Assembly (NCBI GenBank): GCA_937888725.1
Contig: CALARE010000009.1
Coordinates: 970 to 64,969 of the forward strand
Direction of reading: 5' to 3'
From: an uncultured Alphaproteobacteria bacterium
GTDB taxonomy: Bacteria > Pseudomonadota > Alphaproteobacteria > CAAHEQ01 > UBA3637
DNA length: 64,000 bases
Shown: positions 1 to 64,000 of the stretch, piece after piece
How positions within the stretch are numbered: position 1 is the first letter of the stretch
Layout: every line of letters begins with the position of its first letter
Made by a program: the position numbers and the translations under genes
The notes under the pieces: generated by a model
Told to the model about the DNA's origin: nothing
Seen by the model: only the letters and a program-made list of their open reading frames with translations
Database searches by the model: none

Positions 1-145
1 AATGGTTATTTTTATATCGCCCCCATAATCGTTGTTGCCTTACATATAATACAAGTGGGTTATTATCTAAACTTATTCGAACATTGTTCCCTTTTACTCG
101 ATTAGGTTTTCATCCTTGTATTTTCTCTATATTTCTTTATAATAT

Positions 146-174
146 TTGACAAACAACTTCAAATACGCTATAAA
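146..174 (+). promoter_or_regulatory. sigma70-like promoter (TTGACA-17-TATAAA) upstream of the ankyrin gene
   Basis: TTGACA at 146-151, 17-nt spacer, TATAAA at 169-174, about 35 nt upstream of the ATG at 211. Confidence 0.45.
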
Positions 175-210
175 AAAGGTATATTTTAATAAAGAAAAGA
201 AAGGTAATAA

Positions 211-1548
211 ATGAATATATCAGATCTTAACGACCTTTTAGAGGCATCACTTGAAACAGGTGATTATTCGAAACTTAAAGCCATTATAAAAAAATATGAG
301 CATAAAAATATTTATTTATATGAACCCGAAAAAAAAGCCCTTGAAATTTATAATTATTTCATCAACTTAAATAAGAAAATTGATTTAATCTTTTTTTCAA
401 GAAAAGACAGATCTGCTTTTATACAGGCTATTCGGTCTGGAAATTTAAAAAAAATTACTTCTTATTTGAAAAAATATGAAGATTTTAAAGTTTTTGAATG
501 GGTGAAAGAAGGATTGATTGAAAAAGTATCAGAAGCATTGAAAAACGGTTTAAATCCAAATAAAAAAACAGACAATAAAGAAAGCCTTTTACAAGTAGCG
601 TCTGCGTTTGGAGAAACAGAAATTGTTGATCTACTCCTTAAAAAAGGAGCAAGAATTAACCCTTCATTTTTTGATAGTGAAAAAGAAAGTCCAGCTTTGC
701 GAGTAGCTGTTTATCATAATCAAACAAAAACAGCCCTTTTTCTTCTTGAACATGGAGCTAAAATTTCAAGCAAGGTTTTGTCAATGGCAATAAAAAACCA
801 AAATGAACCTCTTGTTCAAGGCATTTTAAATGTTTATCAGCAAAAATATGCACATAATGAATATGAAAGTACACTATTTTGGCAAAGCACTCCTGCTTTA
901 ACATATGCAATTGAATCTGGAAATGAAAAGATTGTAAAATTGCTATTAGACGCTGGAGCTAATGTTAACACAGAAGGCTCTACTCTTCCTGTTAAGGAAG
1001 CCTTTTTATCACGAAATAACACCATTATTGATATGGTTTATGAAAAAGCTGATCAATTTCAAAGATCTCAAATGGCATCTATGGCTATACATAATAGATT
1101 GTCATCTATTATGTTTCATCTTTATCAAAAAAAATGCCCTGTATTTTCTGAAGATTTAAATCATTTCACAATTGAAAACATATTAGGCTTTACATTTTTG
1201 AACAATGACAGAGCAACATATGATATGATTATGAAAACATTATCTGATGATGAAAAAGCAAAAATTGATTGGAAAGAGGCAAAATCCCTCGTTAATGATA
1301 ATGGGCATATGCCTGATACTGCAAGGAATTTAATCGTGCGTACTTTTAAAGAAGTGTTTCAAGAAGAACAAAAACAGCAAGAAGCAGAAAGAAAACCCCT
1401 ATATTCAAATCCAACACCTTGTTTTTCTGTATCAGGAAATTCTGAGGCACATACGGATATTTTGCATGCCACTTTCCCTACATTAATTGCTTATCAAAAA
1501 CCGATTTTTCAATTTACTGATAAAGAAAGAGGCACAAGAGAGATATAA
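211..1548 (+). CDS. ankyrin-repeat protein (445 aa)
   Basis: Long ORF with repeated ~33-aa ANK-like units (…TALFLLEHGAKI…, …GNEKIVKLLLDAGANVN…). A hairpin plus T-run follows at 1569-1601. Confidence 0.75.
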   Translation: MNISDLNDLLEASLETGDYSKLKAIIKKYEHKNIYLYEPEKKALEIYNYFINLNKKIDLIFFSRKDRSAFIQAIRSGNLKKITSYLKKYEDFKVFEWVKEGLIEKVSEALKNGLNPNKKTDNKESLLQVASAFGETEIVDLLLKKGARINPSFFDSEKESPALRVAVYHNQTKTALFLLEHGAKISSKVLSMAIKNQNEPLVQGILNVYQQKYAHNEYESTLFWQSTPALTYAIESGNEKIVKLLLDAGANVNTEGSTLPVKEAFLSRNNTIIDMVYEKADQFQRSQMASMAIHNRLSSIMFHLYQKKCPVFSEDLNHFTIENILGFTFLNNDRATYDMIMKTLSDDEKAKIDWKEAKSLVNDNGHMPDTARNLIVRTFKEVFQEEQKQQEAERKPLYSNPTPCFSVSGNSEAHTDILHATFPTLIAYQKPIFQFTDKERGTREI

Positions 1549-1568
1549 TCTATACTTTATAAAAACAC

Positions 1569-1601
1569 AAAAGCCTTGCTAAATAAGCAAGGCTTTTTGT
1601 G
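1569..1601 (+). terminator. rho-independent terminator
   Basis: aaaagccttgcttatttagcaaggcttttt stem-loop followed by a T-run. Confidence 0.6.
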
Positions 1602-1668
1602 GTTTATTCATCGGCATGCTGTGTCTTTAATATATTTAAACAAACGCATTTTAATGAATTCTATTTTT

Positions 1669-2181
1669 TTACTCAGTTCTTTCCCCGCGAGATGTATCTT
1701 GCGTTGGTAATTTCTTCTGATCGGTGATTTTTTGAATTTGAGGGGCTGATTGTTGGCTACATTTATTTACTACTGTTGCAGTCAAAAGGATACCGCTTCC
1801 TGCAACAAGAGTGGATAGTACCGAATAAAGTACTAACTTAAATCGTGATAGATTTTTTTCAACCTTTTCAAAAGAATATGTTCGTTTTTCACCTTTATCT
1901 TCAACGGTATAAGTTGATTTATCCCACTCAACGGATTGAACATTTTTTGCCCCCGTCATTTCATCACCTTTGTTGTTATACAACGTCCAATCCCCCACTA
2001 TATTTCGAATAGCAATATATTTCGGTGCTTTTTCATTATATTTATAATCATAACCACCATGATAAGTTATAAACCAGCCATTACGAGCAGCAATAACATA
2101 AAAAGGTATATCATCACCATAAGATTTTACTTTATGATCTGTTCTAAAATATCTATTATTAATAAACTTCTTTTCTGTCAT
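1669..2181 (-). CDS. hypothetical protein with a C-terminal TM helix and conserved ~23-aa tail (QIQKITDQKKLPTQDTSRGERTE)
   Basis: 170-aa ORF. The tail is almost identical to the C-terminus of the adjacent 2196..2939 gene product. Confidence 0.55.
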   Translation of the reverse strand: MTEKKFINNRYFRTDHKVKSYGDDIPFYVIAARNGWFITYHGGYDYKYNEKAPKYIAIRNIVGDWTLYNNKGDEMTGAKNVQSVEWDKSTYTVEDKGEKRTYSFEKVEKNLSRFKLVLYSVLSTLVAGSGILLTATVVNKCSQQSAPQIQKITDQKKLPTQDTSRGERTE

Positions 2182-2195
2182 ATAATGCTTTTTCT

Positions 2196-2939
2196 TTATT
2201 CATCTCTTGCACCACGAGAAGTATCTTGAACTGGCAATTTCTTTTGATCTGTTATTTTTTGAACCTGACCTGGAACAGATACATCATCGCCTTGTATATC
2301 CTCATCTAAGCATGGTTGAATATTGTCCAAAAGTGTTTTGCCATAATTCTCAACGAGTTGAGGTGTAATATCTTGCACACGAACAACTGGTGTTGGAAAT
2401 TTTTGTTCTAAATCCGCATCACTAATGGGGACAAAACTTTCTTCTTTAATGGCTTTTCTGATATGGGCTCTAACAGCTTGACTGTGTTCACTCTTTTGAT
2501 GCATAAATTCAAGCATTCCATTTTTCATAACATCTGAATGTGCCAAATCGATGGGTGTATCTCCCATTTTGTTTTTTCTATCCATAGATGCTCCATTATT
2601 CAATAAAGCAACAACTAAATGTTCTAGGCCTTCTTTTTGAACAGCAATGTGTAATAAAGTGTCCCCGTCCATATCTGCTTTTTGCACATTGCAGGTTTTA
2701 TTTTGGATAGATTTGATAATACAACTTTCTAATTGAGGGGTATGTTCAGAATATTTCATAATTGCAATATATTCTAGTGTTTCATCTGGATCTTTTGATG
2801 TATCACAAACATGGTCCAAATCTTTATCAAAACCTTCTTCCGTATAAAGAGGTAATTCTTCAACTTGAGGCTTAAAAACCAAAACAGCTAAATTTTCAAT
2901 CTTTTTAAAAATCCTTGTTAACAAATTTTCTTTTTCCAT
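2196..2939 (-). CDS. ankyrin-repeat protein carrying the same conserved C-terminal tail (QVQKITDQKKLPVQDTSRGARDE)
   Basis: ANK units (GDTLLHIAVQKEGLEHLVVALLNNGASMD…GDTPIDLAH). Its N-terminus (LLTRIFKKIENLAVLVFKPQ) resembles the C-terminus of the 3155..3805 product. Confidence 0.65.
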   Translation of the reverse strand: MEKENLLTRIFKKIENLAVLVFKPQVEELPLYTEEGFDKDLDHVCDTSKDPDETLEYIAIMKYSEHTPQLESCIIKSIQNKTCNVQKADMDGDTLLHIAVQKEGLEHLVVALLNNGASMDRKNKMGDTPIDLAHSDVMKNGMLEFMHQKSEHSQAVRAHIRKAIKEESFVPISDADLEQKFPTPVVRVQDITPQLVENYGKTLLDNIQPCLDEDIQGDDVSVPGQVQKITDQKKLPVQDTSRGARDE

Positions 2940-3154
2940 TGTTTTTTACCTTTCCCAAATAAGTTTCAATATACTTCAATATACTTAATTTAAAAATGTT
3001 TGTCAAACATTATAAAAATATAAAATTATATTTTTTAAAACAATGAAAAAGGCTAAAAAAGACAAGTTACATCCTATACTTCTATTGTTCTTTTGTTAGA
3101 AAAAACACCCTTTGAAAACAAAGAGTGTTTTTGATATTTTTAAACTTATAGATT

Positions 3155-3805
3155 TTATTGATTTTCTCTTATTTGACGTTTAAAAACCATAAGTGCGAAA
3201 TTTTCAATTTGTTTTAATCCTCTTGTAATAAGGTTTCCACCAACTGATTTGTTCGACTCACTTGTCAATTGTTTATAAAATTTATCTTTTTCACACTTTT
3301 GAGCATGTAAGATAGCTGCTTTTTCTTTTAATTTTTCATATCTAATAGCTTTTTGCTGTCTTTCTTGTTTTGTATCAGGAGCCAAAACTTCAAATGCAAA
3401 TGCTGATAATTCCATATCATTTAAAGAACATAACATTTTAGAATAGACAAAAATTTTATCAGCGATTTGCTTTATTTTCCCTGCTCTACATTCAAGGTAT
3501 AACGGATAAGTTGCATCAATATCTGGCAACTTTCTTAAATCTGAATCAGACTTTTGGTTGTCAAATAAAAAAGCAGCTCTTGCCTTTGTTTGTTTTGTTG
3601 CTGGGAGAAAATATGCAGATGTCAGTTGCTGAACAATTTCTTTTTGTAAACAAAGAGGTCCTTCTTTTTGTTCTTCTAATATAAAATCAACCAATTCGTT
3701 CCGTTTTTTTATAGGAAGCAAACGTAATATTCTTTTCAATTCTTCTAATTCTTGTTTTGTGTTAGATGATAATTCCCTAAAATAAATTTTTGAGCTTTCT
3801 GTCAT
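3155..3805 (-). CDS. hypothetical protein (216 aa) sharing a module with the neighbouring effector-like proteins
   Basis: ORF whose C-terminal segment (NLITRGLKQIENFALMVFKRQ) is similar to the N-terminus of the 2196..2939 product. Confidence 0.5.
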   Translation of the reverse strand: MTESSKIYFRELSSNTKQELEELKRILRLLPIKKRNELVDFILEEQKEGPLCLQKEIVQQLTSAYFLPATKQTKARAAFLFDNQKSDSDLRKLPDIDATYPLYLECRAGKIKQIADKIFVYSKMLCSLNDMELSAFAFEVLAPDTKQERQQKAIRYEKLKEKAAILHAQKCEKDKFYKQLTSESNKSVGGNLITRGLKQIENFALMVFKRQIRENQ

Positions 3806-3937
3806 ATTTTACCCTTACTGATTTGATGAATAACGGCTTATTGTATCATATTTATTTTTATTTGTCAATATTTTTATATTATTTATTTTGTATCGTGTTT
3901 CAATATGAATAATGATATAAAAAACCATTTTTATTTA

Positions 3938-4699
3938 TCAAACTCTGGATTGGTCTTTTAAGAATTTTTGAACTGATTTGACAAGGTTGTGACGGGGTTG
4001 TTTCCCCACAATCTTATCCATATAAGCATAAGGTTGTGCAATCTCTTGAAAAGGGGAAATCGTCCCATTGGACCAAACCCGTTTTAATGATGGAAGATGT
4101 TTTTTTGTCACATAGATACACAAATTGTCAACAATACGTTCCTTTTCTTCTTGATGAATGGGTGGATTTTTCAAGTGGTTGGGATTAATTATCAAATCTT
4201 CAATCCCCAAATGTATCATCTCATGTACGATAATATGAGCCAAAGCAGACTTATCCTCCCATTGATTACCAAATCCAAGGATGATATGGCCAATATTTTG
4301 CTTGTCTCTAAAATACTTACCCCCGACACTAAACGCCACCAAATCAATCTGGTATGCTGGTAAAATTTCAAATCCCCAATGATTCTTTAGTTGTTGTATT
4401 TCATAAAAACAACTTTGTACCATCGGCAATACGGCTTGAACTTTTTGAATAAACGGTAAGTATTGCTCTTTATTATAAAGTTCATTTCGATAAAGAGAAA
4501 AATACTTATTCTTAAAGGTTGAAGAATCCAATCCTCTGTCTTTAATCATCTGATTAATCAAGGGGTTATTTAATTTTTGATAATATTCAAGCCGATTACT
4601 ACGACCATTATTTATATACCAATCTAAATGACAAATGTTTGATTGCAAATGTTTAAAAGCGCTCTCAACATCAGGTACAGGAATTGTAATCGAAAACAT
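3938..4699 (-). CDS. hypothetical protein with an HExxH motif (possible zinc metallopeptidase fold)
   Basis: 253-aa ORF containing IIVHEMIHLG. No other recognisable motif. Confidence 0.4.
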   Translation of the reverse strand: MFSITIPVPDVESAFKHLQSNICHLDWYINNGRSNRLEYYQKLNNPLINQMIKDRGLDSSTFKNKYFSLYRNELYNKEQYLPFIQKVQAVLPMVQSCFYEIQQLKNHWGFEILPAYQIDLVAFSVGGKYFRDKQNIGHIILGFGNQWEDKSALAHIIVHEMIHLGIEDLIINPNHLKNPPIHQEEKERIVDNLCIYVTKKHLPSLKRVWSNGTISPFQEIAQPYAYMDKIVGKQPRHNLVKSVQKFLKDQSRV

Positions 4700-4837
4700 A
4701 GGACTCCTATTTCATAAAAAAGATGGGTATAGAAATATTATCTACTTCCTCTTGTTTTTAGTAATATTTTTCATGGTATCATATATCTGAATTTTTTTCA
4801 ATGTAAATTTATTTATAAGTCTATCTTTTTCACCTAC

Positions 4838-4937
4838 TCTCGGCTCAGACTCACGTTGCCCCCGTGAGTCCGCTTCTCTAACCTCTACGCATACAAAAAT
4901 AGCCCTCAAAAGAGGGCTGTTTTTGTATGGTGCCGCT
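4838..4937. repeat. ~100-bp direct repeat, copy 1 (tRNA-Thr 3' end plus terminator hairpin)
   Basis: Near-identical to 5025..5121. It ends in tggtgccgct (the reverse complement of the tRNA 3' AGCGGCACCA) and contains the agccctc/gagggct hairpin. Confidence 0.7.
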
Positions 4938-5024
4938 CGTTCGAATGGGTATTCCCATTGTTCCAATGGGTCCCTTTCGCCACGCAACCGCTCGTTCGGC
5001 ACAAAATGCCGTCTCGCGGGCTAT

Positions 5025-5111
5025 CGGCTCGGCCTCACGTTGCCCCCGTGAGTCCGCTTCTCTAACCTCTACGCATACAAAAATAGCCCTCAAAAGAGGG
5101 CTGTTTTTGTA

Positions 5112-5121
<10 letters not shown>
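5025..5121. repeat. ~100-bp direct repeat, copy 2, contiguous with tRNA-Thr
   Basis: Same sequence as 4838..4937 and overlaps the 3' end of the tRNA. Confidence 0.7.
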
Positions 5122-5186
<65 letters not shown>

Positions 5187-5320
5187 AATAGAGCGATATA
5201 ACAATGTGTTATTTCTATATGAGTTTTAGCAACTTGTCAAGATGTTTTTCTGTTAACTTTAAATTATTTTGAAAAAAATGAAAAATGTGTTATAATATCA
5301 GATATAGATTGGAGACGATA

Positions 5321-6136
5321 ATGGATTTTTATTACAGTTGCTATCAAAAAGAACTTAAAAATATTCTTCAAGAATATAAAAAAGAACATCTTTCTATAAT
5401 GCCGACAACATTTATTGACCAAGGAGAAGACACTCTTTTTTCAAGTCAGTTATTGCGAGATATTGGTAAGGTCTTTCCACCTCAATCCTATCTCTCGAAA
5501 TCTTGGCTTTTGCATCAAAAGTTTGTGCATAAGCTGACGCCAAACGAAAATAAATTTATTTATAGAGCAATTCGTTTTTTTGATAAAAATAAAGAAAAAT
5601 ACAACCAAGTTCAGCAAAATCCAACTTTTGAAAATATCCGTACCTTTGGTCTTGCAAATTGCGGGGAATTGGCTGACGCTTGCATTTTAGAACAAGATAA
5701 AGAAAATCCAATTATACCAGCGTTAAAAGAGGTCTCTTTTCTTCGGGCAAGTATTCAAATTCATATACCAACAGACAAATTAGTGGCAAAAGGGATTATC
5801 TCAGCTGATAATCAGATGCCAAAAAAAATACCATTAGACCATGTTTTTTTGATTTGTGAACAAGGTGCTGATAAGTCTACTTCTGAGATGATTAAAAATT
5901 TTAAATCAGCAACTCGTGAAGCTGAAGCTCTTGATTTGTGGCAAAGAAGGTCTGGGAAGGCACATCAGTTGATTATAAATTATATGAAATCAGCTGGTGT
6001 TTCAATGGCTCAATTGAGACTTTTAAACCCTAAAACAGGTGAAAAAAGGTATTTTAATCTCACATGTAATGATGGTAAACTTTTAATCATTCCTGCAGAT
6101 AATAATATAAAGGCTTTTTCAAATGACAATAGATAG
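5321..6136 (+). CDS. hypothetical protein
   Basis: ORF. The internal ATG at 5321 follows GGAG, making it a better start than the ORF-track start at 5285. Confidence 0.5.
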   Translation: MDFYYSCYQKELKNILQEYKKEHLSIMPTTFIDQGEDTLFSSQLLRDIGKVFPPQSYLSKSWLLHQKFVHKLTPNENKFIYRAIRFFDKNKEKYNQVQQNPTFENIRTFGLANCGELADACILEQDKENPIIPALKEVSFLRASIQIHIPTDKLVAKGIISADNQMPKKIPLDHVFLICEQGADKSTSEMIKNFKSATREAEALDLWQRRSGKAHQLIINYMKSAGVSMAQLRLLNPKTGEKRYFNLTCNDGKLLIIPADNNIKAFSNDNR

Positions 6137-6806
6137 CATACGGCAAGAGCTTTTAAAATATCAGGATGATGATTATAAGCTGTTTATTCAAAAACTCATC
6201 CCTAATTGTGATAACATTATTGGGGTTCGCATGCCCCTCTTAAAAAAAATGGCAAAAGAAATTGCAAAGAATAATCCGCACACTTTTATGGCTTCTACCC
6301 CGCAATCTCATGAAGAAAATATTTTGCAAGCACTTGTTATTGCCAAATGTGTTAAATCGCCTAGTGATTTTCAATTAATTATAAATTTTATCCCCCAAAT
6401 TAATAATTGGGCGGTATGTGATACGTTTTGCACTTATTTAAAAAGTGTTTCCCAATTCCCAAACGAAACTCTTGAATTTTTATCTCCTTATTTAAAGTCC
6501 ACACAAGAATTCGAGGTGCGATTTGCCCTTGTTTTACTTTTATTTCACTTTGTTGAGAAGAAATATTTGCCTTTTATTTTTAAAGCATTAGATGATTTTA
6601 ATCATCAAGAATATTATGCTCAAATGGGTGGTGCATGGCTGTTATCCACTTGTTTTATCAAGTACCCAGAGCAAACGCTTATGTATTTGAAAAAATCAAA
6701 ACTAGAGACACAAACATTCAACCGTGCTATTCAAAAAATCTGTGAATCAACAGCCGTTTCCCCGACATTAAAAATAACAATAAAACGCTTAAAACGCCCT
6801 TTTTAA
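6123..6806 (+). CDS. DNA alkylation repair protein (AlkD-like HEAT-repeat family)
   Basis: Motifs such as GVRMPLLKKMAKEI and NNWAVCDTF, at the typical ~230-aa size of the family. Confidence 0.55.
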   Translation: MTIDSIRQELLKYQDDDYKLFIQKLIPNCDNIIGVRMPLLKKMAKEIAKNNPHTFMASTPQSHEENILQALVIAKCVKSPSDFQLIINFIPQINNWAVCDTFCTYLKSVSQFPNETLEFLSPYLKSTQEFEVRFALVLLLFHFVEKKYLPFIFKALDDFNHQEYYAQMGGAWLLSTCFIKYPEQTLMYLKKSKLETQTFNRAIQKICESTAVSPTLKITIKRLKRPF

Positions 6807-7747
6807 TGGGATATGTAATACATTGTTTTTTGAAATAAATAATAAAGATAATCTAAAATTGGAAAACCTTTATTCATCAAAATAGCCTCTTTATAAGCGT
6901 AAAATTTTTGCCACTCAAAAAATTCAAGAGCATTTGATTTCCATGGTTTCTTTTTACCACTATAATGGTAAATCACCTTATCAAAAGGTGTATGAATCCG
7001 ATGTTGTGCATTATATTTAACAGGAAGTGTCTTTATTTGATGCATAAAAACCAAATTAATCGCATCTTGATCATAATGTGTAAATTCATTTTGATAGCGA
7101 TTTGTTACGTCAAATAACCTTGCAACCGCATCAGATTGACGCATTTTATCTAAATCCATCAAAAGAACCCCTGAATTAATATAAAAAGGAATCCCTTTCA
7201 AAATAGGTTTTTGCGTTACTTCCTCAGATTCTAAATCTTCAATCACACCCGCTATAACATGTTGCCCTAAATCAATTTTAAAAAGAGGTGTTAAGTCATC
7301 TAATACCACAATATCACCATCAAGATATAACACTTTGTCTTTATTTGATAAAATATCAGCGGTTAAATATCTAAAATAAATGCTTTCATTCCATCTGTTT
7401 GTCATTGGAAACTTTTGAAAAGCCTCGAATTGAATAGGTAAAATTTGAATCGTAACATGTGGTAATTTGTCATCTAATTCCAACAGCTTTTGACGATTAA
7501 TTTGATTAAATCCCTTTGTCAAAATAAAAACATTCACAGGGGTTTTTGTGGTCATATTAAGTGACGTTAATGCCACACTGAGTGGTTTGATATAATTATC
7601 ATCTCCCGCAAAAACAATATCAAGAGGGGTTTGGTGATTTAACAGATTTTTATCCTTAAAAAATTGCCATTCATTTAATATACTTAAAAATAAAGCGATG
7701 AACGTTACAAAAATAATCACAAAAGATATTTTAAAGAAACGTTTCAT
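6803..7747 (-). CDS. glycosyltransferase family 8 (LPS glycosyl/galactosyltransferase-like), membrane-anchored
   Basis: N-terminal TM helix. IVFAGDDNYIKPLSVALTSL and the DxD context LYLDGDIVVLDD are typical of GT8. Confidence 0.65.
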   Translation of the reverse strand: MKRFFKISFVIIFVTFIALFLSILNEWQFFKDKNLLNHQTPLDIVFAGDDNYIKPLSVALTSLNMTTKTPVNVFILTKGFNQINRQKLLELDDKLPHVTIQILPIQFEAFQKFPMTNRWNESIYFRYLTADILSNKDKVLYLDGDIVVLDDLTPLFKIDLGQHVIAGVIEDLESEEVTQKPILKGIPFYINSGVLLMDLDKMRQSDAVARLFDVTNRYQNEFTHYDQDAINLVFMHQIKTLPVKYNAQHRIHTPFDKVIYHYSGKKKPWKSNALEFFEWQKFYAYKEAILMNKGFPILDYLYYLFQKTMYYISH

Positions 7748-7772
7748 CGCTCTACCTGACTAAAAACAAATA

Positions 7773-10376
7773 TTATGCTTTTATTTTCTTTTCATCCTCA
7801 CCAAAAACACAGGTTGTCAGACAAAGTGCCTGCCCCGCTAAGAATGAGATATTATTTTCTTTAATATTTGCCGCATTAATAATATCTTCTTTTGACAAAG
7901 CTTGCAATTCAATTGCCCCTTCTGGAACAGCGACAATCAACTCTAACACAGGCGTTTTAATCGAACGCTTTTGTTCAGCTTTTTCTTTTCTAATCAAATT
8001 AATCAACTGAACCGCTTGGTCATAAATATTGGCATTTCCTTGAATTAACGCAAATTCCTCAGCAGAAGGGAATGGCATTTTATGAATAGATATATTTGAA
8101 TTATTCCAAGGACGTGATTGCCAAATTTCTTCAGTTGTAAAGGCCAAAGCTGGGGCAAACAAACGCATCAAAACATCAATTGTAAACATAAGCGTTGAAA
8201 CGGCGGAAACTGGATTTTCACTGTAAGCTCTCCCTTTAATAAGCTCAAGATAATTGTCGCAGAAATCCCAGAAGCATTTTTCAGTCAACTCAAGTGCAAA
8301 AGCATAATCATTATTTTCAAATGCACGGTTGGCGCTTGAAACAACTTCTTTAACCTTCATCACCCAGGATTTGTCAAGGTCAGAAGTAATATTTTGCATA
8401 TAGTTGCCATCTAATGCTACACCAGACTTTTCAACCATCATAAAGGCAAATTTGCTGGCATTAAACATTTTCATCGTCAGCTTTCTACCTTGCTCCATAA
8501 TCTGTTCTTCAAAAGCTGTATCAATCCCTAATTTAGCACGAGAAGCCCAATAGCGAACAGCATCAGCCGAATGCTTGACCAACAAATCCATTGGTGTAAC
8601 AACGTTGCCCTTTGATTTACTCATTTTTTTACGATCTGGATCTAAAATAAAACCACTAATCAAAGCTTCATGCCATGGCTCTTTTCCTTCATGCGCAAAA
8701 GATTTCATAATCGTATAAAATGCCCAAGTACGGATAATATCATGTGCTTGTGGACGTGCATCAAATGGCAAGCTTAGGTGATGCCCTTCAGGTGCGTGAG
8801 CCAAAGCAATTTGTGGTGTGAGCGAACTGGTTGCCCATGTATCCATCACATCCTTATCCGCGGTGAAACCGTTTGGTTTATCACGCATTTCTTCTGTATA
8901 ACCAGTTGGAACCATCGTTGATGGGTCAACAGGCAACTGTTCTAATGAGGCGTAAATCGGATGATCAAAATCAATCATCCCTTCTGCATCAAGTGGGTAC
9001 CATACAGGGAATGGCACACCAAAAAACCGCTGACGTGAAATGCACCAATCTTGATTAAGACCTTCAACCCAAGCTTCATAACGAGATTGCATATGTGCAG
9101 GTGTCCATTTGATTTTTTGACCCAATTTTAAAAGTTCTTCTTTATATTTTAAAATTGAAATAAACCATTGACGAGAAGAAACAAATTCCAATGGAATGTT
9201 CCCCTTTTCATAGAATTTAACAGGGTGCATAAGCGGTTTTGGTTCACCAAGCAAAGCCCCCTCCTCTCTCAACATTTCAACCACTTGAGTTCTGGCATCT
9301 TTCACTTTAAGACCAGCCATACGGGCAAAGTTTGCTTTTGCCTTTTCAACATTTAAGGATACAAATGCCCCTTCACCATAAGTGATATTCATAATTCGAC
9401 CATCTAAACCAATAATTTGTTTAATTGGAAGACCTGATTGTTTCCACCAAGCAACGTCAGCCGCATCACCAAAAGTACAAACCATCATAATACCCGTTCC
9501 TTTGTCCATTTCGGCATGTTCTGATGGTACAATTGGAACAGGAATGTCAAACAATGGAACAATCGCTTTTTTACCAAAGAAAGGTTTGTAGCGTTCATCA
9601 TCTGGATGAGCCACAACCGCAATACAAGCGGGCAAAAATTCGGGTCTTGTTGTTGCAATGGTAAATGTTGTATCACTTCCTTCAACTTTAAACGCAATAT
9701 CATGGAAGAAACCAGCTGTTTCTCTATCTTCAATTTCCGCTTGTGCAATGGCTGATTGGAATGTTACATCCCACATCGTTGGAGCTTCAACCGATTTTGC
9801 CATCCCTTTTTCAATTAAATCTAAGAATGATTTTTGAGCTTCTTTAATTGCTTTTGGACCAATAGTTGTATATTTGAGTGACCAGTCATAAGAATGACCG
9901 ATTTGATGGAAGATATCTTCGAATGCCTTTTCATCCATAGCGGTGAGTTCTTCACAAGCTTCAATAAAGTTTTGACGCGAAACTTCTTGTCTTTTCCCTT
10001 CATTTTTAGGGTTGTGGACAGGTTTAAAATCCTTATCATAAGGGATGCCAGGATTACACGCAATATTATAATAATTTTGCACACGACGCTCTGTTGGCAG
10101 GCCATTATCATCCCACCCAATTGGATAGAAAATTGATTTTCCCTTCATACGGTTATAGCGAACCATTACATCTGTTTGGGTGTATGAAAAGATATGCCCA
10201 ATATGCAAAGACCCAGACACCGTTGGTGGTGGTGTATCAACCACAAATGTATTGTCACGAGTTGCTGTTTTATCAAAAGCATAAACTTGGTTTTCTTCCC
10301 AAAAGCGAATGGCTCTTGTTTCAATCTCGGCTGGGTTAAACTTATCATCTAATTTCTTTTCATTTTTATATTGCAT
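7773..10376 (-). CDS. valS: valyl-tRNA synthetase, short (archaeal/rickettsial-type) form lacking the C-terminal coiled coil
   Basis: PPPTVSGSLHIGH (HIGH motif), KMSKSKGN, ValRS-like CP1 editing segment TTRPEFLPACIAVVAHPDDERY…DKGTG, 867 aa. Confidence 0.8.
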   Translation of the reverse strand: MQYKNEKKLDDKFNPAEIETRAIRFWEENQVYAFDKTATRDNTFVVDTPPPTVSGSLHIGHIFSYTQTDVMVRYNRMKGKSIFYPIGWDDNGLPTERRVQNYYNIACNPGIPYDKDFKPVHNPKNEGKRQEVSRQNFIEACEELTAMDEKAFEDIFHQIGHSYDWSLKYTTIGPKAIKEAQKSFLDLIEKGMAKSVEAPTMWDVTFQSAIAQAEIEDRETAGFFHDIAFKVEGSDTTFTIATTRPEFLPACIAVVAHPDDERYKPFFGKKAIVPLFDIPVPIVPSEHAEMDKGTGIMMVCTFGDAADVAWWKQSGLPIKQIIGLDGRIMNITYGEGAFVSLNVEKAKANFARMAGLKVKDARTQVVEMLREEGALLGEPKPLMHPVKFYEKGNIPLEFVSSRQWFISILKYKEELLKLGQKIKWTPAHMQSRYEAWVEGLNQDWCISRQRFFGVPFPVWYPLDAEGMIDFDHPIYASLEQLPVDPSTMVPTGYTEEMRDKPNGFTADKDVMDTWATSSLTPQIALAHAPEGHHLSLPFDARPQAHDIIRTWAFYTIMKSFAHEGKEPWHEALISGFILDPDRKKMSKSKGNVVTPMDLLVKHSADAVRYWASRAKLGIDTAFEEQIMEQGRKLTMKMFNASKFAFMMVEKSGVALDGNYMQNITSDLDKSWVMKVKEVVSSANRAFENNDYAFALELTEKCFWDFCDNYLELIKGRAYSENPVSAVSTLMFTIDVLMRLFAPALAFTTEEIWQSRPWNNSNISIHKMPFPSAEEFALIQGNANIYDQAVQLINLIRKEKAEQKRSIKTPVLELIVAVPEGAIELQALSKEDIINAANIKENNISFLAGQALCLTTCVFGEDEKKIKA

Positions 10377-10493
10377 GATTCATCCTTAAAAAAAATTAAA
10401 AAAACTTTTGTTATTTTAACTGAAAGTATTTATAAAATCAAGAACAATCTTTTAAAAAAAGAAGATAAAATATCAATTTTAAAAATTAACACT

Positions 10494-10521
10494 TGACAAG
10501 CAAGTTAATTAGATATATAAA
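10494..10521 (+). promoter_or_regulatory. strong sigma70-like promoter for tRNA-Val (TTGACA-16-TATAAA)
   Basis: Consensus -35 element and a -10 element ending 12 nt before the first base of the tRNA. Confidence 0.55.
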
Positions 10522-10533
10522 GCAAACAGTTTC

Positions 10534-10610
10534 GGGTGTATAGCTCAGTTGGTTAGAGCGCTCCGTTCACATCGTAGAGGTCGTTGGTTCGAGTCCAACT
10601 ACACCCACCA
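10534..10610 (+). tRNA. tRNA-Val (anticodon CAC), with one C·T mismatch in the anticodon stem
   Basis: Acceptor GGGTGTA/TACACCC, D and T arms close to enterobacterial tRNA-Val, anticodon loop TTCACAT, CCA encoded. A terminator hairpin follows at 10614-10650. Confidence 0.7.
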
Positions 10611-10613
10611 TTT

Positions 10614-10650
10614 AAAAGCCACTCTTTATGGGTGGCTTATTTTTTTTATG
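10614..10650 (+). terminator. rho-independent terminator
   Basis: agccactc…gggtggct hairpin followed by a T-run. Confidence 0.6.
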
Positions 10651-10663
10651 TTAAATGCTTTGT

Positions 10664-11203
10664 TTAATCCCAAGGAATAAGGGTTGTATTTTGAATTTCC
10701 AAATGTTGATATGATTTTTGATATTCGCCCAAATCAAATATGTGCGGATACTTTTTTAAATAAAGCATCATTCTGATAGCACCCCCATGCGTCACAATAA
10801 GGGTGTCTTCATCTCTATCTAATTCGTAAAAAAATGAATGAATCCGTTCATAGATTTTAGCAAAGGATTCAGCATTGATTTTTTCAGGCGTGTTGTTAAA
10901 CATCTCCCACATCTCAAGAGGGATATCCTTTTTTATCAATCCTTCAATATCACCATAGCCAATCTCACGCAATCGTTTATCAAATAAAAGTGGGACATTC
11001 AGGTACGAATTAATAATTTCAGCCGTTTGTCTAGCTCGTTTTAAATCAGATGAAATAATTTTATTAATACCTTTTTTTACAATTTGTTGTGCCAAATTAT
11101 GTGCATCAGCTATCCCCTTTTGATTAAGCATGATATCTGTTTGTCCTTGCATTCGACCCATCAAATTCCAATCTGTCTGCCCATGCCTTACTAAATAAAT
11201 CAT
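10664..11203 (-). CDS. histidine phosphatase family protein (phosphoglycerate mutase/GpmB-like)
   Basis: LVRHGQTDWN (RHG catalytic motif). The start was moved to the ATG at 11201-11203, which is preceded by GAGGGG. Confidence 0.65.
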   Translation of the reverse strand: MIYLVRHGQTDWNLMGRMQGQTDIMLNQKGIADAHNLAQQIVKKGINKIISSDLKRARQTAEIINSYLNVPLLFDKRLREIGYGDIEGLIKKDIPLEMWEMFNNTPEKINAESFAKIYERIHSFFYELDRDEDTLIVTHGGAIRMMLYLKKYPHIFDLGEYQKSYQHLEIQNTTLIPWD

Positions 11204-11275
11204 ACACCCCTCAAATTTAACAAATATTTTTTTTAAAAACGACACCACAATTTCACGGTTAGCATATTATTTTAA

Positions 11276-12819
11276 TTAGTCACCATTTTGACGAGATGTT
11301 TCTTTTTTAAGAGAAACTCCTTGATTAGAAAGGATTGTTCTTTCATTTTGATGAATAAGTCTGGCAATTTCAACACCTAAATCCACATCATATCCATCTC
11401 GTGAATTTTGAATAACAAAAAAGGCAACGTCCATTGCATTTATTCCTTTTTCACTTATAACAGTTGCTCCTTTATCCAACAACAATTGAACCATCTCTTT
11501 ATTGAGCATATAGACAGCACTTGTCAAAGGCGTATCGCCACTTTCATTAACGTAATTTACATCAGCCCCTTTTTCAATCAATAATTTTGCAAAATTGGTT
11601 TGCCCTTCCATAATAGCAACTTGCAATGCTGAATAATGTGGCTCCTCTAAAATTTTTGCATTCACGCTTGCCCCTTTTTCAATCAATTCTTCAGCATGCT
11701 TTATGTTTTTTGTTCTAATTAAGTTAATCAATTCAGCATTTAGATGCGGTTTTATATCAACATCTTTAAATTGACCCTCATTTTCCAAAAAAGATTCAAT
11801 TTGCTTATGTCCATTTTTTCGAGCAATGTAAAGTGCACTATCAACACTATACGCATCTAACCAATCAACCAAAATTTCTGTTAAAGATTGGTTGCCGTTT
11901 TCAGCGGCATAATACAATGCATTATTGTTCAATTTATCAACAATTTTCCTTTCAGCACCCACCTCTAACAAATGTTTAACCAAATGTTCATGCCCATTTT
12001 TTGTTGCCACAATTAACGGTGTTTGACCGTCTTTATCCATCACATTTGGGTCAATTTTTTTATCCAGCAAAAAATCGACCCCTTCTTGCCAACCCATTTG
12101 AGAAGCCAAAACAAGAGCGGGTGTTCCATTTTTATCAAATGCCATTGGGTGAACACCTTTTTTAATTTGTTCTGCCATAAGATTTAAATTCTTCTCTCTC
12201 ACAGCTGATGTAAACGTTTGATATTCTGTCTGCATTTGTTTTAAAAAGTCGACAAGTTCCCTATTTTGAGTTTTTGTAGCACACTCAATAACATCATAAT
12301 GATGCACCTCACACCCAAAATAAGTTAAGACAGGGTTACCATGAATCACATGGAAAATATTTGCCCCTTGATTTAAAAGGGACTTTACCGCATCAATATC
12401 TCCTTCTTCAGCCAGATGACAAAGATCATAATCAAGATGAGATTGTGAATAACAATCCCATATCGGTTGCGGTGAAATGGCACCCCCAATTTTTATCAAA
12501 TTTTCAACCTTTTGAATCTGTTTTTTAATCCCTTTCACATGGCAAGCTTCGCAAGTAGACAAGCAACGGTTTAAAATATCTAAACAGGTATGGCCAGCAT
12601 TATCTTTTATCATAACACTTGCCCCATAACGCACCAACATATCAAATGCAAGAAAATACCCATTTTCAAGAGCAAGCATGACAGCTGTTTTACCCTCTTT
12701 ATTTTGCACATTTTTATCAGCCCCTAGATTGAGAGCATAGGCTACAAAGTTTGGGTCACCTCTTGAAACAGCATTTAACAAAAGTTGATTGTTTTCTTCT
12801 TGACTTCTTTGGTCCATGA
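11276..12819 (-). CDS. ankyrin-repeat protein (~514 aa)
   Basis: More than ten ANK units. The start was set at MDQRSQ (ATG 12817-12819), preceded by AAGGAGG. The ORF-track N-terminal extension to 13186 is judged spurious. Confidence 0.7.
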
Positions 12820-12977
12820 TATCCTCCTTACTCACCAAAAAAATATTAACTATACTAAGGCATATTTTGATACAAAAATCAAGAAAAATATCCTTTTTAA
12901 CCAATATTATTTTTTTGTTTACTTTTTTTAAAAAATATTGTATAATAAAATCGTATTCATTTATTATGGAGGGTACC

Positions 12978-13883
12978 ATGACAATAAATACAACGAATAC
13001 ACATATACTTAAACCACTTCCCAAAAGAAAAGAGCATTTTTTTGGCAGATGGATAAAAAGGGCATGGAATTTTATCCCAAGTGTAAAGGCTGTCACAAAA
13101 GGTGTTAAATATGTGTTTAAAAAATTTGTTACCCAAACAAAAAAAGGGATAAATACCAATGAGATAAAACAACTCGTCAAAAGCATTTTTAAAACATTAA
13201 CAGCTTTTGCCTCTTATCCTATTAAATCCGTTCAAAAAACAGCTAATCATTGTCCATTGGATGAAAAGCCTATGATCATTAAAATTGAATCAAATGCTTC
13301 ACAAAATAGACATTTTCATGGTGGTGCCTATTATGATGGGATTGCTGTGGACAGCGATGGACGAGGCAATAATGGTACACCTGATGGCAAGATGGAAGCC
13401 CCTGTTGATACAAAAGCGACTTATTTTATTCTCTATCCTTCAAAATTAGGGTTAGATACAAAAAAATTAAAACAAGCTTTTCAAATTGAATCACAAAAAC
13501 AAGGCGATTATGATTTTTACATTAATAATTGCATTAATCATGTTATCCGACCGCTCCAACAAGCGGGTGCCAAAATTGATTTTGGTGAAATTGCAACACC
13601 CAAAGAATTGTGTATTTGGTGCGATAGCGTTTGTCTAAATGGGGCTGGTTTTTGCTTAAATGAGACAGAATATCAAAAGCTTTTAACACAGCTTGAAGCA
13701 AAAGAACATAATAAACAAATCATTGAAAAACTTTATGCCTTTTCAAAATTAAAAGCTGAAATGAAACAAGTAAAACCTTATGCTATGGCTCAGATTGAAA
13801 TCCCACAAGCAAAAACACACATTCATAAACAAGGGATTAAAATTCGACCCTATCAAAGAAAAGAACATGCTCTTTGTGCATAA
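12978..13883 (+). CDS. hypothetical protein
   Basis: ORF preceded by GGAGGG. The start is trimmed from the ORF-track value. No recognisable domains. Confidence 0.5.
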   Translation: MTINTTNTHILKPLPKRKEHFFGRWIKRAWNFIPSVKAVTKGVKYVFKKFVTQTKKGINTNEIKQLVKSIFKTLTAFASYPIKSVQKTANHCPLDEKPMIIKIESNASQNRHFHGGAYYDGIAVDSDGRGNNGTPDGKMEAPVDTKATYFILYPSKLGLDTKKLKQAFQIESQKQGDYDFYINNCINHVIRPLQQAGAKIDFGEIATPKELCIWCDSVCLNGAGFCLNETEYQKLLTQLEAKEHNKQIIEKLYAFSKLKAEMKQVKPYAMAQIEIPQAKTHIHKQGIKIRPYQRKEHALCA

Positions 13884-14161
13884 GAAAAACAATAAAAAAG
13901 TCATCTTTTTAGATGGCTTTTTTTCTGCAACAAAAAGAATGGTTGCAAATTTAGAAATAGATTGTCACAATAAAACAAAAAGATTCTTGTATTTTAGAAA
14001 CGTTAAAAAAGATTTATCACCATACAAACACAATAAATCAATTTATGATTGAATCTTATGCGTATCTTGTTCAAAATGAAAAAGAAATTAGAAAACAAAT
14101 GCCTTAAATTCCATCATTTTTCCATAAAATAGATATTCCATTAAATTTTATAAATTTGGCA

Positions 14162-14190
14162 TTGATAATTAAACTTTGTTACACTATATT
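14162..14190 (+). promoter_or_regulatory. candidate promoter (TTGATA-17-TATATT) upstream of bcp
   Basis: Hexamers at consensus spacing about 25 nt upstream of the RBS AAGGAGA. Confidence 0.35.
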
Positions 14191-14214
14191 TAAAATATAA
14201 CAAAAGGAGATAAA

Positions 14215-14664
14215 ATGGAAAATATCAAATTACAAGGAATTGATAAAAACGGGGTTGAAAAAGAGTTTTCTCTATCAGATTTTAAAGGGGAAAAAGTGAT
14301 TTTATATTTTTATCCAAAGGATAATACTTCTGGTTGTACGGCTGAGGCCTGTTCTTTTCGAGATAATATGAATAGATTGCTGAAATATGCAACGGTTATT
14401 GGTGTTAGTCCTGATAGCATCAAAAGCCATCAAAAATTTAAAGAAAATCAAAACCTTAATTTCACACTTTTGTCTGATCCAGAGCATAAGCTAGCCTTAC
14501 AATTTGGTGTATGGGTTGAAAAATCAATGTATGGTCGCAAGTATATGGGGATTGAAAGATCCACCTTTGTGTTAGATGAAAACTTAAATACCATCAAAGA
14601 ATGGCACAAAGTTAACGTAAAAGGCCATGTGGACGAGATTCTTGCTTTTTTAACAAAAAAATAA
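14215..14664 (+). CDS. bcp: thiol peroxidase Bcp (peroxiredoxin)
   Basis: YFYPKDNTSGCTAEACSFRD peroxidatic-cysteine motif, 149 aa, good RBS. Confidence 0.85.
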   Translation: MENIKLQGIDKNGVEKEFSLSDFKGEKVILYFYPKDNTSGCTAEACSFRDNMNRLLKYATVIGVSPDSIKSHQKFKENQNLNFTLLSDPEHKLALQFGVWVEKSMYGRKYMGIERSTFVLDENLNTIKEWHKVNVKGHVDEILAFLTKK

Positions 14665-14668
14665 GTTA

Positions 14669-15637
14669 TCAAACTTGATTAATTGATTTTTCAACACCTT
14701 TTTTGAGGGTATTCATACATTTAGTAATCATTTTATTGAGCTTTGTTTCTTGCAAATCAATCCGTTGTTCTTTTGAAAAAAGGGCATATCCTGCGCTTGT
14801 AAAAACAGCTGGTTTGATTTGGCCTTCTTTCATCCAATAGCGAATGGTTGAAACAGGTACCTTGCAAATTTCAGCAAACTTTGAAATGGTGAGTAGTTCA
14901 TCTTTTTCTGCAATTTCAACAGGATTATTTAACATCATTTGAAAAGAACGCTTTAAGGCTTGATTCATAAACATATGGTATGTATCAATCCGCCCCTTTG
15001 ATTGATAAATTTCCAATACCTCAAAAAACCGTTTTTTATCAATCGTCCTTAACAATAATGGGCAATAGCCATTTTTAAGCAGTAAAACACTTAATAAAAT
15101 AAATGCGACATAAAAATTCCCCCGCTTAAACGGAGCTATTGTTAAAAATTTGTTATAAATTTCAAATATATTGGCAAGAGCGTTCGTATCTTTTTTTTGT
15201 ATAAGTAAATCAAGTGCTTTCATCTCAGCCATAATTGCAGAGGGAATAATCGTTTTTAATTTCAAATTTGGATATTGCTCTCTTGATTTACGATATTGCC
15301 CTGCCTCTCCTTCAATTCTATCAAAAATCATTTGATGTATTTTTTTCATAAAAAAGGAATCAATAACCACTTTTTTATAATTTTCAAAAACAAAATCAAG
15401 CGTTTCATTCAGTTGAAATAATAATAAATAATCATGAAAGGATTTGCCACCTGCCGTTTCATTTTGATGAATAAAAAGTTCAATTTCTTGACGTGAAAAA
15501 GACCCCTCCTCCACCATATTTAGCATACAAGAAAGTTCCGTTTTAATGTACAATTTTAAGCGGTTAAACGCTTTTTTATCTTTTAAAATAATACTCAACG
15601 ACAAACGTTCTTTATTAAATTTATGATTATAATTCAA
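14669..15637 (-). CDS. Fic/Doc-like fold protein with a degenerate Fic motif (APFKRGNFY in place of HPFxDGNGR) fused to a C-terminal MerR-type HTH
   Basis: The C-terminal ISKFAEICKVPVSTIRYWMKEG…GYALFSKEQRIDL matches the MerR N-domain signature. The central motif lines up with the Fic core but lacks the catalytic His. Confidence 0.5.
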   Translation of the reverse strand: MNYNHKFNKERLSLSIILKDKKAFNRLKLYIKTELSCMLNMVEEGSFSRQEIELFIHQNETAGGKSFHDYLLLFQLNETLDFVFENYKKVVIDSFFMKKIHQMIFDRIEGEAGQYRKSREQYPNLKLKTIIPSAIMAEMKALDLLIQKKDTNALANIFEIYNKFLTIAPFKRGNFYVAFILLSVLLLKNGYCPLLLRTIDKKRFFEVLEIYQSKGRIDTYHMFMNQALKRSFQMMLNNPVEIAEKDELLTISKFAEICKVPVSTIRYWMKEGQIKPAVFTSAGYALFSKEQRIDLQETKLNKMITKCMNTLKKGVEKSINQV

Positions 15638-15651
15638 AGTATAGCCCCCGC

Positions 15652-15747
15652 TTTATAGTTTTATTATTTTTATAACTATAAACATTTTTTTAAATATATC
15701 AAGCAAAAAATAATGGTTTTGTATTTTTTTAAACTATAAAGTTATAG
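15652..15747. promoter_or_regulatory. cluster of TATAG/CTATA palindromes (TTATAGTT…AACTATAA and CTATAAAGTTATAG) in the promoter region of the Fic-HTH gene
   Basis: Inverted repeats seen directly in the sequence. They are candidate operator sites. No other function is evident. Confidence 0.3.
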
Positions 15748-15912
15748 ATATAATAAAATGATGCCTTATCATTTATTTTTTTTATCCTATTTTTTATCAT
15801 TCAAGGGTTATATCGCATACCCATTCTTGCCCATGTCAGCCGTGTTATTTGCATTTTATGGCATAAAAAAACAAGGAGCAAATGCCCCTTGTTTTTTTGT
15901 TTTTGTTTCGGA

Positions 15913-18900
15913 TTAGAAACCGAAAGTGACACCACTTCTAAACGTTGTTGAGCCATTGCCACCATAAGCAGCACCCGCATTCAACAAAATATTGTCGTTC
16001 ACATGGTGGAATGCACCAACGGCAAACCCTGTCGTCCCACGATAGTACCCCGTACCCAATGATAATTGCGTATCACCAGCTGAGCGTGCATTGGGGACTA
16101 ATGCTGATAAGGCAGCTAAACTTGCAAAACCAGATCTCATTTCATGATCCATTTTGTTCATTTCATCTTCAACACGGCTTAAATTGCTATCTAACGAACT
16201 GACCGCACTGGACAAATCACTCCCTGATTTGATGTAATTTGTACTCGTATAAGCACGGTTACCAATGGCGGCATCAATCCTATCTAAATTGGCAACAACA
16301 GATGAACCTTGAGCTAAATTGTTATTTCTATTTTGCATTTGACTCATATCACCAATTGTGGCGTTGATTGCATCAATATTAGCATTTATGGAATTTGAAG
16401 CTAATACCCCATTGTAATTGGTCGTTGTTGCAGAACCAATATTTCCAGCAACTTGATTGATTGCCCCTGTTACAGAGGTATCACTCCAACTAGATGGCTC
16501 ATAATTGGTTGAGGTAGCAATGCTATATTGACGATTGCCAATCGCGGTATCAAGACTGTCTAAGTTTGCATTTATCGAATTATTCGCATCAATGTTACCA
16601 TTTGCCCCAGTTACAGCATCACCAATATTTGCATTAACCGTTTGAATGGCATCGCTTAAAGAGGCTTGATCTGGCATTGCATAGTTAACTGCCCCACCAG
16701 AATATGTTAAATCACCAATAGCTGTATCCAAACTTGTAATAGCGGTTGTTAAATCTGTGGCTGTGGAGGCGTTATTCGTTGCGGAAAAATCAGCCGTACC
16801 AATGGCATCACCCGCCGCTTTTAACCCTGAGGCAACATCCGTTGCTGTCCCAGCGTTAATAGCTGTATTAGTGCTTGTTATTGTGCGATCACCAATCGCT
16901 GTATCCAAGGCAGTTAAGTGTGATTGAACCGTTTTATCCGCTCCTTGATCAAGGTTTGAACCTGTCAATTCTTTAACATTACCGATTGTGGCATCTAACG
17001 CATTCAAGGATGAAGTCACATCAGCCCCAGCGGTGAGGTTTTTATTCCCTTCATTTAAAGTACCTGTACCAAGAGCCCCTTGCAGTGTTGAATCTTGACC
17101 GTTCCATTGAACATCCACTTTTGCAGAATCCACTTCCCCAGCATCATTTAAAACATTATTCAAAGCTTCCGTCGTTGTCGACACCGCCTCTTTTAATGTT
17201 GCTGGTGTTGTTGCCGCCGTTTTAACAGTTTCACCCGTATAATCGGCGTTTTCAGCATTTACTTTGATTTGAGAATCCGTTTTTGTGGCGGTATAAACAG
17301 TATCAGTTGAAGCATCCGTATCCGTGATTGTAATGGTGCCAGCCGTTGAATCAATTGTAACAAGATTGTCTAGATTTGTCATCGTTTGATTAAGAGCTGT
17401 GTTTGTTTCAGCCAAAGCACCCCCTAAAGTGTCCGCAGAACCACCCGTCACTTTTGTACCTGTGTATGTTCCATTTTCAGCCTGACCAATCACCGTGTTA
17501 TAAACGGTTGCATTCGTTGCAAGTGTTGATGTCCCAGTCGCATCAGTCAAATTTGAACCTGTATCAATGCCATCAACAGTTGTTCCACTTAAAACAAGAG
17601 AACCCCCTTCGATAGAACCTGCACCAACACTCAATGAGGTCCCTGTAATGTCACCAGCCGTGATTGTATTTAAAGTGGCATTCCCTTTTTTTGTGATGCC
17701 ATATGAACCATCTCCAACGGTTAATCCGCTTTCAAATGAGGCATTTCCCACAACGGTTAAATCCTTTCCCGCAACAATAGAACCATCTGTCCCAATGGTT
17801 GTTTTTGTCACCGTGCCAAATGTTGTTTCGCCCGTAAAGGTATTATCACCTGTAAATGTGCTATCTGATTGAACCAATGCATTGATTGCATTTGAGATAT
17901 TTGTATCGGTTTGAGCAGCTGTATAAGCCGTTGTTTCATCATTACCCTCAGCCGTTCTAAATTTAATTGTACCATTTGTTTCTGATACAAGGTTGTTCAA
18001 AGCAGCTGTTGTTTGAGTGATTGTATTGTTTAAATTTGTTTGTAATGCCGAGATGTTAGCCGTATTTGTGTTAATATTTTGTGCATTATTAGCAATGGCA
18101 TTTGTATTTGTCGCAATATTGGCTTTATTGTCAGAGATAGCACTCGCATTTTGATTAATCGCTGTTGCATTATTCGCAATTGCAGTCGCATTATCACCGA
18201 TTTTAGCCGTATTAGAAGCTATATTTTGGGCATTTTCAGAAATATCACTTGTATTTTTGGCAATGGCATCTGCATTTTCTGAGATATCTTCTGTATTTGC
18301 CTCAATCTTTGCCGTATTGGCAGAGATTGCCGTGGCATTTTTGCCAATATTAGTCGTGTTTGTTGTAATATTCCCAGTATTTGTTGTAATATTAGCCGTA
18401 TTTGCCGCAATATTGGCTTTATTGTCAGAGATAGCACTCGCATTTTGATTAATCGCATCTGCATTATTCGCAATTGCAGTCGCATTATCCCCGATTTTAG
18501 CCGTATTAGAAGCAATATCAGCTATATTTTTGTCAATGGCTGTTTCATTTTTTTCGATATCAGCGGTGTTTGCCTCAATAGCTGTTGTATTAGAAGCAAT
18601 ATCAGCTATATTTTTGTCAATGGCCGTTTCATTTTTTGCGATATCAGCGATGTTTGTTGCAATATTTGCCGTATTTGTTGCAACTTGAGCCACAGTGTCG
18701 GCTGTTACACCCGAATCAACTGCCGCTAGCTGGTCAGTCGTTAAACTTGCTTGTTTACCATCTAACGCTGTATTAATGTCTGAAATGGCTGCTTCAGTAT
18801 TGTCTACACGCGTATCTAATTTATCAAACGAGGTACCCAAATCGGTAACCATGTTTATACTTGCTTTTCCTTGAACAGCGGTATTAATTGCTTCTTTAAC

Positions 18901-19143
18901 CGCAGATTCAGTCAAAATATTTGCACTTGACGAATTAGCCCCATCAACAATTGTATATTCTGTACCTGTGCCTGTTGCACCACCAGAACCCATCACATTT
19001 CCATCTGTTTCAGGAATTGTAATTGTTGCCGCACCTGCTGAAGTGGAAATTGCCACCCCAGAGCCAACCAATGTGGCGATAATAACTGCCCGAAAGCGGG
19101 CTTTTAACTCTCTAATAGCGGTTTTTGATAACTTTAACGTCAT
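15913..19143 (-). CDS. trimeric autotransporter adhesin (YadA-like), 1076 aa
   Basis: Extended signal peptide, a long repetitive stalk (NTANIATNIADIAKNETAIDKN…), and a C-terminal YadA-type membrane anchor ending …GVTFGF. Confidence 0.85.
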   Translation of the reverse strand: MTLKLSKTAIRELKARFRAVIIATLVGSGVAISTSAGAATITIPETDGNVMGSGGATGTGTEYTIVDGANSSSANILTESAVKEAINTAVQGKASINMVTDLGTSFDKLDTRVDNTEAAISDINTALDGKQASLTTDQLAAVDSGVTADTVAQVATNTANIATNIADIAKNETAIDKNIADIASNTTAIEANTADIEKNETAIDKNIADIASNTAKIGDNATAIANNADAINQNASAISDNKANIAANTANITTNTGNITTNTTNIGKNATAISANTAKIEANTEDISENADAIAKNTSDISENAQNIASNTAKIGDNATAIANNATAINQNASAISDNKANIATNTNAIANNAQNINTNTANISALQTNLNNTITQTTAALNNLVSETNGTIKFRTAEGNDETTAYTAAQTDTNISNAINALVQSDSTFTGDNTFTGETTFGTVTKTTIGTDGSIVAGKDLTVVGNASFESGLTVGDGSYGITKKGNATLNTITAGDITGTSLSVGAGSIEGGSLVLSGTTVDGIDTGSNLTDATGTSTLATNATVYNTVIGQAENGTYTGTKVTGGSADTLGGALAETNTALNQTMTNLDNLVTIDSTAGTITITDTDASTDTVYTATKTDSQIKVNAENADYTGETVKTAATTPATLKEAVSTTTEALNNVLNDAGEVDSAKVDVQWNGQDSTLQGALGTGTLNEGNKNLTAGADVTSSLNALDATIGNVKELTGSNLDQGADKTVQSHLTALDTAIGDRTITSTNTAINAGTATDVASGLKAAGDAIGTADFSATNNASTATDLTTAITSLDTAIGDLTYSGGAVNYAMPDQASLSDAIQTVNANIGDAVTGANGNIDANNSINANLDSLDTAIGNRQYSIATSTNYEPSSWSDTSVTGAINQVAGNIGSATTTNYNGVLASNSINANIDAINATIGDMSQMQNRNNNLAQGSSVVANLDRIDAAIGNRAYTSTNYIKSGSDLSSAVSSLDSNLSRVEDEMNKMDHEMRSGFASLAALSALVPNARSAGDTQLSLGTGYYRGTTGFAVGAFHHVNDNILLNAGAAYGGNGSTTFRSGVTFGF
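18113..18671. repeat. in-frame DNA repeats within the adhesin stalk (110-bp copies 294 bp apart, plus a tandem 84-bp pair)
   Basis: 18113-18223 is nearly identical to 18407-18517. 18504-18587 is nearly identical to 18588-18671. Confidence 0.7.
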
Positions 19144-19532
19144 TTTTTGTCTCCTTTACTTTGAAGATTTTTATTTTTAACTGGCTCTTTTGACATGCAA
19201 ATGGCAAAAATTGATTGAATGGCTCTCGCCTCTTTTTCATCCATAAATTCAAGGATATTTGTTTCAGGCCTTGTTTTTAATTGTTCCATAAAAATAGCGA
19301 ACAAATAGGCTTGTTCATCTGACAAACGATAATCCACAACATTATTAAAGCAAGCACAATTTTCTTGACAAGTGGCTTTTATTCGCTCTCTATCTGACAA
19401 TTCAACTTGCTGTTCAAAAGCAATATTATTTGTCCCCTTTTCTTGTGCCAACACATTAAAACCACACAGAGCGATACCAAAGGCTAACCCGAGATTTAAA
19501 AACAACCTGTTATAAAATCTGCCTTTTTTCAT
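19140..19532 (-). CDS. hypothetical secreted protein, translationally coupled to the adhesin gene (ATGA overlap)
   Basis: N-terminal signal peptide. Its stop overlaps the adhesin ATG. Confidence 0.5.
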   Translation of the reverse strand: MKKGRFYNRLFLNLGLAFGIALCGFNVLAQEKGTNNIAFEQQVELSDRERIKATCQENCACFNNVVDYRLSDEQAYLFAIFMEQLKTRPETNILEFMDEKEARAIQSIFAICMSKEPVKNKNLQSKGDKK

Positions 19533-19540
19533 CCTCACCC

Positions 19541-19999
19541 CTAGTACAACCAATTTGTTTTATGTGTATAGATTTCAACTTCAACACGACGAGAGCGTTC
19601 ATGACACTCATCTTCATGACAAACAGGTTCCGCATCCCCTTTAAAATCTGTATGAATTCTATCTTCATCAATTCCTTGTTCAACTAAATAATCTTTAACT
19701 GCATCAGCTCTTTTTTCAGATAAAACAAGGTTTTGATCTATATCACCTGTTGGATCAGCATGCCCAATCAAATTGACATGCCGTCTTTCAAAACGTTCCA
19801 ATTTTTCAACAACCCAATTTAGATTTTCTTTTTCCTGTGATGTTAATTTAGACTCATCCACATCAAAATAAACAATCGGCTGACATCCTTTTACAACACT
19901 TCCTTGACAAACTGAACCATTTTGCGAAAAACCGTATTGTGAAAAAGTAGAACATCCGCCTAAAAATATCGCAACTGTTAAAAAGAGTATTTTTTGCAT
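19541..19999 (-). CDS. OmpA-family lipoprotein (peptidoglycan-associated)
   Basis: Lipobox LGGC and an OmpA-like C-terminal domain (GHADPTGD…NLVLSEKRADAV). Confidence 0.8.
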   Translation of the reverse strand: MQKILFLTVAIFLGGCSTFSQYGFSQNGSVCQGSVVKGCQPIVYFDVDESKLTSQEKENLNWVVEKLERFERRHVNLIGHADPTGDIDQNLVLSEKRADAVKDYLVEQGIDEDRIHTDFKGDAEPVCHEDECHERSRRVEVEIYTHKTNWLY

Positions 20000-20131
20000 A
20001 ACTGTCCCCTGTTATATTTCCCCTTCTTTCTTTTTAGAATAAAAAAATATAACTTGTCAAATACTTTTTGCATAAAATTTTATTTATTTTTATACCAACG
20101 TATTATCAAAGGGAGAGAGTCTTAAAAAAGA

Positions 20132-21733
20132 TTAGCTAATCTGTTGATAATATTGCCAACCACCTGCAAAACTCACAACATTTTTAAACCCATGTTGTAA
20201 CAACATCCGTGTCACAACATAACTTGTATAACCCCGCACACAATAAACCAAAATCGGCTTATTTGTTGGCAATTCATCAAGACGATTTCTCAATTCAAAA
20301 AATGGAATATTAACCGCACCTGATATGTGACCTTGCTGATACATTTGAGTTGGGCGGACATCTAAAACAAAATACGCATCAAAATCCATCTCAAAATAGC
20401 CATCTACAAGACCACGCAATTGATTTTCAATCGCCATTCCCATTAAATTTATCACGTCTTTCGCACTTGAATACGGCGGTGCATAACATAGTTCTGCATC
20501 TCGCATATCATAAATTGTACCTTTGAGACGCATCACAGTTGCAACCACATTTATTGTTTTATCAACCCCTTCAGCACCAATGGCAGACGCCCCTAAAATC
20601 TCACCTTTTTGATTATATAAGAGTTTAAAGGTTATCTCACTTCCGCCTGGATAATATCCAGCATGTGAATGAGATGTAATGACCATTTTTTGATATGGGA
20701 TATGATGCGATTTAAGCCCTTCTTCATTTGCCCCTGTTATCGCAGCTGTTGTATCAAACACCTTAATAATACTGGTTCCTTGCGTTCCTGTATAGGGGTA
20801 TTGATAGCCCATGATATGGTCCGCAATTAATCGCCCTTGCCGATTAGCTGGGCCTGCCAAAGCCCGCACACCAGATACGGGCAAGACAAAATCCTTTACC
20901 GCAACAGCATCACCAGCGGCATAAATATCTGTTTGATTTGTTTGCATATATTCATTGGTTAAAATAGCACCATTATTATCTAATGCGATATCCAAATTAT
21001 GTAAAAAGCTTGTTTCTGGCTGAACACCTAAAGCAAAAATAAGCATATCAACCTTTATTTCATCCCCATTTGAAAGATGACACATCCCATTAGAATCAAC
21101 CTCAGAAAGCACACTTCCTAAATGCAGAACAACATCCTGCTTGGTTAGTTTATTTTCCAAAATGCGAGCCATCTCAGGGTCAAAATAAGGAAGAATTTGC
21201 CTCTTTTTATCAATCACATGTACATTTAACCCTAAATGAGTGAGATTTTCCGCCATCTCAATCCCAATATACCCTGCCCCAACAATCAGGGCCGATTTTG
21301 GGTGCTGTGTTTGAATAAAAGATTTTATTTTATCAGCATCTGCTAAACTTTTAACACAAAAAGAGGGGATATTTTCTTGCCCTGCTATTGTTGGAATAAT
21401 GGGCTTTACTCCCGTTGCAATGACTAATTTATCATAATCATAACACGCCCCTGTTTGTGTATAAATTTGATGTGCCTTCACATCAACATGCGTTACTTCA
21501 ACATGATGAATAACCTCTATATTAAACAGATTTTTAAACAGTTCTGGCTTTGCCACTTGCATTTGATTTTTATTCGTTATCACATCCCCAATAAAATATG
21601 GCAATCCGCAACTTGCAATCGAATTTTCACCCGTCTTTTCTAAAACCAAAATCTCAGCTGTTTCATTTAACCGTCTTAACCTTGTTGCACAGCTAGAACC
21701 TGCAGCTCCTCCCCCAATGATAATAACACGCAT
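20132..21733 (-). CDS. CoA-disulfide reductase with a C-terminal rhodanese domain (CoADR-RHD)
   Basis: FAD-binding GGGAAG, the active-site SCGLPY cysteine, and a C-terminal rhodanese Cys loop (VYCVRGYTS). Confidence 0.8.
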   Translation of the reverse strand: MRVIIIGGGAAGSSCATRLRRLNETAEILVLEKTGENSIASCGLPYFIGDVITNKNQMQVAKPELFKNLFNIEVIHHVEVTHVDVKAHQIYTQTGACYDYDKLVIATGVKPIIPTIAGQENIPSFCVKSLADADKIKSFIQTQHPKSALIVGAGYIGIEMAENLTHLGLNVHVIDKKRQILPYFDPEMARILENKLTKQDVVLHLGSVLSEVDSNGMCHLSNGDEIKVDMLIFALGVQPETSFLHNLDIALDNNGAILTNEYMQTNQTDIYAAGDAVAVKDFVLPVSGVRALAGPANRQGRLIADHIMGYQYPYTGTQGTSIIKVFDTTAAITGANEEGLKSHHIPYQKMVITSHSHAGYYPGGSEITFKLLYNQKGEILGASAIGAEGVDKTINVVATVMRLKGTIYDMRDAELCYAPPYSSAKDVINLMGMAIENQLRGLVDGYFEMDFDAYFVLDVRPTQMYQQGHISGAVNIPFFELRNRLDELPTNKPILVYCVRGYTSYVVTRMLLQHGFKNVVSFAGGWQYYQQIS

Positions 21734-21951
21734 ATCGCCTCCTTAATATTTTATATATAATTAAGGTAGATAATTTTTGCCGATTATGCAATGAAAAAAA
21801 CGTTATCGATTGAACAATTTTTTATCAGTGTTCACAACTAAAATTTTCAACCGCTTTCAACATAAATGCGTTTTTTTTAATAAGGTCAATTGCATAGCGG
21901 TGTCCTTTTGGCAAAAAAATAATAAATACAATAAAAAGGTTAAACCATTCA

Positions 21952-23325
21952 TTATTTTTTTACATTGTTAGGGATAATGAACTCATAAACACCTTTTTTA
22001 TTTAATTTAAAACGTTCAATCCCCCAATTTTGCCAATCAACTTCTAAAATGCCATTTGCTTGTTTTTTAACAGCACCACATTCATATAACATAGATTGAC
22101 GACATCCTTGGTCCCCTTTTTTTGTTAAATAAAACGTATCAGACCAATTTTTATGCTTTAATGACAAAATATCACCATTCGGTTTATGTCGCCATATAAC
22201 ACCTTTCCCCAAAACAAAAGACTGCGTTTCTCCATTTTCCCAAGTAACTTCAATTTCATTATCAGATTTTTTAAGCAATTGCCCACTTTCTCCTTCAGCA
22301 ACACGTTTGACTTGCCCATTGTCACCCACTTCTAAAAAATCCTCCCAATAGTTCAATGTATCTTTTAAATAATATGAAGCTTGAATATCCTTAGGACAAT
22401 TGAGCACATATCGATCTTGCAAGTGCTGTTGTGGGATTTTTGGATTTTGTTCATTATGAAGTATTATCTTTTTTAAAAGAGTGCATTTTTCATATGTATT
22501 ATACTCAAATTTGATATCCTTTTCATCAGGGACAAAAAATCTTGAAATCATTTTTTTACGAATATTAAGCGAATTTTCAATCATTTTTTCATAATAACTT
22601 GGACTATTAAAATAATGGATCCGCCTAAAAACAAGCACGTCATAAATTCTTGCTAAATTTCCTCCCGCCATCACCATTTTGACAAAAAAATCATAATCCT
22701 CAGCGGAAACAAGTGATTGATCATATTGAATTTTATGTTTTTTCACAAAATCCTTTTTAAAAAAAGATGCCACATTTGGAAATCGATTATAAAACATAAG
22801 TTCAATCGCAAAATAGGCTGGCGTATCAACCAGTGTGTATAAAGCAGGTTCTTTGGGTATATATTTTTGTATCACACTTTCATCTTTAATTGTGTCTAAC
22901 CCACCCGTCATCGCGTCAATTTCAGGATTCTCTTGCATAAAAATAAGAGACTTTTCCAATCGTTCAGGAACGGACCAATCATCTGAATCCATAATGGCGA
23001 TATACTTCCCTTTTGCCAAATCTAAGCCCCGTTGGCGAGAATAAGATATCCCTTTATTCACATCATTATGATAAATGTGAATACGTTTATCCTTTTGAGC
23101 ATAACTTTTTAAAACGTTTTTTGTTTTTTCATTTGACGCATCATCAATAATGATAAACTCAAAATCTTTTTCCGTCTGATTCAGAATGGACTCAATTGCC
23201 CTTGCAAGCAAATCAGTGCGATTATAAACAGGCATAACAACCGATATTGTGGGCTTATCAAAAGCCTTTACACAAAAAAGACCCACCAACAACACACAAC
23301 AACATATGATTATCTTTTTTTTCAT
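21952..23325 (-). CDS. membrane-anchored glycosyltransferase family 2 with a C-terminal extension
   Basis: VVMPVYNRTDLL…IIIDDASNEKT GT2 signature. The start is set at MKKKII (ATG 23323-23325), preceded by AAAGGGGA. An A8 tract occupies codons 2-4. Confidence 0.7.
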   Translation of the reverse strand: MKKKIIICCCVLLVGLFCVKAFDKPTISVVMPVYNRTDLLARAIESILNQTEKDFEFIIIDDASNEKTKNVLKSYAQKDKRIHIYHNDVNKGISYSRQRGLDLAKGKYIAIMDSDDWSVPERLEKSLIFMQENPEIDAMTGGLDTIKDESVIQKYIPKEPALYTLVDTPAYFAIELMFYNRFPNVASFFKKDFVKKHKIQYDQSLVSAEDYDFFVKMVMAGGNLARIYDVLVFRRIHYFNSPSYYEKMIENSLNIRKKMISRFFVPDEKDIKFEYNTYEKCTLLKKIILHNEQNPKIPQQHLQDRYVLNCPKDIQASYYLKDTLNYWEDFLEVGDNGQVKRVAEGESGQLLKKSDNEIEVTWENGETQSFVLGKGVIWRHKPNGDILSLKHKNWSDTFYLTKKGDQGCRQSMLYECGAVKKQANGILEVDWQNWGIERFKLNKKGVYEFIIPNNVKK

Positions 23326-23454
23326 TAAATTCCCCTTTAAATACATTTTACCCTAGTAAAACACATAAAAATAAATTAATCAATTAAAAAGAATACACTC
23401 TTGACAAAGAAAGCAACTCATTATAAGCTAAACTTAAATTTTTAAGGAGGGATT

Positions 23455-23685
23455 ATGAAAAAAATATTATTTGCAACATTATTTTTGTTATCAGCTTGTT
23501 CGAGTGGGAACAAAGAACTTTATACCAATCCATATGGATATGGCATTTTTTCAGCCACAGGGGATAGCCTTGGTGAATGTTATCAAAAAGCAAATGACAC
23601 CTGCCCCAATGGGTTTGAAAAGTTAGATCGCATCGTCAACCCAAAAGCTGATGAGGCTGTTGAGCTTGTCTATGAGTGCAAATAG
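23455..23685 (+). CDS. small lipoprotein (76 aa)
   Basis: AAGGAGGG RBS. Signal peptide plus lipobox LSAC. Confidence 0.6.
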   Translation: MKKILFATLFLLSACSSGNKELYTNPYGYGIFSATGDSLGECYQKANDTCPNGFEKLDRIVNPKADEAVELVYECK

Positions 23686-24196
23686 GATTTTAATTATTGG
23701 CCCGTTAGGGGCTGGTAAATCAACTTTAGCTTATGAGCTTAACAAGCGGTATCACCTTTCCCGTTTAAATTTGGATGAAGTTGCCAGAAACCCTAAAAAT
23801 GGTGATTATTATTCCTGGCAAGTGCAAGAAAAAACATTACACCAATTTCTTAAAACAAATGCATCATGGGTGATTGAGGGGTGTCAAAAATCACTCTACG
23901 AACAGACGAATCCTAATTTAATTGTGGATATGCGTATCTCGCCTCTTGTTGCTGTTAAACGTTTCACATTGAGGTTTATAAAAGCAAAACGCTTAATTGG
24001 CAAAAGGGTTGATAAAAACGCCCCTGTTCAAGCTTATCATTACCGTAAACTCAGCATAAAAAAAATATTGGAATATAATGCTGTTAATAGACAAATCAAT
24101 CAAGAAATTAAAGAATATCTTTCAAAAGTGAACTGTAACGTCGTTGCTTGCAAAGGGATAAAAGATTACAACCATATCTTTAAGTTAATTCAATAA
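23672..24196 (+). CDS. P-loop NTPase (adenylate/shikimate-kinase-like, 'topology modulation'-type small kinase fold)
   Basis: Walker A GPLGAGKST near the N-terminus. It overlaps the upstream gene. The exact start is uncertain between 23651 and 23672. Confidence 0.5.
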   Translation: MSANRILIIGPLGAGKSTLAYELNKRYHLSRLNLDEVARNPKNGDYYSWQVQEKTLHQFLKTNASWVIEGCQKSLYEQTNPNLIVDMRISPLVAVKRFTLRFIKAKRLIGKRVDKNAPVQAYHYRKLSIKKILEYNAVNRQINQEIKEYLSKVNCNVVACKGIKDYNHIFKLIQ

Positions 24197-24353
24197 GAAT
24201 TAAAACAAATAAATATTTTAATTATCCCCCCAAAAAATAACCGCTTGTTATTTAAAATTTATCATAATATATTAATATTTTATTTGAAAAAGTTGAAAAA
24301 ATATGATATACTCCCCCCAACAAAACGTTTCAGCCTCTTTTGGAGCAACAAAA

Positions 24354-26081
24354 ATGCAAAATAGTCATACAAAAATTCATATCCTTGGCGGGAATAATAA
24401 TTCTCGTATTGGTGCCTCTGCACAACTTATTGAGCATGAAAATGAATTAGGCGATACGACTAAAATTTTGGTTGATTTAGGTGCCCTTTTTCCATCTAAA
24501 CACTTTTCAAATACACATTTTATTCCCCCTGTTACACAATACCTTGGTTATAACCCACCTAAAAACGAACTTAATCCCCTATTAAAAACATATCATCAAT
24601 CTATTGGTGGAAAAAGAGAACCGCAGATTGAAGCTCTTTTTTTAACACACATGCATGAGGATCATATTGGTGGGGTTGTGTCGCTTTTAAAATCGGGCTT
24701 TAACTTTCCAACAATTTATGCTTCAGAGGCAACAATTTATGTTTTATCCCGTTTATTGATTGAAGAAGGGGTTGAAAATTTACCAACACTTCAACCGATT
24801 AAAGGCCCTGTTCAAGTGTCAAAAGATATGATTGTAACCCCTTTTTCTGTTTCACACACAACACTTGGGTCATATGGATATCATATTTTAACAAAATATA
24901 ATAAACACAATGATGTTGGCATTATTCATTTAGGGGATTTTAATTTATCTGATGTTTTAATTGGTGAGGGTTATCAACAAGACGTATTTAACCAATTTTT
25001 AAGCACGCATTACGTCACCCATGTTTTAACAGATTCCACCTCTGTTTCAAATAAATTTAATCAAGAGCTTACGTTTCAAGAGGCGATCACTCATTGGCAA
25101 AACCTCATGAAAGAAACGGATAAACGTATTATTACAGCTGTTATTTCACGCAGTACACAAAACATGGCTCCTATTATTTTTGCCGCACAAAAAACTGGTC
25201 GCACAGTTTTTATTGATGGGTATATGCAAAAAATTGTTTATGATGAACTACAAAAAGCAGGATTGTTAGAGGATTTTGCCGATACCGTTTATCACCACAA
25301 TAACATTTTTTCAGGCGATTTGCCCACATTTACAAAAGCAAGTAAACCAAAAGAACAAGTTATTATTTTTTCAGGGGCCTTTGCCGAAGGGCTGGATTGC
25401 CCTGCGGAACAAGGATCTGGTCTTGTTCACATTGCCAAGCAAACACATAAAAACTTTTTACTTAATTCAAGCTCTCTTGTCGCTTTATCCCAACGGGCTA
25501 TTCCTGTTGATGACATTCCTCAATCTATGCGTGAAATGGCTTTTTTATTGGGTAGACAAAATGGCAATAACATTATTCAAAATCAAACAAGTGACACGCT
25601 TTCACTCGGTGATTATCCAATGAAAGCCTTGCAACGCACGGGACATGCCACATTTAAAGAAATGATTGCCGTGCTCAGTAGTATTAAGCACCATCGTTTG
25701 AATAAAGATGACACGTTAACGGTTATCCCACTTCATGGTGATGAGGGACAGCTAAAAAATGCGGTTAAATGTGCGAAATTAATTAAAGCTGAAACCGTTT
25801 TAGCGGGAAATGGTTCATATATCGCTCTCTTACCAAATGGCACCCAAGGTATTTTAAAAACACCCGAGCACCCTTGGATTAGTTTTAAAACACAAAAAAC
25901 AACTAAATCATGTACATATGAGATGAACCTTGTTCAAGAAGTTAGAGAAACCCGTGCAAAAAGTGCTTATCAATTGGTGGCCCGCTTAGGAGGTGGGAGC
26001 TATTTAATCCCACATCCACAAAAAAAACAAATCCTTTTTAACATTATGCGGACAACACTTGCCCGAAAAATGGAACGCTAA
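24354..26081 (+). CDS. metallo-beta-lactamase-fold RNase J-like ribonuclease
   Basis: THMHEDHIGG (HxHxDH) motif, an RNase J-like N-terminal beta-strand region, ~575 aa. The start is moved to the ATG at 24354, preceded by GGAGC. Confidence 0.6.
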   Translation: MQNSHTKIHILGGNNNSRIGASAQLIEHENELGDTTKILVDLGALFPSKHFSNTHFIPPVTQYLGYNPPKNELNPLLKTYHQSIGGKREPQIEALFLTHMHEDHIGGVVSLLKSGFNFPTIYASEATIYVLSRLLIEEGVENLPTLQPIKGPVQVSKDMIVTPFSVSHTTLGSYGYHILTKYNKHNDVGIIHLGDFNLSDVLIGEGYQQDVFNQFLSTHYVTHVLTDSTSVSNKFNQELTFQEAITHWQNLMKETDKRIITAVISRSTQNMAPIIFAAQKTGRTVFIDGYMQKIVYDELQKAGLLEDFADTVYHHNNIFSGDLPTFTKASKPKEQVIIFSGAFAEGLDCPAEQGSGLVHIAKQTHKNFLLNSSSLVALSQRAIPVDDIPQSMREMAFLLGRQNGNNIIQNQTSDTLSLGDYPMKALQRTGHATFKEMIAVLSSIKHHRLNKDDTLTVIPLHGDEGQLKNAVKCAKLIKAETVLAGNGSYIALLPNGTQGILKTPEHPWISFKTQKTTKSCTYEMNLVQEVRETRAKSAYQLVARLGGGSYLIPHPQKKQILFNIMRTTLARKMER

Positions 26082-26164
26082 TATCCATTCATCAAAACAC
26101 GTTCTTTGAATACCATACGCTAACAAATAAAGTTAAGGGGCGTTTTATTTTCGCCCCTACCCTT

Positions 26165-27424
26165 TTATTTTAAGATAACACGAAGGAAGTTTTTCTTCCC
26201 TTTACGCAAAAGTAAGAAATCCTCATTCCCTTCTTTCACTTTCAATGCGTCCGTTTGTGATAAAACTTTTTCATCATCAATGGTAAGGCCACCTTGCTGT
26301 ATCATACGACGGGCCTCCCCCTTTGATGGGAACAAACCAACCTCAACCGACAAATCAACAGCATTAATCCCTGCTTCAAATTTTGCTTTATCAAATGTTG
26401 CTGTTGGCACGTTTTCCATATTCATTCCACCAGCAAAGAGGGATTGTGCTGCCTCAACTGCTTTTTGAGCTTCTTCCTCCCCATGAACAAGTTTTGTCAC
26501 CTCAAAAGCCATCCGTTTTTTAGCTTGGATAATATCCGTTTTGCACAATTCTTCAATTTCAGCAGTTGGAATATCCGTGAAAAGTTTTAAAAGCATTTCA
26601 GTGTCAGCATCCGCTGTGTTATAAAAATATTGATAAAAAGCATAAGATGTTGTCTTATCTCTAGCAACCCAAAGCGTGCCAGATTCAGTTTTACCCATCT
26701 TTTTCCCTTCTTTTGTCATCAAAAGTGGACAGGTCAAACCAAATGTATCGGGTTTATCCTGTGTTGCATTCCCTTCATCATGGAAATTCATTTTACGACT
26801 AAGTTCCGTCCCAGCCACAATGTTGCCCCATTGATCAGAGCCTCCAATTTCAAGCACACAATCATATGTTCTATTCAAATGCACAAAATCATATGCTTGC
26901 ATAAGCATATACCCCATTTCAAGGAAAGTTAAGCCCCCATTTTCCAACCGTTTTGAATATGCATCTGATGCGAGCATCTTATTCACATTAAAATGTGTGC
27001 CAACAATACGCATAAAATCAACATAATTAAAGCTATTAATCCATTCAGAGTTATCCAAAATTAAAGCAGCATTTTCGCCCTCAGTTTCAATAAATCTAGC
27101 GGCTAAACGTTTCACCTCAGCCACATTGTGTGCGACATCTTCTTTTGTAAGCATTTTACGCATATCAGATTTCCCAGTTGGGTCACCAACAAGTGCTGTT
27201 GCACCGCCTACAACTAAAATACCACGATGCCCTTTACGTTGCAGATGACGAAACATCATTAAAGCAAAAAAATGCCCGATATGCAAGCTATCCGCCGTTG
27301 GATCAATCCCAAGATAAAATGTAATTTTTTTATCCGAATTTAAGATGTTTTTAATTTCATCTTCATGCGTTGATTGGTAAACATAACCACGTTCTTTTAA
27401 GTATTCAAAAAAATTATCAGACAT
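26165..27424 (-). CDS. tyrS: tyrosyl-tRNA synthetase
   Basis: HIGH motif (LHIGHFFAL), KMGKT (the KMSKS variant), a C-terminal S4-like domain, 419 aa. Confidence 0.85.
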   Translation of the reverse strand: MSDNFFEYLKERGYVYQSTHEDEIKNILNSDKKITFYLGIDPTADSLHIGHFFALMMFRHLQRKGHRGILVVGGATALVGDPTGKSDMRKMLTKEDVAHNVAEVKRLAARFIETEGENAALILDNSEWINSFNYVDFMRIVGTHFNVNKMLASDAYSKRLENGGLTFLEMGYMLMQAYDFVHLNRTYDCVLEIGGSDQWGNIVAGTELSRKMNFHDEGNATQDKPDTFGLTCPLLMTKEGKKMGKTESGTLWVARDKTTSYAFYQYFYNTADADTEMLLKLFTDIPTAEIEELCKTDIIQAKKRMAFEVTKLVHGEEEAQKAVEAAQSLFAGGMNMENVPTATFDKAKFEAGINAVDLSVEVGLFPSKGEARRMIQQGGLTIDDEKVLSQTDALKVKEGNEDFLLLRKGKKNFLRVILK

Positions 27425-27555
27425 CTTTCCATCCTTTTGTTAAATAAATCAGTATAATTTTAGCCAAATACAAAAAAAATGCAATACTTTTTTAAAAAAG
27501 ATAAAAAAATACTTGCAAAAGGCATAAAGTTGAGATAAAAATTATAAAAAGCTTA

Positions 27556-27632
27556 CGGAGTATAGCGCAGCCTGGTAGCGCACTCGTCTGGGGGGCGAGT
27601 GGTCGTGGGTTCAAATCCCGCTACTCCGACCA
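27556..27632 (+). tRNA. tRNA-Pro (anticodon GGG)
   Basis: Acceptor CGGAGTA/TACTCCG, anticodon arm CTCGT-CTGGGGG-GCGAG, T-arm GGTTCAAATCC, CCA encoded. Confidence 0.8.
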
Positions 27633-27639
27633 AATCAGA

Positions 27640-27670
27640 AAAAGACCACTTTTTAGTGGTCTTTTTTTTG
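27640..27670 (+). terminator. rho-independent terminator after tRNA-Pro
   Basis: aaagaccac…gtggtcttttttt hairpin plus T-run. Confidence 0.6.
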
Positions 27671-27801
27671 ATTTAGCCTGGAGAAGCGGGTTTGAAGTCA
27701 CGAGAAAGTGGGTTCAACCGCCGAAAAAAGGCAGACGAGAGTATGCCGGTTTTGTTTTAACAAAATTTTTCAAGGTCTGCGAAGGCTTTAAGCCGAAAGC
27801 A

Positions 27802-27822
27802 AAATCCCGCTACTCCGACCAA
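27802..27822 (+). repeat. 21-bp direct duplicate of the tRNA-Pro 3' end (att-like scar)
   Basis: aaatcccgctactccgaccaa is identical to 27613-27633. A further partial T-arm copy, gtgggttcaaccgcc, lies at about 27709-27723. Confidence 0.65.
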
Positions 27823-28171
27823 TATCAAAAAGCGGAAGTTTATACTTTCGCTTTTTTTGTTATCCAATTCCCCTGCAAAGCCCTAGGACAGCCAACTGTT
27901 AAAAAGTGATTTTATACCAAAATCGATGTGATTGCCGAGATTTTTCCAAATTGATATATACTTTTGCCCGAATATATATACCTTGTGCAATGTGATTTTT
28001 TCGCCAGAGCCACTTGACCGTAAGTTATTGTTTTTGAATAATTGATTATAATGGTATGACATTAACTTTCCGAATCTTGCCAAGCAGTGGTTGGTTTAGA
28101 AACCCAAAAACTGATATCACAATTTATACACCTCTCTAAAAGCCTTATTTTATAAGGGGTTTAATTTTTTT

Positions 28172-28193
28172 ATAACTTACACACATGGTGTTT
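28172..28193. repeat. 22-bp direct repeat flanking the two-gene helicase module (right-hand copy is at 37878..37899)
   Basis: ataacttacacacatggtgttt versus acaacttacgcacatggtgttt, 20 of 22 identical. Confidence 0.6.
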
Positions 28194-28239
28194 ACTATGC
28201 TATCTAATTATATAGTTTGATATAAAAATTCTTCGGCAT

Positions 28240-31200
28240 TTAATTCTTAGTGTAAAAAATTCTAGTTGGATAATTATCTCCTATTATGCTAGGTAATTCA
28301 ATGCTAATTTTTTGAACTTGAAAATCAACACTAGATTCAAATGGGAATAAATTTTCATAGTAATTGTACGCAGCACATCTCCAATATAAAAATCCTTGAT
28401 CGAAAATTAGATTTATAACATCCCCATTTTCTAGCTCAATAATTAAAATTCTATTGTGTTCTAGATATTTTTTATTTCTTTCTTGAATATTAAATTTTAG
28501 ATCAATGCTTGCAAACAATTTATTTAAAACAGCCTTGCGTTCAGATGATCTAGGCCATTCATCGTAAAATTTACCAGGTGTATATTTTATATTATCTTCA
28601 TTTTCACATGTTAATAAATTAATTTCAGTACACTTCCAATTATTTGCATATTTATTTTTTATTGCCTTTATAAAATTAAAGAATAAACCACAAGAAAGAG
28701 GATTTTTGATATAACGATCTTTGTACGTTATTTTTACTATATTGGATGAAATTCCGTTATTTAAACTCTCAGATAAAATATTTAACAAGCTTTGACCAAA
28801 TAAATTTCCGGAACAGTTTACTTCAGAGGAAATATTATACATTTTATCAAAGCTTGTTTTGATATCGCTGTTTAATGCTACATCGTAAAATTCTTTTTTA
28901 TCAATATCAATATATCCTGAAAGAATTGAAGTATTAACATTACTTCCCCAATATGGATTTAATTTTTTTACATCTTGATCTAAAGAAGCATAAGCATAAA
29001 AACCGGTACCGTTATTTATAACAGCCATTATATTCTTATTCAAATTATCTGGAATTGACTTTATTGAAACATTTTTATACTTAGAAAGCAATCCTAGAGT
29101 TTCTTTTACATCGTCACTGATTTTTGTCGCATCAACACATAAAATTGTATCAATTCCCATGGAATTATATCTATTTACTAATCTATATAATGGTGAGTTT
29201 AAAAAATCTTCATCATCATCTTGTTGGGGTACCAACAAATACAATTCCTTAATACTTAGAGTATCTTCAATTAAACTTTCGATACTGGCCGAAGCGATAA
29301 CTGTGGTATCGCCAAAAATTTTCATATTGTCGGCTAAAGTATTTTTTGAAATCCATTCATCTGTTAAAAAGTCTAAAGCTAATAACCTATCTAGGTGTTT
29401 ATAGTTGTATTTAGTATCATTTTGTAAAATACATTTATTACATGATTGAGCACAGTCACAAGTTAATGTATCTTTGGCATACTTAAATATGCGACTTAGA
29501 TTTTTGATAATATCATCAGATGAACAATAACCTGATGCATTTTTATCAAACAATTCTATTGAAAATCCTTTTTTATTTGATCCAACAAGTTTTATTTCTT
29601 TTGTTCCACAGCCAATTTCGTCAGTTTCGATATTCATATATTTGGCTATACCACTGCGAATTGCTACTGCCAATGAATATGCGAGAGTTTTATCGTTAAC
29701 AATTTCTCCGTTAATATCTGATAAAATAAGTTCCAAAACATCAGTTTTGACTTCAACTCCTAGAGAAATATTTTCCACTATTGAATATGGAGAATGATTA
29801 CATTCTACTTTCATATTTCTCATGTTGGGATTAAAACTATTTGCACTTCTTAAACGATAATGTGATTTTCTAAACTCAACTCTGTTCTTTTCATTGTTTG
29901 CAACAACTCTGCCACACTCTAAACAAAGTATGTAGCCGTCACCACCGCCATTTGAGTAATGAATGACACTTCCTTCTTTATCATTTTTATATTTTATGTA
30001 AGGTAAACCCAAATAATTATTTAAATCATTGTGAGCAGTAACTAGTGGTTCACATAAATTTACAAAATGTTGAACAGATACGTTATTATTAACGGGAGCA
30101 TTAAAATCAACAGAAAAACCTGCTGGCTGTATATACTTGTGAATATTATGTCTATCGATTTCTTCACCACATACATCACAGTGAATATCTAGTAATCTTG
30201 TTGATGTACCACTTGCACCACATTTATTACAACGCCAAAAATAACGAATTGACTGAATTTCTTTAACCTCTGTTTCTGAGGCAGGAATATGCCAATTTAG
30301 TGTAATACCTGCAGATTTATATACAAGACCATCAATAACAACATCGCTACCGGGAGCGTACTCTCTTAATGCTGTGCAAATATCTCTTGAAGGCAATTCT
30401 CTTCTTTTAAATAAATTGTCTTCTCTTTCTCCATAATTCTTTTGCATTCTATAGTCTTGATTTTCGATGCTATATCGATTGTTTGTATCAAAAGTTACGA
30501 TATTTATTGGAAAACCATATCGTGGTAAAATTCCATATCCTATCATTTCTTTTAATAGGTATTCATGCAGTAAGCGTGTCTCAGTATTTTTAATAGCGAT
30601 TAAACTAATTTTATGATCTTTTTCTCTCTTTTTTTGCTCTTGAATTGCATCATATTCAGCAAACCACTTCTTTTGCATATTTTCAATTTGCAGGCTCAAT
30701 TCTGAGACAAACACATCAAAACTAATATGTTCATAATGTGTATTTTTGATTAAAGAATGAATAGCCGCCTGAACTCGATTATTTGTTCTGATAGCATCTT
30801 TGCAGAAACGTTTAAATTTGGAAAGCTTATTATCTTTAAAAGGTAACATAAGCCATTCCATATTAAGTTTGGTCGCATCACTAATTTGGCCTTTAATTGA
30901 TTCAAAAAAGTAGGATAACAATAAAGAATTTATATGTCTCAATAATACAATAAAGCTGTATTGATCTACGTAAGGAGCATTTATTTTTGATGTAAATGCC
31001 CATTTGGGATGATTAAAAACATATTGGTCATGAGAGTTGTCTTTACATAAAGTAAAGCTTATCGCCTTTGTTTCTCTACGTCTTCCTGCACGTCCTGCAC
31101 GTTGTAAATAATTGGCCGGATGTGGCGGAACATTATTCATAGATGCAATCGTTATACCACCGATATCAACACCCATTTCCATTGTGGTTGAACAGTTAAG

Positions 31201-34200
31201 AACATTTATAGCTCCACTTTTAAATTCATCTTCATATCTTTTTAATAGTCGATGAGATTGTTGAGCCGAGTGTTCCGCTGTTCTGAAATATCTATTTCCA
31301 AGGATAATTGAGCTTGCAACGTTGCTCCATAACCCAAGTTTTTTTAAATTTTGTACATCTTCGTTGCTTTCAAGCCAATCTCTTCTTAATGAAATACATT
31401 CTTCATAAGATTTTCCTAGTTCATTTTTAAAATCATAAATTGGATAATTATATTTATTACACTTAGGGGTCGTTTTGCTTGAAGAATAAGGAGAATACCC
31501 TTTAAGTACAACATCTAAAGCCTTATTTGTCATAGGACAAATATAAATTTCTTTAGGTCTAGTTAAACCGATTTTATTTACATCTAATTTATATGTTTTT
31601 GCCGTTGACGGTGTTAAAATTCCAGTGGTAATTGTTAAAGCATCCCAAGCTTCTTTCATAATTTGATTTAAAATATCTAAATGAAGATCATTATCTATAC
31701 TTAAATCAAGAGCATATGACAATAAATTTATTATATTTTTATTTTTTTTCTTTTTTGCTACAGGCCAGTTTTCCTGATCTAAAGCTCTGTTTGTTCTTTG
31801 AAGAGCTCCCCATTTATTCCAGTTTTCAGGATAAGCAACATATCCATTGGCACGAATATAAAAATCTATTAGTATTTTAAGAAAGTCTTTCCATTCATTT
31901 AATTCAAAAAATCTATGTATAGTATCTGGTACTTTCGTGATTTTGCTAAAATCATAAACTGTTGATAACAATCCTAATGTTTCAACATTATTCGCTTTTT
32001 TCGGTCTTCGTAATAGTTCTCTAGCAAACAATATTTCTATTAAATTACGACGTCCTTTATCTGCATCAAAAATGGAATCTTTATCTCGATAATAATTATA
32101 TATCCATCTTAAATCATTGTCGTTAAATTCTTTTATTATTTGATTTAAGACCTCGTCTTCTTTTGCAAAAGAATCGTGTTTTTGTTCCAATTCTTTAATT
32201 GCATTTAATAAAGCAGGAAGTTTTGTCGTTTCATATAGTTTTTTTAATGCTGCAATATCAGTACTTCCTGATGGTTTTGTTTTTTCTTGTTCTAATAATG
32301 AAACAACGTGTAATAAGATACTTCTGAAACTGTTTCTTTCGGAGTTTTGTTGTAGTTGAACAGCTAACCTAGCAGTTCCCTGTCGGCTATCTGTAAAACA
32401 TATCATTTTCTGTCCTTTATGAGGATTTTCATCCAATTTTTCTCCTGCTTCAGCATAATTTAATAATGTCGGTAAAGCATGACTTAAAACAAATGGTGCA
32501 CCTTGCATAGGAAGAAATGATTTGATTTGGTCAATTTCAGGAGTATCACAACAATGGACATATTCATCATCTTCAAAAACATTTATCTTAATTCCATTTT
32601 CACAATTGCTAGACAATGAATTATCTGCAGTATTCAAATAAACAGAAGAATTATCATCTACATTGTAAATATATGCTGTGTGAGTTTCCAGTTCTACAAT
32701 ATTATTTTCTTCGTCTTCCAATGAAAACTCATCAACATTTTGCAACATCGTAGGATATAAGTATTTAGTGCCTGATTTTTTATCTTCACTGATTTTTGCT
32801 TCTAAGAAAGGTGTTCCACAATTTGAACAGGCTTTTACTCTGAAAACAGGAGCACCACATTCACAAGAGCATTGTTCTTTTAAGTAAATTTTTCCGTATT
32901 TCCACCCATCTATGTTGTCTTTATGCGTACATTTATCATTGCAGCAGGCCCATATACCAGGAAACGTCTTATGGAATAAATGCAAACGAAGTGGCAAAAA
33001 CGCCTTTTCTTTATTAGGAGTAACGGATAATAAATCAAGCCATTCTGCTGCTTCTTCCTTTGAAATTTTAAAAGTCTTACATATTTCTGATAAGGTTCTA
33101 GCAACAGAACGTGTCCCATCTTCAGAAATAAAGAATGATCGTAATTGGCAAGCAAATTTATTGTTTTTTAATTCTTTAATAAGTACATCAGGATCCGTTA
33201 TAATTTGCAGCTCAGATAATGATTTTGTTTGATTATCTGCTGTAATCGTTGGAATTTCATTATGTCCAAAAACAACTTCAATATTTTCTTCATTAACACC
33301 TGAAATACTTGATAAAAATTGTTTTAATTGCTGTTCTGCGTTTATGCTTCCGATAGTAGCAGATGTTGCGATAAACTTAACATCTTGAGCATTTACATCA
33401 AATGCATCTAAAACTCTCTTCAGAAGTAATGACAACTCTGCAGCTTGTGAACCAATATATGTATGAGCTTCGTCTAGAATAATGTATTTTAACATTCCCT
33501 TAGATTTATCAATAATTTGCTTATCATTTGCTCTAATAAGCATGTACTCTAACATCGTAGTATTGGTAATCAATAATGGTGCAGGAGATAAGCGAAGTCC
33601 CTGTCTATCGGTTATTTCTTCCAAGGATTTTTTTTGTTCGTGATTTGGATTTTCAGTAGGTAATAATCCATTATAAAGACAGAAACGAATTTTACCTTCG
33701 TAAGGTTTAGTCCATTCGCTAAAACGTTCTTTTTGGTTCTGAATTAATGCATTAAGAGGATATATAAATAAAGCCTGGACACCTTCTAAAACGTTTGAGC
33801 TACCTTTAGATTGTCTTACCAAATCAGATATGATGGGTATCATAAAGCATTCTGTTTTTCCTGAACCTGTACCACTTGAAACAACCAATGAATTATTTGT
33901 ATTTAATAATGTTTTCCAAGATGTTATTTGGTGTTCATAAGGGTGCATTGTTTTAGAAAATCTATATTCTGTAGATTTATTTAATACATTAACAAAAGAA
34001 CGTTCGAGCAGTTTTCCGGACAACTCTTCAAAAGAATTGCTATCTGTTTTATAACTAAACATTGGTTCAAACACAGGGTCAGAAAGGAATTTTTCATCTT
34101 CCAGTGAAAACTTATCTCTTAAAAACTCACGCAAATTTTGTGGCAATATGGATAAAGTGCTCATAATGGCATCTTTTGATTGCTCTGGTAATATTTTTAA

Positions 34201-34227
34201 GATTTCACTGTAACTGTTTCTTTTCAT
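28240..34227 (-). CDS. giant DEAH-box helicase with a DUF1998/MZB-type zinc-ribbon domain and an unknown ~600-aa C-terminal domain (DruE-like, 1995 aa)
   Basis: Motif I SSGTGSGKTE, motif II ILDEAHTY, motif VI QRAGRAGRR. After the helicase core come paired CxxC zinc ribbons (CNKCG…CDVCG, CLECG…C…C, CDCAQSCNKC). It is translationally coupled 1 nt after the upstream gene. Confidence 0.6.
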   Translation of the reverse strand: MKRNSYSEILKILPEQSKDAIMSTLSILPQNLREFLRDKFSLEDEKFLSDPVFEPMFSYKTDSNSFEELSGKLLERSFVNVLNKSTEYRFSKTMHPYEHQITSWKTLLNTNNSLVVSSGTGSGKTECFMIPIISDLVRQSKGSSNVLEGVQALFIYPLNALIQNQKERFSEWTKPYEGKIRFCLYNGLLPTENPNHEQKKSLEEITDRQGLRLSPAPLLITNTTMLEYMLIRANDKQIIDKSKGMLKYIILDEAHTYIGSQAAELSLLLKRVLDAFDVNAQDVKFIATSATIGSINAEQQLKQFLSSISGVNEENIEVVFGHNEIPTITADNQTKSLSELQIITDPDVLIKELKNNKFACQLRSFFISEDGTRSVARTLSEICKTFKISKEEAAEWLDLLSVTPNKEKAFLPLRLHLFHKTFPGIWACCNDKCTHKDNIDGWKYGKIYLKEQCSCECGAPVFRVKACSNCGTPFLEAKISEDKKSGTKYLYPTMLQNVDEFSLEDEENNIVELETHTAYIYNVDDNSSVYLNTADNSLSSNCENGIKINVFEDDEYVHCCDTPEIDQIKSFLPMQGAPFVLSHALPTLLNYAEAGEKLDENPHKGQKMICFTDSRQGTARLAVQLQQNSERNSFRSILLHVVSLLEQEKTKPSGSTDIAALKKLYETTKLPALLNAIKELEQKHDSFAKEDEVLNQIIKEFNDNDLRWIYNYYRDKDSIFDADKGRRNLIEILFARELLRRPKKANNVETLGLLSTVYDFSKITKVPDTIHRFFELNEWKDFLKILIDFYIRANGYVAYPENWNKWGALQRTNRALDQENWPVAKKKKNKNIINLLSYALDLSIDNDLHLDILNQIMKEAWDALTITTGILTPSTAKTYKLDVNKIGLTRPKEIYICPMTNKALDVVLKGYSPYSSSKTTPKCNKYNYPIYDFKNELGKSYEECISLRRDWLESNEDVQNLKKLGLWSNVASSIILGNRYFRTAEHSAQQSHRLLKRYEDEFKSGAINVLNCSTTMEMGVDIGGITIASMNNVPPHPANYLQRAGRAGRRRETKAISFTLCKDNSHDQYVFNHPKWAFTSKINAPYVDQYSFIVLLRHINSLLLSYFFESIKGQISDATKLNMEWLMLPFKDNKLSKFKRFCKDAIRTNNRVQAAIHSLIKNTHYEHISFDVFVSELSLQIENMQKKWFAEYDAIQEQKKREKDHKISLIAIKNTETRLLHEYLLKEMIGYGILPRYGFPINIVTFDTNNRYSIENQDYRMQKNYGEREDNLFKRRELPSRDICTALREYAPGSDVVIDGLVYKSAGITLNWHIPASETEVKEIQSIRYFWRCNKCGASGTSTRLLDIHCDVCGEEIDRHNIHKYIQPAGFSVDFNAPVNNNVSVQHFVNLCEPLVTAHNDLNNYLGLPYIKYKNDKEGSVIHYSNGGGDGYILCLECGRVVANNEKNRVEFRKSHYRLRSANSFNPNMRNMKVECNHSPYSIVENISLGVEVKTDVLELILSDINGEIVNDKTLAYSLAVAIRSGIAKYMNIETDEIGCGTKEIKLVGSNKKGFSIELFDKNASGYCSSDDIIKNLSRIFKYAKDTLTCDCAQSCNKCILQNDTKYNYKHLDRLLALDFLTDEWISKNTLADNMKIFGDTTVIASASIESLIEDTLSIKELYLLVPQQDDDEDFLNSPLYRLVNRYNSMGIDTILCVDATKISDDVKETLGLLSKYKNVSIKSIPDNLNKNIMAVINNGTGFYAYASLDQDVKKLNPYWGSNVNTSILSGYIDIDKKEFYDVALNSDIKTSFDKMYNISSEVNCSGNLFGQSLLNILSESLNNGISSNIVKITYKDRYIKNPLSCGLFFNFIKAIKNKYANNWKCTEINLLTCENEDNIKYTPGKFYDEWPRSSERKAVLNKLFASIDLKFNIQERNKKYLEHNRILIIELENGDVINLIFDQGFLYWRCAAYNYYENLFPFESSVDFQVQKISIELPSIIGDNYPTRIFYTKN

Positions 34228-34228
34228 G

Positions 34229-37200
34229 TTATCCTGCCAATTTTTGGTTTAACATTATAGATATTGCAATTTTATACACTTCTATAAAATAATTTTGGTT
34301 AAAATTTATAAAATCTTTTATTGAAAATTTAATTAATTCATTAATATTTGATGGGTTTGAATTAAGCTCTTGATAAAAAGAATAAAAAGCACAGACTTGA
34401 GGGAAATTAACAACATCTTCTATAAAGTAATTAAATTTATTCAATCTAAATAAATGTTTTTCAAGATTACTTAATTCTACCGGGTGTTTTACTTTTATTT
34501 CATTGTATACCTTATCAAATGGTAGATATATCCAATTATCTTCCTCTAATGAATTTTGTGTTTGTAGTTGATGCATCCAACACATTTCAACAATATTCCC
34601 GTATTCGTCAAATACTTGTTTTGTAAAAATTTCATCACTTAGCTCTTTAATACTTTTTGTATTTGCGATAGAAACATGAGGAACGATATTGCCAAGTATA
34701 AGAAAATTGTAAAACTTTGAAAGCAAACCGCAAAGTGAATAATATACAGCCAATTCTATTTCGGGGAATGTTTCAGACAAGATATTAAATTGCTCATTAA
34801 TTTGCGATTTTAGAATTTCTTCCATGCCTGGTATAGAAGAAAATGTTGTTTTAATATAGTTTAAATATTCTTCAATAGCAGGCTCCCAAAGTGAGAATGG
34901 GATAGTTGCCGGAACAGATATTACTTCTTCTTTTATTTTTTGAAGCATAAATCTATCAGATGAAAAATAGATGAGCAATCTGCATAATATTTTTTCATCT
35001 GAACATAATATTTGCCAAAGGTTCATAGATGATAGTGGAATGTCGTGTGAAACAAAAATTTGCTTCAAACTACTAATATCTTTCCATACATCAGATGAAA
35101 AATCTGAAAGGTTTGCAAGTATGATATCTTTTATTTGTTGTTTATTATCGGCCTCTAAAACAGCTTCTTCAATTTCTTCAAAAGAAGCATCTGAGTAAGA
35201 AATTTCATTTTTTAAAATTACTAATTTATATAATTCGGTAAGTTCATCTAGACTAGTATCACTATATAGAATTAGAGGTTTGGTGTTTATTTGAGATTTT
35301 TTATCAGAAACCAGGATGTAACAATTCTTTTTTAAATCAATTGGTTCAATACTCCAATATCCTGTACATATTTGGTCCTCCATCTTCTGCTCAAGAATAA
35401 CAGGTTCACATTCAGGATCGGATAAATTGATGGCTTTGACTATTGTGTTTTTGAGCATGTCATTTGTATACATACCAAAATTTGCAGGCGGTATATAAAC
35501 TGATTGGGTTTCTAGCAACAGATGTGTATCGTATCTTGAAACATTTATAAATCCCAAATTTTTATTTTCTAACGTTATAGATATTTTGACTTTGTCATCT
35601 TCATTTTCGGAATACCCAAATAAATTTTTTATATTGTCTTCAAAATCAATTAATTTAATCTCTGTTAATACGTCATTTGTGTATATATGGCGTGTTAAAG
35701 ACAAATTTTTACTTGTTCGTACTTTTGTACGTAATTCAAAATGAAGTTTATATTTTGAAGAAGATTTTAAGTTATTAAATATTCTAATTCTTTTGCCCAT
35801 TAAATGAACTAAAGAAATATTAGAAGAATTTATACATTTTTTATTTTCATCAAAAAATGATACTCCAACTGAAGGGTATGGAAGATATATCAGAGATGTA
35901 CCACCGCTATACCAATATATCTTAAAACATACTTTATCTGGTTTTGTTGTTGTAGTTTCAAATTGAAATTCACATCCATCAACTACTGTGCATTTTAATG
36001 AATCAGATAATAATGGTTCAATTTTAATGGCATTTAAACTATTAAGCTTAATTACTCCATTACCATTTTCCAACGCATTAAAATTTATTGATGAACTGGG
36101 TGGTAATATCGTCACGCTAAAAGTTTTAGAAATACCACCATGGGTACAATTGATATCAAGATTTCCCGAAAACTTATTGATGTCTACAATGGGGTGTGTT
36201 GTATCTTTGTAATAATAATTTATATATCGTGAAGAAACATCATTTTTTTTAGAAGTCTCATCATAATATATAATTTTTGGAATTCCACGATAAGCAACAA
36301 ATGGGAAAGTTTTATACGTTATAATATTGCCTTCTACACAATATTTATTGTTTGAAGGGTTAGATGAATTTAATTGAACAAAAAAGTCATCAAATTCAAA
36401 ACTTTCTTTGCATTTAATTAATCTGAAGACAATATCGTCAATTACAATATCAGTTACATATTCACCTACTGAACTATAATCATTGTTTTTTTCATTATAT
36501 GCTATAAAGCATTCGCTTTCTCTTAAATACGCACTTCCATTGTTTTTTAATATTAATAGGCCATCTTCGTTTTCAGTAAATACAAGGGGCCTATTAACAT
36601 CAATTGATTGAGAAATTGTGATGCTATTTGATTGTATTTTATTATCAGCACTGGATAAAAATAATGTTACAGAATTTTTGACATCAAGTCTATCGTCAAA
36701 TTGTCTTATTTTATACTGTTTTTTTGATCCAAGTATTAAGTTTACAATAGCAATTGTTGTATTTTCGCTATCTAAGTTATTGATATAAAATGTTTGAGGT
36801 AATGTATTTACATCAGTAATTCCAAAATATTTTGAAAAATATTTAGCCTCTACATTAAATTCAGGAAAAATAAATTGAAATTTTAATTTATTTGAATTTT
36901 CTAAATCCAGTATTCTTTCAACTGTTGGGATTTTCCCCTGTACTCTCACTCCTGTGGAACGACTTGCTTCTTCTACGAAACCACTCAACATTTTTTCAAC
37001 AGATGCATCCTCCATAAGAAGAGGAAACTGAGACTTCCAATCTGGAGCTCGTTGATTTAATATTTGAATTGGATTTTTATACTCTTGTAGCTTATAATCT
37101 ATTTTTAGCTTGATAATAGTTGTTACTAAACTTGTAATAAGTTCACAAATTTCATCTTTTCTAATGGCTTCAGGAAGTATTTTTTGCAGATTTTTAACAT

Positions 37201-37720
37201 ATGCAAATAATTCAGCTCCGTTTGAAGTATGCTCTGTTGCAAATCTAATTGTATGATGCAGTATTTTTACAACAGGAGAATTTTTGCTTGCTGCTTGTAT
37301 AAATTTAGAAGGAATACCACCATTTGCTACAATTGCACCTAAATATTTTTTACCAGAAACTAAAGTTATGTTATACTTCCAGTACTGTAAAGCTTCTATA
37401 ATTGCATTGGTTCTTACGTTGGATTGATATATTTTTAATTCGTCATTGGAAATAGATGAAAATATGGGATCCCATGACCAAGCACCACCCTTGTATTCAC
37501 GTTTCCACCATTCAGAAGCATAAAGCACAAAGCAGCGAGAAAAATACTTATTTTTAAGCAAATCTACGAGCGAATGGTATTGACAGCAATATTTTAGTTT
37601 GTTTCTAAGGTCTTCGTATTCTGCTTTGTTCATCTGATATGCATAAAGCATCATGCCATTTGGGTAAGGCATATTCCTTTTTTGTAAAAAATCTCTTAAA
37701 AATTCATGTAATATTTCCAT
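34229..37720 (-). CDS. large hypothetical protein (~1163 aa) with no recognisable motifs, upstream partner of the helicase (DruH-like by position)
   Basis: Long uninterrupted ORF. The start is chosen at the ATG at 37718-37720, preceded by AAAGGTG (the ORF-track start at 37756 has no RBS). The stop is 1 nt before the helicase ATG. Confidence 0.5.
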   Translation of the reverse strand: MEILHEFLRDFLQKRNMPYPNGMMLYAYQMNKAEYEDLRNKLKYCCQYHSLVDLLKNKYFSRCFVLYASEWWKREYKGGAWSWDPIFSSISNDELKIYQSNVRTNAIIEALQYWKYNITLVSGKKYLGAIVANGGIPSKFIQAASKNSPVVKILHHTIRFATEHTSNGAELFAYVKNLQKILPEAIRKDEICELITSLVTTIIKLKIDYKLQEYKNPIQILNQRAPDWKSQFPLLMEDASVEKMLSGFVEEASRSTGVRVQGKIPTVERILDLENSNKLKFQFIFPEFNVEAKYFSKYFGITDVNTLPQTFYINNLDSENTTIAIVNLILGSKKQYKIRQFDDRLDVKNSVTLFLSSADNKIQSNSITISQSIDVNRPLVFTENEDGLLILKNNGSAYLRESECFIAYNEKNNDYSSVGEYVTDIVIDDIVFRLIKCKESFEFDDFFVQLNSSNPSNNKYCVEGNIITYKTFPFVAYRGIPKIIYYDETSKKNDVSSRYINYYYKDTTHPIVDINKFSGNLDINCTHGGISKTFSVTILPPSSSINFNALENGNGVIKLNSLNAIKIEPLLSDSLKCTVVDGCEFQFETTTTKPDKVCFKIYWYSGGTSLIYLPYPSVGVSFFDENKKCINSSNISLVHLMGKRIRIFNNLKSSSKYKLHFELRTKVRTSKNLSLTRHIYTNDVLTEIKLIDFEDNIKNLFGYSENEDDKVKISITLENKNLGFINVSRYDTHLLLETQSVYIPPANFGMYTNDMLKNTIVKAINLSDPECEPVILEQKMEDQICTGYWSIEPIDLKKNCYILVSDKKSQINTKPLILYSDTSLDELTELYKLVILKNEISYSDASFEEIEEAVLEADNKQQIKDIILANLSDFSSDVWKDISSLKQIFVSHDIPLSSMNLWQILCSDEKILCRLLIYFSSDRFMLQKIKEEVISVPATIPFSLWEPAIEEYLNYIKTTFSSIPGMEEILKSQINEQFNILSETFPEIELAVYYSLCGLLSKFYNFLILGNIVPHVSIANTKSIKELSDEIFTKQVFDEYGNIVEMCWMHQLQTQNSLEEDNWIYLPFDKVYNEIKVKHPVELSNLEKHLFRLNKFNYFIEDVVNFPQVCAFYSFYQELNSNPSNINELIKFSIKDFINFNQNYFIEVYKIAISIMLNQKLAG

Positions 37721-37877
37721 ATAGGCACCTTTAATGAATACAATATTGTATTTCATAGCATATTTTTTTTAATTATTCAACAAACTTCATTATTAGAAGT
37801 GCCAAAAAATGACGTTTGTTCATATGTTTTTTTGCAAAAATAGTTAAGGTATCTACTTTAAGGAACTTTAATATTTT

Positions 37878-37899
37878 CTACAACTTACGCACATGGTGT
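37878..37899. repeat. 22-bp direct repeat, second copy, in the divergent promoter region
   Basis: See 28172..28193. Confidence 0.6.
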
Positions 37900-38020
37900 T
37901 TGGGGTATATAAAGAGATTTTCATTTTTTTTGAAAAAAATGACTATTTTCTTGCAATTTTAGGTATAAGTCGTTAAAATGTGACGGATTATAATTTTATG
38001 CTGATAAATGAGGTGTTTTC

Positions 38021-40069
38021 ATGGCAGACGATATTCAAATTCAAAAAATGGACGGCAAGAGCCTTGATGTGACGGGCGTAAACAAGGAAAAGTTGAAAAC
38101 GGTTTTTCCTGAGTGTTTTACCGAGGGTAATTTGGATATTGATAAACTGTTGTCTTTATGTGGTGAATACATAGACAACGATTTTGAAAAGTATAAATTT
38201 GAATGGAAAGGCAAATCTGAATGTTATCGGATTACTGGTAAGCGTTCAACCGGGACACTTCGTCCTTGTGTGGAAGAGAGCGTGGATTTTGAAAACACCA
38301 ATAATCTTTATATTGAAGGCGACAATTTAGAAGTTTTGAAACTTTTACAAACAGCCTATTATCGCAAAGTCAAAATGATTTATATTGATCCGCCGTATAA
38401 CACAGGCAATGATTTTGTTTATGAAGATGATTTTAAGAACCCGATGGCAAAATATAAAGAAATTACAAGCCAAACAACAAAATCAAATCCCGAAACAATG
38501 GGCAGATATCATACCAACTGGTTGAATATGATGTATCCTCGCTTGCGTTTAGCCTCTAACTTACTTCGTGATGATGGTGTGATTTTTATCAGCATTGATG
38601 ATAATGAAGTTACAAATCTTCGTCGTTTATGCGATGAGGTATTTGGGGAGGAGAATTTTGTAGCTCAATTTATAGTAGCCTCTAATTCAACAAAAAATAA
38701 TTCAAAATATGTTTCTGTTTCTCATGAGTATATTTTATGTTACTGTAAAAATATCTACTCACTTGGAGATGAGTGGAAAGTAAAAAAGAATAACGTTGAT
38801 GAATATTACAATCGTGCAATGCAACTTGTTAAAAGAAATTTATCAGAAGATGAGATTCATAATGAATTATTAGAGTTGGTAAAATATCCAAGATTTTATG
38901 ATTTAGATCACTATACCTATGCGGATAAAAAAGGAATATATCAGACAGATAATCCTGGTGGAGTAACCAATGGAAATATGCTTACGGAAGTTATTCATCC
39001 TGTAACAGGAAAAGTCTGTGCAAAACCCATTGGGGGTTGGAGATATAAAGATGAAGAAATCAAAAGATTAGAAAAAGAAGGTTTGTTAGCTTTTGGTAAA
39101 GATGAGACAATCGTTCCTAGACCTAAACGATATTTAGGGGATTATATTTATCAAGTTCCTAAATCAACGCTTTTCTTTGACTCTCAATCATCTACAAAAT
39201 GGTTAAAAGCTAATAATTTGCCTTTTGATTTTGCAAAGGCAGTTGATTTTATAAAGTATATTTTATCTACCTCATCTAAGGAAGACGATATCATTCTTGA
39301 CTTTTTCTCAGGCTCTGCAACTACGGCTCATGCAGTTATGCAATTAAATGCCGAAGATGGTGGCAAACGTCAATTTATCATGGTGCAATTACCGGAAGTA
39401 ACCGATGAAAAGTCTGAAGCATTCAAAGCCGGATATAAAAACATTTGTGAAATAGGTAAAGAGCGTATCCGTCGTGCCGGTGCTAAAATCAAAGCAGAAG
39501 ATGATTTATGGAAAGAAGTTCCTCTTAATCGACTTCCCACACCAGAAGCACAGGCTTGGGTGCCTCCAAATTTAGTTAGAGTAGAAGACTTAAAAGATAG
39601 AAAATCACCAATAGAATATGTTGATGAAAGTAAAAATCCTGATGTTGGCTTTAAAGTATTCAAATTAGATACTTCAAACCTTGTTAAATGGGATGATACT
39701 CCTATTGAAGGGGTTGATACAACCGATTTGTTTAATCGTATGGACGGTATGGTTGAAAGCATTAAAAAAGACCGGACCGAACTTGATGTTGTCTATGAAG
39801 TAATGTTAAAACTCGGGATTCCCTTGACATATAAAGTCTTTGAAAATGAAGTGAATGGTCGCAAAGTTTACTCTATTGGCGATGATGGGTTGATTTTGGT
39901 ATGCTTGGATAAATCAAATGGCGGCATTACACCGGAAGATATTTCTGCTATGTGCGATTTAACACCGGCTAAAATCGTAGCTGCAGAAGAAGCCTTTAAG
40001 GACGATGTCGCTCTTTCAAACGCTTACTACATCTCAAAAGACAAAGGCGTGGAAATAGAATTGTTGTAG
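38021..40069 (+). CDS. mod: Type III R-M-like N6-adenine DNA methyltransferase (Mod, beta-class)
   Basis: Motif IV DPPY (IYIDPPYNTGNDF) N-terminal to motif I FLDFFSGSATT, ~680 aa, GAGGTG RBS. Confidence 0.75.
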   Translation: MADDIQIQKMDGKSLDVTGVNKEKLKTVFPECFTEGNLDIDKLLSLCGEYIDNDFEKYKFEWKGKSECYRITGKRSTGTLRPCVEESVDFENTNNLYIEGDNLEVLKLLQTAYYRKVKMIYIDPPYNTGNDFVYEDDFKNPMAKYKEITSQTTKSNPETMGRYHTNWLNMMYPRLRLASNLLRDDGVIFISIDDNEVTNLRRLCDEVFGEENFVAQFIVASNSTKNNSKYVSVSHEYILCYCKNIYSLGDEWKVKKNNVDEYYNRAMQLVKRNLSEDEIHNELLELVKYPRFYDLDHYTYADKKGIYQTDNPGGVTNGNMLTEVIHPVTGKVCAKPIGGWRYKDEEIKRLEKEGLLAFGKDETIVPRPKRYLGDYIYQVPKSTLFFDSQSSTKWLKANNLPFDFAKAVDFIKYILSTSSKEDDIILDFFSGSATTAHAVMQLNAEDGGKRQFIMVQLPEVTDEKSEAFKAGYKNICEIGKERIRRAGAKIKAEDDLWKEVPLNRLPTPEAQAWVPPNLVRVEDLKDRKSPIEYVDESKNPDVGFKVFKLDTSNLVKWDDTPIEGVDTTDLFNRMDGMVESIKKDRTELDVVYEVMLKLGIPLTYKVFENEVNGRKVYSIGDDGLILVCLDKSNGGITPEDISAMCDLTPAKIVAAEEAFKDDVALSNAYYISKDKGVEIELL

Positions 40070-40079
40070 AGGTGTTGGG

Positions 40080-40802
40080 ATGATTTTTATATTTGAAGAA
40101 ATAATAACAAAAGGTTTTTGGGATTGGATTGAAACAATAGCCACAATATTGGGTAATATTGGTCTTTTTATTATTACTTTTTACGTATTCTGGAAACAAT
40201 ATTTTTCAAAAAATATAAAAATAACTTCAAGCGGAGAACATTCGTCTATTTACTTTGGAAATGCGATTAACTGTACGCTTTTTAACAAGACACTTTCACC
40301 TGTTGTTGTTGAAAAAATTGATGTTGTATATGATAATAAATATGAAGTAACTATAAAAGATTTTAAAGAAAATCCTCTTGTTCTAGAATATTTTAGATCA
40401 GCTTATATTAAAGGGGAAAGATATACTTCATTATCTGAAAAATTAAATACTCTTTTTGCAAGAGATGTCTATTATAAAGTCAAAACCCCAGATAAAACTA
40501 TACTGATAAAAAGTAGAGGAAAAATAAAGAAGAAAAATAAACTTACGCATATTGCAACATTTACACAACGTTTTGATGATACTGTAATTTCAAAAGGTGT
40601 ACGCTATGTTTTAATTTATTGGCTAAAAGGAACTAAGGAATTTAATAGGGTATTCATTTTAGATAACGGTATGATGGACAAGAATATTGCAAACTTCAAT
40701 CAATTACCAAGAGAAATTCTTGGCAAACCAAAAGAAATGTTAAAGTTTTTTAAAGAAACATTCAACAATCCAGATTTAAATATTCGGATTCATGAACTTT
40801 AA
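40080..40802 (+). CDS. small membrane protein of unknown function inserted between mod and res
   Basis: 240-aa ORF with an N-terminal TM helix (IATILGNIGLFIITFYVFW). An AGGTG RBS sits 10 nt after the mod stop. Confidence 0.5.
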   Translation: MIFIFEEIITKGFWDWIETIATILGNIGLFIITFYVFWKQYFSKNIKITSSGEHSSIYFGNAINCTLFNKTLSPVVVEKIDVVYDNKYEVTIKDFKENPLVLEYFRSAYIKGERYTSLSEKLNTLFARDVYYKVKTPDKTILIKSRGKIKKKNKLTHIATFTQRFDDTVISKGVRYVLIYWLKGTKEFNRVFILDNGMMDKNIANFNQLPREILGKPKEMLKFFKETFNNPDLNIRIHEL

Positions 40803-40829
40803 TCAGTTTATTGCCAAGTGAGGATATTA

Positions 40830-43800
40830 ATGAAACTAAAGTTTAAGAATCAAGAATTTCAGACCGATGCCGTGAATGCGGCGGTGGAGCTGTTCAAAGG
40901 CCAAGAAAAAGCAAATATGACTTTTTCAATCGCTGATAACTCCGCGCAAGCCTCTTTTTTGCAAAATGAATTCGGTTTTGGTAACAAGTTGGTGTTAGAT
41001 GAGGAAACAATAAACAACAATCTTCATGCAATCCAAAAAGCTCATTCTCTCCCCCAAACCGATATTGAATCTGGCAAAGCCTTGCCCATTTCTATTGAAA
41101 TGGAAACCGGAACCGGTAAAACCTATGTTTACACAAAAACTATTTTGGAACTCAATAAACGTTATGGTTTTACAAAATTTATCATTGTTGTGCCAAGCAT
41201 TGCTATTCGTGAAGGTGTGAATAAATCTTTCCAAATCACCGAAGAACACTTTAAAAATCAGTATGACAGCGTGCCTTACAGATATTTTATCTATAATTCG
41301 GCTAAACTGTCTGATGTTCGGGCTTTTGCAACCTCCAGTAACATTGAAATTATGATTATCAACATTGATGCTTTCAAAAAAGCTGAAAATATCATCAATC
41401 AAGAGCAAGAAAAGCTCAATGGCGAAACCGCAATGAGATATATTCAAGACACAAATCCGGTTGTGATTATTGATGAACCGCAAAGCGTTGATAATACACC
41501 TAAGGCAAAAGAAGCCATTGCGACCTTAAATCCTTTGTGTGTCTTACGTTATTCTGCAACCCACAGAGAAAAGCAAAATCTTGTCTATCGTTTAACGCCG
41601 GTTGATACTTATCAAATGGGATTGGTTAAGCAGATTTGTGTTATTTCAAACTCGGTTATCAACGATTCAAACAAGCCTTACATTGCATTAAAATCTGTTT
41701 CCAGTAGCGGTGGATTTAGTGCCAAAATTGAAATCGATGTTGAAGGTAAAGACGGTAAAGTGTCCCGTAAAACAATAACCGTTAAGCCGGGAGATGATCT
41801 GTACTTAAAATCAGGACATCGTCAATTATACGAAGGCTATGTCGTGGCCGGTATTGACTGTACAAGCGGTTATGAGTGTATTGAATTTTCTAATGCCGAA
41901 TGCTTGAATTTAGGTAAAACCATCGGTAGTGTTGATGAAAGTATCATTAAACGAGCTCAGATTTATCACACCATCAAAACACATTTGGAAAAGGAAATCC
42001 GCTTGTTTGACAAAGGAATTAAGGTCTTGTCCTTGTTCTTTATTGATGAAGTTAAAAAATACCGTTTAGAGGATGGCGGACAAGGTATTTATGCCAAAAT
42101 GTTTGAAGAATGCTATAACGAATTGATAAATAATCCTCGTTATGCTGTTTTAAAAGAAAAGTTTAATACGGATGTTACCAAGGCTCATGACGGATATTTC
42201 TCTCAGGATAAAAAAGGTAAATATAAAGACACCAAGGGCGATACGCAGGCCGATGATGATACCTATAACACCATTATGAAAGACAAAGAAAAACTGCTAT
42301 CTTTTGAATGTCCGTTAAGATTTATCTTCTCTCACTCCGCACTAAAAGAAGGTTGGGATAACCCGAACGTTTTCCAAGTTTGCACTTTAATCGAGCAAAA
42401 ATCGGTCTTTACCTGTCGTCAAAAGGTCGGTCGAGGACTTCGTTTGTGTGTCAATCAGGATGGCGAACGCATTGAGGATAAAGACGTCAATGTCTTGCAT
42501 GTCATTGCTAATGAAAGCTTTGCCGAGTTTGCCGATAAACTGCAAAAAGAAATTGAAGAAGAAACCGGCGTTAAGTTTGGTGTTTTGGAAATCGGTATGT
42601 TGACAGGGTTAACTTACGAAGAAGAAGTTAAGGTTGAAAAACAAATCTCTCAGGAAACTGCCGAAACAGTTGTTCAAGAACTTCAAAAGACCGGCGTTAT
42701 TGATGATTGTGGGGCGGTTAATAAAGAAGTGGCCGTTGAAACAATTGAGCTTTCAAGTGTGCCGGAACCTGTTAAAAAAGAAATTATTGAAACGATAAGA
42801 CAGGAAAAACCCGTAACAGTTGCTGCTCTTTCGCAAACAACCTATACCGAAACAAAGGTTGAAAAAGTTTCTGTCAGCTATGAAGAAGCCGTTCAAATCA
42901 TGGAAGATTTAAAAGGCACTCAGGTCATTGACAGTAAAGGTAAAATCAAAGATACCATGAAGGCAGAACTGGCCGCCGGTACTTTGAATTTAAGCGACAG
43001 ATGGTCAAAGGCAAAACAACGTGCTGTTTTACAGGCCTTAAATAAAGCCGATAATAAACCGGTTATTCGGGATGCAAGCAAAGAAGTGACTGTTAAATTA
43101 AAGAAAAAAGCAATCCTTAGTCCCGAATTTATGGAATTGTGGAATAAAATCAAGCAAAAGACCACTTATCGTGTTCAATTTGATTTGGATACTTTGGTTG
43201 CAAACAGCATTAAAGAAATTAAGGAAATGCCCGAAATCGGAACGGCTCGCTTACTCAGTCAAACAGCCAGTGTTAATATTGAAAAATCGGGTGTTTCGCA
43301 CCAAGCAGGAAGAACATATATTCAAGATTTAACCCGTAACTATGAAACATTACCGGATATTTTACGCCTGATTTCCACGAAGACGCTTTTGAAACGGTCA
43401 ACAGTTAATCGTATTTTACAAGAAAGTGGTCGCATGGCAGACTTTTTGAAGAATCCGCAAGAGTTTTATGAAAAAACATTGGAAATTATTGAACGCAATC
43501 GTCATAAATTGGCTATTGACGGTATTAAGTATATTAAACTCGCCGATGAAGAATACTATGTTCAAGAAATTTTTGACAGCACTGAGTTGATAGCTAACCT
43601 TGATAAGAACGCAGTTGCCGTTGAAAACAGTGTTTATGATCATGTCATTTATGATAGTGGAGTTGAAAGCAAATTTGCTGTTGCCTTGGATAAAGATCCG
43701 GATGTTAAAATGTTCTTTAAAATCCCAAGCCGATTTAAAATTGAAACACCTATCGGAACCTATAATCCGGACTGGGCAGTTTATTTAGAGAAAAATGGCG

Positions 43801-43973
43801 AGCAAAAACTTTACTTTGTGTTAGAAACCAAAGGAACGGATAATTTATTCTTGCTTAGAGAAGAAGAAAAATTGAAAATCATGTGCGGAGCCGAACACTT
43901 TAAGGCTTTAGACGGCGTTAGTTTTTCAAAAAATCCTGTCAGAGAATGGAAAGAATTTAAACAAACGGTGTAA
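40830..43973 (+). CDS. res: Type III restriction enzyme Res subunit (SF2 helicase/ATPase plus C-terminal PD-(D/E)xK nuclease)
   Basis: METGTGKTYV (motif I), VIIDEPQS (motif II), QKVGRGLR (motif VI), and a C-terminal …YNPDWAVY…LETKG nuclease motif. GAGGA RBS. Confidence 0.75.
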   Translation: MKLKFKNQEFQTDAVNAAVELFKGQEKANMTFSIADNSAQASFLQNEFGFGNKLVLDEETINNNLHAIQKAHSLPQTDIESGKALPISIEMETGTGKTYVYTKTILELNKRYGFTKFIIVVPSIAIREGVNKSFQITEEHFKNQYDSVPYRYFIYNSAKLSDVRAFATSSNIEIMIINIDAFKKAENIINQEQEKLNGETAMRYIQDTNPVVIIDEPQSVDNTPKAKEAIATLNPLCVLRYSATHREKQNLVYRLTPVDTYQMGLVKQICVISNSVINDSNKPYIALKSVSSSGGFSAKIEIDVEGKDGKVSRKTITVKPGDDLYLKSGHRQLYEGYVVAGIDCTSGYECIEFSNAECLNLGKTIGSVDESIIKRAQIYHTIKTHLEKEIRLFDKGIKVLSLFFIDEVKKYRLEDGGQGIYAKMFEECYNELINNPRYAVLKEKFNTDVTKAHDGYFSQDKKGKYKDTKGDTQADDDTYNTIMKDKEKLLSFECPLRFIFSHSALKEGWDNPNVFQVCTLIEQKSVFTCRQKVGRGLRLCVNQDGERIEDKDVNVLHVIANESFAEFADKLQKEIEEETGVKFGVLEIGMLTGLTYEEEVKVEKQISQETAETVVQELQKTGVIDDCGAVNKEVAVETIELSSVPEPVKKEIIETIRQEKPVTVAALSQTTYTETKVEKVSVSYEEAVQIMEDLKGTQVIDSKGKIKDTMKAELAAGTLNLSDRWSKAKQRAVLQALNKADNKPVIRDASKEVTVKLKKKAILSPEFMELWNKIKQKTTYRVQFDLDTLVANSIKEIKEMPEIGTARLLSQTASVNIEKSGVSHQAGRTYIQDLTRNYETLPDILRLISTKTLLKRSTVNRILQESGRMADFLKNPQEFYEKTLEIIERNRHKLAIDGIKYIKLADEEYYVQEIFDSTELIANLDKNAVAVENSVYDHVIYDSGVESKFAVALDKDPDVKMFFKIPSRFKIETPIGTYNPDWAVYLEKNGEQKLYFVLETKGTDNLFLLREEEKLKIMCGAEHFKALDGVSFSKNPVREWKEFKQTV

Positions 43974-43976
43974 ACA

Positions 43977-46541
43977 ATGGCTGAGGCTTCACGTTTTCAA
44001 TCCTCGTTTGAAGCGGTTTGGACGGCAAGATGTCTTGCCGGTCTTGTTGATGATGAAAATTTAGTGCCTGCGTTTGCCTCTGCTAACATTAAGATTTTGC
44101 CATATCAAATAGCGGCGGCCCGTTTTGCTTTGCGATCTGCAAACTTAAAAGGCTGTATTTTATGTGATGAAGGCAGTCTTGGTAAAACTTATGAGGCTTT
44201 GTTGGTTGTATCGCAACGTTGGTATGAAGGTAAAGAACGGATTTTAATCGTTTTGCCCCAAAACCTTAAAAGTCAATGGCAAGAAAAACTCACCAAAGAA
44301 TTTACTCTACCGATAACCGATTGGAGCGAATATACACAAGAGACCAAAGGCCTGTGCCTGATGACGTATGATGAAGTCATTAAAAATGAAGAAAAAGTCG
44401 GCCAAATTGTTTGGGATTTAGCTGTTTTTGATGAGGCAGATTTTCTATTCAAACCAGACAACAAATCGGTTTCTACGATTAAAAAGGCAGTTGGGAATGC
44501 GTTTAAATTGCTTTTAACCCCGACCCCTATTACATTAAGCATCATGGATATTTATGGACTTATCCATTTTATTGATGAAACTTTGTTGCCCGATGCTGAC
44601 AGCTTTTATAAAAGATATTTTAGAAAGCCCGAAAACTATCCTGAACTTTCATCATGGGTATCCAAATTTGCGTTTAGAACTTTAAAAAGACAGGTTGAAC
44701 CTTATGTTAATTTTACCAAACGTTTGCCGGTTGTTCTAAATTACACGCCACAAGATGACGAGAAAAAGCTCTATGATTTAACCGAAAAATATTTGGCTCT
44801 TGATAACAAAACTGCCTATCCGCAAATGGATAATTATCAGTTAGCATTACAATTTTATAGAAATCTTTCTTCCTCTCCGCAGGCTTTTGCCAATATGCTG
44901 TCGGCTCCGATTGAACGGGCTTCGTCTGATGAACGCATTATTTTACAGACAATGCAAAAAATGGCTTTAGATGTTTCCGTTTCGGCTAAAATGGAAGAAT
45001 TATTAAAGGCACTAAAAACAACATTTACGCATTTAAAATCACGCAAAGAAGTGCAAAAAACCATTATTTTTGTTGATAACCTGACAACTTTATCCGTTTT
45101 ATCAGAGTTATTAAAGGAACATTATTCGATTATAAAACACACAGATGATAATGCTTTGAACATTTTTAGAGAAGATAAAAATATTCAAATTCTTATCACA
45201 AACGATGCAACTGCCAAAGGCTTAGACATAGAATATTGCCCCATTGTCGTGAACTATGATTTACTTTATAACGCCGTTGAGATGGAACAACGAATTTGTC
45301 GTTGCCACCGCCAAGGACAACAATCCGATGTGTTGGTTATCAATTTGCTCAGTCAGGAAAATATGTCTGATGTGCGTATTTTGGAATTGATTAACAAACG
45401 AACTTTACAATTTCAGGGTATTTTCGGGATGTCAGACGATATTGTCGGTCATTTTGATGAAACTTTGGAGGCTGTTTTACAAAAACGACGAACCTTGCCC
45501 GATATTCAACGGGATTTTGCACAGAACTTAGAAACAAATAAAGATGCCAACTCTCAAGTTGTTTCGGATGCCGAAAGTGTTTTGTTTACGACATTTACAA
45601 AAGATGTAGCCGAAAAAGTACAGGTTTCACCGCAGTATATTCAAGAACAGGCCGAGTTCATCAATCGGGACTTATGGGAGGTTGTAAAGTTCTATTTTGA
45701 AAAACATTTTCCTGAATATGTTATTGATGAAAACAATCAAACCTTAACCCTTTCGGACGGTTATGAGCCGCCAAAGATGTTCTATTATTGGAATGGGACA
45801 AGAAATACACCTTATACGGGAAAACGTCAGTATGGTATGGCAAAAGATTTTAAACCTTCCAGTGGTCGGATTACCCTGACATCAATTTTAGCCAAGGGAA
45901 TTTTTAGTGAAATTGAATGTTCTACAGAGGGTAAAATGCACCTTGAAACAGATATACCTTCCTGTCAAATCAGCATGTATATGGTTGAATTACGCCGAAA
46001 AGGAAAGTTCCTTAAATGTTATGATGTTTTAACCGGTAAGACGAGAGATGGCAAGATTTTAACACAAGAAGAATGTGTAAAAATTCTATCACAGCCAATT
46101 AAATCTCTTGAAAATAAGGATAGAGAACGGTCTTATTGGCTTGCAAACAGTTCGTTTTCTGACAGATTGCCATTAGCCTTAGAGAATGAGTTGAAAAACA
46201 ACTATATCAAGCAACAAGAAAATTGTTTTAATGCTGATATTGATATCATTAAAATGCGTTCATCTCGTCAAAAAGCCGTATTAGAACAAACTCTTGAATC
46301 CTTACGCCAAGAAACATCAAAAATTAAAGAGAGTATCGGTAGTGCTAAAGACCGCTTAGAAGAACTTAAAATTCAAAAACAAATCAACGAAATGGAAAAA
46401 CAACTCCGCAAAAAAGAAGAAGGCTTGTTCTTTGAACAAATGCGTATCGAAGCCACCGCCGAAGAACAAATAGAACAACTCTGTGCTACTGAAAATATAG
46501 AGGTTAAATTATCAAAGGTATTTAAGGTGATGGTTTGTTGA
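43977..46541 (+). CDS. SNF2-family helicase-like protein with a C-terminal coiled-coil region (854 aa)
   Basis: LPYQIAAARF, CDEGSLGKTYEALLV, VFDEADFL, LLLTPTP, QRICRCHRQGQ. The start is 4 nt after the res stop. Confidence 0.65.
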   Translation: MAEASRFQSSFEAVWTARCLAGLVDDENLVPAFASANIKILPYQIAAARFALRSANLKGCILCDEGSLGKTYEALLVVSQRWYEGKERILIVLPQNLKSQWQEKLTKEFTLPITDWSEYTQETKGLCLMTYDEVIKNEEKVGQIVWDLAVFDEADFLFKPDNKSVSTIKKAVGNAFKLLLTPTPITLSIMDIYGLIHFIDETLLPDADSFYKRYFRKPENYPELSSWVSKFAFRTLKRQVEPYVNFTKRLPVVLNYTPQDDEKKLYDLTEKYLALDNKTAYPQMDNYQLALQFYRNLSSSPQAFANMLSAPIERASSDERIILQTMQKMALDVSVSAKMEELLKALKTTFTHLKSRKEVQKTIIFVDNLTTLSVLSELLKEHYSIIKHTDDNALNIFREDKNIQILITNDATAKGLDIEYCPIVVNYDLLYNAVEMEQRICRCHRQGQQSDVLVINLLSQENMSDVRILELINKRTLQFQGIFGMSDDIVGHFDETLEAVLQKRRTLPDIQRDFAQNLETNKDANSQVVSDAESVLFTTFTKDVAEKVQVSPQYIQEQAEFINRDLWEVVKFYFEKHFPEYVIDENNQTLTLSDGYEPPKMFYYWNGTRNTPYTGKRQYGMAKDFKPSSGRITLTSILAKGIFSEIECSTEGKMHLETDIPSCQISMYMVELRRKGKFLKCYDVLTGKTRDGKILTQEECVKILSQPIKSLENKDRERSYWLANSSFSDRLPLALENELKNNYIKQQENCFNADIDIIKMRSSRQKAVLEQTLESLRQETSKIKESIGSAKDRLEELKIQKQINEMEKQLRKKEEGLFFEQMRIEATAEEQIEQLCATENIEVKLSKVFKVMVC

Positions 46542-46566
46542 TCGTTTCTTTATAGCGAAACATGTG

Positions 46567-47499
46567 TTATGTTGAGCTAATAAAATTTTTATTTTTTTTC
46601 ATTTTTAAATAATAAGGACAATCATTGCAAGGAATATCAATTGTATTGTCCTGCATACATTTTCCAGTTAAGAGTCTTTTTGCATAACGAACTTCTTTTG
46701 ATTTTAAAGCCTTTTCTAGTCCAACATTAAAAACATTACATTTAAAATCATTTAAATAAACACAACAGCATCCCAACAAACGACCATCCCAATTAATTTG
46801 AGGGGAATTCCATAATTCCAAACAAGGTATCCAATTGAAAGAAAAAGGTGTTTCTTTAGAAAAAGATAACTTGGTTTCTTTTTCAAGCAAATCAGAATTT
46901 ATAGGTATAAAACTTTCATTCCATGTCTTTTTAAAAGAAATTGACATGTTCAATTGTTTTGCTAGTTTTTTTGCTCGTTTTATTTCATTAATATCTTGCG
47001 TTGTATCCATAACAATATACTGCCAGTTCAACAACGGATAATTGCTGTGGTAGATTTCTTTATACTTATTTATCAATTCAATATTAGCAATCACCTTATT
47101 AAATTTTCCATTGATGCGATAGGTTTTATATACTTCATCAGAAGCTCCATCTAAAGAGATGTTTAAAGAATAAAGTTGAAATTTAACTATTTTTTCTATA
47201 GCTGTTTCTTTTATTGAATTTAAATTAACTCCATTATTGGCGGTTAATTTGATTTTATTATTATAAGCAATTTCTAAAATTTTTTCAAAGTCAGGATTTA
47301 AAAAAATTTCACCACTGTTTGATATTTCTATTTCCTGTATAAAGGGATTTCGTTTGAGAAATTCTTTAAACTGTTCTGCAGTTGTATACCCTTTTCCAAC
47401 AGTTCCGTAATTTGACTTTCTCATATAGCAATCTTTACATTTTAATTGACAAGCTGTACATATATCCAATCTCACTCTTTTAGGTAATCTATGCGTCAT
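46567..47499 (-). CDS. radical SAM / SPASM-domain protein
   Basis: CxxxCxxC (CQLKCKDC) near the N-terminus and a C-terminal Cys-rich cluster. AAAGGA RBS. Confidence 0.65.
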   Translation of the reverse strand: MTHRLPKRVRLDICTACQLKCKDCYMRKSNYGTVGKGYTTAEQFKEFLKRNPFIQEIEISNSGEIFLNPDFEKILEIAYNNKIKLTANNGVNLNSIKETAIEKIVKFQLYSLNISLDGASDEVYKTYRINGKFNKVIANIELINKYKEIYHSNYPLLNWQYIVMDTTQDINEIKRAKKLAKQLNMSISFKKTWNESFIPINSDLLEKETKLSFSKETPFSFNWIPCLELWNSPQINWDGRLLGCCCVYLNDFKCNVFNVGLEKALKSKEVRYAKRLLTGKCMQDNTIDIPCNDCPYYLKMKKNKNFISST

Positions 47500-47564
47500 A
47501 ATAAATCCTTTTGTTTTTTATTAGGATAACATAAAAAATATAAGTTTGTCAAAATATAAATTTA

Positions 47565-47592
47565 TTGATTTTTTGAGAAAATATGTTATAAT
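47565..47592 (+). promoter_or_regulatory. candidate promoter TTGATT-16-TGTTATAAT (extended -10)
   Basis: Upstream of the acetyltransferase gene. Confidence 0.4.
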
Positions 47593-47616
47593 ATAGAAAG
47601 TTTTGATTTAATAGGT

Positions 47617-48171
47617 ATGACCATGAATAAAATAAAAAATAATTCTTTATATAAAGGTAATGAACCAGAATTATTAAGATTAAAAGAACAAACAGCAAAG
47701 ATATTACATGAAATTAATTTGGCCTCTCCAATAGATAGAGAAAAAAGTCATAGAACTTTATTCCCTTTGATTTTTAATCGCTTGGGAAAAAACACTTGGT
47801 TTGAACTTCCTTTTAATTGCGATTACGGAAAACATATTGAAATAGGAGAAAACTGTTATTTTAACCATCATTGTTCTATTGGTGACGGTGGAAAAGTAAT
47901 TATTGGAAATAATGTTTTAATTGGTCCATATGTCGGCATTTATACGGCACAACATCCTCTAGATTCTAAACTGCGATTAGAAGGATGGCAAAGCGTTTCA
48001 GATATTGAAATCGGAGATAATGTATGGATTGGAGCTAATTGTACCATTCTTTCTGGGGTAAAAATAGGAAACAATGCCGTGATTGGGGCTGGAAGCGTTG
48101 TAACAAAAGATATTCCTGAAAATACATTGGCCTATGGAGTACCATGTAAAATTATAAAGATTTTAACATAA
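47617..48171 (+). CDS. hexapeptide-repeat O-acetyltransferase (maltose/galactoside acetyltransferase-like)
   Basis: Left-handed beta-helix hexapeptide repeats (IGDGGKVIIGNNVLIGP…IGANCTIL…IGAGSVV). Confidence 0.75.
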   Translation: MTMNKIKNNSLYKGNEPELLRLKEQTAKILHEINLASPIDREKSHRTLFPLIFNRLGKNTWFELPFNCDYGKHIEIGENCYFNHHCSIGDGGKVIIGNNVLIGPYVGIYTAQHPLDSKLRLEGWQSVSDIEIGDNVWIGANCTILSGVKIGNNAVIGAGSVVTKDIPENTLAYGVPCKIIKILT

Positions 48172-48182
48172 AGAGAGGTATT

Positions 48183-50090
48183 TTGATACATTTATGTACA
48201 ATGATTGGCGAGAATACATTACTTCTAAATGAGTTTATAACGCACTATAAAAATTTAGGAGTAGATCGCTTTCACTTTATTGTTCACGATCCATCAGAAG
48301 AACAATATTTTACTAAAGATGTCAAAGATATTTTGGCTTTATATCATATTGGTGTAGAAGAAGTTTATAGCGGTAAATGGAATGGTGCAATTTGTACAAA
48401 ATTAATAAACTCTGTAATGAAAAAATATCCAGAAGAATGGTTTGTTATTGCAGATTTAGACGAATTTCAAATTTATCCTCAAAATCTGAAGACAATAATC
48501 TCTGAACAAGAGAAGAAAAAAAAAGATTTTGTAACAGGTCTTTTATTAGATAGATTTTCTCAAAGTGGCCATTTAACTTCAGTGAAACGTAATTTATCAA
48601 TATGGTCTCAATTTCCTATGTGCGGTTTTTTTTCTTTTCCTCTAACTCGAAGCAATCCTTATAAAATTACCCTATCTAAGGGAAAATTAACTCTTTCAGA
48701 AGGGCAACATGGGGTAATTTTTTTTAATGAGAAATATCCTCAAATAAATGAAATTATTGCAGAAGTTCATCATTTCAAATGGAATGATATCCTGTTAGGA
48801 AAAATAAAAAATAGATTAACCTATGAACGAAGGGGAGATTGGATTAATTCTTATCAAGGATATAAAGGCGAACTGGAATGTATATTAAAATATTTTGGCA
48901 CACATTATAAAACAGACTTAACAAATCCTCTTTTTATGTTTACTCGTGAAAAAGAAGATCACTCCTATGCAAATTTTAATAGTATTAAACGGTTGGCTGC
49001 AGATTGGGACGTTTTACATGCATATCCAACGCTTGATCAGAATATTTTTGAAGCAACGATAATCATAAGTTCTTATAATCAGGGGGATATAATACAAAAA
49101 AGTGTAAAAGAGTTAATACAACAAGCAACTCAAAGTGATAAAAAAATTCAAATTGTTCTCGCAGATGATGGATCTACATTAAGCGAGCAGGAAAAATGTA
49201 CGGCATTAACACAATATAGTACAGACAACATAAAAGTCCAATTTGTGACACAAGAGGATAAAGGGTTCAGATTAGCTGCATCAAGAAATAATGCAATAAA
49301 ATTAGCTCAGAGTAATGTGCTCATTTTTATAGATGGTGACTGTTTCCCTATGCCAGGTTTTTTGAATGAACATATAAATTTTCACAAAAAAAATTCTTAT
49401 GCACTTTGTGTCGGTTCTAGAGGATATGCTCCATTAGAAGCTCTGAAGCAAAAGAGTTTACAATCTGACAAAAGTTATGAGTTAATGGAAGCGATGGAAA
49501 GCTACACAGTTAATGAAAAAGCTAACTCACAATACCCTTGGAGAGCTGTTTTGGGTAGAAATTTCAGTGTAAAATCATATTTTCCTCTTCCGCTTTTTGA
49601 TGAAAATATAAAAGGTTGGGGATTTGAAGATACCGCTTACGCTCTGGATCTTTTCTTTATGGGATATCAAAAAGTTGTATTTTCTGGCAATGCCAGAGTG
49701 GTTCAATTTGATGACTTTTCAAGTACAAATGATCCCTTTAAATCACTAAATAATGATAAGATTGCTGCTACTCAAAAAAATGCCTTATATTTGATGAGTA
49801 AGTACAAGAGATACGACGATATATTTATGGAACTTGGTGCCTATCTTTCATTTTTTGCAGAACCTTTTGATTATAATAATGGTGTATTCATACTAAATGA
49901 AGAGAAACGTCAAAGAGTTCATAAGCTTTTCTCTGATGGAGAAAGAAAATCTAAACAAGAATATGTAGATTTATTTAATTCTTGCAGAAAGAAACTTATA
50001 GATTTTTACAAGAGACGATCTTTAAAAACGCAGAAAATTTGTACCAACCATCAGCCTTATCATCAAACTTTTCAAAAGGTTAGAGAGTAA
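48183..50090 (+). CDS. two-domain glycosyltransferase (unknown N-terminal domain plus a GT2 domain)
   Basis: TTG start preceded by AGAGAGG. GT2 signature IISSYNQ…LADDGST…IDGD. An in-frame A9 tract lies at 48516-48524. Confidence 0.65.
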   Translation: MIHLCTMIGENTLLLNEFITHYKNLGVDRFHFIVHDPSEEQYFTKDVKDILALYHIGVEEVYSGKWNGAICTKLINSVMKKYPEEWFVIADLDEFQIYPQNLKTIISEQEKKKKDFVTGLLLDRFSQSGHLTSVKRNLSIWSQFPMCGFFSFPLTRSNPYKITLSKGKLTLSEGQHGVIFFNEKYPQINEIIAEVHHFKWNDILLGKIKNRLTYERRGDWINSYQGYKGELECILKYFGTHYKTDLTNPLFMFTREKEDHSYANFNSIKRLAADWDVLHAYPTLDQNIFEATIIISSYNQGDIIQKSVKELIQQATQSDKKIQIVLADDGSTLSEQEKCTALTQYSTDNIKVQFVTQEDKGFRLAASRNNAIKLAQSNVLIFIDGDCFPMPGFLNEHINFHKKNSYALCVGSRGYAPLEALKQKSLQSDKSYELMEAMESYTVNEKANSQYPWRAVLGRNFSVKSYFPLPLFDENIKGWGFEDTAYALDLFFMGYQKVVFSGNARVVQFDDFSSTNDPFKSLNNDKIAATQKNALYLMSKYKRYDDIFMELGAYLSFFAEPFDYNNGVFILNEEKRQRVHKLFSDGERKSKQEYVDLFNSCRKKLIDFYKRRSLKTQKICTNHQPYHQTFQKVRE

Positions 50091-51069
50091 TTGTATCTAC
50101 ATATCCTAACTCAATAAAAGTCCTTTTTAAAAAGTCTGGATCATTAATTTTAAAGAGAAGTTCATGTTGCCCCTTATGTTTTAAACCATAATTTTCACCA
50201 TCTTTTGCTCCGGCAATAGTAAATTTTCCAAAAGGCCTATCTTTTCCCTTTGTTTTCCATATTTCGATTTTTGCTTGTATTTTTTCATAATCCATTTTTA
50301 ATTCTGGATCTTGATTTAAGAGCATTACAACCTCTCTAAAGCCAGCCTTCCAAGCATTAAATGGAGAGGTATTAAAATTAGTAATCGAGGCTATTTCTTT
50401 TATACCTCTTGTTTTTAAAATACCACCGCTAGCAATGGGATCTATTTTATCATTTTGGATTCTTCTAAAATTTTCAGTTGGACAAGATTTTATTCCGCCA
50501 TATCCATAAACTAAATCATTTACAGGATTGCGTGTCATATAAAAATGCATCTCGTTTGGTAAAGGAGGTGTTACAGAGTATAAATCAAATTCATCAAGAA
50601 CTAAATTATCCCCATCAATTAAAACATAATAACTACTCTCGACCATCTCAGCAACATTTCGGAAAGCCCTAGACAAACCTTTTACTCTATGCAATCGTTT
50701 TAAGTTGGGATATTTTTTTAATAGATTTTCAAAATTATCTTCTGCATTGTTTTCATTATATGTTAAATATACAATATCTGGTTGTTTTTTATTTCCAAAT
50801 GGAATGTATTTATCAATAATATTTTTCTTTTGAATTACAGGATAATACTTCATTAACTCATTTAATGTCTCTGGAATAAAAAACTCATCTGCTTGAGCAC
50901 TTATTGCGATAAAGGAATCTGTATCCGTAATTAAAGCCGCCATCTTATAAGCATCTTCTTTAGATAACCCATGAACCCTTTTGATATCGGGAAAAAAATG
51001 TTGAAGAGATTGAAAAAAAAGTTCAATTTTCGAATTAAAACAACCTGACGATATAAAAACTATCTCCAT
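50080..51069 (-). CDS. hypothetical protein, possibly a nucleotide-sugar transferase (DxD-like IDGDN)
   Basis: ORF in cluster context. Weak motif only. Confidence 0.4.
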   Translation of the reverse strand: MEIVFISSGCFNSKIELFFQSLQHFFPDIKRVHGLSKEDAYKMAALITDTDSFIAISAQADEFFIPETLNELMKYYPVIQKKNIIDKYIPFGNKKQPDIVYLTYNENNAEDNFENLLKKYPNLKRLHRVKGLSRAFRNVAEMVESSYYVLIDGDNLVLDEFDLYSVTPPLPNEMHFYMTRNPVNDLVYGYGGIKSCPTENFRRIQNDKIDPIASGGILKTRGIKEIASITNFNTSPFNAWKAGFREVVMLLNQDPELKMDYEKIQAKIEIWKTKGKDRPFGKFTIAGAKDGENYGLKHKGQHELLFKINDPDFLKRTFIELGYVDTITL

Positions 51070-51071
51070 TT

Positions 51072-52001
51072 TTAGTCCTTTTGATTTTGATACATTTTTT
51101 GTATATCTAAGATGTTATTTATTGATTTTCTTTGCGAAGCAACACAATGATAACAGGGTCTACATAAAAAATCTTTTTTAGAATCTTCTAAGCCAGCAAC
51201 CTGTAAACGTTTTAGATTATATACTCGTGAATGTAGTATATCATCTAATGAACTTGTATTTATATTTCCTACAATGTGGTTTTGTAACCAATCATGACAA
51301 CAAAAAGATACATTTCCATTATGAAAAATGTAGGTTCGATCTAAGTGTCTATTAAAATCACAACCTTCAGGTTGTATTTGAATATTTCTTTGCTGTTTTG
51401 ATTGTATGAGACCCGATCGATTAACAAAACTATATTTTTCTATAGAAATCCCGTTATCTGTCCAAAAGGAATTATCTTGTGCTTTTCCAATATTAAGACC
51501 AGCATCTTCTAATCCTGTGAGTTTGACAACAGACAATGATGTAGTAGATCTTCGTTCTTTTAATACTTGATTTAGATATAAAATATTTTTACAAACCTGT
51601 TCATAATTTATAGATTTTCCCATAATTTTATACGTTTGATCTCTATCATTTCCAAACACACTAAATAGTATCTTATCGATATTTAAGTCACTTAAGCGAT
51701 CAGCAATAGATGGAGTTAATAGCATTCCATTTGTAGATATTTCAATTTTTGCGGTTGGAATGAGAGTTTTAATTTGGTGCAATCTATCAATCATCTGATT
51801 GTCTATAAATGGTTCATTGTTTAAATAAGGAATAATCCATTTAGGTTTGAGAACTGATAATTCTTCTAATAATTTTCGCCATGTAGTATCTGACATATAT
51901 TCAAGCTTTGTCCTACCTTTCATATCGTGCCAAGGACAGACAACGCAAGAAGAATTGCAATAAGACACTGTTTGAATTTCAATAGCTTCTAGTTTGTACA
52001 T
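51072..52001 (-). CDS. radical SAM / SPASM-domain protein
   Basis: CNSSCVVC (CxxxCxxC) and a C-terminal CRPCYHC cluster. Confidence 0.65.
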   Translation of the reverse strand: MYKLEAIEIQTVSYCNSSCVVCPWHDMKGRTKLEYMSDTTWRKLLEELSVLKPKWIIPYLNNEPFIDNQMIDRLHQIKTLIPTAKIEISTNGMLLTPSIADRLSDLNIDKILFSVFGNDRDQTYKIMGKSINYEQVCKNILYLNQVLKERRSTTSLSVVKLTGLEDAGLNIGKAQDNSFWTDNGISIEKYSFVNRSGLIQSKQQRNIQIQPEGCDFNRHLDRTYIFHNGNVSFCCHDWLQNHIVGNINTSSLDDILHSRVYNLKRLQVAGLEDSKKDFLCRPCYHCVASQRKSINNILDIQKMYQNQKD

Positions 52002-53158
52002 GTTTTTTCTCTTTTAAATTCTGAAATAAATTTTTTTGCAATTTTGAAAGATGTTAATTTTTTTGTACATTCATATGATTTTTTAGACATAGCCAACCAA
52101 AAATCTAGATCAGAATTTAATTTTTGAATTATTTCTACCAATTTTTTAGGTGATGAATATAAAAGCTCATTAGGTATAAACTCTTTAAACCAATCAAAAT
52201 TAGGAGCTACGCAAGGAATTCCAAGAGCCATAGAATCTATGCAGGACATAGACCAAGGAGTACCTTTTCGGTATGGAGCTAAGCAACACAAAGCTCCGTT
52301 AAAAGCCTCTTTATAAATATCTCGGTTATTACCATCTACCCGAATCGTCACATTTTTATATTTCGAAAGTGCTTGTCTGTATTTCTCAACAGATGTGTCT
52401 AATCTTTTTCTTTTGGGATCTCGATTCCCTAAAATATCAAATATTTCAAATTCAAAATCGCCTATTTGATTTAAATTTGAAATTGTTTCCAACAAAAAAG
52501 ATGTTCCATAATGTTCATATAAACGATGATTATAAATAATTCGATTAGAGTGTCCATTTGGAGAATTATAAATGAACAGAGGATCTTTAGGTGGCGGATT
52601 AATAATAAACTTATGTGTATTAAAACTCTTATTATACTTTTCTAAAAGAAATTTTATGTTTTGTAAAGAGGTTTTGCTATGAGTGAATATAGTGTCAGCT
52701 GACAATATTCCAGAGAGAAAACTTAATTGTATAGTCTCATTTATGTTTCCTGCATTCAAAGAAGTGTCTGTATTTATTTTATTTTTTTGAAAAAAATAGG
52801 GAATATAATGAGCATATCCAATAATTTTAATAGTTGATAATTCTAAGTGTTCGATTAAAGCTTTGTAATTCGGGATAAGTTCTATTTGATTAATTAGTAG
52901 AACATCTGGATTTTCTTGCTTTATTATTTGCTCTATCTTATCCCAATTAAAATTAAATCTAACTGCATACTTACTATTTCCGAAATCAAAAGGAATATGT
53001 TTGATATTTTCATTTGATAAAGGTCTGGGAGATGCAAATAAAAAATCTATATCCTCATTAAGAAAGTCTTTAACTAATGTATTATAAAAAATATATGCAG
53101 AGTCTGTGGATAAATTATCTTTATTACTTACATTTAAAAAACATAAAACTCGAACCAT
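51989..53158 (-). CDS. glycosyltransferase family 1 (GT-B)
   Basis: C-terminal E-x7-E-like motif region and a Gly-rich nucleotide-sugar loop. Confidence 0.55.
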   Translation of the reverse strand: MVRVLCFLNVSNKDNLSTDSAYIFYNTLVKDFLNEDIDFLFASPRPLSNENIKHIPFDFGNSKYAVRFNFNWDKIEQIIKQENPDVLLINQIELIPNYKALIEHLELSTIKIIGYAHYIPYFFQKNKINTDTSLNAGNINETIQLSFLSGILSADTIFTHSKTSLQNIKFLLEKYNKSFNTHKFIINPPPKDPLFIYNSPNGHSNRIIYNHRLYEHYGTSFLLETISNLNQIGDFEFEIFDILGNRDPKRKRLDTSVEKYRQALSKYKNVTIRVDGNNRDIYKEAFNGALCCLAPYRKGTPWSMSCIDSMALGIPCVAPNFDWFKEFIPNELLYSSPKKLVEIIQKLNSDLDFWLAMSKKSYECTKKLTSFKIAKKFISEFKREKTCTN

Positions 53159-53161
53159 ATT

Positions 53162-53878
53162 TCACCTCTTTCTCATAATTGCTAAACCTGGATATATAGG
53201 TAATCTAAACTTTTCATACATTTCATCTGAGATATCGGTAAATGCATCAAAACCACCTGCTATATCTAAAGTACCTGTTGAAGGAAAATCCTTTTTTAAT
53301 TGTGGATCCACATCATGAGCAATTATAATAGCATCCTTTTTTAGTTTTGGATAAAAATTTTTAAAATCGTGCATAATTCCAGCATAACTGTGATCACCAT
53401 CTACATACAATAAATCAATTTCTTTAAAGGAATTTGCGTTAAGCAAATATTCTGCAGATGTTTGTTTAAAGTGCGTGATAATATCTTCCAAGTGATATTT
53501 TTTCCATAAATTATAAACTTCTTCTTCAGAATCCCATTTCCCAATCCCATACCAATGGTTTTTATCTTCGTTTGCAACGGAGTAAGAAGGATCTATAAAA
53601 TGTAACTGTGGAGTTACAGAGTGCTTTAGTATAACTTCTTCACAATCAACTTTTTTTATTTCTCCTCCTTCGTTATCTCTTAATCCCAAACCAAACATTA
53701 TTGGAGAAAAACCTGCTTTAGATCCAATAACAACAACATTCATGGGCCGAATAGACCGAACCAATGAGTAAAAAATAAAACCAAATCCTAAATTATTTGT
53801 TTTCAAATCAGTTACTTGAAAACTCGGCATTGTGTTACTTAAAATATCCGTTATTAAATCTTTTGTTAATGAAAACAC
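53162..53878 (-). CDS. class I SAM-dependent O-methyltransferase (TylF/CmcI-like)
   Basis: VVIGSKAGFS SAM-binding loop and the LYVDGDHSY motif characteristic of the TylF/macrocin O-methyltransferase family. Confidence 0.6.
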   Translation of the reverse strand: MFSLTKDLITDILSNTMPSFQVTDLKTNNLGFGFIFYSLVRSIRPMNVVVIGSKAGFSPIMFGLGLRDNEGGEIKKVDCEEVILKHSVTPQLHFIDPSYSVANEDKNHWYGIGKWDSEEEVYNLWKKYHLEDIITHFKQTSAEYLLNANSFKEIDLLYVDGDHSYAGIMHDFKNFYPKLKKDAIIIAHDVDPQLKKDFPSTGTLDIAGGFDAFTDISDEMYEKFRLPIYPGLAIMRKR

Positions 53879-53883
53879 TTTAA

Positions 53884-55074
53884 TTACTCCTTCATTTTTT
53901 TTAAAAAACCATTAATTTGTTGTAGTCTTTTTTTGCTAAAGTTACTTCCAAAATAATGTTTCCAGTTTTGCACAACACTAACCTGGTATGGTATTTCTAA
54001 TTGGATGTTAAAAGGCTTCTCGTCCGAAGAAGTTAGTAATGCTTGAAATAATCCCGCTAACCAAAGTCCTCGAGTCAACATTATTTCAGGATCGCCTTTT
54101 AAATTTTTTCCATAGACTCTGTCAAAATTAATGGGGAATGTCCCATTTGTAATAAAAAGAGATTTTTTCTTTGATATATTAAAAGTAAAATCATCAAAAG
54201 GTTTTTCAGGATTAAATGGGACTTTTATTCCTGTAAGAAAATTACTAAACTCTGTATCTTTAGAGGATGCGGAAACTAAAATTACTTTTTCCTTTAGATC
54301 CGCTATCATTTCTTTTGTTAAAGATGAAACCCCTGTAGTTCCAATCAAACAGTCTGATTCTTTCAATAGCATCTTTAAACTTCTAAAAAAAACAGGAGGA
54401 ACTTTTTCTTGTTGTAAATCATAACAGATAATATTCAATCCTTTTTTAGAAAAAAAATCTAACAAAGAGTTTCCTATAGCTCCTCCTCCCAATACGCCAT
54501 ATGTAAACTCTTTTTTTATTAAATGTCTTTTATCTAGAGCATTAAATATAGAGGCAGCAATAAAATTTGATTCTAACTCCCTTTTTGCTTTTGAGATTGC
54601 CACCTCAATAACCGGATAACGGTATTCAGAGTATGTCCCTTGCGTTGTTAATTCAACGCCAATCACATCCATTTCTTGAGGTAATAATATTTCTGAAACT
54701 GCTTGGGTAAGAGCCGCTCCGCTATCCATTACAATTATTTTTGGGTTAGAACTTTTTTGCGTTGTTTTAAAAAGTTGTTGAATCATAGTTTTGGCAGCTA
54801 AATAAGAAACTCTTTCATAGTCACCCCAACAAGAGGGGAGATCCATATGAAATACATTAAAACTATTCTTTTGTAGATAACTAAAAATTTCCGGAACAGT
54901 AGAATAGGATTTTCCTAATATAAAAATATTCTCCTTTTTAAAACCCAATTCTATCAAGGTTTCAAAAAAAGAAAGTGAGGAATACAAAATATGTGCATGA
55001 AAACAGATGAAGATGTCATCAAAGTTCGACCGTTTTTTATAAATATCATTAGCAATATCTTTTAAAAAAAACAT
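53884..55074 (-). CDS. NAD(P)-binding Rossmann-fold protein of unknown function (adenosylhomocysteinase-like dinucleotide-binding region)
   Basis: GVLGGGAIGNS…ICYDL GxGxxG motif. The N-terminal domain is unrecognised. Confidence 0.4.
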   Translation of the reverse strand: MFFLKDIANDIYKKRSNFDDIFICFHAHILYSSLSFFETLIELGFKKENIFILGKSYSTVPEIFSYLQKNSFNVFHMDLPSCWGDYERVSYLAAKTMIQQLFKTTQKSSNPKIIVMDSGAALTQAVSEILLPQEMDVIGVELTTQGTYSEYRYPVIEVAISKAKRELESNFIAASIFNALDKRHLIKKEFTYGVLGGGAIGNSLLDFFSKKGLNIICYDLQQEKVPPVFFRSLKMLLKESDCLIGTTGVSSLTKEMIADLKEKVILVSASSKDTEFSNFLTGIKVPFNPEKPFDDFTFNISKKKSLFITNGTFPINFDRVYGKNLKGDPEIMLTRGLWLAGLFQALLTSSDEKPFNIQLEIPYQVSVVQNWKHYFGSNFSKKRLQQINGFLKKMKE

Positions 55075-55212
55075 TTTATCAATCTCATTTTATTAACATC
55101 TTGATACATTTTAGCATAAAATTATAAATTTTCAAGTTATTTTTTCTTTACACAAGTTTTTTTTTATGCTAAAATCAAATTGAAATCGTTTAAAATCTTC
55201 ACGAGAATTGTA

Positions 55213-56679
55213 ATGCACAAACCAATACGAATTGAAAAATTATCATTAGAACTACCGCATAAAACATGTTTTTATGATTTTTCTACACAAATTCATTCGG
55301 GAGATAGAATTGGGATTATAGGGAAAAATGGATCAGGAAAATCTTCTTTAATTAAAATTCTTTTAGATCAAATAGAACCATCGAAGGGAAATGTTTATAA
55401 TTTATCCCATTTATCTATTGGATATGTTCCACAAACAATACTAAATCATGACGATCTTAGTGGTGGAGAACGCTTTAATCGGGCACTTTCTGATGCTTTA
55501 GAAATGGATCCAGATATTTTAATACTTGATGAGCCAACAAATCATTTGGATCAGCAAACCAGATATTCTTTAATGAGAATGTTAAATAATTACAGAGGAA
55601 CATTAGTAATAGCAACACACGATACAAATCTTATCAATCAATGTGTTAATACAATATGGCATATAGATCAAGGGAAAATAAATGTTTTTTCTGGAAATTA
55701 TGATGATTACAAAAGAGAATGTTTGATTTGTAGGAATAGTCAAGAAAGAACGTTAGAATTATTAAAAAAAGAAAAGAAGAAAATAAAAGAAGCAAAAATA
55801 AAAGAATTAAAGAAAAGTTCTAAACAGGGAAAATCAAAACCAAAGGATAATGAAAAGCTCTCCTATAATGGAAAAGCAAGTAAGGGAAAAGCCACATCTG
55901 ATGCGAGAGTTAGTGCGTTAAAAAGTGAATTAGAAAATATTCAAAAGGATATGAGCGCTTCTAGATTACCAGAAATTTTGATACCAAAATTCAAGTTAAA
56001 TAGCGCTTCTGTTTCTTTATCTAAAACAGTCTTATCTATTTCTCAAGGTTCTTGTGGATATGGAAACAATCCGATTGTTTCAGGAATTTCACTCTCTATA
56101 TCTGGTACAGATAAAATATCTCTTTCTGGAAATAATGCTTCCGGTAAAACAACTTTTTTGAAAGCTATTTTAAGTAATAAATCTATTTTACGGCAAGGAT
56201 TTTGGAATGTTCCTAATCCACAAGATATCGGCTATGTAGATCAGCATTATGAAAACTTATCTCCGACTAAAACTGTTGAGGAAATTATTTATGAACGTTC
56301 TCGTTTGCCACATTCAGAAATTCGAAAACATTTAAATGATTTTTTATTTAGAAAAAATGAAGAAGTTTTTGAAAAGGTTCAAAATTTATCTGGTGGGGAA
56401 AAAGCTCGCTTATCTTTAGCACAAATAGCAATTGCCCCACCTAAATTACTTATTTTAGATGAAATAACAAATAATGTAGATATTGAAACAAAAGAATATA
56501 TTTCAGCAGTTCTTTCTAATTATCCTGGAGCTTTTATAATTATTTCTCACGAACCTGATTTCTTAGCTTCACTTCCTTTAACTGGCAAATATGTTATAGA
56601 GAAAGGCAAATTCCTTCTTGAGCGACAACAATCATCTCAATTATGTCACTCATTTCCAAATGGTAGGGAGCGAAGTTAA
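55213..56679 (+). CDS. ABC-F family ATPase (two ABC cassettes, no TM domain)
   Basis: Walker A GKNGSGKSS and GNNASGKTT, two LSGGE signature motifs, and a Lys/Glu-rich linker. The start is set at the ATG at 55213, downstream of a TGcTAAAAT -10-like element. Confidence 0.7.
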   Translation: MHKPIRIEKLSLELPHKTCFYDFSTQIHSGDRIGIIGKNGSGKSSLIKILLDQIEPSKGNVYNLSHLSIGYVPQTILNHDDLSGGERFNRALSDALEMDPDILILDEPTNHLDQQTRYSLMRMLNNYRGTLVIATHDTNLINQCVNTIWHIDQGKINVFSGNYDDYKRECLICRNSQERTLELLKKEKKKIKEAKIKELKKSSKQGKSKPKDNEKLSYNGKASKGKATSDARVSALKSELENIQKDMSASRLPEILIPKFKLNSASVSLSKTVLSISQGSCGYGNNPIVSGISLSISGTDKISLSGNNASGKTTFLKAILSNKSILRQGFWNVPNPQDIGYVDQHYENLSPTKTVEEIIYERSRLPHSEIRKHLNDFLFRKNEEVFEKVQNLSGGEKARLSLAQIAIAPPKLLILDEITNNVDIETKEYISAVLSNYPGAFIIISHEPDFLASLPLTGKYVIEKGKFLLERQQSSQLCHSFPNGRERS

Positions 56680-57169
56680 GACATAATAAGTATTTTTATC
56701 TTCCACAAATTTCATCATAAACAAGGTTGTTTCGGTCAAGTTGACGGAATGGTTTCTTATGTATCTTTCTCGTAATTGGCATAAATCGGCTCGTAAATCA
56801 GGCAAAAATCACCGTTGATATTTGTCGTGCAACCAGCGGATGCGATCAATATCAACAACATTATCACGTATCGTTTTAGCTTTTTGAACATTTTCCAAGG
56901 TTCCTTTCATCGTTTTGACTTGTTCTTTGTGTTTTCCTTTTTTAATTTATCTTGCCTAAATACATTGACTTTTATGCAAGAAAGTGTTACGCTTATCTTT
57001 GTAAAAAAAGTTTAAGGGATCAAATGGCACAAATGGTATCGACTTATCAGACACATTTAAAAAAAGAGCAAGTTTGGCAATCTGTAGCTACAACCATAAA
57101 ACGATGTAACTATCAAAATAATTGATAGCAACTTGTATTTATTTTAGTATTTTAAGGAAGGAAATTATT

Positions 57170-57625
57170 ATGATTAGACGGGCAACGATGTCTGATGCAC
57201 CAGCTATTTTAGAATTGGTAAATTTTCATGCAGAACAAGGGTTAATGTTAAAAAAATGCCCTTACGATATTTATAAAAGTATTCAAGCCTTCTTTGTGTG
57301 TGAAGAAGATGGCAAAGTTGTTGGTTGTTCGAGAGTGGCAGTTGTATGGAAAGATTTGGTTGAAATTGCCTCTTTAGCGGTCCATCAAGATTATAAAAAA
57401 AGGGGAATTGGCAGATTATTGGTTGAAAAATGCCTTGAACGAGCCAAAGAATTGCATGTACCAAGGGCGTTTTCCCTCACCTATCAATGTGAATTCTTTT
57501 CAAAATGCGGGTTCTATGAGGTTGAAAGGGACTCCCTCCCCCATAAAGTGTTTGGCGATTGCCTCAATTGTGCAAAAGTTGATTGTTGTGATGAACACGC
57601 TTTTATTAAGGACATTGAGCTTTAA
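57170..57625 (+). CDS. GNAT family N-acetyltransferase
   Basis: AAGGAAGGA RBS. Acetyl-CoA-binding motif (HQDYKKRGIGRLL). Confidence 0.7.
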   Translation: MIRRATMSDAPAILELVNFHAEQGLMLKKCPYDIYKSIQAFFVCEEDGKVVGCSRVAVVWKDLVEIASLAVHQDYKKRGIGRLLVEKCLERAKELHVPRAFSLTYQCEFFSKCGFYEVERDSLPHKVFGDCLNCAKVDCCDEHAFIKDIEL

Positions 57626-57632
57626 ACGAATA

Positions 57633-57690
57633 AAAATACCGCTTTTTGCCGTTGGAATATAAAAGCAATGAAGCGGTATTTTTTTATTTA
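57633..57690. terminator. bidirectional terminator hairpin
   Basis: aataccgct…agcggtatt stem with flanking A and T runs, between convergent genes. Confidence 0.45.
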
Positions 57691-57704
57691 TATCAAAAAA
57701 TTTC

Positions 57705-58490
57705 TCACATAAACCCGTGAATTTTGCACTGACGCATAACGATTTCATTCTTACTTTTTTGGATTTTTGCGATTTCTTCAGCTCGCTTACATTCCCATTC
57801 GTCAACGGGATAAATCGCATTCCAAATCACAAAAATACGTCGCATCTGATCACTGATTTTAAACCAAGAATACGCCGATTCAAAATAAAAATAGGTTCTA
57901 GCAATCATCCCCTTTGAATATTTGGGGGGTTCAACTTTTCGACCTTGTATCTTCATTTCACAGGAGCCAAAAGTGTTCGGTATCCCAGCAAAAAACTCTG
58001 TAAACCCATAATTAGAGCGTAACGCATTCACCGCACCAACAGAAGGGACTAAATTGAACAAATCAGCTTGGGCACGTCGAAAATCTTGGCTAACCAACTC
58101 GGCACATTTGCGTCCTTTAAAGGGCTTTCCCTTTTTATCGACACATAAGGGATGTCCCTCACGCCAGGCAACCTCATGCCTGCCAAAATTCTCAGCTGGC
58201 ACCACATGTTCCCACTCAATCCGTTTGGTACGTTTTTCATATTTTGGCGTCTCAAATCCAGCGGGTAATTCAACATTTCCCTTTTCATCAAATTTAGCCT
58301 TGCAATAGAAAGTTTCAGGATGATTTTTATAAATCTTTCGCATATGTTTTTTTGCCACTGTAAATGATTCAATGGTTGTATTCCCCTCTGGCAAATGAAA
58401 AAAGGGATGCACCTCCTCAGCGTATGCAGGCGCCACAAAAAATGCCAATGCCATTAAGTAAAGTGCTGTTTTTCTAATAAATTTATTCAT
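57705..58490 (-). CDS. endA: endonuclease I (periplasmic/extracellular DNase, EndA/Dns family)
   Basis: Signal peptide, the TFYC…EWEHVVPA core, and P(V/S)VGxVN…ARTYFY…YPV…WEC motifs colinear with E. coli EndA. Confidence 0.8.
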   Translation of the reverse strand: MNKFIRKTALYLMALAFFVAPAYAEEVHPFFHLPEGNTTIESFTVAKKHMRKIYKNHPETFYCKAKFDEKGNVELPAGFETPKYEKRTKRIEWEHVVPAENFGRHEVAWREGHPLCVDKKGKPFKGRKCAELVSQDFRRAQADLFNLVPSVGAVNALRSNYGFTEFFAGIPNTFGSCEMKIQGRKVEPPKYSKGMIARTYFYFESAYSWFKISDQMRRIFVIWNAIYPVDEWECKRAEEIAKIQKSKNEIVMRQCKIHGFM

Positions 58491-58500
58491 TTAACCTCCC

Positions 58501-59790
58501 TCATCTATTTTCAAATAAATGAATATCACGATCAGCCACATCAACCCATGGGATTTTAAATTGTCCCATATACCCCTTTAAAACCTCTAAAATACTATCA
58601 CGCCCCGTAGCACCCATTAACATTGGCTCTTTATCATAAATAAATTCTTCCAACGTAATACCATAATTAAATTTCATCAAATAATTAAAAAATTTATTAT
58701 GAACCAAATCATTATCTTTTAAGCCAGGCACCTGTTTTTGATAATAGGGCATATGTTCAACAACTGTCTTAATAAAATGAGTGCGTCCGTTGTGCTCTAG
58801 ATAACTTTTTCGTGGGGTATATTTATGTTGATTAACGAGCACTTTATGAATCGTTTCAGCTAATGATTCAGGGGTAAATTCTTTCGCATACTCTCCCGCC
58901 TTGGGATAAATTGCGGGACTTGTCCCACGGATAAATTTATTATAATCTTTAAAAATAACAATCGGCGTGTTCGCACTCATTGCTTCATGAATAAATCTGT
59001 TTTTCCCTTCGCAAATTGAGGCAAGAACAGCACATTTTGACATGCTAAAATATTTTGTTAATTCCGCATAGGGTATTGTTGGCACCAACTGTATATAGGA
59101 AAATATCTGACCGCCCAAAATTTCATCAACCTTTTGAAATACCCCCTTTTCATAATCACTTAAAGACGAAATATCAATCCGACCATCTTTTTGAAGTTTA
59201 TGTGAATGAGCCCCGATCCCAAGCACAAAGTGTAATCGATGCTGATACTTTTTTTCATAAGCCAGAAGCATTTTTGCCAACATAGGCAAATTTTTAACAG
59301 GGTAAGCCGTGGAAAGGCAAAAAACGTCAATAACCTTTGGTAATGGGACAGAAAAAGGGGCCATAAAGCGTTCATTTGTCCAGTCCGCATCTTGCAAAGG
59401 GAGATAGATTAAATCCCGACGATGTGGATACTTTTTTTTATAATAATTTTCTCTTTTTTTATTCTTAAACAAGGTAAAAAGGCAATCAACCCCTTCAGAC
59501 CAAGCATATGAAAAAGTCATTGCATTGCCACAAATATGAAATAGCCTTTTAATATTTGGCACTTTTTTTATCAAATATTCACTCACTTGCGAATAGGCAA
59601 AGCCTTTGATAAAAATTGGACCAAATTTAACAGGTGGAATACAGACGGTTAAATTGGCTTTTTTTTCAAAAGGTTCCCCTTGTGTATAAATTTCTTCAAA
59701 GCTAAACGCATCTAAGGTATCCCAAATTTTTTCAATCGGTTGATTTGGATTTGGGTTATCCAAATACTGAACTGGCCATACCCCTTTCAT
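58501..59790 (-). CDS. GT-B fold glycosyltransferase-like protein
   Basis: EGKNRFIHEAMSANTPIV (E-x7-E-like). Confidence 0.45.
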   Translation of the reverse strand: MKGVWPVQYLDNPNPNQPIEKIWDTLDAFSFEEIYTQGEPFEKKANLTVCIPPVKFGPIFIKGFAYSQVSEYLIKKVPNIKRLFHICGNAMTFSYAWSEGVDCLFTLFKNKKRENYYKKKYPHRRDLIYLPLQDADWTNERFMAPFSVPLPKVIDVFCLSTAYPVKNLPMLAKMLLAYEKKYQHRLHFVLGIGAHSHKLQKDGRIDISSLSDYEKGVFQKVDEILGGQIFSYIQLVPTIPYAELTKYFSMSKCAVLASICEGKNRFIHEAMSANTPIVIFKDYNKFIRGTSPAIYPKAGEYAKEFTPESLAETIHKVLVNQHKYTPRKSYLEHNGRTHFIKTVVEHMPYYQKQVPGLKDNDLVHNKFFNYLMKFNYGITLEEFIYDKEPMLMGATGRDSILEVLKGYMGQFKIPWVDVADRDIHLFENR

Positions 59791-59936
59791 AGTTTGTCTC
59801 CTTAAATTTTGTGTCCTAAATGAGCTTTAGCATGATAGCTCAAAAAAGTCAATGTGCTATTTTTCCACTTGCAAAACATTTTTAAATATGCCATCATTTA
59901 ACCTGTTGATTTTTATTTATTAAACAGGATGCATTT

Positions 59937-61064
59937 ATGAAAAAAGATATTTATTTCCCAAATTACGACCATAGCATTCTTGCCCTATCAAATGCCTTAT
60001 TAAAAAAATATGGTCTTGCCCCTTACCACACCCCATTGAAATGTATTGAACAAAAGCTTCAACAATACAACAACATTGTACTCATGATTTTTGACGGCAT
60101 GGGGATGAATATTTTAAATCAGCATTTAAAAAAAGAGGATTTTTTAAGACAACATCTTTTTCAAGAGCTTTCTTCTGTTTATCCGACAACAACAGCCACA
60201 GCAACAACCTCTATTCATTCAGGACTTTCTCCGCTTGAACATGGTTGGCTTGGATGGATGCAATATTTTAAGGAATATGATAAGGTTATTGAATTGTTCC
60301 GCAACACTGATTTTTACACAGGCGAAAAGGTTGTTGATGGTGTGCCAATTGGTTTTGATGTTTTAGCTTATGAGGAAATTTACACAAAAATTACACATCA
60401 AAATCCTGATGTTCACTTTACAAAAATTTTCCCTGACTGGGCTGAAAATGGAGTTTCTTCTCTTTCTCAGATGAATGAACGAATTATAAACGCTTTAAAT
60501 TCACATAAGAAAAATCTAATTCTTTCTTATTGGACAGAACCAGACCACAGTATTCATCGCCATGGGGAAAAAAGCCTTATTGCCCATCAATTGATGCAAG
60601 AAATCAACAATAGTGTTGAAAATCTTTTTAATCACCTCAGAAATGATACCCTTATTCTTATAACAGCAGACCATGGGATTGTTGATGCTGATGAAATTTT
60701 TCTCAACGACATTGAAGGGTTTTCTGACTGCTTTAAAAATCCGCCATCAATGGAGGTTCGCCTTGTTTCATTCTTTATTAAAGAAGATAAAAAAGAACAG
60801 TTTTTATCCCTTTTTAATAAATATTTTAAAGATGACTTTTTGCTCTACACGCATGATGAATATATCAATTCTGGACTTTTAGGCGAAGGAACGCCACACA
60901 CAAAAGTTAATGATTTTGTGGGGGATTATGTTGCCATATCGCACGGGAAAAGAGCTCTTTGCTATTATACTGAAAAAGACAAAGCCATTTCCTTAACGGC
61001 TGATCATGCTGGCATTACAAAAGATGAAATTCTCGTCCCGCTTATTATTTTAGAAAAGGAATAA
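59937..61064 (+). CDS. alkaline-phosphatase-superfamily protein (nucleotide pyrophosphatase/phosphodiesterase-like)
   Basis: FDGMG metal-binding start, YPTTTATATTSIHSGLSPLEHG, and LITADHGI motifs. Confidence 0.55.
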   Translation: MKKDIYFPNYDHSILALSNALLKKYGLAPYHTPLKCIEQKLQQYNNIVLMIFDGMGMNILNQHLKKEDFLRQHLFQELSSVYPTTTATATTSIHSGLSPLEHGWLGWMQYFKEYDKVIELFRNTDFYTGEKVVDGVPIGFDVLAYEEIYTKITHQNPDVHFTKIFPDWAENGVSSLSQMNERIINALNSHKKNLILSYWTEPDHSIHRHGEKSLIAHQLMQEINNSVENLFNHLRNDTLILITADHGIVDADEIFLNDIEGFSDCFKNPPSMEVRLVSFFIKEDKKEQFLSLFNKYFKDDFLLYTHDEYINSGLLGEGTPHTKVNDFVGDYVAISHGKRALCYYTEKDKAISLTADHAGITKDEILVPLIILEKE

Positions 61065-61065
61065 C

Positions 61066-62271
61066 ATGACAATTCCATATAAAATTGCCCCACGTCTTGT
61101 ATATGTGGTTAATGCGTTACAAAATATGTTATTCCCCATCCCCATTTTAATGCTTTTTTATGGGTTTAAAGGGGTTGGAATTGGGGACTTTTACCTCATT
61201 CAATCAATTGCTCTTGCAATGGTGTTTCTGCTTGAAATTCCAACGGGATATGTTGCTGATTTATTCTCTCGTAAATTAACGCTTATTATTGGCTTGATGG
61301 GGTGGATTCTTGGTTATTTTTGTTGGATATTTGGCACTGGTTTTACCTTTATTTTATTAGGGGAACTCATTTTTTCAATTGGGATAAGCTTTATTTCTGG
61401 CACATTAGATGCTTATTTATATGACCTATTAAAACAGAATAAAAAACAACACCTCTATCATAAAAAACTTTCAAAAATGACAACATTTGGAAATATTGGG
61501 CTTTTTGTTGCAACATTGACAGGATCATTTTTCTATGAATTTTTAAGTCCAGTTGCACCAGCTGTTTTATCAACCATTGCCCTTTGTTTTGCCATCATCA
61601 TAATGATGATTTTGCCCGATGTAAAAGAAAGCCGTCGGAAAGTTCAAAAAAATAAAAGCAAGTGGCGTGATATTTTGGATATCTCAAAATCAGCTATTCA
61701 AAATAAACATATCAAATGGCTGATGATTTTTCCCGCTTTTTATGGTGCTTTAACCCTCACCTTGATGTGGGGACTTCAAAGCGTTATGATTGCGACAAAT
61801 ATCCCCGTTTATTTGTTCAGTTTTGTGGTGGGTGCAAATGCCTTTGGACGAATTTTATGGTCCCTATCTGCGGGGAAAATTTTAGATACAGTCGGACTAA
61901 ATAAGGCCATTTTTATCTTATGTTCTTTGCTAAGCATCAGCTTAATTGCAGCTATTTTATCAACAAGCGTACCGCCTGTGTTTGTTTATTTCTGCCTATT
62001 TTTAATGATTATTTCTGCAGGGTCAAGAGTGCTTTTAAGTATTGTATCAACAACACTTATCAACCACCAAATCCAATCGGATGAAAGAGCAACGGTGTTA
62101 TCTGTTAAAAATATGGTAGACAAAATTGCCTCTTGCTTTGCCATGTTGATGCTCAAACCCTTATTTGACCATTTTTCAACCGCTCAAACATTTTTAATAA
62201 TCAGCGTACTGATTGTCCCGATTTTAATCAGTGCATATAACCTATTTAAATTAAATATTTCGCAAAAATAA
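61066..62271 (+). CDS. MFS-type transporter (about 12 TM helices)
   Basis: Hydrophobic periodicity and an MFS-like loop DLFSRK between TM2 and TM3. Confidence 0.6.
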   Translation: MTIPYKIAPRLVYVVNALQNMLFPIPILMLFYGFKGVGIGDFYLIQSIALAMVFLLEIPTGYVADLFSRKLTLIIGLMGWILGYFCWIFGTGFTFILLGELIFSIGISFISGTLDAYLYDLLKQNKKQHLYHKKLSKMTTFGNIGLFVATLTGSFFYEFLSPVAPAVLSTIALCFAIIIMMILPDVKESRRKVQKNKSKWRDILDISKSAIQNKHIKWLMIFPAFYGALTLTLMWGLQSVMIATNIPVYLFSFVVGANAFGRILWSLSAGKILDTVGLNKAIFILCSLLSISLIAAILSTSVPPVFVYFCLFLMIISAGSRVLLSIVSTTLINHQIQSDERATVLSVKNMVDKIASCFAMLMLKPLFDHFSTAQTFLIISVLIVPILISAYNLFKLNISQK

Positions 62272-62283
62272 AAGGATGAATTT

Positions 62284-63321
62284 ATGAATAAAAGCCTTAT
62301 TGAACAATATGTAGAGTTGATTATAAACAACCTTCCTAAATTCAATTACAAAAAAGGTGCGTTTCAAAGGGAAAAACTTTCCTTTAAGAAAGAGGCGTTC
62401 AAAATTGATGCCACCCTTTCAAATGAAGAACAATTAACAGAACTTGGCAAGATTATTGAAAAACATATCCCCGATAACCATATTAATATCATCACAAAAG
62501 AAGGGGCAAAAGTGAACAGGGATATCCCCCTTTATCAAAACAATATTGCCTATCAACCAAACGAGATGTTAACCAGGTTTAAAATATCTAATAAAGACGG
62601 GATAAATGGCTGTTTTTATCTTGGGACAAAAAAAATAGCTGGGAAAAATGTGGGCGTTGTGAGTATACCATCCTTTTTCCACAACGGCACACAAGAGCAA
62701 GATGACAATCAACAAAAATTTATTGATGCTTTTTTCAAAATGAAAAAAGAGCAAAAATGGACGGACATTATTTTTGATTTTCGAGGGAATTATGGTGGAG
62801 ATGCGACCATTATCAAAGAAATTGCCGAACGTTTATCAGGGAAAGAGGTTTTTTATAGCAACACAACAAAAGTTATCACCCCCTACCCCCTTTATCAAGA
62901 GCATAAAAAAGCTTTTGCTGAAAAAGAACATACAATTGATATGCCTTCTTTTACAAAAAAACAACAAGAAGGCGATGCTTTTAATGGTGAGATTTATATT
63001 TTGCAAGATAGATGCAATGCCTCCAGTGCGGAAGGTGCCATTTTTATGCTCTCACAACTTAAAAATGTCACCACAATTGGTGAAAACACCTTTGGTGCTT
63101 TTCAAGGGGGGGCAACGGTTGAGTTAAAAATGCCTTATGGCTCTCTTTTAATCGGGACAGAATATCGTGAACGTTTTTCAAAAAAGGGAGAACCCATCCT
63201 TGAAAAGGAAGGGATAAAGCCCGACATTTTTGTGATAAGTGAAAAAGCCTTTGAAACAGCTGTATCAAGAATCACAGCCATTGAAACGCAAAAACGCAAC
63301 CTATCAAACAACGAAAAATAA
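62284..63321 (+). CDS. S41-family (C-terminal processing) peptidase-like protein
   Basis: DFRGNYGGD and CNASSAEG motifs. Confidence 0.5.
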   Translation: MNKSLIEQYVELIINNLPKFNYKKGAFQREKLSFKKEAFKIDATLSNEEQLTELGKIIEKHIPDNHINIITKEGAKVNRDIPLYQNNIAYQPNEMLTRFKISNKDGINGCFYLGTKKIAGKNVGVVSIPSFFHNGTQEQDDNQQKFIDAFFKMKKEQKWTDIIFDFRGNYGGDATIIKEIAERLSGKEVFYSNTTKVITPYPLYQEHKKAFAEKEHTIDMPSFTKKQQEGDAFNGEIYILQDRCNASSAEGAIFMLSQLKNVTTIGENTFGAFQGGATVELKMPYGSLLIGTEYRERFSKKGEPILEKEGIKPDIFVISEKAFETAVSRITAIETQKRNLSNNEK

Positions 63322-63360
63322 AACCTTTAAAACAGTCTTATTTGATATTATACAAAACAT

Positions 63361-63389
63361 TTGACAAGAATTTTGTTTTTTGATATAAT
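63361..63389 (+). promoter_or_regulatory. textbook sigma70 promoter TTGACA-17-TATAAT
   Basis: Exact consensus hexamers about 30 nt upstream of the ATG at 63419. Confidence 0.55.
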
Positions 63390-63418
63390 GGGATTTCATT
63401 TCGTTAAAAAAGGATACC

Positions 63419-64000
63419 ATGCAAGAACAAAATAAAGAGTTCAAATATCTCACCCCCAAAAAAATCGCACAAATGGCTCAATGTGATTCAAAGCTTGTGC
63501 GACCTTATTTTGAAAAATTCTATTTAAAACGCCTTACCTATATGGATAAAGGGGAAGAACGCCCTCTTATCCGCTTGATGCGAAAAGAGAATAAATTTGC
63601 CCTTTTGTTAAAAAACACGACAACATCCTTGCGTGCTTTTTATGAACAATGTGTTAAAATGAGTGCTTATTTTGTCTTACCTGTAAAACAAGATGGAATG
63701 CTCACACCAAATGAAATGCGTGACAAATGGGGTCGGACACATGATCTTTATCGTGATTTGGTTGAAGATGCCTATCAAGAAAAAATCTTTTTTGAAGAAA
63801 ATGGCATTCAAAAACCATTGATTATTATGGTTAAAAACCCTTATAAACCTGTTCTTGTTTTACAAGCTGGCGAAAAGGCTTTGAATCGATTTATTGAATT
63901 TACGCATGAAAAAGGGGAACATATTAATTTTAATATACCCCCTAGACGTGAAGCCTCAATGCTGAGTGCCACTAACTTGCATTATCGGTTTGGTGTGGCT
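63419..64000 (+). CDS. hypothetical protein, 5' partial (runs off the window)
   Basis: Open frame from the ATG at 63419 to the window end, preceded by the consensus promoter above. Confidence 0.4.
   Translation, partial: MQEQNKEFKYLTPKKIAQMAQCDSKLVRPYFEKFYLKRLTYMDKGEERPLIRLMRKENKFALLLKNTTTSLRAFYEQCVKMSAYFVLPVKQDGMLTPNEMRDKWGRTHDLYRDLVEDAYQEKIFFEENGIQKPLIIMVKNPYKPVLVLQAGEKALNRFIEFTHEKGEHINFNIPPRREASMLSATNLHYRFGVA

Follow-up and report, generated by a model that had tools for sequence, protein, structure and literature searches.

Classical Type III restriction-modification (R-M) enzymes such as EcoP15I and EcoP1I are characterised by a methylase with beta-class motif order and a restriction subunit with SF2 ATPase motifs and a C-terminal PD-(D/E)xK domain. 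To cleave, these enzymes need two unmethylated asymmetric sites in inverse orientation. Type III methylation, as in EcoP15I, marks one strand, and unmodified sites therefore arise at every replication. In other systems an adenine methylase is encoded beside an SNF2-family protein, namely DrmD in DISARM class 1 (DrmD-DrmMI-DrmA-DrmB-DrmC), ArmA in ARMADA and BrxHII in BREX type 3. Deletion of drmD together with drmMI in DISARM class 1, by which the methylase was also lost, left almost no defence against one phage (bioRxiv 10.1101/2021.12.28.474362). ARMADA comprises the BrxHII-like SNF2 protein ArmA, the PglX-like methylase ArmB and the YprA helicase ArmC in one operon and is often found by Druantia III (PMC12458937), which the papers on Druantia describe as a self-sufficient two-gene system. 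[quoted passage not shown]

We analysed a window of 64,000 nucleotides from an uncultured alphaproteobacterium. Our main reading, to which we assign a probability of roughly 0.65, is that 37860-46541 is a single mobile operon consisting of a Type III R-M system, a co-evolving DrmD-like SNF2 protein and an embedded, unrelated passenger, TM240. All four genes of the original prediction were recovered at exactly the same coordinates and on the same strand, and its view of a Type III R-M operon that departs from the canonical layout in two ways, by a membrane-protein gene between mod and res and by an SNF2 gene behind res, is supported. The features are as follows:

37860..38020, + strand: control region upstream of the Mod-Res-SNF2 genes, at the left end of the homology block
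38021..40069, + strand: mod, Type III N6-adenine DNA methyltransferase / specificity subunit, 682 aa
40080..40802, + strand: TM240, passenger gene in the mod-res slot, 240 aa
40818..43973, + strand: res, Type III restriction subunit, 1051 aa from the GTG start
43977..46541, + strand: SNF2-family ATPase, DrmD-like, 854 aa
34229..37756, - strand: druH, Druantia type III neighbour outside the module (PADLOC DruH3, 309 bits)
28240..34227, - strand: druE, Druantia type III helicase, neighbour outside the module (PADLOC DruE3, 1900 bits, full length)

The operon spacers measure 10 nt (mod-TM240), 15 nt (TM240-res) and 3 nt (res-SNF2), and no convincing terminator was found inside the four-gene operon. 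Upstream, a promoter-like TTGCAA-17-TAAAAT is present at 37951-37979 as a consensus pattern match only. In blastn comparisons with the nearest relatives (L001, L002, L004, L050, L003), nucleotide homology starts at 37859-37925, about 100-160 bp upstream of mod, and in relatives with 91-94% identical Res and SNF2 the homology block spans about 37860 to 46529. In these same-block relatives it is cleanly interrupted in the target-recognition region of Mod and at 40069-40826, which corresponds to TM240. The true start of res is probably the ATG at 40830 (MKLKFK..., ribosome-binding site GAGGA) and not at the GTG at 40818. In a comparison of the start in 14 relatives, Res counted from this ATG has 1047 aa, the length of most homologues.

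By their sequences, Mod and Res are genuinely homologous to the EcoP15I subunits. Mod matches Pfam N6_N4_Mtase (PF01555; 9.8e-34), PADLOC MTase_III (645 bits) and the EcoP15I Mod in the PDB (4zcf_A; E 5.5e-83), while Res matches Pfam ResIII and RE_endonuc (1.3e-37), PADLOC REase_III (987 bits) and the EcoP15I Res (4zcf_C; E 6.4e-66). The original prediction described Mod as carrying DPPY before FxGxG; the beta-class order holds, with DPPY at residue 123 and motif I at 428, but motif I reads DFFSGSATT and is FxGxA-like, not a strict FxGxG. The helicase motifs and C-terminal PD-(D/E)xK ascribed to Res are indeed there and intact (GTGKT, DEPQ, QxxGRxxR; PD...ExK at residues 984-1006). Because Res scores 357 bits against NCBIfam PRK15483, below the equivalog cut-off of 564, it is best classed as a relative, not an equivalog, of the enterobacterial enzyme, and about 340 of its residues (587-927) do not align to EcoP15I. 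We read positions 38675-39270 in central mod as a variable target-recognition region because they lack nucleotide similarity to close relatives (blastn). The locus thus combines an EcoP15I-like Mod with a Res bearing an SF2 ATPase and PD-(D/E)xK, encoded on one strand in one operon with short spacers and a passenger gene in between. In contrast to EcoP15I and EcoP1I, the module has a conserved third gene, the SNF2 ATPase, and in most of its relatives mod and res are not directly adjacent.

The SNF2 protein consists of a helicase core (about 1-500), an alpha/beta domain (552-720), a coiled-coil hairpin (733-836) and a terminal strand (841-853); domain searches found no nuclease or effector domain in it. 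Its best named matches are DrmD models (PADLOC PDLC02619, 266 bits; NCBIfam DrmD_b, 253 bits, far under the cut-off of 950), which agrees with the DrmD-like character first proposed, and by these scores it is homologous to DrmD but not an equivalog. BrxHI/BrxHII is just a secondary match (88 bits), and the closest relatives of known structure include RapA. The pairing of an SNF2 gene with an adenine methylase is shared with DISARM class 1; however, the module lacks DrmA, DrmB and DrmC, its methylase is a Type III Mod (PF01555) and not DrmMI, and its nuclease is Res. With ARMADA it shares the three-part logic of SNF2, adenine methylase and large SF2 helicase effector, as well as a Druantia III neighbour, but Mod and Res take the place of the PglX-like and YprA-like proteins, Res not being YprA-like, and proximity to Druantia is not a conserved trait of this SNF2 family. 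Unnamed plasmid loci with the order (HKD+Snf2)-DUF4391-Mod-Res (Shewanella pSBAL67801, B. cereus plasmids) likewise place an SNF2-family gene ahead of homologous Mod and Res genes. These loci differ in their SNF2 family (PADLOC C3a139, with an HKD nuclease domain) and in the additional DUF4391 gene, and in B. cereus DrmA and DrmB lie upstream.

The neighbourhood of the SNF2 gene is conserved. Mod and Res lie beside it in 40 of the 42 genome loci in which a full SNF2 gene is flanked on both sides by at least 7 kb, in the order SNF2-Mod-Res (24), Mod-Res-SNF2 (14) or another (2), counts that are not phylogenetically independent, as the loci were mostly retrieved via SNF2 and many are related gut MAGs. 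SNF2 also adjoins Res in all four loci seeded from Res. Hosts of the triad include Alphaproteobacteria, Gastranaerophilales/Melainabacteria, Clostridia, Desulfovibrionaceae and a Bartonella plasmid. Among more distant plasmids, the order HTH-SNF2-(cargo)-Mod-(cargo)-Res was found in Rhizobium and Planctomycetes and HTH-SNF2-(cargo)-Mod-Res in Salmonella, and a Klebsiella plasmid carries HTH-SNF2 upstream of a Res-like helicase, with mod missing from the gene table. The distant plasmid SNF2 proteins align with the family of the window over 751 columns (hhalign probability 100).

Could the SNF2 gene nevertheless be an independent neighbour carried along with the R-M genes, be it a stand-alone defence gene or a housekeeping helicase? 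Certain SNF2 proteins with a fused nuclease provide defence by themselves, as HmaA does (PMC11232893), and the linkage has exceptions: intact Res is absent in the remaining two of the 42 loci (L021, L043), L018 encodes Mod and SNF2 without Res, and housekeeping-like genes separate Res from SNF2 by 3.2 kb in L004, so SNF2 can persist without tight linkage. In addition, a Thiodictyon Type III system whose Res is 41% identical to the one here has no SNF2. Against such independence, SNF2 stays next to Mod-Res in two different gene orders and in several phyla, the identities of SNF2 and Res to those of the window co-vary (Spearman 0.845, n=52), and the 3-nt spacer suggests translational coupling of res and SNF2. 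Moreover, the protein lacks an effector domain of its own, and its C-terminal module is confined to its own family (151 clusters among 1.84 billion representatives). We therefore consider an independent SNF2 gene improbable. Mod-Res-SNF2 is a cohesive module, and the position of SNF2 beside Mod-Res is no accident; no name for this module was found in the searchable literature.

The divergently transcribed genes do not belong to it. Matching the DruE3 and DruH3 models over their full length, with DruH also at 451 bits against NCBIfam YjiT_fam (cut-off 150), the pair at 28240-37756 is, on this basis, a complete Druantia type III system separate from the module. The original prediction had seen here a DEAH-DUF1998 module that would complete a DISARM class 1 part list, but the helicase is DruE, in which Pfam detects no DUF1998 at E<=0.01. 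DISARM's core triplet DrmA/DrmB/DrmC (helicase/DUF1998/PLD) was not found at 28240-46541: Pfam detects no PLD domain in the six genes, there is no separate DrmB, and the DrmA-like signal is confined to weak matches inside DruE (about 39 bits, compared to 1900 for DruE3). Nor is the methylase, a PF01555 N6_N4_Mtase / MTase_III protein, of the DrmMI type (PF13659).

A DISARM-like composite, in which Mod, SNF2, Res and the divergent DruE and DruH would form one hybrid or two obligately co-operating systems, could draw on the DrmD-like SNF2 and on the recurrence of YprA-family helicase systems beside SNF2-plus-methylase modules elsewhere. For instance, ARMADA II adjoins Druantia III with measured synergy (PMC12458937), and a B. 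cereus plasmid encodes DrmA-DrmB-(HKD+Snf2)-DUF4391-Mod-Res in one direction. However, no DruE or DruH homologue occurs within 10 kb in any of the 79 related SNF2 loci, homology to near-identical modules ends inside the 264-bp mod-druH intergenic region, and no flanking gene is conserved in any relative. As Druantia III is also described as needing no partner, the DISARM hybrid is not supported; an obligate composite is already largely refuted and has very little likelihood left. The Druantia pair adjoins the module by chance, the two sharing a small defence island beside tRNA-Pro.

TM240 has a single N-terminal hydrophobic helix (about residues 19-39; 13-42 in the AF2 model), followed in the model by an Ig-like beta-sandwich, and no functional domain was detectable in it. 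Its co-orientation, the 10- and 15-nt spacers and the recurrence of the order Mod-TM240-Res-SNF2 (L007, L008, L013, L020, L084-86) might point to an integral regulatory or anchoring subunit of the R-M system. Yet only 4 of the 79 related loci contain TM240, the gene is poorer in GC than its neighbours, and one homologue (P0129) stands by itself on the opposite strand, next to another R-M-like pair, so the gene does not hold up as a conserved component and a subunit role is most unlikely. In 12 loci nothing occupies the slot, and relatives whose Res and SNF2 are 91-94% identical have unrelated genes there; about 40 of 55 loci carry one to three co-oriented ORFs in it, from about 27 unrelated families. 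These families match RhuM, Bro-N, KilA-N, Abi_C/AbiJ, Mrr_cat, GIY-YIG, DUF6602 and YaaC as well as the PADLOC candidates PDC-S05/S13/S22/S23. The mod-res slot is thus hypervariable, with many occupants of defence type in relatives.

Consistent with the published description of embedded cargo (bioRxiv 10.1101/2024.01.29.577857), TM240 lies between system genes, varies among homologous loci and occurs outside the system. The slot occupants resemble embedded defence genes in being small, diverse, often of defence type and co-transcribed between modification-system genes, but here the slot is mod-res and its right-hand break is exactly the Res ATG. On our main reading TM240 is an independent gene, horizontally exchanged and co-expressed with the operon, and 'guilt by embedding' makes its product a probable back-up factor for defence or exclusion with an anchor in the inner membrane.

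From the homology to EcoP15I, Mod would recognise an asymmetric site and methylate adenine in host DNA, and Res bound to Mod would use ATP to switch to long-range movement along DNA, before its PD-(D/E)xK domain cuts unmethylated DNA. From motifs and context we infer that SNF2 is an active double-stranded-DNA translocase without a nuclease of its own, and, by analogy, most likely an auxiliary motor supporting restriction of foreign DNA by Mod-Res. For example, it might remove proteins from the DNA or move the DNA to bring Res-Mod complexes together. Conversely, SNF2 could guard the host by stripping or recycling Res-Mod from the chromosome in a RapA-like manner, preventing self-restriction at the transiently unmethylated sites left by each replication. 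The relationship to RapA and the missing nuclease domain are in line with such a role, but classical Type III systems do not need a protein of this kind, and the DISARM class 1 relatives contribute to protection (bioRxiv 10.1101/2021.12.28.474362), which leaves host guarding a minority possibility next to an auxiliary motor in restriction.

Going beyond the mobile operon itself, we tentatively propose, as a possibility less likely to be right than wrong, that Mod-Res-SNF2 is a distinct unnamed subclass of ATP-dependent restriction in which SNF2 would be an obligatory third subunit and the mod-res junction a dedicated bay for exchangeable back-up effectors. If so, a DrmD-like SNF2 motor would change how a Type III enzyme communicates along, or gains access to, DNA, and TM240 would be a new membrane-anchored anti-phage effector.

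ORF calling placed four genes at the positions of the original prediction, all on the + strand and separated by spacers of 10, 15 and 3 nt.

38021-40069, + strand, Mod: Pfam N6_N4_Mtase; PADLOC MTase_III, 645 bits; EcoP15I Mod, E 5.5e-83
40080-40802, + strand, TM240, a 240-aa protein with a membrane helix
40818-43973, + strand, Res: Pfam ResIII and RE_endonuc; PADLOC REase_III, 987 bits; EcoP15I Res, E 6.4e-66
43977-46541, + strand, SNF2, a DrmD-like SNF2-family ATPase

These matches bear out the earlier assignment of Mod and Res as methylase and restriction subunit of Type III. In Mod, DPPY (residue 123) comes before motif I, DFFSGSATT (residue 428). In Res, GTGKT, DEPQ and QxxGRxxR are intact and PD...ExK is present at residues 984-1006. 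At the sequence level the module tests as a Type III restriction-modification system; by homology, Mod performs adenine methylation and Res acts as an ATP-dependent nuclease. The res ORF was called mechanically from a GTG at 40818, and an ATG at 40830 (MKLKFK...), preceded by GAGGA, is probably the true start. All close relatives start at this ATG, and the protein then has its usual length of 1047 aa. Phase variation of mod was rejected, as the region 37700-46600 contains no simple-sequence repeats.

In order to follow SNF2 in its relatives, we gathered 79 genome loci with SNF2 relatives of 36-93% identity and then searched these loci with the window's proteins. In this sample, retrieved mostly through SNF2 and including many related gut MAGs, 42 loci have SNF2 at full length with 7 kb or more of flank to either side, and 40 of these 42 also encode Mod and Res. 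SNF2-Mod-Res is the order in 24 loci and Mod-Res-SNF2 in another 14, and two are arranged differently. The loci come, among others, from uncultured gut Alphaproteobacteria, the group to which the window belongs, and from Gastranaerophilales/Melainabacteria, Clostridia, Desulfovibrionaceae and a Bartonella plasmid. Identity to the window co-varies for SNF2 and Res (Spearman 0.845, n = 52). The SNF2-Res adjacency pointed out in the original prediction also recurred in a set of only four loci picked through their Res proteins (P0305, P0390, P0351, P0327) regardless of SNF2, all four of which have SNF2 next to Res. Integrases, serine recombinases or prophage genes often lie alongside these four. 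SNF2 belongs with Mod-Res.

Components are lost or separated in a few relative loci (L018, L021, L043, L004). In L004, 3.2 kb (6828-10000) lie between Res and SNF2, both still ~91% nucleotide-identical to the window; by eye, the intervening ORFs resemble a NUDIX hydrolase, an FAD oxidoreductase, a 3-methyladenine glycosylase and a kinase. The P0305 contexts (L098-L100, 4594-15373) hold a two-Mod variant with the order Mod, GIY-YIG, Res, a 736-aa Mod, a 136-aa ORF and SNF2. Where SNF2 comes first, a small XRE- or excisionase-like HTH gene, a possible controller, often lies directly upstream (L036 9744-9971, L045 9689-9976, L019 9696-9956, L062 9519-9767 and plasmid loci L088-L091); the window's Mod-first layout is without one. 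A phage origin was rejected, as 2.9 million viral contigs held only three relatives.

Across the divergent promoter, the genes that had been read as a DISARM part were identified by PADLOC as DruH and DruE of Druantia type III, described in recent papers as a self-sufficient two-gene system.

34229-37756, - strand, DruH (Druantia type III): PADLOC 309 bits, full length; NCBIfam YjiT_fam 451 bits (cut-off 150)
28240-34227, - strand, DruE (Druantia type III): PADLOC 1900 bits, full length
27556-27632, tRNA-Pro, island edge, with TyrRS on the same side

Radical-SAM and glycosyltransferase genes border the other side of the island. Upstream of it, a 1076-aa ORF (15913-19143, - strand) ends in a YadA-like membrane anchor of the trimeric autotransporter adhesin type. 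Neither DruE/DruH homologues nor the flanking genes seen in the window, such as TyrRS and radical SAM, occurred in any of the 79 SNF2 loci. Because of these locus counts (40/42 and 4/4 for Mod-Res, 0/79 for DruE/DruH), SNF2 is part of the Mod-Res neighbourhood and Druantia is not; two co-operating systems, the other option raised at the outset, is a weak reading. At this locus, a cohesive Type III-SNF2 module of three genes with a slot for cargo stands beside an ordinary Druantia III system.

The DISARM class 1 part list proposed for the locus did not hold: DrmA, DrmB, DrmC and a DrmMI-type methylase are all missing from the module, and its SNF2 scores 253 bits against a DrmD cut-off of 950. 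ARMADA likewise failed at the sequence level. Full-text literature searches outside subscription journals and REBASE found no description of a system of SNF2 with Type III Mod and Res; an earlier description may exist.

Deeper relatives were sought on plasmids with Res and SNF2 as queries, and the annotations were then read. A conjugative plasmid of Rhizobium and a plasmid of Planctomycetes both show the arrangement HTH-SNF2-(cargo)-Mod-(cargo)-Res, and the Salmonella IncFIB plasmid NZ_CP136147 has HTH-SNF2-(cargo)-Mod-Res. On the Klebsiella IncFII plasmid NZ_CP084819, HTH-SNF2 lies upstream of a Res-like helicase with nothing listed between them in an incomplete gene table, and a Monoglobus replicon carries a version nearer to the window's. 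The first four SNF2 proteins reach 650-715 bits with the PADLOC DrmD model PDLC02619, and that of Monoglobus 284. The alignment of the Rhizobium SNF2 to the window family spans 751 columns and reaches into the coiled-coil region (hhalign probability 100). The C-terminal module of SNF2 was found in only 151 clusters among 1.84 billion representatives in a single-sequence search, always C-terminal in proteins of ~850-900 aa. SNF2 stands upstream of mod in the commonest order, as it does in each of the five plasmid loci whose SNF2 is DrmD-like, often with cargo between, a layout shared with DrmD-DrmMI (DISARM class 1), ArmA-ArmB (ARMADA) and BrxHII-PglX (BREX type 3).

Of the 277 plasmids carrying a Res homologue, no more than 50 have a DrmD-like SNF2 (E<=1e-30). 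At least one Type III locus, Mod-RhuM-Res of Thiodictyon, is without SNF2. Other Type III loci, on Shewanella and B. cereus plasmids, carry another SNF2 family, HKD+Snf2 (PADLOC C3a139), with DUF4391 upstream of homologous Mod-Res genes.

L093, B. cereus NZ_AP022916.1, 1-10970: (HKD+Snf2)-DUF4391 ahead of Mod-Res
L092, Shewanella pSBAL67801, 1808-11159: (HKD+Snf2)-DUF4391 ahead of Mod-Res

The B. cereus locus also has DrmA and DrmB immediately upstream, in the same orientation. It resembles the idea of a DISARM based on Type III Res, a layout that is absent from the window.

The membrane-protein gene, whose conservation the original prediction had left as a question, is a variable passenger. 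TM240 was found in 4 of the 79 loci, and a set of 5.8 billion proteins contained no more than 11 clusters of homologues. In 55 loci the limits of both ORFs, Mod and Res, could be set; of these, the two genes abut in 12, and ~40 carry one to three co-oriented ORFs in the mod-res slot, from ~27 unrelated families.

Bro-N, 12 loci
TM240 family, 5 loci including the window
Mrr-like nuclease, 4 loci
RhuM, 4 loci
KilA-N, 3 loci

Among the further cargo families are Abi_C/AbiJ, YaaC, DUF6602 and GIY-YIG. Several families correspond to PADLOC candidates (PDC-S05, S13, S22 and S23), and several cargo proteins are small with an N-terminal membrane helix. The GC content of TM240 is 0.264, while Mod has 0.353, Res 0.375 and SNF2 0.366. 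TM240 consists of a single N-terminal hydrophobic helix followed by an Ig-like beta-sandwich, and because acidic residues precede the helix and basic ones follow it, the remainder is probably cytoplasmic. Its homologue P0129 (46% identity; L080-L083, 8001-8726) is a lone gene on the opposite strand, adjoining a T5orf172/ResIII-like protein and an Eco57I-type methylase, on an element that also bears serine recombinases, Fic and a Rep-like gene. Compared with other N-terminal-TM cargo, TM240 gave a weak local match to one protein of L033 (hhalign E 0.0014, probability 17%) and none to another. The L033 protein (14638-15225, 195 aa, Gastranaerophilaceae) and TM240 share NK(S/T)L(S/T)P...(V/I)...DN.Y equally far from the membrane helix, which may reflect a remote family or chance. 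Several cargo genes (L003, L014, L015 and others) overlap the Res start by 4 nt (ATGA) or end within 2 nt of it, suggesting translational coupling to res.

Nucleotide comparison with relatives whose Res and SNF2 are 91-94% identical to the window's resolved the module into blocks.

~37860-38670, promoter region and Mod N-terminus, 88-92% identity
38675-39270, Mod target-recognition region, no identity
~39270-39500, conserved Mod segment, 81-90% identity
39640-40068, Mod C-terminus, ~75% identity
40069-40826, TM240, no identity
40826-46529, Res and SNF2, 91-94% identity

In 14 loci, the right-hand break of the slot coincides exactly with the Res ATG. We read 38675-39270 as a swapped target-recognition region, which would imply differing recognition sites among near-identical systems.

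Genes embedded in restriction systems have precedents: EcoprrI carries PrrC, and a Type I system carries DarTG2 (bioRxiv 10.1101/2024.01.29.577857; PMC12255303). By such 'guilt by embedding', our best guess is that TM240 would be a co-expressed back-up or exclusion factor. The mod-res slot takes this principle to Type III systems and yields ~27 candidate small defence genes, several without known domain, TM240 among them.

SNF2 has no nuclease domain and, judged from motifs and context, would be an active translocase on dsDNA that functions together with Mod-Res. We favour an auxiliary motor that would promote restriction, as it could remove protein roadblocks or drive DNA, letting Res-Mod complexes collide. 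The main rival is that SNF2, in the manner of RapA, would strip Res-Mod off host DNA and prevent self-restriction. Type III enzymes are a textbook case of a system with two subunits, and the mechanism by which they communicate over long range was solved without a helper. As a conserved partner, SNF2 is widespread among gut bacteria, with remoter versions on Salmonella and Klebsiella conjugative plasmids; if it is required, then part of the Type III family would depart from the textbook model. The papers PMC12458937 and bioRxiv 10.1101/2021.12.28.474362 leave the role of DrmD-, ArmA- and BrxHII-type motors beside adenine methylases uncharacterised. A required SNF2 would offer a simple, nuclease-defined setting for such motors of DISARM, ARMADA and BREX.

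Follow-up and report, generated by a model that had tools for sequence, protein, structure and literature searches.

The window, by which we refer to the whole analysed stretch of 64,000 nucleotides, originates from an uncultured gut alphaproteobacterium. Between positions 46567 and 55074 it contains eight open reading frames, all of which were confirmed at their coordinates together with the domain classes assigned to them in an initial sequence-only reading (Table 1). Two of their products are radical SAM proteins, termed rSAM1 and rSAM2, which are encoded among glycosyltransferases (GTs).

Table 1. Genes and other features of the cluster, in window coordinates.
Feature	Position	Strand	Description	Domain evidence
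rSAM1	46567..47499	-	310 aa, radical SAM; monocistronic, accessory tailoring gene	Pfam Radical_SAM 37.9 bits
AT-rich divergent intergenic region	47500..47616	.	117 bp; separates rSAM1 from the acetyltransferase-GT operon	
Sugar O-acetyltransferase	47617..48171	+	hexapeptide-repeat, LacA/Maa-like; accessory	Pfam Hexapep, Mac
Double GT	48183..50090	+	two GT-A glycosyltransferase domains in one 635-aa protein; core	PF13704, PF00535
p329	50080..51069	-	GT-A-like with DxD motif; core; last gene of minus-strand operon	
rSAM2	51072..52001	-	309 aa, predicted BtrN-family twitch enzyme	Pfam Radical_SAM 48.7 bits, SPASM 38.7 bits
GT-B	51989..53158	-	GT1/GT4-like glycosyltransferase; core	PF13692 31.8 bits, PF00534
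Methyltransferase	53162..53878	-	class I SAM methyltransferase; core	Methyltransf_24 (PF13578), E=2e-17
p396	53884..55074	-	NAD-binding, D-2-hydroxyacid dehydrogenase-like; accessory; first gene of minus-strand operon	
ABC-F ATPase	55180..56679	+	conserved neighbour, right border of cluster	

Composition and conservation of the cluster

For the O-acetyltransferase, the NCBIfam models of galactoside (E=3e-42) and maltose O-acetyltransferases (E=2e-39) both score below their curated cutoffs. In the double GT, Pfam locates the two domains at residues 13-100 (PF13704) and 292-424 (PF00535). The methyltransferase matches Methyltransf_24 and reaches only 18.6 bits with the TylF model, a value under the cutoff; judged from its sequence it is distantly TylF-like. 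The product of p396, a gene not described in that reading, matches PF02826 at residues 190-258 (27.3 bits), and its best PDB sequence matches, all of them weak, are D-lactate and 4-phosphoerythronate dehydrogenases. The protein at the right border matches the NCBIfam model of ribosomal-protection-like ABC-F proteins (E=1e-106) and contains no hydrophobic segment, and its sequence marks it as an ABC-F translation factor rather than a transporter or glycan exporter. The embedding of the radical SAM genes in a GT cluster has been borne out, as they are integral parts of its operons, with rSAM2 overlapping the GT-B gene by 13 nucleotides and separated by 2 nucleotides from p329, to both of which it is probably translationally coupled. 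Promoter-like hexamers are found on both strands of the divergent intergenic region at a frequency no higher than in shuffled sequence.

The cluster does combine several GTs (four domains or proteins) with tailoring enzymes, namely a methyltransferase and an acetyltransferase, whereas its initial description as a typical surface-glycan cluster is overstated. None of the proteins encoded within 46567-56679 contains a transmembrane segment (a 19-residue hydropathy window never rises above 1.6), and neither a flippase, polymerase, exporter, priming transferase or lipid-carrier component nor genes for NDP-sugar synthesis were found in the cluster. A complete surface-polysaccharide locus, either Wzx/Wzy- or ABC-transporter-dependent, was rejected since genes for priming, export and NDP-sugar synthesis are absent.

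Two relatives (L004 and L044) show synteny over the whole gene set at 64-70% identity, its core is retained in three more distant loci (L043, L039 and L041), and the association of these genes is thus not due to chance. The constant core consists of the methyltransferase, the GT-B protein, p329 and the two GT-A domains, and it is surrounded by variable tailoring genes that include both radical SAM genes: rSAM2 is missing from L043 and rSAM1 from L039 and L041. In the latter two loci the halves of the double GT are encoded by separate ORFs (each half E=1e-77 to 1e-88). Orthologues of the GT-B protein are present in L004, L039, L041 and L043, and those of the methyltransferase in L004, L041 and L043. 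In L043, an AAA_33 kinase takes the position of the O-acetyltransferase and a HAD hydrolase that of p396, which in L041 gives way to an SDR NDP-sugar epimerase/dehydratase (GDP_Man_Dehyd, E=3e-52). The ABC-F neighbour is shared with L004, L043 and L044.

Cysteine motifs of the radical SAM proteins

According to the definitions that separate SPASM from twitch domains (PMC6231123), a full SPASM domain carries the seven-cysteine motif CX9-15GX4C-gap-CX2CX5CX3C-gap-C. In both radical SAM families of the cluster, the N-terminal CX3CX2C motif is invariant, and only four to five C-terminal cysteines are conserved per family, which in either case form the motif CX12-14GX4C(C)…CX2C. The respective arrangements are C17x3C21x2C24 and C226x12Gx4C244C245…C291x2C294 in rSAM1, whose conservation was read from an alignment of 32 sequences, and C15x3C19x2C22 and C214x14Gx4C234…C280x2C283 in rSAM2; additional cysteines (C246, C254 and C281 in rSAM1, C286 in rSAM2) vary within the families. 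Since the second half of the seven-cysteine motif, CX2CX5CX3C…C, is absent from both family alignments, we assign both proteins to the twitch type, each with a predicted SAM-cleaving [4Fe-4S] cluster and one predicted auxiliary cluster, and reject the full SPASM class with its two auxiliary clusters. The two families are mutually related, as they align end to end in hhalign (98.9% probability, E=4e-17) with the twitch cysteines of rSAM1 (C226, C244/245, C291, C294) matched to those of rSAM2 (C214, C234, C280, C283).

Of the SPASM-like C-termini initially ascribed to both proteins, the cysteine-rich regions are indeed found in each, but classification by HMMs returned Radical_SAM for both and SPASM for rSAM2 only, with no match of this Pfam model to the rSAM1 sequence of the window, and the family motifs are those of twitch proteins. 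A SPASM match should therefore not be read as evidence for a peptide maturase until the full seven-cysteine motif has been checked. The characterised twitch enzymes BtrN and MoaA act on small molecules, and the premise that SPASM enzymes normally modify peptides is thus inapplicable to the twitch-type proteins described here. The suggested unannotated peptide substrate has likewise found no support: a listing of ORFs of at least 20 residues contained no free-standing small ORF in the intergenic regions of 117, 105 and 25 bp, and both proteins lack an RRE-like N-terminal domain because their CX3CX2C motif already begins at residue 15-17. In light of the missing adjacent precursor gene and of the missing RRE or other N-terminal peptide-binding domain, the class of RiPP radical SAM maturases was rejected. 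With the SPASM maturases anSME, AlbA, PqqE and SuiB, both proteins have in common the radical SAM core and, of the C-terminal cysteine motif, the first half, whereas neither a second auxiliary-cluster motif nor an RRE domain or peptide gene is present here, and the matches in sequence do not extend beyond the core.

Relatives of rSAM2, rSAM1 and p329

As a single sequence, rSAM2 has BtrN as its sole PDB sequence match (E=1e-9), and the profile of its family aligns with BtrN in two stretches covering the core and the twitch domain (E=3e-35), with the next PDB matches at E=1e-8 or weaker; the region of the catalytic base of BtrN fell outside the alignment. At the level of sequence, rSAM2 is thus a genuine homologue of BtrN. 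This butirosin 2-deoxy-scyllo-inosamine dehydrogenase (PDB 4M7T), whose substrate is carbohydrate-like, resembles rSAM2 in its size class of about 250-310 residues, in the lack of an N-terminal extension and in the combination of CX3CX2C with a twitch domain containing CX12-14GX4C…CX2C, although the identity is only about 25-30%. The contexts differ, as BtrN is part of an aminoglycoside pathway, whereas rSAM2 is found next to GTs in a cluster that contains neither an aminotransferase nor a 2-DOI synthase. An orthologous role of rSAM2 as DOIA dehydrogenase was rejected, since its neighbours are GTs, a methyltransferase and an acetyltransferase and aminocyclitol genes are absent.

Natural fusions of the GT1-rSAM2 type were found in four proteins (P0418, P0430, P0425 and P0455), with GT1 preceding the radical SAM domain as in the overlapping gene pair of the window, and the C-terminal radical SAM domain of P0455 shares 32% identity with rSAM2. 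P0007, which at 43% identity is the closest outgroup of rSAM2, and the majority of the wider family are located next to nucleoside-kinase-like and NUDIX genes rather than GTs, and the ancestral substrate of the family may thus have been a nucleotide.

rSAM1 is, by its sequence, a member of a large uncharacterised family, and no close characterised relative was found by sequence or fold. Its AF2 model (pLDDT 90.7) displays a beta-hairpin and a helix around C244/245, and the top Foldseek matches are SuiB in first place, BlsE, EpeE, DesII and viperin at a TM of about 0.6. The match to BtrN (4M7T) has E=1e-4, and the tie of rSAM1 to this enzyme is indirect, through Foldseek and the hhalign alignment with the rSAM2 family. 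BlsE, a cytosylglucuronate decarboxylase (PDB 7VOB), belongs with DesII and AprD4 to the radical SAM enzymes whose targets are sugar moieties; ranking third among the fold matches of rSAM1 (E=3e-9, TM 0.62) at an identity of about 12%, it shows a resemblance at the fold level only. These three enzymes stem from antibiotic pathways, and the cluster of the window contains no uronic-acid-forming enzyme. A fusion to a GT2 is also found in the rSAM1 family (P0161), whose genes adjoin GT4 and GT8 genes in other loci, and in one alphaproteobacterial MAG three rSAM1 paralogues are interleaved with three GT8 genes.

p329 matches no Pfam or NCBIfam family above threshold, with only a sub-threshold match to GT2, and none of its 70 homologues is annotated. 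Its AF2 model (pLDDT 95.6) and the invariant motif IDGDN, a DxD (D152/D154), indicate a divergent GT-A fold. The PDB fold matches are weak and all of the GT-A type (SunS, GtrB, ppGalNAcT), and in BFVD the protein matches GT2/DXD glycosyltransferases as well as two caudoviral proteins (E=1e-16). The domain occurs in at least 592 viral loci, in proteins that are 33-41% identical to p329 of the window, and p329 thereby represents a new family of GT-A-like proteins, whose viral members number in the hundreds and are devoid of annotation. A twitch-like radical SAM gene follows on the same strand 3' of the p329-domain gene in 35 of 44 metagenome loci and 26 of 48 viral loci, the corresponding upstream figures for radical SAM genes being 7/32 and 8/49. 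The pairing of GT and twitch radical SAM genes recurs widely in aquatic phages as an uncharacterised arrangement, and UDP-glucose dehydrogenases are found beside the phage cassettes of p329 and rSAM genes.

Proposed function and its alternatives

The homology to BtrN, the GT fusions of both radical SAM families and their repeated GT2, GT4 and GT8 neighbourhoods make a sugar the best reading of the substrate, in line with one of the initial suggestions. We consider it fairly probable that the cluster constitutes a cytoplasmic glycosylation module, in which the twitch radical SAM enzymes tailor sugars in coupling to the GTs. In such a scenario, each enzyme would reductively cleave SAM, the resulting 5'-deoxyadenosyl radical would abstract a hydrogen from a carbon of the sugar, perhaps in an NDP-sugar donor or in a residue that the partner GT has already transferred, and the second electron would pass to the auxiliary cluster. 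For rSAM2, a secondary alcohol would most likely be oxidised to a ketone, whose subsequent reduction by the NAD-binding p396, or by the SDR in L041, could result in a net epimerisation. Candidate reactions of rSAM1 include oxidation, epimerisation or a BlsE-like decarboxylation. The acceptor is not encoded within the cluster, and our leading guess is the LPS core or O-chain or another cytoplasmically assembled glycan of the Gram-negative bacterium.

Alternatively, the module could modify a nucleotide, nucleoside or nucleic acid, as in the hypermodification of DNA with sugars or the synthesis of a modified nucleotide, and act as a mobile, phage-related conflict module, which we regard as unlikely. 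Consistent with such a role, the neighbours in the wider rSAM2 family include dNK/thymidylate/cytidylate-kinase-like (14/112) and NUDIX genes (8/112), a second radical SAM gene is present in 23 of its 31 loci, P0007 adjoins phage tail genes, the p329 domain is predominantly viral and all cluster proteins are soluble. The cluster of the window also abuts an island whose genes match DruE3/DruH3 of Druantia III, type III R-M and DrmD in PADLOC, and recombinase, Dam and conjugation genes are located near the L043 and L039 loci. However, PADLOC models match none of the eight cluster proteins, which led to the rejection of a known anti-phage defence system, and the defence island is missing from the syntenic L004 and L044 loci. 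Moreover, the GT-context rSAM2 proteins form a clade of their own, apart from those in kinase contexts, and the partners of the radical SAM proteins (GT2, GT4, GT8, a LacA-type acetyltransferase, an NDP-sugar SDR and UDP-glucose dehydrogenase) belong to families typically involved in the assembly of glycans.

It appears improbable that the module would glycosylate a protein or peptide encoded elsewhere, with the radical SAM enzymes acting on the glycoprotein or peptide itself. All enzymes are cytoplasmic and soluble, as expected in this case, some twitch enzymes (SkfB, EpeE) use peptide substrates, and p329 has its best, albeit weak, fold matches in the PDB with the peptide S-glycosyltransferases SunS and ThuS and polypeptide GalNAc-transferases. 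Yet these matches have E-values above 1e-3 and a TM of about 0.3, with other GT-A enzymes scoring equally, no precursor-sized ORF was found in or beside the cluster, both radical SAM proteins lack an RRE or other N-terminal extension, and the family profile favours BtrN over EpeE/YydG by about 27 orders of magnitude. A function of rSAM1 and rSAM2 as anSME- or cofactor-type maturases of a target encoded elsewhere, which would render their position in the cluster incidental and was named in the initial reading as its refutation, is disfavoured and highly improbable: although the top NCBIfam model of both is a tungsten-cofactor oxidoreductase maturase, its match covers the N-terminal core only at 61-63 bits versus a cutoff of 380, no curated NCBIfam cutoff is approached, the match to anSME is equally confined to the core (E=2e-5), the second auxiliary-cluster motif is missing, and the linkage to GTs is conserved, with rSAM2 overlapping its operon neighbours and GT fusions in both families.

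Returning to sugar tailoring, the combination of a twitch radical SAM protein with a GT, sometimes in a fused form, could represent a widespread class of glycan editors common to Alphaproteobacteria and aquatic myophages, introducing radical oxidation, epimerisation or decarboxylation at or after transfer, an extension that we put forward tentatively. If true, it would provide residues beyond the ordinary NDP-sugar pathways and diversify the glycans that serve as phage receptors. In this subfamily, sequence similarity networks are known to be poor predictors of function (PMC6231123). If sugar tailoring holds, BtrN-type radical chemistry would extend beyond antibiotic pathways to a common, modular editing of sugars in envelope glycans and in the modification of host surfaces by phages. 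As a compact, tractable example, the window contains two homologous though unrelated-looking twitch enzymes, one of which overlaps with its partner GT, and the natural gene fusions point to this kind of partner.

Comparable arrangements have been described in other organisms. A functionally untested block on the plasmid pBHWA1 of Brachyspira hyodysenteriae, which has been associated with colonisation and virulence (PMC4267127), contains seven radical SAM/SPASM genes among rfbABCD, glycosyltransferases and rhamnan-synthesis genes. Its radical SAM proteins are distant homologues of rSAM1 (30% identity) and rSAM2 (25% identity), but in this plasmid-borne spirochaete locus the glycosyltransferases are different, p329 is absent, and NDP-sugar genes are found there only. 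In pelagimyophages, whose hosts are Alphaproteobacteria, GT genes are reported to lie beside variable radical SAM cassettes in a hypervariable host-recognition region (PMC7029224). These cassettes resemble the viral loci with p329 followed by a twitch gene in their gene types, a likeness that does not equate the published cassettes with p329 loci, and, unlike the phage DNA, that of the window is cellular, with housekeeping genes on its flanks.

Classification of rSAM1 and rSAM2

The two radical SAM proteins of the cluster, rSAM1 and rSAM2, are on the basis of their family alignments predicted to be twitch-type enzymes with one auxiliary cluster each, because only the first half of the SPASM motif, as defined in PMC6231123, is conserved. 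The label 'SPASM-like', which the sequence-only reading had attached to both, thus needs correcting. The only conserved cysteines are C15/C19/C22 followed by C214, C234, C280 and C283 in the rSAM2 family and C17/C21/C24 followed by C226, C244/C245, C291 and C294 in the rSAM1 family, with both families sharing the pattern CX12-14GX4C…CX2C. The CX2CX5CX3C…C half, which belongs to a second auxiliary cluster, is absent from both alignments, and the remaining cysteines, which underlie the Cys-rich appearance of the proteins in the window, are not conserved. A recent duplication is ruled out by direct comparison (BLASTP, E=0.23), and in a profile-profile comparison the two families are distant homologues from end to end (98.9% probability, E=4e-17) whose twitch cysteines are in register.

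Among proteins of known structure, the rSAM2 family profile matches BtrN, the twitch-type 2-deoxy-scyllo-inosamine dehydrogenase of butirosin biosynthesis, with E=3e-35 over the core as well as the twitch domain; further structures come in at E=1e-8 or weaker. For rSAM1 no PDB entry is matched by sequence and its family profile finds weak matches confined to the core. Its predicted model, which is confident (pLDDT 90.7), resembles SuiB, BlsE, EpeE, DesII, viperin and BtrN only generically, which would place it among SPASM/twitch enzymes in terms too generic to suggest a specific function. That the two proteins might be anSME-like maturases, the case named as counting against a role in the glycan, was pursued by HMM and profile searches and can be dismissed together with any other curated maturase identity, as neither protein approaches a curated NCBIfam cutoff and the anSME match of the rSAM2 family profile is restricted to the radical SAM core.

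Organization and conservation of the cluster

The open reading frames described from sequence alone are all present with exact coordinates. The proposed TylF-like O-methyltransferase is a methyltransferase, but its match to TylF stays below threshold.

Genes of the cluster and features of the adjoining defence island, with positions in the window
Feature	Position	Strand	Assignment
tRNA-Pro	27556-27632		
DruE3	28240-34227		Druantia type III
DruH3	34229-37756		Druantia type III
Mod	38021-40069		type III R-M
240-aa ORF	40080-40802		no assignment; between Mod and Res
Res	40818-43973		type III R-M
DrmD-like	43977-46541		SNF2 helicase
rSAM1	46567-47499	-	radical SAM protein (Pfam, NCBIfam scans)
Acetyltransferase	47617-48171	+	hexapeptide, LacA/Maa-like (Pfam, NCBIfam scans)
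Two-domain GT	48183-50090	+	635 aa, two GT-A domains (Pfam, NCBIfam scans)
p329	50080-51069	-	'putative transferase' of the sequence-only reading; no family threshold reached
rSAM2	51072-52001	-	radical SAM protein; the only one of the pair with a direct Pfam SPASM match
GT1	51989-53158	-	GT1/GT4-like transferase (Pfam, NCBIfam scans)
MT	53162-53878	-	Methyltransf_24 methyltransferase; TylF sub-threshold
p396	53884-55074	-	NAD-binding, 2-hydroxyacid dehydrogenase-like; not described in the sequence-only reading

The minus-strand genes are tightly packed in the order p396-MT-GT1-rSAM2-p329, with an overlap of 13 nt between GT1 and rSAM2 and a gap of 2 nt between rSAM2 and p329. The acetyltransferase and the two-domain glycosyltransferase run convergent to this group, and rSAM1 is set apart by a divergent intergenic region of 117 bp. 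The G+C content is ~0.29-0.31 over the cluster vs 0.34-0.38 in both flanks, and a scan for promoters and terminators returned matches no more frequently than expected from shuffled sequence. No cluster protein contains a transmembrane segment, domain scans of the cluster found no flippase, polymerase, exporter, priming transferase or NDP-sugar pathway, and the adjoining ABC protein belongs to the ABC-F translation factors (NCBIfam). The description as a typical surface-glycan cluster therefore has to be revised: the module is one of cytoplasmic glycosylation and not a self-sufficient surface-polysaccharide locus. For p329, the AlphaFold2 model (pLDDT 95.6), whose fold matches GT-A enzymes, and an invariant IDGDN motif support its assignment as a putative divergent GT-A glycosyltransferase, with weak matches to this class alone in the PDB.

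The entire gene set from ABC-F through rSAM1 is kept in two related loci, L004 and L044 (64-70% identity). Two more distant ones, L039 and L041, retain MT, GT1, p329, rSAM2 and the pair of GT-A domains, each here encoded by its own gene, are devoid of rSAM1, the acetyltransferase and p396, and carry instead an NDP-sugar SDR (GDP_Man_Dehyd, E=3e-52), a tyrosine-phosphatase-like protein, a GT8, a Methyltransf_21 protein and a further radical SAM gene. L043, likewise a more distant locus, keeps MT, GT1, p329, the two-domain glycosyltransferase and rSAM1 but lacks rSAM2, and p396 and the acetyltransferase are replaced in it by a HAD hydrolase and an AAA_33 kinase. Since either radical SAM gene can be missing while the core stays constant, both are accessory tailoring genes around a core of four transferases. 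The copy in L043 adjoins a serine recombinase and a Dam methylase (1-476, 12178-12696) and that in L039 DUF4099/DUF3945 conjugation-type genes (1-253), which suggests a module that moves with flexible or mobile parts of the genome.

Directly to the left of rSAM1, a defence island (27556-46541) extends to tRNA-Pro. It is absent from the syntenic L004 and L044, where a His_Phos_1 gene follows rSAM1. The cluster itself was rejected as a defence system, since PADLOC returned no defence-model match for any of its eight proteins.

Substrate class and proposed chemistry

Both radical SAM families are linked to glycosyltransferases. Among the more than 415 members of the rSAM1 family at 40-50% identity, one is a fusion with a GT2 domain and has GT2 genes as its neighbours, another is located between GT4/GT8 and a methyltransferase, and some contain a weak PglD_N-like N-terminal domain. 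In an Alphaproteobacteria MAG (L045:8001-12966), three paralogues of this family (330, 334 and 296 aa) alternate with three GT8 genes, with an additional GT8 gene (606 aa) nearby. The rSAM2 family comprises 2,712 50%-identity clusters in an exhaustive profile search (E≤1e-30), and a sample of ten long members contained four GT1-rSAM fusions and five proteins with B12-binding radical SAM domains as the fusion partner. The order of the domains in the GT1 fusions is that of the overlapping GT1 and rSAM2 genes in the window, and rSAM2 shares 32% identity with the radical SAM half of one of them (P0455); the window GT1 shows no BLAST similarity to the GT1 domain of this fusion, and the evidence from fusions thus applies at the level of the glycosyltransferase class only. 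Fusions of BtrN-like to B12-binding radical SAM domains (P0398, P0406, P0408, P0402, P0393) can be considerably longer (P0475, 2331 aa; P0502, 2431 aa), and some long ones contain 3-6 radical SAM stretches.

Glycosyltransferase linkage, the fusions in both families and the homology to BtrN favour a sugar over a peptide as substrate class, which had been one of two options considered from sequence alone. A nucleotide-type substrate for rSAM2, possibly a nucleotide-linked sugar, is a less probable alternative suggested by the neighbourhood of the wider family and the placement of the window protein in a tree. Homologues at 25-43% identity from Firmicutes, candidate phyla radiation bacteria and archaea are located outside glycosyltransferase clusters, beside a second radical SAM gene (~490-545 aa) in 23 of 31 loci and next to dNK/thymidylate/cytidylate-kinase-like genes and NUDIX hydrolases. 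The resulting conserved kinase/NUDIX operon with a twitch radical SAM gene (L008-L038, for example L009:9375-13184 and L012:8328-11502) has the appearance of an as yet undescribed pathway for modifying nucleosides or nucleotides. An abundant variant (L001:5729-13772), which includes Inositol_P (inositol-monophosphatase-like), HAD and three kinase genes, adjoins phage tail genes, and in a neighbour-joining tree calculated without bootstrap the proteins from a glycosyltransferase context (window, P0003-P0006) form one clade that is sister to this variant. Literature searches found no paper characterising the rSAM1 family, the rSAM2 family or this operon, and BtrN-type twitch enzymes coupled to glycosyltransferases are known from annotations but not from any characterised case.

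The other option, an unannotated peptide substrate as in RiPPs, is not supported: among all ORFs of at least 20 aa within 46400-55300 none is small and free-standing, the only two that overlap the ~250 bp of intergenic DNA (47549-47698 and 55132-55218) each run into neighbouring genes, which rules out a precursor peptide encoded in the cluster, and as the radical SAM motif begins at residue 15-17 in both proteins, there is no space for an N-terminal peptide-recognition domain.

Returning to sugars as substrates, the observed architecture, homology, linkage and fusions make it reasonably probable that rSAM1 and rSAM2 act in radical sugar tailoring coupled to glycosyltransferases, while the assignment of a specific dehydrogenase reaction is tentative and rather doubtful. 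Each enzyme would cleave SAM, hydrogen would then be abstracted from a sugar carbon and the second electron would be passed to the auxiliary cluster, in line with the proposal made for BtrN (PMC9012708). In the case of rSAM2 this would most likely oxidise an alcohol to a ketone, whose reduction by p396, or by the SDR of L041, could result in net epimerisation. In a Gram-negative organism with soluble transferases, our leading guess for the acceptor would be the LPS core or O-chain.

Phage association of p329 and surroundings of the cluster

The C-terminal domain of p329 (~220 residues) is found at 33-41% identity in at least 588 aquatic metagenome loci and at least 592 viral-contig loci of IMG/VR. 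A radical SAM-like ORF is located within 5 kb downstream on the same strand in 35 of 44 metagenome and 26 of 48 viral loci, and within 5 kb upstream on either strand in 7 of 32 and 8 of 49, respectively. Of 120 neighbours scanned, 44 belong to Radical_SAM and four are UDP-glucose dehydrogenases, with most others outside any Pfam family. In these loci (L050-L209, for example L100:9638-14611, L082:9041-14764 and L156:9008-10660), a twitch-like radical SAM gene, or a pair of them, usually lies downstream on the same strand, a UDP-glucose dehydrogenase is occasional and most intervening genes have no Pfam family. The rSAM2 family gave only three weak matches in viral contigs and is therefore, unlike p329, not itself phage-typical.

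For pelagimyophages, the hypervariable region for host recognition is described as containing GT8 genes together with radical SAM cassettes that vary (PMC7029224), a possible counterpart of the p329 loci. A second published precedent is the Brachyspira hyodysenteriae plasmid pBHWA1 (L046, NC_012226.1, 7270-20028), where seven radical SAM/SPASM genes are interspersed with rfbABCD, glycosyltransferase genes and genes for rhamnan synthesis; a portion of the block is reported to correlate with virulence (PMC4267127). The breadth of the phage-borne association between p329 and radical SAM genes adds to the interest of the cluster.

Elsewhere in the window, a TyrRS, an alternative valine-tRNA ligase of archaeal/rickettsial type (7773-10376) and a 636-aa ankyrin-repeat protein (11276-13186) with sub-threshold matches to models of Legionella Dot/Icm Ank effectors were identified, the ligase and the ankyrin-repeat protein providing a hint of a possibly host-associated lifestyle. 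Further glycan-type genes are located outside the cluster at 21952-23346 and 58501-62271, and include a 464-aa GT2 (TuaG/EpsE-like), a 429-aa GT1, a type I phosphodiesterase/alkaline-phosphatase-like protein and an MFS transporter.
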